Of a stretch of 64,000 nt of DNA, positions 1 through 64,000 are shown piece by piece (position 1 is the stretch's first letter; every line of letters starts with the position of its first letter). The notes under the pieces were generated by a model that was not told the origin of the DNA, ran no database searches, and saw only the letters and a list, made by a program, of their open reading frames with translations. The translations under genes were made by a program, and so were the position numbers. The stretch comes from Haplodiscus bocki. Lineage: Eukaryota. Location: positions 70,184,001 through 70,248,000 of the forward strand of contig OZ296654.1 in the NCBI GenBank assembly GCA_965655095.1, given 5' to 3'.

Positions 1-197
1 TTGAACTTCACAGAAATTCAAGTAGTTGTTGGTATTGAGCAAATGCACTTGGTTTCCTCTCAAATCCAATCCAGGCCCACATAGCACTGTGATCCATTGT
101 GTCATGTCCTGCCCTTCGGGAATCTCGACAACTCCACATCGCTGGCAGTTGGAGCCTTTGAAGCAGAAGTCAATTAATGTTCCCGCGATACGTTGAG
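1..197 (-). CDS. Exon: F-type lectin domain 2, C-half (runs off window edge)
   Basis: TTTTAG| acceptor at 198-9; QRIAGTLIDFCFKGSNCQRCG...WITVLCG...GNQVHLLNTNNYLNFCEVQ, paralogous to exon 5478-5672. Not in the ORF track. Confidence 0.88.
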
Positions 198-419
198 CTA
201 AAACATCAGTCGACAATATTACATTTCTATGACTTTCATATTTATAGAGAATACCACATTTGACTTTCTATGATTTCCATTTTTGTTCTATGCAGGTCAA
301 CCAGGCATCCAGTAATTGAATGGAAGCATTTAGGTCTTGAAAGACATCATCTATGAAATGATATTGACCTAAAACATATATCGCATGATAAATTTTGCTT
401 TGGCAGGTTTTATAATATA

Positions 420-498
420 CAAGGGGCGGACTATAGCTAAAATAAAAAAAACTCAAAATAATTACTAGTTTAGGAGCTACAACTAAAATCCGCCCCTG
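420..498. mobile_element. Tiny hAT-like MITE
   Basis: TIR AGGGGCGGA/TCCGCCCCT(G); flanks ATAATATA/ATAATGAA (6/8 TSD match). Confidence 0.5.
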
Positions 499-1112
499 AT
501 AATGAATTAGTGAATAAATTGTTCTTGCAATACATTGTCTCGTTCACAAATACCAATCGTAACTGGCCTAATTTTTGCAGATTAAATTTCCAAGCAGTTT
601 CAGAGCTTTTCTGCTGGAGTTTGACAGAGTTTTATGAAGTCCAGTTCAGCAATTTGAATTCATATTTTTTCTCCCTCTTATGAGTTCAAAAATAGTAAAT
701 TCCCTGAAATAGATAAAAAGACCAATCCTACAAAATTACAAATGATTACTAGCGCACTGAAAAACAAAAATGATTACTATATGATATTATGAAAAACAGG
801 AAAGAATTAAAATATGCCTCTGCGTTTTCCAGTGTTGGGAACAAAAGATGCTTCGCTCCACTTTCGCTGCGCTCGCCTACACAAGATGCACACTCGGAAA
901 AAAATTTAAGTTCCTTCACAGACTCGAACATGCAACCTTTGAGATGCCACCCACAAAAGTTGCATTTACACCTATGCTCATCTTCCTTCAGGGGTTTCAC
1001 GTATATTGTATCGTGCTATTGGCAAATTTGATGAGAAAAAAATCTGATTGTTGAATGATTTTCTTTCGGGCAGAAAACAACGAATGATTTGTGGGTACTG
1101 CGTTTTGGGCAG

Positions 1113-1404
1113 CCCGGGTCGAACTTTTTTTGGAAAACGCCGTTTTTTCCGGTACAGTGGCGTAAACGCCACTAACGCCGCTAACGCCGCTTGCTTACTA
1201 ACAAAACGCCGTTAACGCCTTTATACCGACAAGGACTGCCGTTAAAGGATTCAGCATTCCGGTTGAACGCCGTTAACGCTGTTATTTTCCGGTTAAAAGC
1301 CGTCAGCACCGCTATTTATCCGGTAAATAACTGCTTTTGTGGCTAATTTTGACCGCCGTTAACGCCCTTATACCGGAAAATTTCGGCCAATATTTGGACC
1401 CGGG
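1113..1404. mobile_element. MITE with CCCGGGTC termini and 2-bp TSD (AG), CMC/EnSpm-like
   Basis: AG|CCCGGGTCGAA...TTGGACCCGGG|AG; many internal AACGCCG(TT) subterminal repeats. Confidence 0.75.
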
Positions 1405-1415
1405 AGGATACTTAC

Positions 1416-1646
1416 ATAACTCAGAAGAATCTGCCCGATTGATTATTTTCAAGTATTTCAGCTCCGAAATGGGTACCGTAAAAGTTGCCCAGCTGTCAAC
1501 AGGAGTTGATGAGACATAGCAGTTGTCCATGTTGGTGGAGTTATAGTTACCATCAAAGGTGTCCTCAATGGATGATCCAGAATGACTAGGCAATGTATTT
1601 TGCGCAACTGCACTCAGTATTGGAAGTTGCTCTGAGTCTTCAGCCG
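1416..1646 (-). CDS. Exon: F-type lectin domain 2, N-half
   Basis: TTGCAG| acceptor and |GTAAGT donor, phase 1-1; ...SSIEDTFDGNYNSTNMDNCYVSSTPVDSWATF...LKIINRADSSEL, paralogous to exon 8619-8852. Confidence 0.88.
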
Positions 1647-1724
1647 CTGCAATTTCAAAGTGAACATTTTATCAGGCACATATTTTTGTGAACTCGAAAG
1701 TGATCGAAAGTTTGGATTGATTAA

Positions 1725-2399
1725 GACACCCTCATACAAACCTTGAGAGTTTCATCATTTCTGGCAAAACGGTATTTCCAAAAATATTTCAGGAACAAAA
1801 TTTTCATGAAATTTTACGATGCATATCAGGATGTCTTCATTTTTGAAATCTTTTTGTTACTGTGTAGTTTTTTCGCAACCTCCGTTTTTATCATTTTGGC
1901 CCAATTTTGAAATTAAACAGAGGAAAATTCATCATAATTAGACATATTGGGCAAAGAATATCTTAATTTCAAAGATTCATGTATTCTCAAGTTTTTTTCC
2001 ACTTTTCAAAAAAAATTGCGGAAATGCTTTGTTAATAAACGGTTTGCAAGAAACGCTGATCACTCCCGGCAAGAACAAACTTTCTACGCGAAAATTTGAT
2101 CCTTGTGATGTGATCGATTTTCATCTCATTTACGTCTCAATGAAGCATTCCAGAAAAGAATGCAAGTAGAGTTGAAGCTTTGAAATTAGGATATTCATTG
2201 CCCAATACGATTACTATTGAGATTTTCTCGGTCCAAGTTCAAAATTGAGCCAAAATGAGAAAACTCAGACCACAACAAAAACATTTGAAAATCATCCTGA
2301 TATTCGTCATGAAAAAACATGAAACCTTTGTCTTTACTTTTTTTCCGAATCGACTTTGACGGACATAAAGAAACTTTTATGGTTTTTTATGAATTTATC
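1725..2399. mobile_element. Foldback MITE with ~270-bp imperfect arms (possibly Kolobok-type, TTAA site)
   Basis: For example ATATTGGGCAAAGAATATCTTAATTTCAAAG (~1943) is inverted at ~2178; left flank TTAA, right flank TCGA. Confidence 0.6.
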
Positions 2400-5300
2400 T
2401 CGAGGCTTACTATTACTTCAATTATTGTCTCCGTAAAAACAGCGCAGACAGTACAAGAGCTGTTTTGCGTAATGAATAAGGAAATCTCAGGACGTTAACT
2501 CTTTTGTCTTGTTCGTTTAAGCTCCTTAGTCACCCGTACAAATGCTGTTTGAAGTCAAGTAGCAAGTACTTGCGAGCAAAAATAAAGGAGCAGAACTTAA
2601 ATAAACAAGTATTCAGTATACAAAGGAAAAGTAAAGCATTCAAGTGAAATGTAAGGAGACTGCACACAAGAAGGTACTAAGTCAGCTTAAGCGGTGGCTC
2701 TGAGCGGTGGAGGGAAAAATCCGGACTTGTGTCTGGTAATCAGCTGCCATTCGCTTGTAGAACGAAAAGAAGTCGTCACAAATCACTGGAACGAGCATTT
2801 ATAAATAAACGTTGAATTTGATTATTTTTTACAAGTTCGATTTTGTACTCCACTTCCAATCGCCGGACGATTCCAATGTTATCGTAAATTATGAGGGACA
2901 TCTCTCCGACAGAAAAAGCAACCATTATATTTTTCATTAAAATCATCAGAAACAAATATGTCGATTTTATTCCAAATTAAAATGAAGCAATAAAAACTCT
3001 CAAGAATTCTGAAATTAGTTCCGGAAAACAGAGTGAGATTTGGGAGTATACGTTCTGCATTTCCTTGATCAGACAGAAAATTTTGTTTTCGTTGTTTGCA
3101 CTTGTGCCAATTGTGTTTTTCTTTCCCTTTTTTCTTTTAATTTTCTCAAATCATGTCATATATGATCTTTTCTTATCTGTCTACAACTCCAATAAAATGC
3201 AGAAAGCAGTCACATCAGCTATTTTTCTTGAGATCCTCTATGATCAATCCAGGATAAAAAAACTCAAGATCAGGCGCCGGTATTAATATCGATATTATAT
3301 GTGGTTCAACTCGTTGGATGTTAGATTTCTGTCAACATCAGGGACATACAGAAAGCATTCAACTGAAAGTAGTCCTCTTTCTTCGAACGCCAATGTTTGC
3401 TGACGGAATTCTTAGTGGAGGATTTACAATCTTCACGCAGGAAAACTAACTCACCCCTTGATAAATCAAGAAGAATTACCACTAAATTTGATCATTTAAG
3501 AAAGTCTTACAGAAAATTACCAACACTTGCGTTAAATTGAGCACCATTATAAGTACCCCGGTAGTTAAAGATTTCAATTTAAGAGTTCAGTGTAAAATTT
3601 TATAAGACAACCCGCAGAAAATCAAGTCTGGATTTGTGAAAAAGGGTTAGTAAAGACCAACGAGATGAAATCACTCTGGATAACGATGATTTGGAATTAA
3701 CGGTTAGCATCGGTGAAGTTGGCAAACATTGTCTTGAGGAACTCCTCTTGATAAGTTAACTTGTGGGGGAAAAATTCCAAGTAAAATTGTTTTCGATTAA
3801 TCTAGTGGGTAGGAATTGGCACTAATACAGTTTTCAAGCGGGGTTTGTTTTAGGAGACTTTTGAGGAATTGAAATGGTTTTGCGACTAAGACGATTGTCA
3901 GTTGGGGTTTGCCATGGAAAAACTTTGAAAAATTGAGAAGGAGTTGAGAGTGAAACAAGTTTCGGGAATGTTTCAATTGAAAAAATTCAGGGAATACAAA
4001 AGGAGTCCGAGGGAAGAGAAGAAAAAAGTGGAAGTCGGAATTTAAAGAAAATATCCAAGTAATGTAACGAGGAAAGTCCGAAGAGCACTCCCGTCCGTTA
4101 GGCTGGAAAAGAAGTTATGATCAAGTTGGTTCTGCAAATCCAGTCGAAAATGAGAAAATGAGAAAATTCTGCAGTATCATGCAACCAAATGGAAATCGCG
4201 CGTGCCAGAAAAAAATTCCGCAACAGGAGCCAATGGTGGGTCGACACGTCGCACTTGAAATGAAATTATTGTTTTTCTCGTTTCATCGAAACACTAGCTA
4301 AGCATGTCAGCGACGTGGTCTAATAGGGAAGGGATCTGTTGTAGCTCGTGTTAGTTTCGTGTAAATTAAATTTTAGCAATCTGAACCATCAGATCTTTCG
4401 TCAGTTTTTAACTTTATTACCATATCGACGTTAATACAAAGTTTTTCAGAGGGCTAGTGTTAATGAACTACATACTGCAGTTATCCTTTAGCGTTACGTC
4501 TAACGCGGCAAACAGAATTTCTTTAAGGTGGAGATGGGGTACACCGGAAACATGGATGCCTTATACGTGCACAGGAATAACCCTTGATCACGATATCACT
4601 TATTACGGCATATACTTTGGGTCTACATAGTTAGCCTTGGTGCCGCAGCAAACTATCTATGGGCCTAAGGGGTGATACATCCCAGACTTGTGATACATGC
4701 AGAGGAATTATGCATTTTACAAGAAAAACCTCGGAGTAGTAACCCCAGGAGATGAAATGTAAGTAAAATAATATGTCATTTCTTGTGACTTTGCTCTCGA
4801 ACATGATAACGCAGTCCGAATGTCAAGTTTGAAGGTATTCTTTCGGAGGAATCGAATTTATGTCTGGAGTTGTTGAGAAAACGAAACATCAATTGACTTG
4901 ATGTAGTTTTGAACATCTTATACCACAATGGTTGGCCAGTTTTTTTTTGTCTCGAAACAAGCAAAAGCAATTTTTGCTGGAAAAACTGTAATCTTTATGT
5001 TGTGTACATGCTATAATTTAGTGAGCGGAATCAAAATCTCTCCACAAAAGATTGAATCTCGGAAATTTTGTAGTTTCAACTGCTCGTTTTTTTTCAACCT
5101 CTGGAAGGAGGAGTAATTTTGGGTTCGGCGGAAACAATTTTGAACAAAAAAAATCAATTTAAGAAAATCTACAATCGCCGAATTTTTTCTAAGAAAGTCA
5201 GGTAACAGCAGTTATTTTTCCACGAAACGTGGGTATCCGCCACTATTCTGCTACGAGTTACCAGGCACTTTCCTTTTTTTTCGGCAGCTGATCCTCCTTT

Positions 5301-5477
5301 ATCGCAGAAAAATTTTGGACAAAAGTCGCACTCGGAATATAGTGCCAACGTAAGCATTTTTGTTTTCTCACTTAACTTTACGAAGACAGTTTTTTGTGAT
5401 GAGCGTTTCGTTTATAATTTCCATTCTTCTGGATTTAGTATAAACTTGGTTAAAATTTTGATGAAAAGATAACTTAC

Positions 5478-5672
5478 GACATGCAAATATCTCAATTTCA
5501 CAAAACACCAGCCGATTGTCATTGCTCAGACGGATTTCGTTCCCAAGAATGCTTCCAGATGCGCAGGTCACGGTAATCCAGGCTTTAATGAGAGAAATCG
5601 GCACATGTCCACACAACTGACATAGTTCACCGTTAATGCAAACATCTATTTGAGTTCCAGAAAGTAACTGGG
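5478..5672 (-). CDS. Exon: F-type lectin domain 1, C-half
   Basis: AAG acceptor at 5673-4 (required by phase and by alignment with domain 2), |GTAAGT donor; QLLSGTQIDVCINGELCQLCG...ITVTC...GNEIRL...LVFCEIEIFAC with the typical LxFCEVEV end. Confidence 0.85.
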
Positions 5673-6001
5673 CTTGAAAAGGGTAGAAAAATAAACAACA
5701 GCCCCAATGCATTTTCAGGCGGTTAGTGAAAATACGAAATTTATGAAGAGTGCCGGGCTCTAACGTGAAGAGCCAATGAGGTCATTTAGTGCCCTTATTG
5801 ATGGTTAATAGATAAATTTGGTTGAATTTGTATGAGTCATAGCTAATATTCATCTTTCAATTATAATCAAGTCCTCAAAGCTTCAGATCAGCTGGTAACA
5901 CGTGTGTTATTCCGTTCCTCCTAAAACAATCTTCAGATCTTTCTGTAAATCGGAAAAGCGTTCTATTTTTGACCAATTTAATTTATTAAGAAATGAAAAT
6001 A

Positions 6002-7807
6002 GCCGGTTTGAAATCCCAGAGATAATCAGCGCTGAGCAGCGCTGTTTCAGAGATTTGACATTTTCCAGCAGTGATTCTGCCGCAGGCTGTCGCCTGCGAC
6101 GGCATAGTATATAGCATCGGTAACGGGGGTACAGCACAAGGAGGCTTGCTACCGTTATTCCGAGACTAAAATTTAGTCTAAACGCCACAATTTGTGACAT
6201 CAAGAGGACAATCCCAATTGACCGACGACAAAGACCATGACAATCAATTTTCCCTCGGCTCAATTGGGACAAAGGAAGGAAGAGAGAATCATAACAATCA
6301 AAACTTTCACAACGACCAGCTGATTATTACAAAAAAAGTTCTCTTACCGATCAGTCAATTTCGTTTCCTGTACTTTAAAACAATTGCAAAAAACTTATTC
6401 GATACAATCTTCCAAACTTCTATTTGTTCAAACACGATTTATATTTTGAAACTGTTGCATTCAGTTATAAACATTCTCATAATAGATCAATAATTGTTTG
6501 TTGCGCCTTGACATTTGTAACTTTGGTTAATTCAATCATTTGTGAAAATGATTTCCACGCGCAAGAAGAAGAACCAACAGAAAAATCAACTTAGTCAATT
6601 GAATGAGACTTTGAGTGATTTTATCATTGGAAACAACGCAAATATGGGTTTGTCAGAAAAATAGAACTGAGAACAACAAGCTAGTGGTGGGCATAGAGAT
6701 TTTGATAGGATCGATGAAAATGCAAGTCAAAATCAAGTCATAAGAAATAACACTGATGACAGAATCAGATATGCAGTCGACAGTACTGTTATAGCTGTTG
6801 AAAACCGCATGCATGACGCAATTTTGACGGCAATGAATGTTGTAGTTATTCCACAAGTTGAAATGGCTGTAAGATCGATTACAGGTTCATCAGGAAATGG
6901 ACCTAATATTGCAGTTCATAATCTTGATCGAAAAGATTTTACAGGGAACACCGAAAATACCCCGCTCAGGTTGATTTCCAGCCGGTTAGACTTAAATATT
7001 TATGAAGATTCAATAGATGAAATTCGTGACATTGATATTTCCGAGGACGGCAACTTCCTGGCAACAAAACTCCATTAGGACCGGAGAACGCACGCTCATT
7101 ACAGATTCAGAGACATAAAAAACATCAGCGCCAATCAGTGCTGTTTCAGAAAGAATCAGCTTTGAATCAGCGGTGATATTAACACAAGTAGATAAAAAAT
7201 TTCAAAATGTCATAACGTTGTCAGAAGTGATGAAAACGCATAGAATGGTCATTAAAAAGGCATTGATGGTATTTTTGAAAAGTAAAAATTGCCCCTATAT
7301 TCTGCAAAATGACAGCAATAGCTCAAATTTTTTGATAATTCCTGGAAACTCATCCAACTAAACGGAAAAGTACTTTTGAAAAATTGAAACAAATCACTTT
7401 TGTTACTTGAGCAATAACAGAAAACCCAATCTTTCGACTTTCTGTTCTATTATTGGCCCATAACAAGACAGAATACTCAAATTTTTATTGTTCACTTTTT
7501 TTCGCAAATTGGCCAAAAATCTGAGGTATTTCTGAAAACTTGGAAAAATTTGAAAGATAAGCAGTAATTTGTCATTTTCAATCCGTCAAAAATCAGCGCT
7601 GTTCATCTCTGTTCCATAGTAAATCGGAGCTGGAATAGCGCTGTTCAGTGCTGATTTTCAGCTCAAAAGAAGTCGGTTTTCAGCCGTTTTCAGAACTGAA
7701 TCAACGCTGTTCAGAGATTTTCAGGCAATGAACAGCGCTGAATTAGAATTGAAACTTTTTTGAATCAGAGCTGATCAGCTCTGACTGTGCCGAGACGTCA
7801 ACCCGGG
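6002..7807. mobile_element. CCCGGG-ended MITE with CAGCGCTG subterminal repeats, interrupted by the solo LTR
   Basis: Degenerate left end GCCGGTTTGA, right end TCAACCCGGG; CAGCGCTG/CAGCTCTG arrays on both sides of the LTR. Confidence 0.65.
6078..7103 (+). mobile_element. Solo LTR (Gypsy-like), 1026 bp, with 5-bp TSD GATTC
   Basis: GATTC|TG...CA|GATTC; carries a 185-codon gag-like frame from ATG 6548 (MISTRKKKNQQ...) to the LTR end with three in-frame stops; inserted in a MITE. Confidence 0.85.
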
Positions 7808-8618
7808 TGGTCATAAAAAATCAGGTTAATGTTTGGATTTGTGCTCTTTGTGTTCGTGGCCTATTGACTTATGCGCTGCCCTGAATATATTTTGTAAATT
7901 TCGCAACATATGAAAACGCTTTAGCAGAGGCAAATACTCAAATTCGCAGCCTTTGAGTTTCGCATACTCAAGAAACGTATTACACAAAATAAAAAAGGAT
8001 ATAATTGTTATGGAAACCTTGCGGCTAAGCCAATTTTGGATTTTTGGATTTCACACTTTGGTTGAAAAATTCCAAGTCGCACATATGGTGCTTTTTTGAC
8101 ATGCTGGGAATCCAAAAGAGAAACGCACAACTATAAAGGTGCAAATCATGTGCCTTCTTTTTGAGCAACGCCGATATAGCAAGCCAGAGAAAATCTCGTG
8201 AGAAAGAGATAAACACTCATTTTTCATTCCCTTTGTGTTATCCAAAGCATTGTTCAATGAGAAAATCATTTTTTAGCCTCAGAGTAGAACCTTACCGACC
8301 ATCAGGGTTTTGCAGACAATCATGTTAAGTCGCAGTTTTAGGTTTTTGGGAGCGAGTAGGATAGGCCTAATTGTTGTAAGATGCATCCAATACACGGAAA
8401 TTACTTCCCTTTCTCTCCAGAGCCCATCACAAATACCCAGACATCAAAATTACGATAGGGTCGGGATGTGCAGGAGTTTGCGTGGTCCGGTACCACTTGT
8501 CGTGCGGCTTTGTGTACATAGAGAAGTTTCCATAACAATATACAATTTATGAAATTATATGACCAATTCTCTGGACATTTATAACTCAGGGTAATGATTA
8601 TTTTTGGAACGAGCTTAC

Positions 8619-8852
8619 CTGCCGCAAGGGAGTCTTCTCTGTTGAGGATTTTGACCCAACTGACAACAGCAGGAACTATGTCGAAAATTGCCCAATTTCC
8701 AGAGGAAGTTTCTGACACGTAACAGTTGTTCATATCAGTAGAATCGTGATTGCTGTCAATAGCATTTTCTATTGAGCAATCCGGGTATGAACTTGTGTAT
8801 GCTCGTCCGGCCTCAGCACCCAGAAATCCAGATTTCACTGGCCCCTCATAAA
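8619..8852 (-). CDS. Exon: F-type lectin (fucolectin/F5-8C-like) domain 1, N-half
   Basis: TTTTCAG| acceptor and |GTAAGC donor, phase 1-1; ...NAIDSNHDSTDMNNCYVSETSSGNWAIFDI...VKILNRED, matching the F-type lectin AIDGN...C...W...INRxD pattern. Confidence 0.88.
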
Positions 8853-11800
8853 CTGAAAATGGTACAGAAACATTTGTGATTTGTTAACCATCGCGGGCTG
8901 AATAATTTTTTTGATGGGAAAAAGTATCAAATTTGATGTAGAATGCATATAAAAGGGTAAAATTTCAAAAAAAACGATGCTGATGAAAATCTGAACAAAC
9001 TGGAAATAGCAAAAGTACAAAATTTGTGAAAGAATGCATAAGAGTAACACTTCCTTTCTCTTAAAACGCACCTGCTGACAAAATTGGAGGGCGGAAAATA
9101 TGTCTCTGGCAACCGGCCGTCCTATTTTGAATCCAATAAAATGAAAAAAAAATCAAAAGTACAATCTCAACCCCATCTCTTCGACCAAGTGATTTTCCGC
9201 ACTGATACTGAATTATCAGTATAAATAATACAATAATCAATGACTGCATAAATTCTTTAATCTGATCTTTATAAGAGATTATCGTCAATTTTTCATTAAG
9301 CAGCACTCAAAAATTGACGATTTTCGATTTTTCGACTGTTTTTATTGACGCCAAAAACTAGAAATGTTCAGTCTCAAACTTTGGGAATGAATCTGTTCAC
9401 ATTGAAAAGTTTGGAGTTCGTGGCACACTAAAGTTTGGGAGCATTTTTTGATTGTTAAACCTTGTCAAGTTTGCATGGAAGTTTTAGATGTTTTTGTACG
9501 TTGCCTGAAAGTTTTTACAAGTTTTTACATCATGCCTAAAAAATTGCATATGTTGCAGGGAACTTCTGCAATATTTTTCTATGCAACATGGAAAATCTGA
9601 ATACAGCAAACATACTTCAGTTTTCATTAAAAAAATTCCATGCTGCATGTAAACGTTTCCAAGCATATTATCAAATATTACGTACCATCACAAAATCCTT
9701 ATCGCGATATTTCATCAATTCGCGGATTTTGAAATGCGCCCATTGAAAAGTTTCAAACGAGACATATGCTTTTCATCAGGCAAAATAAGAAATTTCAACA
9801 ATCACTCAGCTATTTTTTGACTAAAAAAACAATAAATTCAGAAAAAGAATGAATTAAAACGACTGGAGGGTATGAACTAGTATCACATTATTGAGACCGT
9901 AATGTTTTTCATAATTATAAACTTTCGTCAAAATCTGGTCGATCGTTTTTCCGTACGCCAAGTTGCTTGCGAAGAGTTCACATAAAACTAGTAACACTTT
10001 GTTAACGTGAATTGTTGGCTAAAAAAGAAAGCAAAAATCATTTTTGGTTAGTTTTGTCAGAACTCACCATGGAAATTAAATGAAAATTTTGAATGTTGCG
10101 TGAAAGTTTGCCATAAGTTTCCTCGTAGATGCCTGATTTTGCTACGTTTTTCTGAACACGTTCAGCTGAATGCATCCAGCCAGCATGTAAAAGTTGCATA
10201 CAATGTCTTGTTGCTAGTGAGAAAGATTATGTATGCATTTACTCTAATCAAGCCAAATGAAGTTTAATTTAGTTTCACGCCGTAATAGAAACGCCTTGAA
10301 CTCAAAAACTAAATATTTTCCAACTCTCGCGCTACGTATTACTAAGCAATTAAGACGCAGTAAAAATTTAGTAACAGTTTTATACTACGAAAACGGATTA
10401 CAGAGAAGCGAAAAAGTGCTTCGCAAAGTTGGTTGAACGAAATCCGCAAGTTTCTCGAAAAATTGCAACAGCACTAAGCACAAACACCGGGAAACTGCTA
10501 CTGGAAACAAAGTGAAAGTTTCCGAAAAGTATGGAAACAACTTCGAACCTCAGTGAAACTATTTGATAAACTCCGGATAGTCTAAATAATGATTCTGGAG
10601 ATTTTTTCACTGAATGGAGGTTTTTTTGACTAAGAAAAGGCTTAAGAACTTCCCAAAAGAAACAAACTTGTTACGTATGACAATTTCTTGTTCGGTTATC
10701 AAACCAAAAACAAGTAGCCAAAGCCAGCAACGAAACTTTCATGACTCATGCAATGGATTACTTTACTGCGATTAGGCTTGAGAAATTTGCTACAGTAGCA
10801 CTTCCGTTTGAGTCATCTGTGATGCAATTGTAGCCATAAGGTTGATTTCGGTAGCAAACAAACGAACATTGTACTTAGAGAAGCAAAATATTGCATTTAC
10901 TTGCTGACTCTGGGGCACAAAAAGTATCATTTGCATGAAAATTTTGGAAAACAGAGAATATTCAAAAACAATAGTTTTTTGTGTTGGCTGTTTCCATAGA
11001 ACCAAGATGGTTGGGAAAGTAAACGATCAATGTTATTTCAAAATGGTACCATTAACCATTTTTGTGCATAAAAAAGGCTAAGCACGCCCATTTTTAAAAA
11101 AGTCTTTTTAGTGTTTTTTAAACATTGGAGCGTTGACATATATGTCCTCACATACTGGCTTCCAATGAATTTGTAGCTGAAATGGAAAGAAAGAAGCCAA
11201 CCGAGTGAATGTTCCGCAAAAGTCAAAAAAAGCCGTTATTTGTCCACTTTGAACAACCAAGAAACTTCCCTGAGGATAAACTATGAAAACTTTTGCAAAA
11301 AATAGCTAAAGTTATGCTTCTGTGTTTTACACTTGTAGTCTAAGGGCAACATGGTTTATGATTAAGGTCAACAAGTCCAAAAAATTATTGACCGAAACGG
11401 TAAACTAGCTGTTCTGAAATTCGTTATAGCATCAAAAACGCAAGATGAGCCGAAAAAACCTCCCTAAATACTCCAAAATCCGATAACTTTTTTAATTATT
11501 TGTTTAGATTCAAATCAAATTTCCAAACCTTCTGAAAAATTTGGAAGTTATCTAGTTTTCGGCGAACCTTAAAAAACGAAAAAGACCATTTCCTGAAAAG
11601 CATTATCAAAGGTTGGTGCAATTCCTCATAAATCAAAGTGTGTTCGGACTTAGAGGAAAGGGCATGCGTTCTTGAAAAGAATAACCGAAAGCAGAAAGAG
11701 CGAAAGTTACGAAAATTACAGCTAGAACAAGCTTTTCTTCACATTAAATTCAAACGAAAATTTTTTTCCACAAAAAAATTTTCAGTATTATTTGTTTTTT

Positions 11801-14168
11801 TTCTCGAAAATGAGTTTCCAATTGCTGCCAAAAAACTTGACGTTGTACAGGAAATAGCAAAAAGTTGTGCACAACTCGCACTTTTTCGAAACGCTGAAAG
11901 AAGCAGCCCTCATTTGAAAAAACACAGAATTTGAATTTTTGATACAAATTCGGAACCTCGGAAAAAAATCACTGAGAGGGAACTCATAAGTGAAAGTTCA
12001 AGTTCCAAATTTTTTTGAAAGCAAGAAACAGATCCCCATCAATTGAGAAAATAACATTTTTTCTCGAAAAAAGAAGAAAAATTGAAAAAAGAGGAAAATT
12101 GAGTGCAAACAAAATTCGGACAAAGGCAGTGGTAGTAAGCAAACTCACATGGCTGCCGTTATTAACCAATTGCCCAAATGTTATGTTGAGTGTACTGGAG
12201 TTGTAGTTAAACTACATAATAAAAAAAATTGTTGATAATGTTCCTTTTAGCTAATACTACTAAACGGCGGGTGCGGCCATACGTCTGCGTTAATGTGTAA
12301 AAAGTCTCAGAAGCTAACATTGATTTTAGTTTTGTAAGTTGGCCTAACAAAGTTGCCGTAATATTAGTCGCAAGGACTTGGTGAGCGAAAGAAAGGTAAG
12401 CGAAAATAAATTAAATATTTTGTGAAAATACAGAAATGGCAAGGAGCTTAACAAATGAAAATGTGCAAAAATTAAGGTAGAATTTCGAAAAAGTGAAAGT
12501 AATAGGGGCAAGATTCGAACAGTCCATGTTTATACAACCCAATAGCAATTCTTCAAATATAAATCCAGTTTATGAAGAGCCTCTGTAACTTATCAATTGT
12601 ATATTATCAAACTTCTGTAGTTTTTTTCGTCCGGAAACATAACACCGATTTGTATTACATCAGCATCTGTAATTTACTCCCAAAAACTGACGCAAGCGAC
12701 GCACCGTAGACATTTCTTTGTGGTATCTATCCCCATCCAAAGACAAAAACAAAAAATAGAATAACCAAACTATCACAGAATCGAAGTTGTTCAGAGAAAC
12801 AAAATATGTGAAAAACTAGAAGTTAAGGACATTGTTGCTCTAAATAACCAATTAAAGTGTAGTAAAAAATACAATCTTAAATTTAAATTACTCGCATGGA
12901 AGAGATAGGGAAGACAATTGATCTAAAAATACAAGTTTTTCAACGTCCTGAAAAGTTTTATTGACTTTGAAAGCTAGAGACAAATGATGTTTTTAATGGC
13001 CTTCGCCAAGAACGACCAATTATAGTCGTTGATTCTTACCCAATTTTTTCATTTCGTTCATTGTGTGTTCATCTTTATGTCGTACTTAATTGAGTTTAAC
13101 CAAGACTTAGGTCACATGTGGTGAAGCAGTCAACCAAGTCACTTTTCTTCGGTCCAGTTCAATCAAGCAGCGACTGGAGTCGAGCAATGTTAGAGAAAGG
13201 TATCAAAAGTTTTGTCTGAGACTTTGGTAACTTGTATAGAGAAGTTAACCAAGTCAAGTCTCATACTTTCCTCGGAGGTCAAGTCTAATCTATTGACAAG
13301 GGTTCTTCATGCATAATAATTTTAGTTTAAGTCTCACGTTTTAATTTTAAATCTAAAACTCTGGTAACATGCGTGAAGCAGTTATTTAGCTCAGATCTCT
13401 TAGTGTCCTTTCCTGTCAAGTGTGATCCACCGACCAGGAATGTACATTTAATTTAGTCTTTTTCTTGAAGAATCAATACTTGCAAAATAGAGCAACCGAG
13501 CGAGAGAACTTAAGCTTCCCATTGATTCCAATCCGTGACAAAGTCTCGGATTTACAAGAAAGTTTTGAATTGTTTCAGTTTTCTAGATCTCATGTAAGAT
13601 TCAAAACCAACACGTGTTACACGGTTATTGAGCTTTAACTCTACTTTCCTTTTTTAGAGAAGGCGTTTTCTCTCTTCGCGACGTTACTGAAGGGAAATTT
13701 TTTTTTTAGTTTCAGAACATTGGAATAACCAATAGTAAAACAAATTAATGGATTTTCATTACAAAATTCCGAAAACAGGTGTTACTGATGTTTACTCTGC
13801 TAGTATTCGAAAGGAGAAAACTCACTGATACCGCTCTTGAGGTGGATGAATTTGGTCGAAGTTTGGGCTGATCAGATGTGTGTCCATCGGCTGCGAAGAA
13901 TTTTTGCTCGCTTAGAAAAGGAAAAGAGAGAATTCAAATGAGAGAAGTTAAGAATTGAGAAGGAGGTCGAAAAACTTTTTGCTTAGGGCAAGTAGGTAAG
14001 TGAAATGGAGCAATGAATAGTATAGATGTGCACTTGGTATTTAAGCTCATCTCTTCACGTTTCCTTGCATTTTAGATTGAGAAAAACCATAAGATTTATT
14101 CGGCGAGTGAATGGAGAGCAAGGAGGTTGGTTCTGCATGAAGATTTCTGCTGATAGGACGGCGTTTGT

Positions 14169-14327
14169 CTTGGAATAATTTTGGTGCGGAGCATTTTGCG
14201 GCTAAGTTAGATTTTGACTGAATTTATTTTCGATGAGGAAGATTTTACGGATAAGTCAGAAATTGACTTCCAATAATCTCGATGATGAGGATTTTGCGGC
14301 CGAATCGGAATTTGACTTGGAATAAAC
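14169..14327. repeat. Degenerate 49-bp tandem repeat (~3 copies)
   Basis: ATTTT(G/A)CGG anchors at 14193, 14242 and 14291. Confidence 0.75.
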
Positions 14328-16054
14328 TGTCCAAATAAGAAAAGAAAAACGAGAAGAAGAGAGATCGGAACTTAGAAGAAGCAGAAAGAAGAGAAGGAGA
14401 AGATTTAGTTCTTGACAGTAAGCGAGTGAAAGGAAGCATGATTTCTTCAGTCGTGCCAAAGACTCTAAAATGGCATCACGCTGCATTTGCATACCAGCAA
14501 CCCTGTCAACTACACCGACCAATAACAGTGTCAAAATATCGCAATCTCCATTTTTTTATTTTTAAGTTTTCGTCGTCAAATTGCGCATTTCCAACCTAGT
14601 AACCGTCGTTATCTCCGCAGTCATCATAATGACGGCAAAGCTTTATTCACAAACCAGGAAACTTTTTTAGTTGCCATAAAGTATTTTTTTAGTGATTTAT
14701 CACCTCTCCGTTTCCTGGGTTGCCTGGGGCTTTTGTTTGTATGCAAGTAATTATCGCAACAACCTTCGGAACTCTTGCTGGGTAATTGAACCTAATTTCT
14801 TTTGTAATCTTTGGTAGCTTGTATTTGCTGTTTAGTTAACAAATATAGAAACTACACTAATCATTTTCGATATTCATTCAAAATTCGATAAATCTTGGGC
14901 ATTTCTTTTTGAGATGAAATCTCTTGAGGTTAATTTTAACTTTTGGTAAGATTTTCTTTAATAAACTGCACCTTTCTTAAGTTGGAGCGTTAGTTCTAAC
15001 TCGATAATACTGACTTTGACTGAATTCTTCCCAGTATCATCTTGTGCGGGTTGTGATTCGTCTCACCGTTTGCCGTGTGCGTTCTTCATGACACAGTACT
15101 ACTAGTTTGATTCAGACTATAGGTTGTTCATCAAGAGGTTTTAATTAAGTTCAACTGATAGACACCCGTCTATTGCAGCTTTCTGCTCCATTGTTTACAG
15201 GAAAAATAACTAGACCAGCAATTTTCAATGAAAAGAAGAGAAGATCTAATACAAGATGAAACGTGGAATGAAATCAAGTTTTCTCTGACGATGGATTTTT
15301 TGCTCAAGAACCCCATTGTGATACCCTTTTTTGTCTTGTGCTGCTTACCATGAGCCATTGAAAGCCGGTTTCTGTTTTCGAAATCCATTTTTGGCCCCCT
15401 GGCCAGTTAAGAGCTTAAAACTCTTTCTCTTTCATTTCATTGATTTTCCATTTCATCGATTATCAAAATTGATCTATTAAAAATCCCTTATCTATAAGGT
15501 ATCAATGAACCATCGATAAAAACTAAATTGATTATTTGCTCTGAAGAGGACTGCGGGCTACCTTTCTCTAACACTGCATGAGTTTTTTTGTTGGTCACTA
15601 TTAAAACCAATATGCCTACCATTGGTCGGGATACTCACCTTGTATCATTGATAAGAATTGTTTTCTTCGGACTTACTTAGACTTATTGTAGAAAAATGTA
15701 TATTGTAAAGCGTTGCAACATGTTACGTAAGATACCTTAATGTATAATCTCTCCCCTGTAACCAGCTGGGCGTGTTTACTAGGTCCGAATGAAAATTTTG
15801 CAATTTCCAACATGATTCGATACTTCTTTTTAAATGAACACTTCGTAACTTTCAAGTTATTACTTATTTTGTCATTTTTATAGGGAGCCTGAAGTTTTTT
15901 CATATCACTCCAAGTTTCCATAGCAACAGAAAAGCAAAACAATGGCCATTTTTGCGGCAATTTTGAATAATTTATGTGGCTGAAGGAGAACAAAAACAAT
16001 CAGATTTTTTTTTAGTATGAATGGCAAATGAGAACAAGATATTGCAGTCCTTAC

Positions 16055-16294
16055 CACATTCGTAAGAGCCTTGATTGTTGTGGCATACCATGAAGTTCGT
16101 TATGTTGCAAGGGTAGTCATCCATGCTACATTCGTCAATGTCAGAACAACTGGCGTGTCCATGTGGGAGGACTTCTACAAGCACTTTGTAACCGTCGGGA
16201 CATAAGCAAGTGTAGCCCAGATTGGGTTCATTCTTGCAAACATAATCCAAAGGACTGCAGACTTCTGAAGGGTACTTTCGGCACTCGTTTACAT
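16055..16294 (-). CDS. Exon encoding Ca-binding EGF-like repeats (one complete, one partial)
   Basis: Acceptor TTTAG| (16295-6), donor |GTAAGG (16054), phase 1-1; (D)VNECRKYPSEVCSPLDYVCKNEPNLGYTCLCPDGY...CSDIDECSMDDYPCNITNFMVCHNNQGSYEC. Confidence 0.92.
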
Positions 16295-17318
16295 CTAAAG
16301 TTTAACAATTAACAATACACTGTCATTCCCGCATGAGGGAAATACTGAGATACCTACATATCCCTAAAACTACACCTATGTTCTACATGTATGAACCAAC
16401 TCTAGTATTTAGGAGTTTAATGCAAGTTTTGCAGCCAAAAAAGGTATAAAGATACCAATACAACTATTTGATATTATATCCCCTCTTCCCCCACCCCCAC
16501 CCCCCCCCCCCCATATGAAAGCTATTACATATTATATAACACGCTATGTAGTTAATAAAAAAAGTTTGGCTGAGCACTTTTTATAGTAGCAGTTACTTCA
16601 CACCAAAAACAACAGTGCAGAAATAACCAGGAACGAGAAACATATTCGCGCTAGATTCTGACTGAAGCTCAAAGGTGAAAATGCAAATTAGGACAGAAAC
16701 AGACACCGGTAAGCTTCGGCCAAAAACTTGCATCATTACAAGTGCCCTCTGTAATGCAATAACTCCACTAATTGTATTATAAATGAGTCGAGTCTACGCC
16801 ACATCGAAAAACATCTGTACTGATATCTTCACTCCACCATCCATTCTGATGGAACAAATCTGTTTCGGTAGGAAGACAAATTTACACCAAAATACAGATC
16901 TTTTAAAGTTGTCTGAAATCAAATACTGAATCACTGATGCTCACCAAACACTTCTCGATGTCTAAATCATTGAAATGACTTAATAATGCCTTAGCGAAAA
17001 TTATCGATGAAAAATTTACAAACTACATGTAAAGGCAATAACACAGAGATTTTCTGATGTTCGAGTGAAAAAAAAACTTTGGATCAATAAAAGCAGTTGT
17101 ATCAGCTCATAGGACGTTTTCCGGGGTCCAGACGGACCGGGACAGCAGAAATTACAGCCCCCAACCAAACTAGCTGATAAATCAGTTTGAAGACGTTTTT
17201 CGATGCCTGTGTGAATTGAACTATCTAAGCGATCTAACGCACAGAAAGTTTCCGAAATTTATCGTAAAATGTGCCAATTACGCTCATTTAATTTTTTAAA
17301 CCTTAAATATCACAACTA

Positions 17319-18151
17319 TGTCGTATTTATTGCATCTTTTCTTTAGATGAACGGACATTTACGCCATTTTTAATTATTTTATAAAATGACGCGAAAGCTT
17401 GGATAAAATTGGTGAAATGGAGCGCATTTGAAAGTTTCGTGGCAGATTTGCGTTTCACATTTTTTTTTCGATCAATCAACGTCAAGGGTGACGAACCAAT
17501 CAGACTTATCGGATGGTAAAATTTCCGTGTCACCATCGGTTTTCCATGAAAACTGCACCATTCAGTAACACAGAGATATCCAGAGTAAACCACAGCCAGC
17601 CACAGTTTTATCAAGAGATAAACCACAGTTTTATCAAGAGAGTATCATTTTTGCTTGAACTACTCACATCGCTATACATCCGTTAGCCTCCTGGCTGTGT
17701 AAATTCAATAGATACTACACTATAGCAACACTGCTACCAGTTGAAGAGACAAATTTGAACTTTTATCAATTTTATGATTTGTTATCCTGACTGCAGATCT
17801 CTTAAAAGTGGTAAAACTTATAGATAAAGTTCTCAAAATGTCCGTGAATACTAAAAGCAACATTGATTCATCCGAGCCATGTTTTGCCAAAAAAACAGCT
17901 AAACTATCGCTGGAGTTTCATCTGATTTGATCGAAGAGATGATCAAAGCTAATTTAGAACCTCTCAAAGCCCAAATTTCGACATTGACCCAGTTATTGAC
18001 TCAACTGATTCAGGACAACTCGGCTACGACTAACCCGACGACGGGTCCCGAACTGACTGTCCGCAAGTTTAAACTTTGCTACTTAGAGAAATTGGACCCT
18101 CCAGAACCCTGTCAGGAACAGCTATTGGAAATAGGCGACTCTCGCCTGACA
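17319..18151 (+). mobile_element. Probable solo LTR (Gypsy-like)
   Basis: Starts TGTCGTATTTATTG (like the TGTTAGTATTTATTG start of the 37728 LTR), ends CCTGACA; decayed ORF from 17838 (MSVNTKSN...IEEMIKANLEPL...). No TSD found. Confidence 0.55.
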
Positions 18152-19299
18152 TACATCAAAATTTTCTTCAATATGGAAAAATTAATTTTTCGTATTACCC
18201 CTAGAAACTCAACCGAGGCACTATCAATTTTTTTATAAAAAAGCAACCTTTTCAGTTTTCTCTAGTATTTGTTTGAAAAACCTAATTTCAGTTCCAGAAA
18301 AGAAAAAGAAAAAGTGAAGGCTCATTTAATTTATGCTAAATTGTTATGGTAGAAGTGGAAAAAAATTTAGAAAAACAAAAGCTTCCACCTTTAGGTATAT
18401 TAAGCTTTATAGGCAGAGAGAAAATGGGAAGTCGCCAGCTGGTTGTGTATTGTTGTATGGTACCATATCATATTTTGGTTTCACGTGCAGCCTGTGCAAA
18501 CGAGAAAATATGATTTACGACAATGACATTTGAGCATACCAAGTCAAGAATTACCTGATTATTGGCTGCCCGTAATGGTCACAATGGTATTGGTGGACCC
18601 CGTTGCCGTTTTTGAAAGTTCTGATTTTTTCAAAACTTTTGGTAAACCGATCTTCTTTCCGAAAAAAATCTTAAATGTGCTCTTTGATACGTTTCACGCT
18701 GCCTGGGACACTCAGTAGTTCAATATATAATTGCTATTTACCTACTGGAAAAAGATTGGTATAGGAGGTATTACGAACTTTTTCAGTATTAGCTTTCGAA
18801 AGTTTTTTGGTTTAAGCTATTTCTCGGTAGATGCGTTAGAAAGCATTTTTTTGTTAATAATGTCTTCGGAGACAAAAGGGAAATTCAGAAGAGAAAATCG
18901 CAACAACTTATAGTGTTTGAATTGAAGAAAAAAAATAGGCGCATGCAAAGGGAGATAGGGCGGAATTTTGGAAGATTTATACTGTATTACAACTTTTTTC
19001 CGATAATATTTTTCTATGGCTGTACCGAAAAGGGCATCTTGATGTTTCAAAAAATTCTGCTCTCCAAAAAATTTCGACGAAAATCCCAAAAAGGGAATCG
19101 TTTTTTTGCGAAAAAAAATTCGCCTTGCAGTTCCAGAAAAATCCATAGGATGCGATCAGATAGCGGTGCACAAAATTACAATTTTTTGATATTTATTTCT
19201 CACATGGGCCAAAAAAATGGCGTGGGGCTTGTACTGTATTGGAAATATTTTGGTTTTGACTTCATTACCAAAAAAATATGAGGCTTTGGTAGTTTTATA

Positions 19300-19472
19300 A
19301 AATGGAGACCGGTTATAACGAGCCCGGTAATAGCACAGGACCGCTTACACATCAAGCAAAAATTAATCCCAGGATTGCTAACCTATTGTGTTTTATTCCG
19401 CTTGCAACGTACACTGGTTGTAATGTCAATTTTTTCAGGTCCCAGGGGTAGCGTTTTAGCCGATTTTCACTG
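19300..19472. mobile_element. Tc1/mariner-pogo-like MITE
   Basis: TA-flanked; right end rc CAGTGAAAATCGGCTAAAACG vs left AAATGGAGACCGGTTATAACG. Confidence 0.5.
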
Positions 19473-21323
19473 TATAGTCTAAGCTGTAGGAAAAAGGCTC
19501 ATACTGAAGTTCGAACCGACTAGCTTGTTGTTTGGCAGCCTTTTTCTTCTACCCAGTTTTTGTAAAAGGAGTATAGTAAATTTTTTCCGTTATTGCTTTC
19601 CAAAAAAACATTCAATATATACAAAGGGGCGTGCACGACTAACATTTCCTGAGTTTTGGACATTTTTAAAACTATGATACAGATCGTATCAACACAACCG
19701 TCAAAACTGGCTGGTTTCAACAACTCTGTCAAATGAATGGATCAGTCCAATGTGAGTTCTGTCATCTCCCAAAAAAAGTCACTATAACAGCCGGTCTTTT
19801 CACTAAAGTAAAGTACCGACTAAAAAATCCGATGTAATGGTCAGCATTTTTCTTTGAGTTAAACGCCTACTAATGAAAACATAAACATAACTCTTGCATT
19901 GAACAGAACTATTCAGCTGGAACAATAGTCAAACTGATTTTTTCGTCAATTATGCTCGGATTGCCTGCTCTAAAAATACAAGAAAGCTTCGCATAAAAGC
20001 ATTAGCCAGAACAGCTTCACCAACAGAGACGAAACGTTTTTGTTTCTTTGATTATGTTATCTTGATGTTCCAGTAGTACCTACAGTTTGACATGGTAGGG
20101 CCTGAAGATGGTCTCAAAGTATCACCGAGTCAGTCAGTTTAGGAAGCTTTTGCAGCGGGCATGACAATTAAAACTGGACGCATATTTTAGACGCATTAAA
20201 TTGCGGCTGCCGAAGCTAACACAAATGAGGCAATATTATAATATAATCCACTTGTAGAGGCATTTTACAATTGAAATAACAAAATCTACCGATGAAAACA
20301 CAGCTGAAATAGACTATTGAAAGTAAAAACGAGCACTTCGTACAAATGTGATTTATGGCCTGATATCTTTCCGGAGCGAACTGCTGCGCTTTTAATAGCT
20401 GACGGCCGTTACGCAGCTGCATTAAAACTTTTCCAATTGAAGGAAAGAAAAATATCGGTCAGTCATAACGTTACAGTAGGCGGAAAAACTCAGATCAAAA
20501 ATGCAATTATTTTAAACCAAACCAATTCTTCCTCGCAAGCCTTTTAACGCCAAAAACTGTCCGATTGAGATGGAAGATGGCAAACACATTGTAAACATCA
20601 GTAAGTATCTAGATGCAAATTGTCATTTTCCTACGACCACTTTAGCCCTTGAATTCAAAAACATAACTTAAGCAAGTCCACCCAAACGAAAGCCGGTCAA
20701 AATACTCTATTCTGATTTGTTAGGGAGTGGAAAAGATTCATGGAGTAAATTGAAGCACTTTCAGACATTTTTTGGTCTCTTCCAATTTGACAACCCGATG
20801 TAAAAACCCTAGTTGGGCAAAAATCCATCAATTTTAATTGTTTCTACAATTTTTGCAAAAATATGGTAAAACGCTGAAAATGGCACATAGGTAGTATGAA
20901 TAGGGACAAAAATGTTATCGAAGTTTCAAATTGATCGCAATACCTTGTAGAAAATTAATACCACTTCAGAACAACTGTAACCCTGAAAATCCCAAAAGAC
21001 CCGTAAAATTCATCATGTTGTGTATCATTTGAACCAGCTGGTCCCCTTCAGACTTTTTATAACCCTTCCTACTATCCGTCAAATGTTGCTGCTTTAAAAA
21101 ACTCAGTTTTGTTTTCCAGTGATCTGTAACTGCTATGAATATGTTGATTAGCAATAAAAAATCTTCGTTCTTTCTTGCCGGAATAGAAAAAAATGTTCGT
21201 AAGGCTTTTGAAGATTCTTTTAAAAGACTCCAGTGAAAAGACTTATCACATCACGATAAAAATTTTGGGGATTGAAAGCACGTTCCGTTGACTTTAACCA
21301 AAAAAAACTATTCTGGAGGAAAA

Positions 21324-21838
21324 CTCCCGTTCGGTATTTCCGGCATTTTTTATGAGCCCACACGTTGTGGAGTGATTTCAAAAAAAACTAGTTTCAACGT
21401 TGTGTTTAAACAAATTGTAACTGTACGACTCTATGGATGGAGGTGCGTTTTAACTTGACAAACTGACAGCTGAGAATTTTTATTTTAGCAAAAAAACTGA
21501 AAAATCTTTGGGGATTGACACAAATAGAGTCATCCATGGAGGTACATGGAAACCCTCTAAAACAAACCGCAAAAGTTTTAGGTCAGCCGCAAACAAAGGA
21601 AAGCCACGAACCTCAAACTTCGTAAGCTTGTGATCGGTCCAGCGGAAATAGGAGAAAGGGCAGGCCCCAGAGACGTCGGAAAAGCAGAGTTGAGTTGATT
21701 TTCAGGAACGATCTTGACTGTGCAATAGAACGGCGATCTTAGACACTGGGACCGGATTGACTTCAAAGATTAGATGGGGCTGGTAGAATTGATTATTTGC
21801 CAAGAGGCGGGTTTTTCGGACTGGTAAGTGACCTCCAG
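21324..21838. repeat. Unclassified interspersed repeat, copy 1
   Basis: Colinear with 56939-57492 (CTCCCGTTCG, GTTGTGGAGTGATTTCAA, AACTTGACAA.CTGACAG, ATCTTAGACAC..G...CGGATTGACTT). Confidence 0.8.
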
Positions 21839-21940
21839 TGAAAATCCGGTGTTCACCTTATACAGTAAATGACAGTTTTCTTAGAAAGTCGGCATTCTGT
21901 ACCTTCAATTCCTGTGCCACGCTCTCAATTTTACAACGCG

Positions 21941-22120
21941 NNNNNNNNNNNNNNNNNNNNNNNNNNNNNNNNNNNNNNNNNNNNNNNNNNNNNNNNNNNN
22001 NNNNNNNNNNNNNNNNNNNNNNNNNNNNNNNNNNNNNNNNNNNNNNNNNNNNNNNNNNNNNNNNNNNNNNNNNNNNNNNNNNNNNNNNNNNNNNNNNNNN
22101 NNNNNNNNNNNNNNNNNNNN
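21941..22120. other. Assembly gap (180 N)
   Basis: N run. Confidence 1.
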
Positions 22121-22230
22121 AAGGTGTCAACTCCTACCTTTTGCTTCATTCCATTTTCCAATAACATTTCTGAATCTAATTGATTTCCACATCAACGAAT
22201 TTTCACAAACTGCCACAGTTTTTAGTTTTT

Positions 22231-22475
22231 GGGCGGGTGGGAGTCCCAGAGTTGATCAGCCTTGAATGGCGCTGTCTCAGAGACTTTACGTTTTTCAGCG
22301 AAGTTCAGCCTTGATACAGAGAACACACAAAATTCTAGCGTCGGTCAAAGCTGAACAGCCCTCTTTCAGCAAGAATCAGCTCTGAAACAGCGCTGTTCAG
22401 GGTTTAGTTTCTAAGCTCTGAAATCTTGGGTTTTCATCACTGAACATTACTAATCATCGCTGATTTTCTTTGATT
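22231..22475. repeat. Fragment of the CAGCGCTG MITE family
   Basis: TCCCAGAG..ATCAGC..GCGCTGT.TCAGAGA, colinear with 6014-6060 and 7109-7170. Confidence 0.55.
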
Positions 22476-25400
22476 TGGTTCTGGTATGCACACGTGCAAA
22501 TGAGAACACCAAATTGTGATAACATTGTCATCATCATTGGAGAACATCTACACTAGCTTTAAACCAAGGATTTGTTCAAAATAGTTGAATTGAGACAAGC
22601 ACCTACCATATTGCCTCAAATTCAACCTATTGATAAAACAATCATGTATTTTGAGGCCCATGTTTTAAGAAATATGCACAACCTATTAGGGAAAAAAGAG
22701 CATATGATTTCCAAACCATCTCCTTTTCGAAATACTGATATGTCAAAAATGACTTTTTGCGACGCTGCCGTTCAGCTTTAAGAATATTGTTTGAGAAACC
22801 TCCACCTATTAGCATGTTAGAAAGCGTAACTAAACAAAAACCTTCGGAGCGTTTCAAGGAAGATACTTTTCTACCGTTCCTGCATTTTCACTAGACATCA
22901 TAACGACTAAAAACGAAACTTTTGAAGAATGTAACAAACTGGGGCAATAGCTTGTTGAACATTTAAAAATAAAATTTTGCCGGAATGTGAATGCAGTTAC
23001 GGTGAAAAAATTAAAACTGCGACAAACGAAAACAGAAACAAGTACGTTGATTGATGATAAATTTGTATTATTAGTTGCATACGATCAGCGAAAGTTTATG
23101 AAAATCTGAAGACATTATTTGCATTGTTGACCTTTCATTTCAACATGATGCAATCATCAAGATTTCAGGAAGCAGAAATTGAACCGCGGTATTTATTCTA
23201 TCTTAAACTAACAAAGAAAAAAAGGAAAAAATTGACAACTGGCAACTTTAGAACCACCACATCCCAAAGACAGGAGACTCGATGAGATATTGAAAAAAAA
23301 ACGAGGCAAGTCCAGACATGATCAAAGAAACAAAGTTTTCACTGAAACTATCCTGGAATAAACTTGTAAAAAGTGAGAACAACAGAGAATTCAAAGCTAA
23401 TAAACGCACAACAATTCCGTAAAAACGTTATTTTATCATCAACCGATCAAAAACTCCCGAAAAAGCTGATTTGGGAAAAAACATTGACAAATTAGAAAAC
23501 AACTGCATCAATTCAACGAGACACATATGTTTATCAGGAGGGCTTAGGAAATACCGAACAAAAAATGGTAGAATATTCTGAGAAAACCAAACGTATAATA
23601 AGGACAGAAGGAAGACAAAAGATGTGATAGAAGTATTCAAAAAACACTTTGGTTGAACAGAAATAACTTAATCGAATAAGATATGCAAACCTTCCGTCAT
23701 GACAGTGAGGATAAATGCGGAGAAAAACAAATATCCCACAGGATGCCGCATTTCCTGTCACATGGACACTACCAAATCAAGAAACCTACCATGAAAACAA
23801 AACACAACCAAGTGAAGGTAGAGTTCAAGATTTAAAGGCCATTCAGTGAAGTTGAAGGCAAATTTGTTTGTGAAAGTTGGATACAGCTGCTCAAAAAATG
23901 AAATGCCGCTTTCTTTAAGGAGTCAAAAAATATTACACTGTGCTTGGTCTCAAAATGATTAGAAAACTAACAATAAGGAGTAACCGCAGTGATTTGGCAA
24001 AATGCAACGTCGAACCGTCAGGAACAAAAATCATAATTGACTAAAAAAACACTCATCTGAGAAACTGTCGCGGACACAGACATTAACAGCACGAAAAATG
24101 TTTGGCCAAAGACAGATTACATCAAGTGCCGGAAAATTGCCACATAACACCAAAGAACCCAAAATACGGTGGAGAGTTCGGCTACTGGAGGACAAATTTG
24201 TTGTTCTGAGAAAAATTTTAAAAACAAACATTATGGACACTAAGATCACGAAAAAGTTACAAGAAGTAGATTTTTTTTCGGCAGCCCTGAAGTAAAAAGT
24301 GGAACAGAGAAAAAGCGCAAGCCAAAAATGGTGCTCAAAAGACCTCATGTAACAATTCGAAAAGCCAAAGTCCTAGAACATACTAAAGTACACAACTCGA
24401 TATAAAATGTCCCGTTGACGAAATTCAGAGTAATGTCTCTGTTAGCATCTTTATTTCGGAAAGAAAAACTGAAAATAGACTCATCCATATAGTGGTAAAA
24501 AATGTCCTAAACGCTTTGTTGCTGAAACTGAAAGGAGAACCCAATTTGAAACATTTCAAAGAGAGATTCGAAAATTATAGCGATTATAAAAAAAAAAGAA
24601 TCAAATGATTGAAAAAATGAATTTTTTTCACTTTCTTTATAAAAACAAAAAACGTCAAAGCGCTTACGGAACTGTGAACAACAAAACTGGCACTATAAAA
24701 TCATCCAACCTGTGAGCACTTTGATTAAATCTAATTTTGGAGAAAAACGTGGAAAAAGGAAAGTGTCAACCGTGCATGGAAAATTTTGCGCTTCACAACA
24801 CCTAACGGCCCCATTAGAACAACGTGTGAGGTTACTTTTAGTCGGGAACTGATCTCTGAGTATTATTGCTGTAACATGGCAACTCAAAATACTGGAATTA
24901 AACAATTCAATGTCACTATGGTGTCTGTCAATCTACATTACCCGGAGAAAAACACGGTGTTATCGCATCGTCATGGCCAAGAAGAACACCGGCTGTTTGC
25001 GCAGCGGATGCTTTCTTAGCCGCACAAGTCAGCAAGTTCGATGAGTGGAAGAGATAGAAGCAATAACGCCTGCTCTTTTTCGGAAGAATCTATAAAACAC
25101 CAGCTTCAGGCAGCAAACTTTCAGGGAAAGTAGCCCTATTGGATAAACGACATGTGGTACAAGAACGAAACAAACTTTTAAACTAAAATCCAACTTGAAA
25201 AATCTACAGAAATAGGCAAACAGAAGAGATGAAGACCAGCACCGAAGATAAACCGGGAACAACCAAAGACTCGAAAAACAATATTTCTGCCAAAAAAAAA
25301 ACAAAATCACTACGGGACAGCAACGGACAATTCGGGCACATCAAACAGTGGCGTGACATTCAAGTACCAGCGTCCATGATTTCGATTTTTACCATAAATC

Positions 25401-26169
25401 AAACGGGATGCCGGTCCAAACCGATCCGTCAGATGAGGTACTATTGCGCACAAAATCGACAGAAACAAGTGGAATAAAATCCCCACTAGCAAGCAAAGCA
25501 AATCAAAATGTTAATCAATACGGGAAGTACCGATTTAACAATTTTCGCAAGATCACTCACTGCCTATCAGAAAGACAACTGTTTGCAAATCCACCATGTT
25601 GCCACGGAGCGATACTTTGCCATTTAACTAGTTTTTGGTTTCTCTTACACATGCTATCAGTTTGAAATTGCGGACACAGAGCAGTGGGAACTGAACTAAA
25701 CTGAGAGGAAACAAAATGCAGGTGCTCCTATGAAGTTTTGAGAATCCTCATTCAAAAAGAGTGTAATGACTTTCAAGACACTAACACTGTCAAGACAAAC
25801 TTTTCTAAACAATCAAATCACTTGGTGATGCTTTTGTATCATTCATTTTTATAGGATCACTGAATCGTTACGTAGTATAACATAAAGTACTTCTATCATT
25901 GAACTCGGTTTCTAACTGTGTAAAACAAAACATAGTTTTCTCAAACTTGCTGAAAGCTAACAACTTTCCTTACATCTGAGTTTGACAGTCTATTGACAAC
26001 TTCTTGCAACAAAATACAGTTAAATTGGCAAGTTTCTCGTACTACCCCGTCGACATCTAAGTATTTCATGTGTTCGCCTCAACCACAGACTCGACAAAAT
26101 ATGAAGTGAAATGTTTTTATGAAGAACTATAAACCATTCTAGCACACCAAAAAAACCGTGAAATGTTCA

Positions 26170-28581
26170 TTGTTTTGGGGATTTTTTTGCGAACGTAGGC
26201 ATGAGATTACAAACCAGCTCTGTATGGCTTTTTTGACTGGGGCTACAGAGCCAGAAAGGTAAAGAAATTGTTAAACAGTGTGTTTTCAAAAAACTGATCT
26301 TTGCAAACACGTTGTCCGAACAACACAAACGCTGCAAGTACACATGGATCAGCCCAGGTGAAAAAAGCTGTAATCAAGTTTACTTTTTCCGTGTTCATCA
26401 AAACTTTCAAAGAGCAATAACAAATTGCAAAATACAACCCAGTGCACACTGTAGCGTTGACCATATACCTGTTGTTGGGATTGTAGTTATGAAACTGGAG
26501 AAACTTCATATCTTTTAGGAGAAAAGCTGTAACTGTCAGAACTTTCTTTGCGAAGTTAGAGCAGAACTGTCTGAGGAAGCTGTAACAACCCTGACGCAGT
26601 CAGAAGAACAGAGAAATCTGAACTGCATAACCTCTCAAGATTTTTTCACGTCGCTTCAGCAGAAATTTGTTGCGGTGCTCAGAAAAGAAAAGATTATAAA
26701 GTTTGATGAATGATCACATGCTTGAGTTGATGCAGGCATTTCGATTGGCAAAATAGACACCGTCGGATACAAAGCTTTCGACAAGAAGGTTTGCCGGGCA
26801 TGCGGTCTTGCTGAATGCCAATATCTGGATCAGAAATGCCGAGAAAACGACCAACACGACAACCAAAACCCCGACAATGCCACAAAAGAATTAGGGAAAT
26901 CATGGCTAAGAAATCGGCCCGATCATTTTTCGGATTTGCACAAATAAAATGGCGAAAAGACTTTTGGCAGAGAAGACGTCAAAAAACGATGGGAGCAGTA
27001 CATCGGCAAGCTATTGACAAATCATCAGGCAACATCTTCACTACTGTCTTTTTTAGGACTGACAGGTGAACCTTTTTCGGAATTTGAAACCCAAGAAGCT
27101 ACGAGGAAGACGGAAAATGGCAAATCATGTGGGCTACACGAGACTCCATGTGAAGTTTTCAAAGTATAGGATGACCTAGCAGCTGAAACGCTCATTCCGA
27201 TTTTCAAAAAATGATATGAAACTACTTTTTTTCCAAGGACTTCAGACGATTTCTTCCATCTCTTTTAGCAAAATCAACTGATACGACATAGCGCGTAGAC
27301 CATCTATCGATTAGCTTCATGAATCAAACTTTAAACTTTTTGCTGCAATTTTTATTATTTTTAATGCGAACAACAATACAAAATGAAATACAAGCCAGGC
27401 AGTTCGGTTTCATGCGTGATAGAAGTATAAGGATTGCAACTTTTCTTCTTCGTGTGAATGAAATTATGATAAAGAAGAATATCAAACTCTACTGTTGTTT
27501 CTTTGATTACAGAAAAACTTTCGACAAAGTATAGCACAAAACAGTTGTCTGAAAATCTAGTCTATCTCAACATAAGTGATGACGACTTTAGACTCCTACA
27601 GAAACAATACTTCCAACAAAACGCAGTTGTGAGACAAAGGAAAAACCTGTCAAGTCCGATAACAACTGAAAGATGTGTTCATCAGGGATGTGTTTTGTCA
27701 CCCAAACTGGTTAAATTGTACTCCGACGTCAGTCTGCGGTTTCTTGAAGAATATACAGGCGTATAAGTGAATGGACATTGTTTAGCAGGTTTTTGGTATA
27801 CTTATAACACAGTTTTTGGAATACATATGACACAGTTTTGCTCCCAAGCAGTGTGCAAGATCTGCAGAACCTTTTGAACTGCGTGAATGAAAGATGTCAA
27901 AAATTCGATATGTAATCAAGTAGAAGAAGACACAGATAATGACAGTTTCAAAAAACAATGAAGGTAGGACTGTATGTGTTAAGCTGCATGGGTTCATTTC
28001 GGAACAAGATGGCTCCTTTACAAACTTAGGATCGATGATAACATCCAATGGTAGATGTAAGAAAGACCGAACAACCTGAGTAGCAATGGCCAAAAGCGTT
28101 TTCAGTGACAGGAAAGGCACACTCTGCAAACTCAAGATGCCTTTTAAACTGCGGTTCAGGGTATTCAAATGTTACAGCTACACGATGATGTTCTATGGGT
28201 GTGAACCGTAGACTCTGTTGAACCATATCAAGGCCAAAATCGAGGCTACAGAAATATGGTTCTTGAGGCGAATGATGGAAACCAGTTGGACAACGAAAGT
28301 GAGAAATGAAGATGTCTTCCGTATAGTCAAACACAGAAGATATCTCCTCTGTTGGGTGGCCAATCAACAAGTCAAACTTTTTGGACATGTGTTGAGAAAA
28401 GAAGAACTGCAGCGGTTGGTGATAACGTGGAAAATTAACGGCATGAAAACTCAAAGAAGACAGTGATGGAAAATGATGAACCAAATCGAAGTTTGGACTA
28501 GTCTAGAAAAAAAAGCAAGAAGAGGAACTCAGAGACAACTAATGATCGCCGATGTCAATTGATATGGCACAAGACGAAGAA
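26170..28581 (+). mobile_element. Decayed RTE-clade LINE (5' truncated)
   Basis: APE C-terminus YTWISPG...NQV...SVDHIPVV; RT QFGFMRDRS, FFDYRKTFDKV, HQGCVLSP, NLGSMITSNG; C-terminus EIWFLRRMM..SWT.KVRNEDV, LFGHVLRK; 3' end GGCAC followed by a decayed AAG-like tail. Confidence 0.92.
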
Positions 28582-29111
28582 AATTGCAATGTCAACAAAA
28601 AAACGGTACGAGTAAAATTTATAAACTTCCGAGATAGCTGATATTGGTTGTAATAAAATATTCAAAACATTGTTACCTGGCCACCTAATTCATGTGCCGT
28701 TAATCCGAATCTCGACTCCCATTCGAATCAAATTTTTGAACTGACAGTTTTAGGTTCAAATTAAGAGAAAAAGCTAGACTAACTTGACCAAAATTATGCA
28801 ATTTTTACTCCGATGTTTGAAACACACTTTACCCATCCTCATTTTTGACGAGCCAGATAACAATTTCTTGAAGTCATATTCACAATGTATTGACAGATAT
28901 CACTTGTTTCGAGACCTCAAAAACTTCCATGCATACCACTTTTGGGTGACCAAAAAAACCTGTTTGAAATAAATAGTACAATTTTCGTTTCAAGTTCCAA
29001 GCGATTTAATAACCGCGAAAGGGTTGGTATTCCATCTCATCAATTAAACAGTTGGGTCAAAAAAAGGAAAAATCCGTAAAGTGCAATGAAATCTGGAAAA
29101 TGGTATCTAAC

Positions 29112-29478
29112 CCATTTTCGCCAACTCGTGGGTTAGTTTCTGGCAATTCGATTCGCTTCGGGTAAACAGCTGACACACTGCAGTTTGATTGTACCCAAAG
29201 CCGTTACTTCCAGTATACTTCAGATTTAAATCGCGACCACAAAAAGTTTGATCCGGACAATACGCAGCAGAATAGTCTTCAAGTACAATTTTGGCGAATT
29301 TGTTCAAACACTCGCCTTCAGTTATGGAAAATTCTGGGATCATGGAAATTTTCACAGCGTGCTCGAAGGACACTTTTGTCTCACATGCCGTGACTCTGCA
29401 GGATTGCAGCCAAGCGTTTTTTGCAAGGCAGACAATTAACAAGATTTTGCATAAAAGCAAGACCCAGGTTTCGTTCAT
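29112..29478 (-). CDS. First coding exon of a secreted EGF/F-type lectin protein: signal peptide plus Cys-rich (PAN/apple-like) region
   Basis: ATG at 29478; hydrophobic N-terminus MNETWVLLLCKILLIVCLAKNAWLQSC; phase-1 donor G|GTTAGA at 29111 joins exon 16055-16294 to give KM-D-VNEC, completing the cbEGF consensus D(V/I)NEC. Further exons in the 12.8-kb intron (which has a gap) cannot be excluded. Confidence 0.75.
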
Positions 29479-30414
29479 GTTGCTTTTTGATAAGCGCTTA
29501 TCATCATTTCTCAGAAAAAAACTGTCAAAATTTCAAATTCGGACAGCTTGAAAGTTTCCTTCGTTTGGGTTGCTGGATATTCAATTTGTAAATAATTTAA
29601 TTCCGTTACAGGAGACTCAATTTCGTACTATGCCTTTTCGAGGCTTCGAAATCTCAACCTTCCAGATTTGTCAAAGCTGGAAAAAAAATTTGCTAATTTT
29701 GAAATGTTTGTCAACTTGAACACATCGTCTGTTTGGACGGACTAATCGAAGGAACTCTATGGATTCACTCCATACTTTACAGTTTTATTCGCTGGAGCAA
29801 GCATTAATTATTTAAAAGTTCTGCAACTAAATTGAATCACGTCTTTTTGAAATTCGTGGTACAAACTCTACCTGCTTTTTCGCAGGAATAGATATAGTAA
29901 GTCAACCGTCGAAAAGTATTTCGATAAAGCAATTTTGCAGGCTCTTCGAAATGTTTTTGCTCAAAAGAGAAGATTTTGAATTTAATTCGGAACTGCGAAC
30001 ATCTGCCCTGGAGTTCATATAAACTTTTCTTAGTATCTAGCAAGGACTATCCTAGCAGCAAAAACAACAAACCAAAAAAGCAAGTGCATCATTATTACGT
30101 TTTCTCTGTTTTTTCACAACCCAGCGGTCGAAGCCATAGTAGGCTTTCCATAGTGCAAAAAAATCATGACAGCCTTATAATGATGCACCCGATATCGAAG
30201 CTTTACCAAAATCACGGAAAGTTTTCCATGGCTAAGCATGTTCCATGACAAGCATTCGATGGGTTATAATGGGGTTGAAGAAATGACTGCCAATTCAAAA
30301 CACTTTGAGGAGTATAAACTAAATTTAGGTTTTATAAGTGAAATTGCAGAATTCAATTTAAGACCCTCGGGTGCTTGTTCATCGAAATAACCCAGTGTCA
30401 TGCTCTAGCTTGAC

Positions 30415-30614
30415 NNNNNNNNNNNNNNNNNNNNNNNNNNNNNNNNNNNNNNNNNNNNNNNNNNNNNNNNNNNNNNNNNNNNNNNNNNNNNNNNNNNNNN
30501 NNNNNNNNNNNNNNNNNNNNNNNNNNNNNNNNNNNNNNNNNNNNNNNNNNNNNNNNNNNNNNNNNNNNNNNNNNNNNNNNNNNNNNNNNNNNNNNNNNNN
30601 NNNNNNNNNNNNNN
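30415..30614. other. Assembly gap (200 N)
   Basis: N run, near where the Gypsy 3' LTR would be expected. Confidence 1.
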
Positions 30615-30681
30615 AAAATTTTGAACTGATACGTCTTTTCTATGTGCGCGTTCCGTGGAACACACTAGTTCAGCTCACAAG

Positions 30682-33600
30682 TTAATCTCTGTAGTCATCT
30701 TTGCATTTAGGTTTCGGGTTATGACGCAAATTGTATTTGGAACTGCAAGGGTTGGTTGGGCTATTGTTCGGTTGTTCCGAGTTTGTCTCCACATCAGTTT
30801 CCGTGTCGGGATACGTATCTGTTACGTCACAAAAACCTTCCGTTTGAAGACAAGTTTCTGGGTAACACTCGTGTGCGGTTCCTGTATTGTTCCGCATTTC
30901 CGCAGTTTTTAAGTCAGACTGTACTGGAATTTCGGGTGAATTGGGTGGCGTTGCATTAAAAAATTTCGGCATCAAAACTGGCTTCTCGTATTCACACTCC
31001 CACGCACTGGCACACAACTCATCGTGTTTGAGGCTCATTTCCGGATCCGGTTTCCATTCCTGTGACGTGAATCGTATATCAGGAGGGGTTTGGCGGGGTG
31101 TGAACTGACGCATTCGCATACGATGAAGCACTTGCGTTATGTTGGTGCCAATTTTGCGTACCAAATAGTTGTTGTTGGGTGACACTTTTTCAATATTTAA
31201 AGGGCCAATCCACCGAAAATCTGTAATTGGAATTTTACTCCTTTGATGATCCGCATTCGGCTGTAAGACGTTTACATAATCTGGTCTGTGGGCTTTGAAG
31301 CGTTGGCATTTTTGTTGTAATAAGCTTTATATTTGATGTAAGCTTGCATGGAATTTTTTCGAACATTTTGATGGATCATTTGTGCTTGATCAAGAAAATC
31401 TTAGACAATTAGCCAAGTAGGAATGGGTTGTTGTTGTAGACGAAATCCCAACTTTATATCTAAGATATTTTAGGGAACACGGCCGTGAAATACTCGGCTT
31501 GGCTCACAAGCCATTACTTGTGTGATAAGAAGTAGTATAAATAAGGACCGCAAAACTGACGTATTTGTGCCACAATGATCTTCACTCGCCTGTTCCAATC
31601 TTTAATGCTTGCTTGATTGACGCATGAGATCGTTCTAACAGCCCAATTGTTTGAAGGTGCTTTGTAGTGGTGTGCTTTAGAGTAATACCAAGGACGCCGG
31701 CCACTTCTTTAACTACATGGGACATAAAGGCTGTACCTTCATCTGAGATGAGCTTCGTCTGTAAGTAGGCGTGCTTAGTCCAGATGTTAATTGTACTTTT
31801 AGCAAGTGTCCTGGCGTCCTGATTTGATGTCGGGTATGCAAATAAAAAGCGGGAAAACACATCCATGGCTGTCACAATGTTTTCATAGCCACCAGATGGC
31901 GGCAATTCCGGCACCAACGCAATTTGCATGGCATCTTCGGGCGCAGTTATGTGCTCATTGGGGTTCTGCAGGGAGGGCTGGTGAGACTATGGTCAATTCG
32001 TGATTGTCTAATGCATTCATCTCATGATATGACCCACTCCCTGTTTAATTGCGCCATTTTTGGAAAAGAATATTTTTCCCTGTAAGCAATTATTGTTTTG
32101 GCAATTCCTGGGTGTTTTCGAAATTGTCCATGCAGGCTGAGCAGAACTTCGTTAACTAATTGATTTGGGATTAAAATTTGGGAGTATTTGATACTACTGG
32201 TTTCTGCGAAAAATTTCTCGAACAGTAGGCCATCCGTAAGAATTATGCGGTCTTCATTTGCTTTTTAGTTTTTGTATCTTCAGTCTGTCATCATTTACTT
32301 TTCGTCATGTGGTTGGCCTAGGATTTTCAGTTTCATCTTCTTCAACACAGGATCGACGTCCTGCTCTAGTCGTATTCGTGCATTTGCGTTGATTCCATTC
32401 ATGGAATACAACGTAGTGTTTCCGTCGACCTTTGTAAGTTTTCTCACACTTGTTTTCAAGGAGGATGGTTCCTCGTTTGCTCTCCATTGCTTCGCATTTT
32501 GTCTGGATTGTTCTTTCCGTTCTAGAGTTTCTTCTTCTGGTTCGTCGTTATTGTCTGCTTGTGTAAAGACAAAATTGTTCTTCATCAGCGACATCCCAGT
32601 AAGAGGTGGTCACCTCGATAGGTGTTGTTTGGATATCCTCCGGGATTTTGAGACATATTTTCTCCGTGACTTTTAGTTCCAATCTGGAGAAAAAATTAGC
32701 CGCAGTGTTGAAAGAGCCAGCAATATGTTCTATTTGGAAGTTAAATTGTAACACATAATCACATGCATTACAGAGTCCTGGCGGAATTGCCTTTGCTTGG
32801 AAAGAACGTGTGACGGACTTGTTATCTGTCAGGAAAAGTTATCGCTTTGTTGCTTCCCACAGAATATGTGCAAATTCGAGCAAGGCCATGTGGATTGCCA
32901 AAAAATCTTTTGAGTTTAAGGACGTTTTGTGTTGCACGTGAGAGAAAATGTTCGAGCCACACGCCACGGGGGCGTACGTTTTCCACTTTGACTGTTTTTA
33001 TTATCGGGATTGTCTTCAATCATAAGCGCATATCCAGCACTTCTGAAGCTGGCATCCGCCATTAAGACGAGTTGCGTTCCAGGAATGGGTTGCCTCAATG
33101 CTAATTGGCAAGCGTCACTGAGAGCTTTATCAACTGAACCAAATATTTTTTTCAATTCTCACGTAATATTGATTGGCACTTCCGTTTTAAACAAATTGTA
33201 CAATGGATTAGATTTTTCAGCCAACCTGAGATTATAATTTCTGTAACAGTTCACGAAACCCAGATATCGCTGTAACGCCTTTTTCGACTTGGAGAGTCTA
33301 AGTTTGTCTAGGAAATTTTGAAGTTTCCGGGCTTTTGGTGAGATTCCTTCTGGCAAAATTGTTCTTCAAGAAATTCAACTTGTCTGACTCGAAAGTGGCA
33401 TTTCTCAATTGTAAGTTTCAATCCTGCTTGGCGAATGCACTTGAAGACTGCCCGAATGATCTAGGTGAGATCCGTAGCATTATTGGCTGCGATTCCAGTG
33501 TCGTCCACGTATTGAGCACATTAGTCAACTTTGACAACTGGGTCCTTGTACTCACGCATGAAATTTGAAAAAGCAGACACAGATCTGCTAAGGCTTTGTG

Positions 33601-35165
33601 CAAGTCCTTTGTAGGTAAAAGTTCTGCTGGCAAAATTGAATGCAAGCATTTTCACTGACCGTTGGTCCGCCATCTGCAAACAGTGATAAGCTTGGGAGCA
33701 AACTAGTTTGCAGAATAATGGCTTCCCTGCCAAATGTTGTGCTGTGTTTGACAGAGTGCTACGTGGATGATTATTGTTAGTATATTCATCCGCAATCAGA
33801 TTGTTGATTTTCCAGAGATCCACAAGGAGACGTAGTTTTCCATTGGGCTTCCTTTGTTCAAATATGGGACTTGCGTACTTGGAGAAAGGCAGTACGGTGA
33901 TGATTCCATATTTGTGCATTAGAGCCAATTCAACAATTAAGTCTTATTTCAAGTGGATCGGTATTGGTACACGTTGACTATAAACAAACAACTTTGTCGT
34001 CTTTCGGAGTTAGTTTCACCTTGAATTCCGTGCTCATGCCAATTTCCATTCTGTGTCTGGCAAAATTGTCATATTCGATCAGGATATCTTCAATTGCTTG
34101 CTTCTCTTTTTCTGTTAGAAGTGTTTCAGTCCAATCGAATCGTTTCAGAAACTTGTTGCGAGACTGAGTGCTCTCTTGTGGATTGAGTTTTTCTTTGTCT
34201 TTGAGTTCAGTTAAGTTTTTGAGGATTCGTGTCTCTATTGGGGTGTGGTCCTCAGGCTTTCCAGGATTGTCAGGTGTTGGGAACCAGAAGGTATTGTTTT
34301 GCTGCTCGGGTTTATTCGTTCTGAGAAATTCGTTTAGTTAGGCGGTCAGATCAGTATCATTTTCCGGAATCTTACTAAGGATTGCCTTATCTACTGGTTT
34401 AATGTGTTTGGAAAGCTCCGGAGTGACTACGCAGAACTCTGCAATCTTTGTGTGCTTTTTGATTAGATATGGTGGCTCCGTAGTATTGGTTATTCTGACT
34501 GCTATTCTTTTGTCAATTCTTGTCGACATTGAGTGGGAAATCATCAAACCTGCTGTTTCCGTAAACTTCTCCATGGGTGTCACAGTGCCTGTCGTGTTCC
34601 ATTCTGACGGATGGTCAACAAAGGCTGTGATTCTTGTTGTAGTTGTTGTTGTCGGAGGTATCGTCAAAGCATCATCAGTGAAGACTGGCTGAAGCTTTGT
34701 AGTTGCTTCAGTTGACGCCGTTTTAACCTGCATTGTCAAGTGCGGGAAATGTATGAGTCCGTGTGTCGTGTCAATGACTATACTGTTATTCCTCATAAAA
34801 TGCAGCCCAATTATTGGCTCTGCAGATTTCTTCATTACGACGAACTTTTCAGCGAAAAAATTGTCTCCAATTGCGAATTCAAATGTGGCTGTTGCTAACG
34901 GTTTTTCTAACTTACCATTTGGTACTTGTATCTGAAAATTGTAAGGATCCTCGATTTTGAGAATATTATTCGGGGCTTTCTTTCTTATAGTGTCCCAGTC
35001 ATTTTGGGCGATTGCACTGACAAATGCTCCTGGGTCCACCACGGCATCTACTATTAGGTTATTCTCAAAATCCAGAGGCACATAGAGCATTTCTTGTTTT
35101 CGTTTCACGACTACTGTAGAGGTTAATGGGAGATAGACCTCATTTGTCTGTTCATCTCCCACCAA
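30682..35165 (-). pseudogene. pol: Gypsy pol (protease, RT, RNase H, integrase), disrupted
   Basis: PR AVVDPGAFVSAI; RT KLRLLVDLWKIN and QYVDD (~33500); RH LMADASFRSAG; IN MDVFSRFLFAYP, ISDEGTAF, GLLERSH; GPY/F-like WIGP. Confidence 0.93.
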
Positions 35166-35771
35166 CCCTTCTTCAATTAGTGGGGTTGCAGTGGTGAGAG
35201 GTGGAGATGTTGTATCTGCAGTGATTGTGATCGTTACGTGCTGCTCTGAATTTTGGATATCGGTAGGACATTTCTTGGAGCAGTTAAGGAACGGTAATGG
35301 TTCGTTCCTTGTTTGATTTCCTGGAGGGTGTTCCGTGGCGACCTCGTAGTTCTGTGGTTGGGTTCCCTTGGATGGCGGCCTTTGGCTTGCTACAGTCGTT
35401 TTTGGTGTTTCCTGAGTATAGTGTCTTGTTGAGTCATTGTTAGTATTACTTAAGTTACTTTGACCAGTAGATATCTCCGAGGGTTGCTACCAGACAATCT
35501 CGGGAATTGGTGGAAGTGTTGGTATTCCACTTGTCTCCGGTCTGTCGCATGCAGCTCCGGAGTGAAGACGTGGCGTTTCTAGTGTAAAGTTTGGGCTGCA
35601 GCTCGAGCATTCCCATCTGTGTTGCTTTGGGCAATTCTCTGTTGGACTTGGTTTTGTCCTTCCGGTCATCTATTCCGAGGAAGCGGTCTGTTCTCTGCAC
35701 TTGCTCCAAGGTAACATTTCTCTGTGGAATGGGTAGCTTTACCACAGGTCTCACAGGGTGGGTAGACAGGT

Positions 35772-37284
35772 CTAGGTCTTCTGTTTTTCGATTATTTGTT
35801 TCATTTGAGTTGATTTTGTTGGAACTTTTTTGTTGTTGGAGTTAGAGTTTGTCTGACCACCAGCGTTGTTATTGTTGTTATTCTCAGCACTGTTCGTGTT
35901 ATTTCGAGCTGGGTTTTTTTCTCGTTTGAGTTGAAGGCACTGGTTCTGACAGTGACCTGGCTTTTTGCAATGGTGGCAAGTTGGTTTGGGCTTTTCGGCG
36001 TTTTGTTGTGTGGCTTGTTGCGTCACTGTGTTTATCTGTAGTTCATCTGGGGCTTCCCAACCTTTCAGTTCTAACTCCCGTTCAAGATGAGACACAATCT
36101 GTTCTTTTGTGCCATTGTCAAAATGCGCCTGGTTGATTGATTTATTCAGGTGGGGAGGCATTTTGGCAAAAATGAGTTGCTCGATGATCGCTTGAGCGGC
36201 AACTCCGAATGCATCTTTCACTAGTTTCTGGAGTTCGTCTAGAAAATCAATTAAATTCTGGTTTGCCGGATTGAAGACCAATCGTTGAATTTTGTGTTTC
36301 GCTGTAGCCATTGACTGAGGTTTCACGTATTTTCTACGGAAAACAGTCAGAAATTCTCTCTGTTTGGGCTGGTGATGTTTTTGAATGTTTGTAACGCATC
36401 ACCACGCATGAGAGATTGGAAGTAGTTTATTTTCTCTTCTTCTGTCAGTTGATTGTAAATTTTCAGACTCGTTTGGAACTGACCTTCAAGCAGCTCAAGT
36501 TTATATGATTTTCCGTCTAATGTGGGCATAGTCGATGTGAGGGGTTTAGGCTATTCCGACATTCGGTTTTTGTTGTTCTTGAAATTGGCTGAATTACTGT
36601 TCGTCGCCAACTGTTGAGGGGCAAACAATATGTGGTCTGCTTCAATTGTCGCAGGGGTGCTTTCACTGCGAAATTGTGGCTGACTTGTGAAGCGTGCCTT
36701 TTTTTGCCCTCCTGACGAAGTTCCAAGGGAGCCGTAGGGAATCTCTTCTTGAATTCCTGTCCTGTCACAATGGGTGGGCGATTGCGAATCTCTTCCGGAC
36801 CTCCTGTCACCTTGTGAGGGCGATTGCGAAAATCTTCTGGGCCTCCTGTCAGCATGTGAGGATATTCTTCCAACTCTGAGCCAATTAGATTACCAGAGTG
36901 ATGAGAAGAGACCATCGCTTCGGGACAGGGATCGTTTGAGGAACGATCCCCATTGGGTTCCCGGTTTCCTGAGTCGCCGCCGTTCCTGGATGTTCTCGGA
37001 ACGGCTACGGAACAAGTCCGTACCTGCGGGTTCAGAAGAAATTCGTCAAGTCTGGACAGAGCACCCAAAACACGAGACTCCATCCGACTGAATTGCTGAA
37101 GTTTCTGAAGATATCGAAAAAAGAGTTTTTTAGTCACTCTCTCTTCGATCTCTTCAAAAACTTGGAAGATGTATTCTTCAGCCATTTCTGTGTCAAGCGT
37201 GTTCTGTGACTGACTGTTGCTGGTAATTTCAGGTGTTTCTCTAGAAACCGCTGCTAATTTTTTCTTATTCCTCAAAGTTGCCAT
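35772..37284 (-). pseudogene. gag: Gypsy gag (frameshifted), N-terminus starting inside the LTR
   Basis: MATLRNKKK... start at 37284; capsid-like KINYFQSLMRGDALQTF; zinc knuckle CHHCKKPGHCQNQC. Confidence 0.88.
36759..36860 (-). repeat. 42-bp tandem repeat holding three LTR-end/PBS-like motifs (CA|TGGTGACAGGAG consensus)
   Basis: Copies at 36854-36843, 36812-36801 and 36770-36759; translated in frame as PHMLTGGPEDFRNR-PHKVTGGPEEIRNR-PPIVTG. Confidence 0.85.
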
Positions 37285-37728
37285 GATACTGAGGGAAAAG
37301 TTTTGTCAGCAGTGAAGACTGAATTGAAGGTTTTACCATTATAATCAACAGTGAAGATCTCCTCTAATTGTGAGGGGAAAAGGGTTTCAATAATAAGCGA
37401 ACAGTTTAAGATCAAATCTAGTACAATACCGTAAAGCTACAATTTATATAATAATGATCGTACTTTCGTTTCTCCTATTTATACCATTCCTTTGCGGGAA
37501 ACATAACTGTTTACACGCCAAATCAAGGTACAAATAGGGTCAAGTTCTTTAATCGTATTATCTATAAGGGGAAAAATGCTGACTTTGGTGGGAAATAAAC
37601 ACCTCTTCGTCCATTTCTTCATTCACGGACTGCGTTTTTTCCACCTTCGACAGAAAAAGTACGGGTGCAATACGTCAGAAATTGACATCAAAGTGGTTAT
37701 TCCCGCGCCGACACAATAAATACTAACA
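36855..37728 (-). repeat. 5' LTR of the Gypsy element (874 bp)
   Basis: TGTTAGTAT...ATCCTCACA (TG..CA, 7/9 terminal inverted match), followed directly by PBS-like TGCTGACAGGAG. No second LTR is available to confirm. Confidence 0.7.
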
Positions 37729-38611
37729 TAATTGAAAGATGGAAAAAGTTTTCCAAAACAGGAAATTAAAAAAGATGCACTGAAAAAAAAATTGAAATAC
37801 ATGAAATAAAGTTCTAATAAAATCTAGAAACATTCATGTTTACTTGTGGTGACATACTGCATTGATTAAATCCACTGTTGTGAACAAAACTAGGCTTTCT
37901 CTAGTCCGTTGCACGTTTCTATCAGCTCACGCCTCATTTTCGCAGGAGCGTTCCGGAGCGACTACGTAGCCGCTTGTAGCACTGCTCTCCGCAGTGCTAC
38001 TGAAGAGAATGAATCGGGTGGCTACGTACCGTTCCGTGTCCGTCCAAAGTGAAACAGCATAGTTGCACAGCGGATTGGCTGAAACTCTAATGACGTGACC
38101 AGATCAGTCACGACGTAACATTTACAGAACAAATGTTCACATTTAAAGTCACGCTCTGCAATAATTTTTGATTGTTATTGAAAACTTGTTGAAACTGTCA
38201 GTCTAGATAAGTTACTGGACAAATCATTTAAATGTGGATTTATATATTACTTATTTGGATTAATTATATAGAATAGCAACTTATATTATTAAAAAAATAC
38301 AGTAGGGAAGTAAATGAATATCCGTTTGCTCCGTACCTGTTCCGTCCCAATCAGGATCAATTCACCAGAATTACACGTATCGGATACGTGCCTTTTACAT
38401 CAATCACATATTATGGAACGATACGTAACTACTACGTATCGTTTACATGAAATACTTATTAGTGCACAAGCTGGATACGTAACTACTACGGATCCTTGAT
38501 TAAATCTGATGCGCTATGTCTTTAAATAATATTTTTCAGTCTTGAGTTTTTAGTTTATTGACGACGCGCCTGGTATGTCCTTCGGCTCAGGGAGCAATTG
38601 TCCACAAGCCT

Positions 38612-38666
38612 CGCAGATGTGCTGCGACAGCTGCATGTCGCGACATTTGCGCTTACGGAATACTAG
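38612..38666 (+). mobile_element. Possible Helitron 3' terminus
   Basis: GC-rich hairpin CGCAGATGT..GCGACA/TGTCGC.ACATTTGCG, 11 nt, then CTAG|T. Confidence 0.4.
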
Positions 38667-40152
38667 TGAACAAATACTGCTGATTGAACCAGGGTACCAC
38701 GAATGCTGCTGTTTGAACAGGTGAACAGATACTTAATCAACTAAATTATTTATTACACCTTTAATTCTTTATAGGAGCGGCTATTTCAGTTGATTTGTTT
38801 AATTCAGAACAAGCGGCACATTGGGAAAAAGCCACGTTAACAAAGTGTTGCAACAGAGCGAGAACGCAAGAACAAATTCTCAGAACATCAGAATACAGTA
38901 TCAAAAGCAACTTGTGAGCAGTTCAGAAAAAAAGTGGCAGAAGCATGTGATGAAACATTTCTGCTTAAAACAATTCCCGCGGTATTTCCAGAAAGTCGGT
39001 TCAACACTATCCATGAAAACTGGGGAACATCTGTCGAAATTTTTAGAGAATTGTCCAAAATCATCAAGAGTGAAGTACTACCTGCCTAAAAAACTGAAAC
39101 TTGCCGCATTGCTCTATCAAATCAGTCCTCTGCTCATTTGTGAAGACTGGAAACTTCTTCAATTGCAGAAAGCTTTGGAAAGTTCTTTTAAATGAGAAAA
39201 AAACGATGCATCTGAAAATTTTAATTGAAAACCCATACCAAACAAAAGCGCCAGAAGATGCAAGGAGATTCTTTTATAGCATAGAGAGTACAAATTTTAC
39301 GTACAGTAAGCTTGAAATTTTTGGTGCAGCAGAATCTTCCTCTTAACTATATCTACTGCAAATGCAACACTAGCTATTTTGGTTTACTCGATAGCATAAA
39401 AACGCGATTTAGGCAATCTAAAATCCCCAAAAAACTCCACAAGATCTATAGTCTCTGCCAACTTAAAAATTTCTTGATTGGACAGTTTAAACACGCTCTC
39501 CAAAGTTGATAGTGGAGTCAGAATTGCCGCAAACAGAAAATTGAGGAACTAGATTTATTTGGCATAGTTTAAAACGCTAAGAACACCAATTTTTGACCGA
39601 CCGTTTCAAAACCTGGGGAACTTCCTCCGAAAACAACGTTTTCGGCTGATTTATGCTGCATGCTCTGTTGAACAGATCATTCTGAAGCCAAAAACAAAAA
39701 TTACAAGACATATAGCTGCTTTTATCTATATATTTAAAGTTTTTGTGATTTTTCCCAAAAATGTCGAAAACTCAATTTTTTCGCCAGCAATAATATTGTC
39801 AAATGCTGTAGGATAGCTTTACTGGGGTGCGGAAAAAAGCAAGAAAAGGCGCAAATTGTTCACATTGGCTTCCAAAGGTAAAAAAAATCAGCGAAATTTT
39901 CGAAGCGTTACAATTTGTAATGTTAATATGCCCATTTGGAATTTCTGAGCTATTAGTCAAAAACTTAGGGAACATTCAATGTGGAGTAAAGTACTCACAT
40001 TTTTTTGAACTGGAAAACATCTTTTTTCTACAAAGCTCAGAAAAAAAGAAAGATCGACAAAGGGGGCAAAATTTTTCTGGAGATGGGATTCAAAGAGAAG
40101 GTTCTGGTAAACGAGTGCATGTAGCTTTTTTGCGCACTAGTTCAAATCGTAC

Positions 40153-40493
40153 CTGAATTCGGCTAGATTCATCTCAATAACATCTTGTGCGAGTTGTGAA
40201 TGATACGATAAAAAATGCAGAGGTACCGTATCATGCTTGCGGTTTGCCAGCCTGAAACAGAAGCCAAGGAAGATGCATGATGGTGGCACGCCAACAGAAG
40301 TAAGCTCTTTGATACCTGAAAACACAAGTAACGACAAAAACGAGGGCAGCAAAACTTCGGGGATTCTCCTAGAGTATGAAAAACACATGTTTTCCTCACT
40401 TTCAGAAGGTTTGATTAATGCTACCCAAACATGCTGATTCAGTTCAGAAGCCGTTTCTGAATTCATCTTAACTCCCTTTAGCAAAGACTTTCT
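40153..40493 (-). CDS. Candidate orphan coding exon (113 codons), product unknown
   Basis: Strong T-tract-CAG acceptor, AG|GTACG donor, open frame throughout; partner exons not found. Confidence 0.4.
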
Positions 40494-43400
40494 CTGAAAA
40501 AAAAATGAATGGATTCAGGGAAAACTCAGAAAGAAAACAAACATGAAGTTCTTGCGAGTTTTTAAAAACACATGTCAGATATTTCACGCCAAAAAAACTA
40601 CGAAAGGAGAATCATAAACGCGGAGTAGAATATATTTTCCACTCGGTGAGTAATTCATATGGCAAAAGGAAGTTGCTAATCGATTTGTATCCCTCAAAAA
40701 AAGAATGTCCGATATGAAAGGCAATTGAAAACAATTTCGAATTCTCAATCATAAATTTTAGTTATATGCAAAGAAGAGTAAACACCTTGCCATTACTGCT
40801 GTTTACCGAAAAAATCCGCGTTGCAAGTGTTTTAGTGTTTTAAAATGTCGCCAGATGCTCAAAATCCAGCACAGTCCTTCACATTGACAGATTTGAAAAC
40901 AATCAACTCTAAGTTTTCTGATTTTCGAAATACAAGTGGATTTAAATTACACAAAATTGTCAAAAATAGTCACTATCACTTGGAAGTTTCAGTCAGTGAT
41001 TCGAAACCATCCTCAGACTCACTGGATTTTAGTATTCAGAGATAATATTTCAAAACTTAGGTTTTTCACCATAATTTTTGCCATTTTTCCTTTTTGTTGT
41101 TAAAAATGCTCCCCAAAGACCGCTTTTGAATCCAAAGAAGAAGGAAACAGGCTATTCGTTGCCGCATAACTTTTTTTCGCGGGCGGCATGAACACGCAAT
41201 GCTTCAGAAAGAGAAAGCTTGATGCAAAATGCAAAGAGAAAGCTTCATTTTAACAATTCTACTTTAAGAGAAGATTTTTGACCAAAAGCCGATCCAATTT
41301 ACAATTTGTCCCAATAAAAATGACTCAATAGTTTCAAGCAAAAGGTTTCAGATCGATTTTTTTTTGGAAATGATGATGGTAACTGAGCAATATATAGTGT
41401 TGATATGACGTTGCAAACTTGATTTTTCTGAGTAAAATAGTTTTTTCGGGTGTTTTCCCACAAAAAGAAACATTTTGACGGCTGATTTCTAAAAATTGGC
41501 TTTTCCTTTTTCATGCTAAAGGTAATAAATTGACGCAAAAAAAAAGAAAATTTTCGAAGTCAAGAATGGGTTCAGGAACAATTGCGCTATTATGCAATAG
41601 CATATTTTGAACGATATAACAAAAACAACGCGGTTCATCCCTAAAAAGTTGGCGGTTTTTCAGCTCAAGAAAATGACTTTTCTCTCAAACACGAAGATAG
41701 AACGCCTATAAATGCCTAAACAAATGTGCTCTACATAGATTAAACTTTTAATTAAGCTCTCACTGAATGAAATGGGAAGGCTAGTCTTTTAGAAAATAAT
41801 TGAATGCCGACAACAATCATCATATCGTTTTGGTACTCGTGATCAGAGTTTTTGAACATTGATTTTGAAAAACAGTCTGTGTTACAAGACTTGTGCCATA
41901 TTTATAAATAATTTCCAATGAATCCCTCATTGATTGAAATTCGAAAAGTAGTCATAGAAAAACAATTCTGAAAATCGAATATGTGATCGCCAGCGCCCAT
42001 GATGATATTTTCGGTTAACTTTGATGACTATTCTTTTCAAAAATGAGGTCGAGGTCTTCGACATGAGTTATCTTCGATAAAATTGACTTTTGACCAAGCG
42101 TTTGATGAGCAAAATCGGATCTGTAGTTACAAAAATTTTGACACGACGCAACGTAGATGGTTCGCAAAACATGCTGACCAAAAAATCAAACGATGCAAAA
42201 TCATGAAATTTGCAAAGTGTTTTTGAAAAACCGTAGATCCTGAAAATTATTTGATACCACGAACTTAAACGAAAGTGACATTCTTAGAATTACAATGGCA
42301 ACTGTAAGTCAACTGTTTGCTTAAAAAAACTATAAAATTAGAAGACCCATAAGAAACAACCCAAATATTTCGACTTTGCAGCTCTTGCTGACATTGGCAA
42401 CTTTTTCGGTAAAACAAATCAAGACAACTGGAATATTTGAACAAAATTGTCGTCACTTTCAGGTTTGTTTTGAGATCCAGAGTTGTCAGTTCTGATGATT
42501 GACAGGCAGCATGGATAATTTGAGAATTTCACCGCTTTTTTTACTAACATCGGCTATTTTGGTCACCTAGCAGAGACAAGTTCATGCCACACTGTCTAAT
42601 ACTCAAAAATTTGTTCTGTTAATCATGCATTTTCGAGTCGCACCTTTCAACATCGTAATGTTTAAGGAAAACGCTTCTAAGAACGCAATAACAGGCACCT
42701 GCAAATGTCTCAGAAGGCCATCATTGACTGTGTACACAAGACATTCTTACGACGTCAAAAACAGCAAGTTTGGAACGAGAAAAAAATCGGTTGCATTCTC
42801 TAATACACTCTGAAATTTCATTTAAGTATGCGCAGAATTTGATTTTTTTCCCAAGATCTTTTCTGTGACTCTTAGTTTTTTCAATAGACCTTTGAGAAGC
42901 TCTGAATCTGCATGTTTTTGTATTGATTGGAAGCGTCTAATCAGAATACAAATATAGATTGAGCTTCGGAAGTAAAAGTTGATTGGTAGCCACTGGAAAT
43001 CAGCTATATCGATGATAGCTATCCATCGTTGTTTCGCTACCCCACATGAGTTTTTTTTAAATTGGATGCCCCAGATTGGTTCCACGTGACCTTTTCCACG
43101 TGAAACTGGATTGTAGTCAATCATTGTCGACTTTTCGTGATTTTATCCTTTTCTCAAAATTGAAATCGAACACCCGAAATCTATTGTACGACACTTTTTC
43201 TAGAACATTCAGCTTTTGATTTAACAGTAATAATCAAAATTGGATTGAAAGGCACTGAGATGACCAATTTTTTAGAATTCTGAAAATTGACAGAAATTGA
43301 ATTTTGTATCACTTGTTTGAAAAGCTACCAATTGATTCGAATGGAACTTCCACGGACCGAAATACTGTAGAAACAGGCAAAGATTACATTTGGATTGTTA

Positions 43401-44600
43401 CCGATCTGAGCAGTTGCCCGAAATGAACTAAATAAAAGCTAATCAAGAGGTGAAATTATCAAAAGTCGAAATACAAAGGAATTTGGTAACCCTCTAGCCG
43501 CTGTACACGCCACCACTTTAGTTCACCATCAAATGTAATTTTAGCTCAACACTTAAAGACTTATTATTGAGCGACAAGCACGTGAAGATTAACACATCAC
43601 TGATGCCAATGTGTATGTTATCAGTTCCACATTTGCAAGGCTTGAAAAAATAACGTACACGACCTCGTTCGAGTAACATCTTTGCATTCGATATTAAAAA
43701 TGAATTTGTCTTTGGGAAGTTCCGCACTTCACAAAAATTAGCTTTAGTTCTTCCATTGCAGTTATTTTTCCTTATTTCAATCTAGCTACGATTGCAATAT
43801 CCACAATCACTTTATTGAGCGACAGCAAGTGCGGATTGCTAAATGTCTTTTTGAAGTTCAGTCTATCTCCGTAACAAAATAACCAATACAGGCAGACAGC
43901 GCAATGGTAATACCAGCGTTGGAACGTCCGCCAACCAAGACAAGTTCGCTCTATGTGTGAGTCAATTAATCTCTAACTGCAGTGGTTTAAGTGCAAGGCC
44001 AATCGAAGAAAGCCGAAAGGCTAGAAATAGTATTTTACTTCAATGAACGCCCTAGTTTTCGTGCTGCTTTTCAGTACTTCCGGAATTGTAGAAACTGACA
44101 AAGAAGCGTTGTCTGTTCATAACATTGTATGCAACCCATTCAATGTAATCCGATTTCATTTCTACGAACGTTATTGCCATTATTTCTTTCTTCGTGCTAT
44201 TTATTACAAACTGGTAACATTCAGAAGTATTTCTTCCCACGATACAAAATTTTAACTCCAGGGGTTCCTCCTGGAAGAACAGCATTTTCGTACTTACTTT
44301 CGCTATCATTTTTACCACGCGTTTTTCAATTCTCCGAAACAATGACGCAAATTTGCCGTACTCGAGCTTGTAGGTACACATATCTTCGGCTCTTCCGCAG
44401 AAAAGATTTTTTACCAGCAGAATTTTTGAACTCAGCAGGAGATTTAGTACAAGAAAGATCATTTTGACATCATCATAATAATTGTGATCAATTTCAACAC
44501 AGAGGCGAAGCTGTGCTTCGCAACACTTGCGCAAACGGAATACAATTAAGAAATGCTATATTTCATTCCTTTGATATTTCAAATAAAAAATGCATGAATA

Positions 44601-44770
44601 AGCGTCAATCGCAATTAGTTGAGCAATGCGACTGGGACGCTAAAGGGCTAATGTTCGAGACCAGGACACTCCCTTCTCTTTGTTCCCGATCCTTTCACAA
44701 CTCGAATTTGTTCTAGACTGTGATCAAAATCCGCAGAAGCCTGTGATATGACTCTAGTTTGCAGCCAACT
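44601..44770 (+). mobile_element. tRNA-derived SINE, older copy of the same family
   Basis: Decayed B box GTTCGAGACC, then GACACTC..TTCTCTT...AAAATCC.CAGAA.CCT shared with the 58279 copy. Confidence 0.5.
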
Positions 44771-45367
44771 AATTAAGCAACACATCGCTTAACAAATACA
44801 TCGGATAGAGTCGGGAACCGGCAAATCACGAGCCGATGGATTACAATTCACACTCAGTGCTACCAATTTTTATAATTTTGCGCAAGTGTAACTATCTTTT
44901 GAGTACTGCATGAATTGAATGTAGTAGTAGTACATGTACATGGATCAAAAATAAACAGGTAAACATGGTTTTTGATAATTGCGCAATTAATAATTTCGAA
45001 GAGCTTTTTCAAAGGGAGGCGGCGAAGAGGAGGAAGAGTGGGGTGGGGTTTGCGACGCATATTTAGTTAATGTCTACAGATCAATAAGTACAAGGAGGTG
45101 TTATATCTCTCAATCATAACAGGTACATGACGCAGATGTATAATGGTCATAGACGAGAATCAGTTTTTGTGAAGGTGTTTTTCACACAACTCAATGGGTC
45201 ATTCCAGTATGACGAAAGATTTCTAATATGGTGAAAAAAACCAACAAATTGAGAGCCACAAAAAGGCAGACGAATAAAAGTGACTTCATGCAACATTGAA
45301 CATTTATTCAATAGCTAAGATGAATGAAACGATATAAGTTTTCTTTTGAAAGTTAACAATTTGAAAG

Positions 45368-45744
45368 GAAAACGAACAACAGCCAGTTTTTGTTCTCTGA
45401 AAGTTTGACATTTTTGCCGAGTAAGCGCCAGTAAAATGAGCAGCAGCACTTCTAGTCCTTTTCCATTTATTCGGTACCCTTGCCGGAAGAGAAGCACAAT
45501 CTCAAGGTCAGTTTCCGGCCAGCTGAAACATAACTAACTTAACATTCCAGCTGTGGATTTCTTATATACGGTTGGAAATTGGGTCCAGATTCATTTCGCC
45601 ACAATAGTTTTAAAGAAATAGAAATGAATCTTTTCGTTTTTTTATTACGATAAAATTGGAAGGTGAAAGTGTCAAATCACTGGAAACAGTGTTGCATGAC
45701 TTCAAAACCGAAGTAGACATTTGATCCAAAGTTCAAAGGTTAAA
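45368..45744 (+). repeat. Direct duplication, copy 1 (377 bp), abutting the left terminus of the giant-TIR element
   Basis: GAAAACGAACAACAGCC...TTCAAAGGTTAAA, roughly 95% identical by eye to 54064-54442. Confidence 0.95.
45467..45522 (-). CDS. HNRNPL: hnRNP L terminal coding exon, distal copy (SGRKLTLRLCFSSGKGTE*)
   Basis: TTTCAG| acceptor, phase 1; TLRLCFS matches the conserved TLKLCFS C-terminus; continues into a 3' flank with AATAAA at 45303-45308 (minus). Confidence 0.85.
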
Positions 45745-48666
45745 AGCAGTATAGAAAGGGGTTTCAAAGCCACTTATGAATCCTTCCATATTCGGAAGTG
45801 CCGTTAGAGCCACTTATTGCTCCTCAACCTTAATACGTTACCAACTCCTAGTTTAACCTTATGACAGCTTTGACAGCTTATCTAGTTAAACCTTTTGACA
45901 GCTTTGACAACTGTTTGAATACATACAAATAGAAGTGCTAAGGGCATAAATGGACGAAAATAGTCAAGTATGCAAAATTAATCTACAAGATATGCTCTAC
46001 ATGCAAGGCCGCGGGTCCTTGAAAAAGAAGTTCCCATGCCTAAACTCGAGTAAAAAGCAAACAAACGCGTGGCCGAGCCCAAAAAGCATATTTACAAACA
46101 TTCGAACATTAGTCTCATATTGCCGAAAACCAAAGGCTTCCTGAAAATTCCGTTCTTCCGCAAACTCGCATCAAAAAGGTGTTTTATAACCTCCGAACTT
46201 GACAGAGCATTTGATGAACATATTTGGGCTAACCCAAAGCCACATTTGAAAACAATCAAGCGTTAGTTGCAAGAAGCCAAAACCAAATTAATTTTGAAAT
46301 CGTTGTTCATTCGCAACGAGATCGGTTTTGTATCTCCGAATTCCACTAAGTTTTCATGAACAGTCTGTGCGAGCCCATTTACAATATTCAAAAGCAAGGA
46401 AAAGCTTATGGAGTAAATCTGAAGACAAAAAAGCGCTTTCTGAAAATGTCGTTCTTTCACAATTCACGGGGAAAATGTAGTTTCTTCAAATTTTCCTTAT
46501 TCCACGTAAAAATTGATGTGAAAGTTTCAGTGAGTCCAAAAAAAAACATTTGAAAAGAAAAAAGCGTTAACTTCTCTGAGCCAAAAAGATCATTGCTTTC
46601 TGAAAAAAAATCAAAAGATGCTTGCACACCTTCGAACATTAAACTAAAGTAACATTGAATTAAAAAACTGACATTAAAAAAAGGTTCGGCGATCTCGGAA
46701 CCATATTATATTAACAGTTAAAAGCTCGCCGGGCAATGCCGAGAACACGAATACTGTCCATAATCAGGTTCCTTTGCAAATTGACGTCGAGAAAATTATA
46801 ATCTTCCCTCACATTTCGATTTAACATTTGATGTAAAAGTTTGGCATTCTCAGAAACCGTATTTGAGAACAAAACAACATTCGTCGCGCAGTGGCGAAAT
46901 CGAAAGCACTTTCTAGAAAGATCGTGCCTTATAGGACAGGATCGTTGTCCTTCCTTCGCAAAATCACATCAAATACGATACATTATATTCTTTGAATTGA
47001 ATTATTATTTTGGTAACAGCACTGTTTGAGACCATTTATCATACTTGAATATAAGTAAACGTTTGGGCAAGGCCGAAAACAAAATTATTTTTTTGAACAG
47101 ATCGTTCCTTTGGCAAATTCACATCAAAGAAGTTGCTATTACTTTTCCGACTTCATTTTAACATTTGATGAAAATCTTCCAGTGAGTCCAGAAACCACAT
47201 TTGAAAACAAGTGAGCGTTAGTTGCACAAGCCAGAGAAAAAAACGACTTTCTGAAAAGATCACCCAGTCGCAAATTCAAATCGAAAACGGTGCTTTTACA
47301 CCTCCGACCTCAACTAAAAATAAATGAACGACATTCGGCGATCTCAAAGCCACCCTTGAAAACAATACAAAGTTCATTGAACAAGTCTGGAAAAAAAACT
47401 CTTTTCTGAAAAAATTGTTCCTCCGCAAATGACTTCAAAAACGATGTTTTGATTTCTCTAAACCAACCAAAGTTCTGATTAAGGGTCCGCGTGTGCCGAA
47501 ATACCATTTTTAAACACAATTAAACGTTCACTGAGCAGTGTCAAAAAATTTTTTTCCGAAAAGGTTGTTCCTTCCCGAATTCACTTCGGAAAAAACGGTA
47601 TTACTCCTGAGAACTTGACAAAAAATCTCATGGCCATGAACATAAACCACTTTTGAAAACATGCAAGCCTCTATTGCACGACACGAAAAGTTATTTTCTG
47701 TACATGTTGTTCTTCCGCAAATTCACATCGAAAAAGATGATTTTTCTTTTTCCAATTCAACTAAACCTGTGATGTACAAGTCTGTGCGAGCTCATGAACA
47801 ATATTCAAAAACAATTAAACCTCAGTGTCACAATGCTGAAAAGCATAAGCATTTCCGGAAAGGACGTTTTTCCACAAAACCGAGTAAAAAAAGTCGTTTG
47901 CACCTCGAACCTCAAGTCAACATTTGATACAAATGCTTGCGCGATCCTAAAAACCCTATTTGATAATTTGAAACCAAATTCACCTTCGTCGCGTAAAACC
48001 AAAAACAAAACTTTCTGAAAATGTCAATTCTGTTCTGGTTCCCTTTGGAAAAGAGCGTTGTCTGATGGAAGAGGCTTTCCAAATTTCGCATAAAAACTGG
48101 AGTTCAAATTTCCGAGCAACAAAGAAATCAAAAATTTTGTTTTTATTTAGCCAGCTTGCAACAACAATAGTTGAACTCGATACCGGAAAAAAAAACAAAT
48201 GATTTGCAGTGCTTGGTGAGCCTAAAACCGTTTCTGAAGCAATTAGACGTTTTTTTGCTTTTGCTGGAAACAGAAATTTTTAACTTGAGTTGGCGAAGAT
48301 CCGGGAGTGTCAATGAACATCGAAACCTACAGACACGGTTACCTTATGTATGGTGGTTCATTCCAATTACCATGGCAACATGCGGCATTTTTTTTCAGTA
48401 AATTAACGAACCACGATTTTTCAAAAGATACTGTTGTTTGCAGGGATAACAGACGACCTACTGAATTGAAAAACCTCAAACTTTCCGGCTTGAAAGGCCT
48501 CTGAAACGTTCCACAGCCACTATTCTAATTAACAAGACGATGCAAGCTTTAGGCAATGCCACGAGTGGATCGTTTGAAACTTAGTATGGGACGGCTTGTG
48601 CGAGACTTTGAGCTGCAGTGCATAAAAGTCATGAGCAATCTAATATTCCCTCGACAGCCTCCGGTT
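45745..48666 (+). repeat. Left terminal inverted repeat (2.9 kb), largely a degenerate ~155-bp tandem array
   Basis: Reverse complement of 51610-54047 (mirror ORFs such as MQASIARHEK... and MCLKMVFRH... appear in the ORF track); ~470 bp after the first 15 bp have no counterpart in the right arm. Confidence 0.95.
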
Positions 48667-48668
48667 CT

Positions 48669-48738
48669 GCCCTGACTCCTGATTGCAGGGTCGAGAGCGT
48701 GGGCTCACGCTCTCGGCACTGCAATGAGGAGTTAGGGC
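48669..48738. other. 70-bp GC-rich imperfect palindrome at the inner TIR boundary
   Basis: GCCCTGACTCCTGATTGCAGGGTCGAGAGCGTGGG|CTCACGCTCTCGGCACTGCAATGAGGAGTTAGGGC: 30 of 35 positions are Watson-Crick symmetric, no indels. Confidence 0.95.
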
Positions 48739-49730
48739 CGTTTCGTTGCTGTTGGTTGGTGCTCCGAGGATGAAACGAGATTGTTGGTGCGGTTGGTGGC
48801 GATTTCGAAGCAAAACTGACGGTGCCATGTTTTGATAGGGTTGAAGGAGACCAATAAACAGCCAAAATAGGAATAAGAGAACCATTTCCTTGCCTCAGAA
48901 AGGCACGCACGCGATTTAGCAATTGAAAACAACAAAGGTAAAGCAACCGAAGAAATGCATTGTCTCGGCGATTTTGCCACCTCACACATCCCATCATCAA
49001 AAAGTTACGAAGCTCTCAATTTCCAATGAAAAACTGTGTGATACCGCTCCCAAAAGTATTTCCACTGGTGAAAATAATTTGGATTCGCTTTAGATTCATT
49101 ATCAAAAGCTTCACAAATCCGTGAAAAAATTGAAAGTGATGGCATTGTCCCAGATGATACGTAAGTGACATTTGGTGGAACTTAGCTGCTCGCATACGAC
49201 AGTTACTGTCGGAAGACAATAAAACCATTTCCAAATCTAGAAAACTTAAGTTGTGGGTTCCGTTTTTTGTTAACAAACACTTCATACAGACGCGATGCAG
49301 AGCTAGCACTAAGACAATGCACGACGGTGAACAGATAACGGCCATCAAAGACAGAAAACTTGCACAACATCGAAAACCAAATTCGCTTACCGACAAGAGC
49401 GAGGGTAAATTTTTGAAAAGTACTAGATTCAAAAGTTTTACTGCATTGAAATGGTCAACGAAAAAACTGAACATGTGCAGGATTTGACGCTGATCATTTT
49501 TTGTCGATACCGCATGTTCTTGCGGGGAACGGCGAATCAAAGTCGAAAAGTTTTCAATTTACCACTCTCGGATGACCACAATTCGAATGACTTCAAAAGC
49601 ATCTTGACCCTTCTGCCAATGTGGAGGTAATTGAAATACGCATAGCCATTTGTGACTCTTGCCTGGCGAACAATGCCGTCTTCAATGAACTCAGGAGCCA
49701 TAATGATCGGTTGAAAACTACATATTTGTG
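48732..49730 (-). pseudogene. Decayed cargo ORF of unknown function in the element spacer
   Basis: Protein-like frame with scattered stops (FQKFTLALVGKRIWF...YFHQWKYFWERYH...LPLLFSIAKSR...KRP*) ending inside the palindrome. Confidence 0.35.
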
Positions 49731-51609
49731 GGGAAGAATCGTTTCAATTTCTACTCTTAGGCTGTTTGTCATGTTTTAAAGAACGGAAAAAAAGTATATA
49801 TAAATCACTGAAGATCTCTAGTTCCCCAACCAAATTCTCCTGAAAGTCTTTTCATCAATCCCAAAGATGACCCAATAGATATTTCTGTTGAACTGAAGAA
49901 CTTCCCTCGTTAATGTTCTTTATTGAGTTTGTGCTTCATTTTTGCGATTCAATAGCTTCACACGGATAAACTTGAGATGTAGTTTCTTTGGGAAGAGAAT
50001 TGACGAACATCTTCTTTGAAACATAATACGTCGCTTTTGAAAACAATTTCCAAAACATAGAGACTTTGAATAATGTTGGTGTAAGAGTTTGTGGGCGCTT
50101 TTCACTTTTACTGAAAACAGCCGACTGAAACAATTGATATCATTTGTGACATTTGTCCGCAACGAAATTATGCATTTTTCGAGTTTAATCTACCTTATAG
50201 CATCCTTCTCCAGTGGATTGGTGCAATCAAAAAGCAAGGCGCATAAATGGAAGAGAAATTCCATGTAAATGCTTTTACTATATCGATCGCGGTACTACAT
50301 GCTTTGCTGACATTCCATCCTTCCTCTCCAAACTAAGTGAAACTTTGTGAAGCATTATCCGGTGGTTTGATTTAATAAAAGAAGGAACCAAGCAAGCGGT
50401 TCCAAAAATTTCCTTGAGATGCTTCAACTACCTATATCAATCGCAGTACTCCGATCTGTCGTGGCATTCCATACACATACTTGTTAAGATCATTGAGTCT
50501 TTTTTCACGTTTTTTTTGGTGGCCGAGCAGCGATGAAATGCAAACTTGGCGCAGTTCCGATCCCAATTCTGAAACGCGATTCCACAATTATCTACGGGAG
50601 TGTGCCAAGTGTGCTTGATTACAAAGCTTGTCAAGAATCATTGTTTCCATTTTTTGGATTTTTCATTCTTGGATTTCGGAAATCGAAATTGATATTCTTG
50701 ATGCATATCCAAAGGATGAACTGATGTTGCCTGTTTGTGAGAGTAAGATAGTCCCAATTTATTGAACTGAGAAAACAAACTGTAAAAATCTCAACGGCGT
50801 CGGAAATCAAAATGCTACTGAAAGCCGAGTGATAACGATGAGCCTCTATCGTAAGGACTACGGGGCAGCTGTTTTACGCTCAAGCACTAGTGCTATATAA
50901 CCTACTTAGTCCCAAGACACACATATAATATTCCACAGACGAGCAAAAGCAGGCAAAATTACTTGAAATTTATGTACCCACCGATACAACGCATCTGGGA
51001 AAGTTTCTTCGTTACATTATGGCAACTTGGTTTCGTACAAGTTCAGAGTTATCATTCTTAGAGCGTTTGTGTTAAGTTGCAGGAACGAAGTTGCTTTCAA
51101 ACAAGTTGCATTCTTTCGGACTGACAGCACAATTGAAGCTGATTTTGTAGCGCCAAGGGTGAAAGACTTTCAAACATTCTCTGTTTGTTTCGAGTGCGTG
51201 AAATAAACACATTAGGATGCTTTCTTTCACGGAGAATACCAATATAAAACTTCACAATCAAGTCAGCAAACGAATAACTTTGTGAAGCCTGTGTCGCCCA
51301 GTAGAATGGACTGCTCTTCATGTCAAGGCGCTGTAGTTCAGAGGTTGGCAAAGGGCGTCGCACACTAATCGTCAAAAGATCCATTCGCTGCATTGCCTAA
51401 AAGTTTGCATAGCCCTTTGTTATCCACTGAAATGCAGCGTTTTTTGAAAGTTTCTCAGGTTTTACAAATTATAAAACAATTTGTTACCCTCGACGACCGC
51501 AATCCATCTCACAAGCGTCAAATCAAAAATAGGCCTGCTTACTTTTACAAAGATTACCAATGTATAATTTGATTTAAAAAGTTTAGTTTTCCAAGACATG
51601 AAAGCGTGA

Positions 51610-54047
51610 AACCGTAGGCTGCCGGAAGAATATTAAATTGCTCATGATTTTTATGCACTGCAGCTCAAAGTCTGGCAAAAGCCATTGCATACTAAGTTTC
51701 AAACGATCCACTCGTGGCATTGCCTAAAGCCTGCATCGTCTTGTTATTTAGAATGGTGGCTTTTGAACGTTTCAGAGGCTTTTCAAGCCGGAAAGTTTGA
51801 GGTTTTTCAATTCAGTAGGTCGTCTGTTATCCCTGCAAACAATAGTATCTTTTCAAAAATCGAGGTTCGTTAATTTACTGAAAAAAATGCCGCATATTGC
51901 CATGGTAAGTGGAATGAACCACCATACATAAGGTACCCGTGTCTGTAGGGTTCGATGTTCATTGACACTCCCGGATCTTCGCCAACTCAAGTTAGAAACT
52001 GCTGTTTCCAGCAAAAGCAACAAAACGTCTAATTGCTTCAGAAACGGTTTTAGGCTCACCAAGCATTGCAAATCATTTGTTTTTTTCTGGTATCGAGTTC
52101 AACTATTGTTGTTGCAAGCTGGCTAAAAAAAAGCAAAACTTTTGATTTCCTTGTTGCACGGAAAATTGAACTCCTTCTTTAAAGTGAAACTTGGAAAGCC
52201 TATTCTATCAGACAACGATCTTTTCCAAAGGGAACCAGAACAGAATTGACATTTTCAGAAAGTTTTGTTTTTGGTTTTACGCGACAAAGGTGAATTTGGT
52301 TTCAAATTATCAAATAGGGTTTTTAGGATCGCGCAAGCATTTGTATCAAATGTTGACTTGAGGTTCGAGGTGCAAACGACTTTTTTTTACTCGGTTTTGT
52401 GGAAAAACGTCCTTTCCGGAAATGCTTATGCTTTTCAGCATTGTGACACTGAGGTTTAATTGTTTTTGAATATTGTTCATGAGCTCGCACAGACTTGTAC
52501 ATCACAGGTTTAGTTGAATTGGAAAAAGAAAAATCATCTTTTTCGATGTGAATTTGCGGAAGAACAACATGTACAGAAAATAACTTTTCGTGTCGTGCAA
52601 TAGAGGCTTGCATGTTTTCAAAAGTGGTTTATGTTCATGGCCATGAGATTTTTTGTCAAGTTCTCAGGAGTAATACCGTTTTTTCCGAAGTGAATTCGGG
52701 AAGGAACAACCTTTTCGGAAAAAAATTTTTTGACACTGCTCAGTGAACGTTTAATTGTGTTTAAAAATGGTATTTCGGCACACGCGGACCCTTAATCAGA
52801 ACTTTGGTTGGTTTAGAGAAATCAAAACATCGTTTTTGAAGTCATTTGCGGAGGAACAATTTTTTCAGAAAAGAGTTTTTTTTCCAGACTTGTTCAATGA
52901 ACTTTGTATTGTTTTCAAGGGTGGCTTTGAGATCGCCGAATGTCGTTCATTTATTATTAGTTGAGTTCGGAGGTGTAAAAGCACCGTTTTCGATTTGAAT
53001 TTGATCTTTTCAGACAGTCGTTTTGTTCTCGGGCTTGTGCAACTAACGCTTGATTGTTTTCAAATGTGGTTTGTGGACTCGCTGGAAGATTTTCATCAAA
53101 TGTTAAAATGAAGTCGGAAAAGTAATAGCAACTTCTTTGATGTGAATTTGCCTAAGGAATGATCTGTTCAAAAAATAATTTTGTTTTCGGCCTTGCCCGA
53201 ACGTTTACTTAGATTCAAGTATGATAATTCGGCTCGAACAGTCCTGTTACCAAAAAAATAATTCAATTCAAAGAATATAATGTATCGTGTTAGATGTGGT
53301 TTTGCGAAGGAAGGACAACGACCTTGTCATATAAGCGACGATCTTTCCAGAAAGTGCTTTCGATTTCGCCACTGCTCGACGAATGTTGTTTTGTTCTCAA
53401 ATACGGTTTCTGAGAATGCCAAACTTTTACATCAAATGTTAAATCGAAATGTGAGGGAAGATTATAATTTTCCCGACGTCAATTTGCAAAGAAACCTGAT
53501 TATGGACAGTATCCGTGCTCTCGGCATTGCCCTGCGAGCTTTAACTGTTAACATAATATGGTTCCGAGATCGCTGAACTTTGTTTTAATGTCAGTTTTTT
53601 AATTCAATGTTACTTTAGTTTAATGTTCGAAGGTGTGCAAGCATCTTTTGATTTTTTTTCAGAAAGCAATGATCTTTTTGGCTCAGAGAAGTTAACGCTT
53701 TTTTCTTTTCAAATGTTTTTTTTGGACTCACTGAAACTTTCACATCAATTTTTACGTGGAATAAGGAAAATTTGAAGAAACTACATTTTCCCCGTGAATT
53801 GTGAAAGAACGACATTTTCAGAAAGCGCTTTTTTGTCTTCAGATTTGCTCAATAAGCTTTTCCTTGCTTTTGAATATTGTACATGGGCTCGCACAGACTG
53901 TTCATGAAAACTTAGTGGAATTCGGAGATACAAAACCGATCTCGTTGCGAATGAACAACGATTTCAAAATGAATTTGGTTTTGGCTTCTTGCAACTAACG
54001 CTTGATTGTTTTCAAATGTGGCTTTGGGTTAGCCTTCCTATACTACT
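51610..54047 (-). repeat. Right terminal inverted repeat (2.4 kb)
   Basis: Inverse of the left arm from CAGCCTnCGGTT (inner end) to ACTACT (outer end). Confidence 0.95.
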
Positions 54048-54063
54048 TTCTCCTGTTCGATAT

Positions 54064-54442
54064 GAAAACGAACAACAGCCATTTTTTGTTCTGTGAAAGT
54101 TTGACTACATTTTTGCCGAGTGAGCGCCAGTAAAAAGAGCAGCAGCACTTCTAGTCCTTTTCCATTTATTCGGTACCCTTGCCGGAAGAGAAGCACAATC
54201 TCGAGGTCAGTTTCCGGCCAGCTGAAATATAACTAACTTAACATTTCATCGTGGATTCCTTATATACGGTTGGCAATTGGGTCCAGATTCATTTCGCCCC
54301 AATGGTTTTATAGAAATAGAAATGAATCTTTTCGTTTTTTTATTACGATAAAATTGGAAGGTGAAAGTGTCAAATCACTGGAAACAGTGTTTCATGACTT
54401 CACAACCGGAGTAGCCATTTGATCCAAAGTTCAAAGGTTAAA
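54064..54442 (+). repeat. Direct duplication, copy 2 (379 bp), 16 bp from the right terminus of the element
   Basis: Same start and end sequence as 45368-45744; about 17 substitutions and 2 small indels. Confidence 0.95.
54166..54221 (-). CDS. HNRNPL: hnRNP L terminal coding exon, proximal duplicate (SGRKLTSRLCFSSGKGTE*)
   Basis: Intact TTTCAG| acceptor and stop; single coding difference TTG>TCG (L>S) at 54203; shared 3' flank ends ~100 nt after the stop, just before the TIR element. Confidence 0.7.
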
Positions 54443-55074
54443 CCAATTTTAGTAACAATCCGTTACTACCCAACCATTTCAAATTTCCTCCAGGAAGTGC
54501 TCTTTGATTGTGGTTTTTTGGTAATTTCCAAAAGTGGAAATACGATTTTAAGCCGCGTACTTATGTTAATACTCGTTTTGAAACATTGTCGCCAAGTTTT
54601 GATCGTCCTTAGATAATGTTTTTTGAGCATTTGGCTGTACAAATTCAACTTAGACAGAACGCGTTTTCCATGATGAAAAAATCACCGTGTATTCAACAAA
54701 ATGGTTCAAATAAAACTGTTGAAAATCATTTTCAAAGGTTAACCGGTTTTGAAAAGTTCAAAATATTGAACAATCTAACACTGATTGCAAAAGGAAAACT
54801 GAATTTCAGTGTGGTTTGAAATACTTCGAAAAAAGCCGATAAGTGCATCCATATCATTAACTATCTTCTCAATTCCAGATCCTAAAGTCGATTAAAGTAA
54901 TTTTCATTTATCACGTCAAATGTCATATATCACAAAATTGAATCGTCTCAGGTGTGATTTTCCGCCAAATGATTCCGATATAGATGAGGTACTGTATTTT
55001 CTCAACAACATAAGTGCCCATTTTTTGAACCAGAAAACTGCTCAAAGTTGAAAGTAGACACAATACATTTCGAT

Positions 55075-55478
55075 TAGGGATGTACCGGATTCCGACATCC
55101 GGTTCCGACCATTTGAGAAAACAGACCGGATCAGGAATCCTGTTTGAAATACTGGAATAATCTGATGAAAATCAGTGCCTAAAAGCTCTACTAAGTTTAA
55201 CCTTCCAAATTTGGTGACACTGCAAGTAACGCTGGTACAAGTGAGATTCCAAGTTCACTATTTTCAAGGTTCAGTAGTTCATGGCCTTCTCTGAGTGTTC
55301 ATTTTTCCCTTTCTGCTTATGATTCTAACGCAGCTATCAATCAGCTCAAGCACTTCATGAATTTTTTTTTCAAGGTCAAAAACATCAATTTGGTAATTCC
55401 GATAAATCCAGCCTGTATGAAACAGGAATTAATCCGGATCCGGCAATCCGGATTAGAATCCATCAGGTTCCATCCCCA
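55075..55478. mobile_element. hAT-like MITE in an hnRNP L intron
   Basis: TAGGGATG...CATCCCCA termini; 8-bp TSD ATTTCGAT/ATTTAGAC; ATCCGG subterminal repeats. Confidence 0.7.
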
Positions 55479-55536
55479 ATTTAGACACTGAAGCAGCTTA
55501 TTTGGAAGAATTTAAAACTAGGATAGGAAGACTAAC

Positions 55537-55635
55537 AGGAATCAGGAATCAAAGTGTGATTGGCTAGAATTAATGCATCGGTCGCTTCTGTGATAGAATT
55601 GAACACTACATTGGCAGCGGTTTTCTTTGCTTCTT
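55537..55635 (-). CDS. HNRNPL: hnRNP L-family penultimate exon (RRM4)
   Basis: TTTTAG| and |GTTAGT, phase 1-1; EEAKKTAANVVFNSITEATDALILANHTLIPD, equivalent to human SSGLLEWESKSDALETLGFLNHYQM. Confidence 0.88.
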
Positions 55636-56938
55636 CTAAAACATAACAACTCCTTAGTTGTAGGAAACTTTTGCGGCGTGCATAACAATTAAAAATAGAC
55701 GCATATTTGGAACGCAAATATTTGCGGCAGCGCTCGCTGCCACAAGTGAGGCAGTACTATGATAATCACCTACAGCGGCATTTTACTATTGATAGAACAA
55801 ATACAACGGATGACAACATAAATGAAATAGACTTTTATGAGCACATACGAGCACTTTGTACGCAATCGATTTATGGCCTTTGTATCCTTGCGGAGTGAAC
55901 TGTTGCTCTTGCAAAAGCGGATGGCTGTTACGCAGCTGCCATAAAATTTTCCAGTTGGAATTAGAAAGAACGTCCGCTCTAGCTGAACCAGTTTGTGACG
56001 TCAAAGCCAGAGGGAAAATTCCCTTGAAAATTTTTTTTGGACGTGACCACTTTTTTCCTCGCTCGCCCTTTTACCCTAAAAATTGTTCGACCTTGATGCA
56101 ATTTGGCACACATAAGAGATCATTGACTACCTACATGCAAAATTTCAGCATCCTACGACCACCCTGACCCCAGATTTCGACACCTGAAGTGAGGCAAGTC
56201 GACCCCAACAGTAGGTCGGTTAAAACACCCCAAATTGAAACGTCAGCCCACGGAATCGATCAATGGAGTAAAGTCAAACACATTTTGATCCTTTTTGGCC
56301 ACTTCCGATTTAACCACCTCCGGCAAAAGCCCTTATTGGGCAGAAATCCAATGAATTTCGAAAAAATTTTCCCCGAAAAATGGTATAAAACCGAAAATTG
56401 GCAAACATAGTATGAATAAGCATGAAAACGTAAGCAGAGTTTCAAAATATTCGAAAAACCAGGGATAAAGTTACTCACATTTCGAAAGAAATCTGAACCT
56501 AGAAACCGGAAGTGATGCAGAAAGCCATTAACACGCATCATGTTGGGTATCATTCGAACCAGCAAAACCCCTTCAGACTTTATCACCCTTCGAACCCTAT
56601 TATCTGCCGAAAACTGCCATTTCAAAGATTTCGGGTCTATTTTGGGTAATCTATAATACATATGAACATGTTCAATAGCGATAGGCAATTTTTGTCATAT
56701 TTTCGATGGGTTAGAAAGAGTTTCCGCTATCAATATTTAATAATGAGCCTTTCAAGGGATTCCAGAGACAAGACCTGTCATTACAATAATAACTGCGAGG
56801 ATTTCAGACACGCTCCATTATTTTAACCATAAAATTAATCAAAATTCAGTCAACCTTCGGTTTCATAAGCACAACTGCTGCGTAGGAGGGCTCTATTCCC
56901 TGAGAGGCTGATAGTGCAATAAGAAACAAAGCGAGAGA

Positions 56939-57269
56939 ACTCCCGTTCGACAAAACTGGCACTTTTATGGTACGCCCACGCGTTGTGGAGTGATTTCAAG
57001 AAAATTATTAGCAACTTTATAGTTAACCGAAGTGCAATTTTACGTTAGGAGGTGCGTAGTAACTTGACAACCTGACAGTTGATTATTTACGCTCTGGCAA
57101 TAAAATCGGAGTACTCTCTGGGGGTGGACGCAATTAGGGTCCTCCCGAGACGTATAAGAACTCTTCGATTACTAACAGCAAAATGCGTAGGTTGGAGATA
57201 GACAAGACAAGAAGAAGAAAAACCGCAAGGCGCGTAGGCAGGTAATCGGTCCCGCAAAGAGAGAACAGA

Positions 57270-57328
<59 letters not shown>

Positions 57329-57492
57329 CAACAGAAAGCCAGAGTTAAGTTGGTTTTCAGGAGCGAGCGTAAATTCGTGAAAGAATAGTAATCTTAGACA
57401 CAGGGAACGGATTGACTTTTCAGACTGGATAGAGCTAGTAGAAGTGTTTGTTCGCCATGAGACGGGTTTTTCAGATTGATAAAGGACTTCCA
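56939..57492. repeat. Unclassified interspersed repeat, copy 2
   Basis: As above; contains an (AG)26 expansion. Confidence 0.8.
57272..57323 (+). repeat. (AG)26 microsatellite
   Basis: Directly visible perfect dinucleotide run. Confidence 0.99.
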
Positions 57493-58278
57493 GAAAGAAC
57501 CAAGGGATCACTCATTACGAAATTGGTAGTCCTCGGAGCAGGTGGATTATCTGTACTTTCGAGTCTCGCGTTTTTTTTTTTGAAAATTGCGGAGCTGGTG
57601 CTACACTCCGAATTCAACGACGCAGTTTGTTTGTTATTTGTCTGTTATATTCCTTCTGTGAAACCAATATTCGTTATTGTGACGGTTGAATATTATCCAC
57701 TTACATGCACTTCTCCGAATATTGGGTTTGGGTAAACTGTAACTGATCCTCAAGATAGGCAAGTTTTCTCCGTTGAAACGCGCAGTTCATTTCAATTGAT
57801 GTTGATTCTGTGGTCAGTTAACTCAATACATATTCCAGCACTCAAATACAGCAATTTCCATGAAGAAAGAATTTGTACATGCTTAAGACAACCAATTTCG
57901 GGAACATAATTAGTTTGCTAATTCTGGCAAAGCACTCGACAATCATTTGGTAACTGGGCATTTTTCGAATGCGTTTGTCAACTCACCTGACAAGCACAAC
58001 AATAAGTACCATTGCAGCTTAAGTCGAATGAAAGTGATATAGAATTGAAAATGATAAAATTTGATTAATTTAGATACCAAAATACTGTATTCTGATTTCT
58101 CACAACTTGGAGTTTCTGGGATATCGGATACTGTAAACTTTCTACTGACTAACATGAGCGAATACTGCTGATACAAATTGTACAGCAACTCAATTAATTT
58201 TTCTACATTTATACACAAGTAAGAAACGCTATAACATTTGATTCGCTTGATATTTTAAATGAAAATCTTGATTCTCAA

Positions 58279-58445
58279 GCGGCCATGGCACAGTGAGTAA
58301 GGGATGCTACTGCGGCGCGGAAGGTCTTGGGTTCGAGCCTCAGACACTCTATTCTCTTCGATCAAAATCTATGAACAAATGCGAGTTGTTACAGGATCGG
58401 AAAAAAATCCACAGAAACCTCTGAAATAACAATTGCTTGCGCAAG
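58279..58445 (+). mobile_element. tRNA-derived SINE
   Basis: A box TGGCACAGTGAG (58286), B box GGTTCGAGCC (58330); body similar to 44601-44770. Confidence 0.65.
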
Positions 58446-58487
58446 TGTAATCAATTTCTAGTTTGTAATGACGTTCTATCCACTAAC

Positions 58488-58771
58488 CTTTATACTTGCT
58501 CTCCATGAAGGAGACGTATTGGGGCACAGGGGCTTCAGCATCTTCGAAAGCTTTCATCACTGCATCTTCAGTGGTGCCAGCTGGCATGTTGAAAGCGTGC
58601 AGAGTCTTTTTCGGGTTCTGGAAGCGGTTTTTGGCTTTTTCGTTTGCAGTGCTAAACCGTTGATCCCGACTGGTGGTGAAGTTCACGAAATAGGGTTCCC
58701 CGTTAGGCATTTTAGCAGCATCAGCTGGCTGCACGCGTGTATTCTCAAACAACTCCTGTTGCTTCGAGAGT
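58488..58771 (-). CDS. HNRNPL: hnRNP L-family exon (RRM3-4 linker and RRM4)
   Basis: TTGCAG| and |GTTAGT, phase 2-1; LSKQ...FTTSRDQRFSTANEKAKNRFQNPKKTLHAFNMP vs human VSKQ...FSESRNNRFSTPEQAAKNRIQHPSNVLHFFNAP. Confidence 0.93.
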
Positions 58772-61135
58772 CTGCAATTAAAATGGAATGTGAAGAAAAA
58801 ATTCATAGTTGCAAACCTCAAAACGCTTTAATTTTTGATAAAAATGCACAGTTTTAAATTTTTAGTATCTAGGGAATGTTTAGCGTCAAACTTTTCAAAG
58901 TGCTAATGAAACACTATTCTTAAAATAAAGTTTCCTGCTATTTTGAAACTACGATAGAAAAGCTAAACAAGACGCCCGGATGACTCCGGGATATTTTCCG
59001 CCTTCCAAAATAGAAAAAAACGTTAAAAAACAGAAGTTTGAACGTAAAAGTGTCCGCAAAATTGCATAAAACTTTTCAATTTTATTCAAAAAAAAGTTCT
59101 GGCAAGAAAAAGTATTTTTAGAGAAAGACTGCAATAATAGACGAACTCTGCGGCGATTTTGTAAAAGAATGACGAAAAAAACTTTGAGTGTGGATTCGAG
59201 TACATGCGTCTAATGAATCAAGAGCGTTCCAAACGTTTCTCAGAAAGGATCGCTCCTCTAGCTGTTGGACTCTAGCTGAAAGAAGTTATGCAGGGAAAGT
59301 TGTCATCTGAAAATAACATTTGATACAGATTCTCTGCTGAACAGCAAATCCAATGGATGGATTAGCACAAAACGCAACATGATAAGCTTTGAGTCAGGGC
59401 CCAGAAATGAGCGGAAGTAACTTCTGACGAGATGATGATACTTGAAAAACATCAGCTTTAAAAGTAAACGGAAAACATTCTCGGAAAGAAAACCAAATTT
59501 CTTACCAAACTCTTGGCTGTCGAAAAAATTTCTTCACTCCCATATCTTTCGGAAGCAGTAGGAAGTCTACAGACCTCATTCAACAGCTTACAGGGCTCTA
59601 TGGCAATGCTCAGAGGTATTAGAGATGCAAAATTACCAATTCAGTATTTATTAAATCCAATTTTTTCTACGTTTTCACCGCAGAAAACAATGAAGGCGAA
59701 AAATTTCGGAAACTTTTTCCCAAAAAAAATAGCCCAGAGGCTCTCCAAGTTGAATCGGCAAAAATTATCCCACCTAGGTACCATGGGCGCAGTGGTATTG
59801 GAGCTTTTCAAAGAGTTTCGATGTCATAAAATCTGCGAAAATGTGGAAAAATATTTGCGCAGACTGCTTTGCGGCAGGCTCGTGGAGAGCAGAACGGCTG
59901 AAAAAAAACGCCGTTCGTAACAAAACCGTTCCTGCAAGCGTGATTCGTTGCCAAAAACTGTCGCTCCAGAATTAAATGAGCAAAAAAAACAGATGCACCT
60001 GGCAATTATTGCAATCATTTGCCCAGGAAAAAAGTCAATATCACAGAAAAAAGTGTCTAGCGATGCTTTTCTTTCAGTTTAGTGTTAGAATCCCACACTG
60101 ACCTACAGAAAACGATAGGTGGACAAATGGAAAAGATGAATTTTCGAAAGAAGAAATGGAAGTTTTCGACAATTTTTCTGCTGAACTTTCGGCAAAAGTA
60201 CATGTATACCCCCTGGGAAACTGATTCGAGCACCACAATGTTTCGATGGTTTTCTGAAATATATTTAACGCTGCACGTTCTATTTTTTTTAAAAAAACAG
60301 TTACATTACACTAGATGTCCAAAAAATGAGAATAAAGGTCGAGTTTGACGATCTTTTCTGCCGAAAAACTCCAAATATTTCCCTCAACTGCGATATTCTC
60401 CACTGGTTTCTCGGAGTTCACCCAACGTAAGAAAAAAAACTAATCCAGTCACTTCTAGGTCTTTACGGTGGTTGAAACACAAATTATGGATATTTCAGAT
60501 TTTTCGCAAAATTTTCCGCTAAAGCATCGCCGAAAGAAAACAGCAAAGAATCTACTGCGGCGCCATAAGATCTCCATGAGCACTGACAGTTAATCAGCGA
60601 GTGATTCAAAGCAATTAGTGCACTTGCACGCCTGGCAAGTGGTGACATTGTCGGAATACATGAATATTTTTGACATTTTCGCAAATTTTCCGCTTAAACT
60701 CTACCGAACCGAAAAATATCGAACCTTTTCATACTAGTAGCTCACCAAGAAGGGTTGAATTTGCACCTATTTCACTAACATAGGCACCCATCGTAAGCAA
60801 ATGGTACTGATGCTAGTGAAACACGATTTGCCCTAAAAAAATTTAGGCATTTCCAGTTTATTTTCGCTAATAACTTCTCGGCAAAAAATTTTCGGACGCC
60901 GAAAAATTGGGGCATGGTCAATGGCAACCTTTCCGTACATGTTTTCAAAAAACTAGAACGCTCCAATCAATACGCTTTGAAAAATACCGCTTCAAAGTCA
61001 AGAAACGCAGAGGGCATGTTACAAATCGTATATAAAATGGAGATAGTGAACTGTGTCTTGGCTTTTCAGAAACATCAAAATTTTTTCTGACTTCATGACC
61101 GAAAGACTCAAGCCAGCAAGTGAAAATGGCGCGCC

Positions 61136-61248
61136 AATAAAGCTCAGTGACAGTGTTTCGCTTATGGCGTCCTGATGATCGTGCCGAATGAAGAAAGCGA
61201 GTGAGTTCATCAGGTCGTCCGCTACATTCACTCGCCTGCTTTATTCAT
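61136..61248. ncRNA. Candidate structured intronic RNA element (pseudoknot-capable)
   Basis: Three perfect 8-bp complementary pairs within ~110 nt: 61136-43/61238-45, 61171-78/61207-14, 61197-204/61228-35. Confidence 0.3.
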
Positions 61249-61644
61249 CCAGCGTGATATCATTGACTCTCGAAAAAATGTGAACGGATCTTTAGAACGA
61301 CTTTGATTGAGAATTTAATTTGCCGATTCGGCACAAGGGTTTGCTAGTCATTAGAAATAGGGAATTTCTAAATTGGCAAAATCTGCCTAGCAAAAAAAAC
61401 GACACTAGCCATTGAAAAAGATCTTTTCCATAAAAAATATAGAGGCGGAAAATAACAAGCATCGCAAAACGTGTTTGAGCGACCTCCATTAATTTTTCCA
61501 TTTCACTTTGGATTGCAACTAGAGCCATGAAAACAAACTTGAAGACTTTTGAACAAAATTGTTCAATCCATATAGCAAATTTCAGGTGATGCTACAACTT
61601 AGCGAACATTAAGTAGTGTAAAAGTGACCTTCATCTGTACTAAC

Positions 61645-61766
61645 TTCGGTGTCAATTTCTTGCCAAAGCATTCCAAAGAAGGAAGCACTGACATAATTTT
61701 GGACCCAGCTTCCGCGCCTTGCATCTCAACCATCGCAGATCCCGGTTTGCTCTTCAGAAATTTGAT
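61645..61766 (-). CDS. HNRNPL: hnRNP L-family exon (RRM3)
   Basis: TTTTAG| and |GTTAGT, phase 0-2; IKFLKSKPGSAMVEM...FGKKL vs human VKFMKSKPGAAMVEM...FGQKL. Confidence 0.93.
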
Positions 61767-62336
61767 CTAAAACAAAACGAACTTCGTATTATGGGCTAAA
61801 GAAATCTCAGAAGTGCTGTGCAAACGGCAAAGCAATCTATCAGACAAAACATTTTTTGGACTAATAATTTGAAATTGGACAAAAAAATGAACAAAATTTT
61901 GAGCAAGATTAATTCTTGGGCATTTTCTAAAACTTTTTCTTCGAATTCTTTTGAGTCTTGAGCAAAATTTTTATTATATTACCAGTTGATAATATTCAGC
62001 TAACTCTTTTCCATGGGTATTTTTAACCCAAGAAAATCATATTATTGCAGCCTAAGTAAACGTGCAAGCTTCACTTTAAGAAAACGAAATAACCAAAACT
62101 TGCGACACAGTAATAACAAGTTATTGAAAACAGTAAAACTATAATATTTTCCAACAATTTCATTGACTAAGCATGTTGGTCGACCAATAAATTGGAGCTC
62201 TAACTCGGTTGTACATAAGCACCAAGTAATGAAATTTGATGGACCGGCGTTTTAAACCCACGCGGATTGACCCGAAGTTAATGAACCAAACTATATTGTA
62301 GCTTCGTTATAACGATGAAGAGGACTTTTAACTGAC

Positions 62337-62544
62337 CTTATTGACGTTACCGAATATACAGAGCAGGTTGAACAGTTTTTGTGGTCCAAACTTATCTTCG
62401 TCCAAGTTGTGAATCATGAGCACACTAGGAGCATAGTCGTGACCTTCTACTGCCGAACTGGAACCAGCAGCATACGCTCCTGACCCTCGACCATAGGCCA
62501 CCAAACCTCCTGGTCCGATGTCATCGATTGGTACGTAAAAGGCT
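62337..62544 (-). CDS. HNRNPL: hnRNP L-family exon (Gly-rich linker and start of RRM3)
   Basis: TTTCAG| and |GTCAGT; ...PSVLMIHNLDEDKFGPQKLFNLLCIFGNVNK vs recalled human SPVLMVYGLDQSKMNCDRVFNVFCLYGNVEK. Confidence 0.9.
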
Positions 62545-64000
62545 CTGAAATAAACGAATCATATTTAGAGAGCACTAATGCACGCTCAAGTCCGATCTTT
62601 TTGCAAATAATGAAAAAACTTTCTGGAATCTTTTCATTTGTTTCAACTGCTCATTAATTAAAAAGATTGCTTTCAATTAAAAAGTTGCAAACCATTGCAG
62701 TTAGTTTTTTCACCGCGTAAAGAACACTCTTAGCAATCTAAAGGCTCGTCCTTCCTGTCCAATGTTGTCTACTGTGTGACGCAGCTGGTGGCATGCTAGT
62801 GGCAGTAAGAACTACAATATTAGCGATGGTCAGCGCTGCGCATAATGGCTTACTAAGCCTCATATGCAGCTGTCTATATCTGGTACCCAGACACAGCACT
62901 ATACATACAAGACAATGAAAATTAGATTTTCTGCGCCACGGAAAATGGGTCCAGGCAAAAAGCCGCGTATAACCACCAACCAAAACCATACAAATTTTCT
63001 TGAAAACATCAAAGGGTCCTCCTTAGGAAGTTTCACGGCAATAAGTAAAACCCCCTTTTACACTGAATTTTCTGAAAATTTTTCCAAGCATGAAGGACTC
63101 CCCTTTCAATATGTACCGTTCTCGGCATGTTTTCAAAATCATTCTCAATCTGGGAGATGAGTCACGGTTACTCTGGTGTCCTTTAAAAAGTCATCTTCAT
63201 GTTTACCAAACATTTCGCATTAAGTTATGCGTTTACTTTACCTTGCTTAAAATATGGTAACATGAGAGAAAACCTCCAACGAAACATAACACTGTTTCCA
63301 CCCCTCAATGCTTCCCATATTATTTTGCAAAAAAGGAAATACTTCAAATCGGAGACCAATTTTCTTGAACAACTTCGTTTTCTGATATATTACGACCTGA
63401 GTTCCCTTCAAAAAGTACTTCCACATAATTACGAGCAGCTTAGGACTAACATTTCGAAATGCTCAATTGGAACCTTTTTCAAGACCATTAGAGGTTTTTG
63501 AAAATGAGGTCAAATAGAAATTATACTTACTCATGCTCCAAACCAGAAGGCGCTCCTCTTCCTAAAACCAAATGCAATGTGTAGACATAAATTTTTCAGG
63601 GTCTCCCCACTAACTATTCAAAGTTTTCAGCTTCGATTTCTAGAAGGTCTTGATCAGGGTACATCCAAAAAACTCACTTCATTTAATTTCTCGACTTTGT
63701 CCGACAAACCATTCAGCAAAAAAATAATATCGAAAAACTTCTGTAAATTAATTTGTGAACTGCCTATTCAAAGATGTCAATGACCGGATTCGCAGAAACC
63801 TTTGATAAACCAACAGAAACTAGCAAAAATGTTGAGCTGATGAGTATTATCTTTTCCAAAAAGATCTCCTTATTGGGCGTGAACTTCTTACTTGATAATC
63901 TGCTTTGAATCAAACAAACGCTTACAACTGTATTCTTCCTTTTCTCCATTTATGTTGACGAAAATTCGGCCTTCGAAATCTGATCCAGTTTTGAAAATCA

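Follow-up and report, generated by a model that had tools for sequence, protein, structure and literature searches.

The hnRNP L-like splicing-factor gene on the minus strand of the window (the whole 64-kb stretch of DNA from the acoel Haplodiscus bocki that was analyzed) carries its 3' end twice, in direct repeat, with one foldback-type transposon (element E) between the two copies, and its open reading frame is intact with either last exon. The duplication of the last exon is an old by-product of transposon insertion and is neither a true target-site duplication nor an assembly error. Taken as a whole, the explanation that fits best, namely, an old micro-duplication of ~385 bp (~5 to 6% diverged) around one foldback element, together with the origin and functional roles discussed below, is in our judgment probably correct. 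On present evidence, the locus is an interesting structural footnote rather than a demonstrated regulatory device.

The two repeat copies (Table 1) aligned by BLAST with 93.8% identity over 388 columns (E = 1e-170), with a total of 20 mismatches and 2 small indels. Each copy takes in ~221 to 222 nt of the intron 3' end with its TTTCAG acceptor, a final coding segment of 56 nt, and ~108 nt of 3' untranslated region (3'UTR). The intron part (~222 nt) has 12 mismatches and 2 gap columns and the 3' flank (~108 nt) has 7 mismatches and 3 gap columns, while the coding part (56 nt) differs only at 45504 (A) versus 54203 (G). A previous reading of these letters without database searches (the sequence-only reading) had placed the repeats at 45368-45744 and 54064-54442, which is the high-identity core of the copies defined here; its coordinates and details were all checked and are all correct.

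Table 1. Features of the duplicated gene end and of element E (positions in the window)
Feature	Position	Strand	Remarks
Canonical AATAAA	45308..45303	-	161 nt after copy-A stop, outside repeat; follows distal copy A only
Repeat copy A, distal to donor	45360..45744	-	BLAST; same sequence in ctg53765 (ENA)
Terminal coding segment, copy A	45467..45522	-	...GRKLTLRLCFSSGKGTE-stop; Leu TTG, 45504 A; acceptor AG 45524-45523
Element E, 8.3-kb noncoding foldback-type transposon	45745..54047	.	Terminal 15-mers inverted exactly at junctions
Left terminus AGCAGTATAGAAAGG	45745..45759	+	Same motif ends family copies L007 and L010
Subterminal 466-bp segment, left arm only	45760..46226	.	Internally deleted from right arm; present in other family copies
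Left inverted arm	46227..48666	.	Diverged subrepeats of ~150 bp
Central spacer	48667..51609	.	No recognizable coding capacity
Right inverted arm	51610..54034	.	
Right terminus AGTAGTATAGGAAGG	54033..54047	-	
8-bp filler TTCTCCTG	54048..54055	.	Between right terminus of E and copy B; missed by the sequence-only reading
Repeat copy B, proximal to donor	54056..54442	-	BLAST; same sequence in ctg88014 (ENA)
Terminal coding segment, copy B	54166..54221	-	...GRKLTSRLCFSSGKGTE-stop; Ser TCG, 54203 G; acceptor AG 54223-54222
Coding exon 4, RRM4	55537..55635	-	Donor GT 55536-55535
Coding exon 3, RRM3-RRM4 linker and RRM4 start	58488..58771	-	
Coding exon 2	61645..61766	-	Spliced model versus related acoel transcript
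Coding exon, RRM3 start	62337..62546	-	Acceptor ~62547; frame open, gene continues upstream

The identity of the gene, read as hnRNP L from the letters alone, is borne out by matches of its product to hnRNP L RRM3-4 structures in the PDB (E = 3e-9) and by the NCBI name of the closest homologue (hnRNP L-like), and its homologues carry the Pfam domains RRM_5 and RRM_10. The spliced model has the RRM3-RRM4 tandem and the C-terminal LCFS-type strand of the hnRNP L family, and a spliced transcript from a related acoel encodes a protein with 79% identity to the predicted one. Both copies of the terminal exon are intact, as had been proposed, with acceptor, frame, and stop kept in each: the acceptor junction is tttcag/CTGGCC in both, and the frame from the exon 4 donor leads in both to (S)GRKLT[L/S]RLCFSSGKGTE-stop. 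Compared with the orthologue 3'UTR, copy A has acquired derived changes of its own (a C-to-T substitution and a 3-nt deletion), and in the coding part it is copy B that has the derived residue (Leu to Ser), which shows that the duplication is old.

A second assembly (ENA ERZ26859043) contains both copies, with each repeat flank on one single contig. It shows no differences from the window inside either repeat copy, and its contigs differ from the window at 4 to 12 positions each over 11 to 16 kb (~0.03 to 0.1%), compared with 5 to 6% between the copies. The two copies are therefore old paralogues carried by two assemblies, not joined alleles. Contig coverages are widely scattered, from 29x to 85x, and give no reading of ploidy.

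The concern that two haplotypes, or a collapsed repeat, had been misjoined, so that each chromosome would carry one terminal exon, draws on how the independent metaMDBG contigs of the second assembly end. The copy-A contig (ctg53765) stops at 45751 and the copy-B contig (ctg88014) at 46989, leaving 45752-46988 unspanned; the link between copy A and the element thus rests on the assembly of the window and on the 7 bp of element terminus with which the copy-A contig ends, and the two assemblies may come from the same reads. The coverages of the contigs are also unequal (48.7x versus 64.6x). A search for a third contig bridging the interval, using the open reading frames at 44129-44464 and 45950-46141, found none, neither frame being on record. 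On the other hand, the copy-A contig does reach 7 nt into the element terminus, a further member of the family (L009) likewise interrupts contigs of this assembly, so that breaking is characteristic of these foldback repeats, and there is no run of N within 45300-54500. Given also that the divergence between the copies far exceeds that between the assemblies, we consider a joining artefact, which the sequence-only reading had raised as a worry, very improbable.

The sequence between the copies is a member of a foldback-type transposon family with other copies in the genome, consistent with the transposon recognized from the letters. The inverted arms of E are 2.4 kb long and 95.6% identical over 2,442 columns, and they contain families of subrepeats spaced ~150 or 300 bp apart, which Tandem Repeats Finder did not report, the units being only 60 to 89% alike. 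None of six open reading frames in E has a Pfam domain, and no transposase was seen among them. Family copies that are 82 to 87% identical to E occur on five other contigs and have AGTAGTA... termini in common, so that E combines long inverted arms with subrepeats and membership in a dispersed multicopy family with shared termini. In the one intact family member whose flanks could both be read (L004), the target-site duplication is 6 bp long (GAAAGC); the length for the family is taken from this copy, whereas a target-site duplication was not recognizable at L010. None of the three other copies with comparable flanks (L004, L007, and L010) is bordered by a long flanking repeat.

The two junctions of E with the repeat are not alike. 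On the left, copy A ends at 45744 and the terminal 15-mer of the element begins at 45745, confirming that the copy ends one base before the left terminus. On the right, the 8-bp filler separates the element from copy B; it has no second match in the window and no homology to the element family, including the outer module of L010, or to the sequence before copy A. The hexamer adjoining the right end of E (TTCTCC) differs from the one that precedes copy A (TAACAA), and an extension of the repeat to the right end of E across a 12-bp gap (TTTCTTTTG versus TTTCTCCTG) was not significant. The unmatched 8 bp argue against both a simple giant target-site duplication and a clean unequal crossover.

A literal giant target-site duplication would require the element ends to have been joined to strands ~385 nt apart (e.g., during integration at a replication fork, or when single ends integrate without coordination), followed by fill-in synthesis. 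The exact abutment of the repeat on the left terminus fits this reading, and the similar divergences of the repeat (~5.5%) and the arms (~4.4%) are compatible with one event; however, the arms of other copies are diverged to a similar degree, and arm divergence is thus a poor clock. The features of a canonical target-site duplication are absent, since the repeat is ~385 bp long compared with 6 bp in L004 and 8 unmatched bp lie at the right terminus, and the comparable copies lack a long repeat. A giant duplication in this literal sense, to which the sequence-only reading had likened the repeats, is therefore improbable.

The mechanism proposed in that reading, unequal recombination between two insertions ~385 bp apart, or its sister-chromatid equivalent, in which the ends of one element on sister chromatids are used jointly and insert ~385 bp away, predicts exactly the repeat-element-repeat topology observed (plus a reciprocal deletion), and near-palindromic foldback elements would offer long homology for exchange. 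Transposon-driven flanking duplications are known in maize, where those tied to a class II element are 116 to 1,262 bp long and 93 to 99% identical in the genome examples (PMC3744419). Either version, however, needs the repeat to adjoin both ends of the element, with homology continuing up to the right end of E, and this is where the filler and the mismatched hexamers lie; unequal crossover would also exchange the flanking target-site duplications. It is improbable a priori that two insertions would arise independently within 385 bp, and the maize reversed-ends products run element-repeat-element-repeat, each duplicated unit opening with an element (PMC3744419), whereas E is the sole element-related sequence in the 64-kb window. 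We regard these routes as unlikely, though less so than the giant target-site duplication.

Repair synthesis at a broken element end is the origin model that we prefer; it is one among several that fit, and taken alone we hold it only tentatively, at somewhat less than an even chance. E would first have inserted normally at the intron position that is now 45744/45745, in which case its 6-bp target-site duplication would be GTTAAA. A later break at the right end of E would then have been repaired by DNA synthesis, with the right-hand GTTAAA priming on the left-hand copy and ~380 bp of adjacent gene sequence being copied. Joining of the new DNA end to the end of the element would have been the last step and would have left the filler. 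Separately, and quite improbably, the repeat-element-repeat arrangement might record an insertion or repair mode specific to foldback elements that duplicates hundreds of base pairs of the target.

The copies differ in two respects that may bear on their use. At the RRM4 position of the Leu-to-Ser change, 145 of 146 homologues have a hydrophobic residue (M, L, F, V, or I), one has Thr, and none has Ser, and the orthologues have M or V, in agreement with the claim that a conserved position was altered. Both copies keep an AATAAA overlapping the stop, and a second, canonical AATAAA follows copy A only, so that the proximal copy indeed has no downstream AATAAA; the next hexamer after copy B is an ATTAAA at +544, inside the element. 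The 3'UTR of the orthologous transcript is at least 151 nt long, compared with the 108 nt inside the repeat. Its tail aligns weakly with the region downstream of copy A, a marginal result that 18 of 500 shuffles equaled or exceeded.

The canonical Leu and the sole canonical downstream poly(A) signal point to copy A, the distal one, as the probable functional terminal exon, in which case the last intron would have grown from ~1.3 kb to ~10 kb. Proximal copy B would then be a competing or decoy terminal exon, which could yield an RRM4 variant with the Leu-to-Ser change and a 3'UTR that is either very short or derived from the element. Alternatively, copy B could be the main terminal exon, as the acceptors are equally good, the proximal copy is transcribed first, and both stops overlap an AATAAA. 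Queries with a Convolutriloba protein and a 525-aa-anchored alignment found no H. bocki transcripts or proteins in the searched collections, the matches being from other species only; the nearest of them, with 79% identity, is a Logan contig from ERR1719414.

It is also conceivable, but rather unlikely in our view, that the two exons form a working alternative-last-exon switch, with both used to give Leu and Ser isoforms of RRM4 and/or different 3'UTRs, perhaps modulated by a 2.4-kb hairpin in the pre-mRNA. Acceptor, frame, stop, and stop-overlapping AATAAA are kept in both copies despite ~5% divergence, as such an architecture would require, whereas the downstream AATAAA is distal only. Against a switch, no H. 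bocki transcripts were found in the searched collections, Ser would occupy a buried hydrophobic position where none of the homologues examined has it, and no CA-rich hnRNP L-type motif is enriched near either acceptor. Moreover, the single change in 56 coding nt is not significantly fewer than expected from the ~5.5% elsewhere, and this preservation is not statistically distinguishable from neutrality. In a more elaborate and quite improbable form of this idea, the foldback element would make the last intron a structured switch. Once transcription had passed the proximal copy, a hairpin might form from the 2.4-kb arms (95.6% complementary), looping out 8 kb and bringing the near-identical acceptors within ~1 kb of each other, and formation, unwinding, or editing of the hairpin would select between the Ser isoform with a short 3'UTR and the Leu isoform.

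Should both copies be in use, repair associated with a transposon would in one step have given a splicing regulator an additional, alternative terminal exon, and this exon would change a buried RRM4 residue as well as the 3'UTR. Should use be confined to the distal copy, nature would have provided a test of how a 3' splice site that is perfect and lies nearer, but has no proper poly(A) signal, is skipped by the splicing machinery. Either way, the locus offers a clean, datable case in which a class II element has led to the duplication of several hundred base pairs of flanking gene sequence, and it does so in Xenacoelomorpha, a phylum with few descriptions of mobile elements.

The gene resembles hnRNP L (human RRM3-4 structures 3TO8, 3S01, and 2MQQ) and hnRNP LL in its RRM3-RRM4 architecture, in the Pfam domains RRM_5 and RRM_10, and in a C-terminal strand that reads x-hydrophobic-[KR]-L-C-[FY]-S. 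In contrast to these proteins, the named acoel relatives are two-RRM proteins of 244 to 257 aa, and the window holds the RRM3-4 half only. As in duplicated alternative last exons of animals, two consecutive terminal exons each have their own 3' splice site and poly(A)-type hexamer, and the choice between them would alter the protein C terminus and the 3'UTR. Unlike those exons, the copies here are putative alternatives that are near-identical rather than diverged and functional, and the proximal one lacks the conserved downstream poly(A) signal.

E is like foldback-type DNA transposons, the systems closest to it, in its very long inverted arms of diverged ~150-bp subrepeats around a short noncoding center, in the variation of arm length among multiple dispersed copies, and in the local rearrangement. 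Target-site duplications are 9 bp long in FB and 7 bp long in Galileo, and the termini of E (AGYAGTA...) and the single 6-bp duplication observed in its family appear unlike those of either. Such transposons include FB of Drosophila, Galileo/Kepler/Newton of the P superfamily (Galileo, PMC10990002), and Mutator/Foldback Tm1 of root-knot nematodes (PMC3169594), from which E differs in its acoel host and in the absence of a transposase from its open reading frames. In the duplications that alternative transposition produces in maize (PMC3744419), every repeat unit is headed by an element and the new junction retains an 8-bp duplication, whereas the H. bocki locus has a single element between its repeats and a filler at the junction; the two systems nevertheless share small direct duplications at a class II element, with one junction lacking a matching target-site duplication.

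The hnRNP L-like gene lies on the minus strand. Its exon e3 matches the solved structures of human hnRNP L RRM3-4 (E ~3e-9), and its closest named relative in a full library scan is 'heterogeneous nuclear ribonucleoprotein L-like [Convolutriloba macropyga]', from an acoel, which assigns the window to an acoel flatworm and rejects an insect origin. A spliced transcript contig of another acoel (Logan ERR1719414; transcript L008, protein P0140) maps exon by exon onto the window and then onto both copies of the repeat that surrounds the transposon. All four donors in the window are GTTAGT (55535, 58487, 61644, and 62336), the reading frame is open with either last segment, and the predicted protein is 79% identical to P0140. 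Related acoels have 244- to 257-aa proteins with a Met start just before RRM3; at that position the window (62470-62560, minus strand) has TTG GTG and no ATG, within an open frame and with an acceptor, tttcag, at ~62547. The gene probably extends farther upstream and could specify a longer, possibly four-RRM, protein, or another start may be used. Downstream of the gene, at ~33500-37300 (minus strand), a GC-richer, strongly AT-skewed block holds several 130- to 275-aa ORFs, one of which (~33525-33920) has a sub-threshold reverse-transcriptase match (RVT_1, E = 2e-4); this block is probably a decayed retroelement.

Coordinates of the gene, the repeat, and the transposon in the window, with related copies of the transposon in other fetched loci (own coordinates)
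Feature	Position	Strand	Basis or remark
Transcript L008/P0140, before refinement	62540-62333; 61768-61645; 58767-58488; 55637-55539	minus	alignment
e1	..62337	minus	refined splice sites
e2	61766-61645	minus	refined splice sites
e3	58771-58488	minus	refined splice sites
e4	55635-55537	minus	refined splice sites
Last coding segment, copy B choice	54221-54166	minus	refined splice sites
Last coding segment, copy A choice	45522-45467	minus	refined splice sites
Copy A (distal to e4 donor)	45360-45744		direct repeat
Copy B (proximal)	54056-54442		direct repeat
Element E	45745-54047		transposon
Filler	54048-54055
Inverted arms of element E	46227-48666 / 51610-54034
Left-arm-only segment	45760-46226		466 bp
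Fully complementary arm stretch	47271-47892 / 52382-53003		622 nt
L004			11.7-kb copy, arms ~4.9 kb
L007	9236-19919		near-perfect 10.7-kb palindrome, spacer only ~325 nt
L010	2974-16757		LINE in left arm at 4127-8694
L006, L009			truncated or cut by contig end

A repeat search of the 64-kb window returned one pair of collinear direct-repeat blocks, separated by 8.7 kb, and no other comparable pair. By alignment and BLAST, copies A and B are 93.8% identical over 388 columns (E = 1e-170), differing by 7 mismatches and one 3-nt indel in the 3' flank, 1 mismatch in the 56 nt of coding sequence, and 12 mismatches and one 1- to 2-nt indel in the intron part. When checked against the window sequence, every detail of the repeat described in the sequence-only reading was found in place.

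That reading had also raised the worry that the two copies might be haplotypes wrongly joined. A second reconstruction of the locus, ENA assembly ERZ26859043 (contig names resembling metaMDBG output), largely removes it. Contig ctg88014 (339.7 kb, 64.6x) spans the window from 64000 down to 46989 and contains copy B, the filler, the right arm, the centre, and part of the left arm of element E, and ctg53765 (14.7 kb, 48.7x) spans 32821-45751, taking in copy A and 7 nt of the element's left end; 45752-46988 is bridged by neither, and both assemblies may share reads. These contigs differ from the window at 4 to 12 sites per 11 to 16 kb covered and at none within either repeat copy. Since allelic or inter-assembly divergence is thus ~0.03 to 0.1%, versus 5 to 6% between copies A and B, the copies are not two misjoined alleles. 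Polarised by the orthologue 3' UTR, a C-to-T change and a 3-nt deletion in the 3' UTR are derived in copy A; in the coding sequence, it is copy B that has the derived state (Leu to Ser). Derived changes in both copies are what an old duplication would predict. Because a third ENA contig likewise breaks off within a family copy (L009), the breaks look like a general problem of these foldback repeats: ctg88014, ctg53765, and ctg74603 stop at or inside such copies (window 46989 and 45751; end of L009). Coverage varies among contigs from 29x to 85x. The window has N runs at 21941-22120 (180 nt) and 30415-30614 (200 nt); ctg53765 (14,704 bp) would begin at ~31047, within a few hundred bp of the second, so both assemblies were troubled there.

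Since the two acceptors, with the 30 nt preceding each, hardly differ, nothing in the sequence would lead the spliceosome to favour one over the other; the donor lies 1.3 kb from copy B and ~10 kb from copy A. Both copies have an AATAAA that overlaps the stop. Beyond it, copy A is followed by a good AATAAA at +161 with a GT-rich tract; the first further signal to follow copy B is an ATTAAA at +544, inside element E. The related species has a 3' UTR of at least 151 nt without a hexamer overlapping the stop, so the site at +161, kept by copy A only, was probably the ancestral poly(A) site. The sole coding difference is TTG (Leu) in copy A versus TCG (Ser) in copy B. The orthologues have Met or Val here, and among the 146 homologues ending x-X-[KR]-[LIV]-C-[FY]-[SA], residue X is M in 91, L in 30, F in 20, V in 2, I in 2, T in 1, and Ser in none. 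The poly(A) signals and this residue weakly favour copy A as the functional terminal exon, with copy B as a decoy or a minor alternative. Under neutrality ~3 coding changes would be expected in the 56 nt, and the single one observed is not a significant shortfall. No transcripts of Haplodiscus bocki were found in the collections searched, nor any CA-rich clusters suggesting hnRNP L autoregulation. The alternative-last-exon switch proposed in the earlier reading is best treated as a hypothesis.

Element E opens with AGCAGTATAGAAAGG and closes with the inverted AGTAGTATAGGAAGG; these motifs have only two matches in the window, both exactly at the element junctions. Its inverted arms, 95.6% identical over 2442 columns and separated by a 2.9-kb spacer, are built of diverged sub-repeats spaced ~150 or 300 bp apart, and no Pfam domains were found in its ORFs. 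Because other family copies contain the segment found only in the left arm, the right arm has lost it through an internal deletion. One arm stretch is 100% complementary, the remainder 92 to 98%, which may reflect gene conversion between arms, heterozygosity, or polishing cross-talk in one assembly; in the right arm, the ENA contig differs from the window at 52933 and 52968.

The arm ORF has 68 to 87% identical relatives on other contigs of ERZ26859043, and five fetched loci hold copies 82 to 87% identical, with the same type of termini and varied architecture. In L007, the counterpart of the element's centre is itself inverted-duplicated, so family arms grow by inverted duplication. The L010 inverted repeat runs ~840 bp past the usual terminal motif, of which there are two copies spaced by 514 bp; its arms are 100% identical over their outer 1153 nt, and its LINE has an endonuclease plus reverse transcriptase ORF and a (CAA)n tail. 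Adjoining the family copy in L006, positions 1-2512 contain a MATH/TRAF-domain gene and a possible endogenous viral element, an ORF encoding a Monjiviricetes_fusion glycoprotein domain.

If the termini are read as AGTAGTA..., a 6-bp direct repeat, GAAAGC, flanks L004, and among the copies compared a long flanking repeat is absent at L004, L007, and L010 and present only in the window. The likeness to a giant target site duplication proposed earlier does not hold, as the flanking repeat neither has the family-typical length nor abuts the element at both ends. The left junction is exact (...GGTTAAA/AGCAG...), copy B continues seamlessly into the upstream intron, and there is only one element. 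Between the right terminus and copy B lie 8 bp of filler, TTCTCCTG, which occur nowhere else in the window and correspond neither to the element family nor to the sequence that precedes copy A. A literal 385-nt staggered integration leaves this filler unexplained, and the family elsewhere behaves otherwise. The earlier proposal of unequal crossover between two staggered insertions, or an equivalent transposition with sister-chromatid ends, gives the correct topology but predicts unbroken homology to the right terminus, which is not observed; it is one of several candidates and not the best fitting. We prefer a repair origin. An ordinary insertion at the 45744 position would have duplicated GTTAAA. 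After a later break at the right end, e.g., by one-ended transposase cleavage, a 3' end with the right-hand GTTAAA could have paired with its left-hand counterpart, either in cis or on the sister molecule, copied ~380 nt of adjoining gene sequence, and dissociated; end joining of the freed end to the element would then have left the 8-nt filler. Such repair would account for all four facts of junction and topology in one event.

The element E family is one of foldback-type DNA transposons; element E works like others of this class and is structurally a member. Reversed-ends transposition in maize yields element-repeat-element-repeat products whose new junction carries an 8-bp duplication (PMC3744419). 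The window differs in having a single element, so its flanking repeat lacks the defining structure of a reversed-ends tandem duplication and is best classed as a micro-duplication associated with a transposon, one that happens to take in a whole terminal exon.
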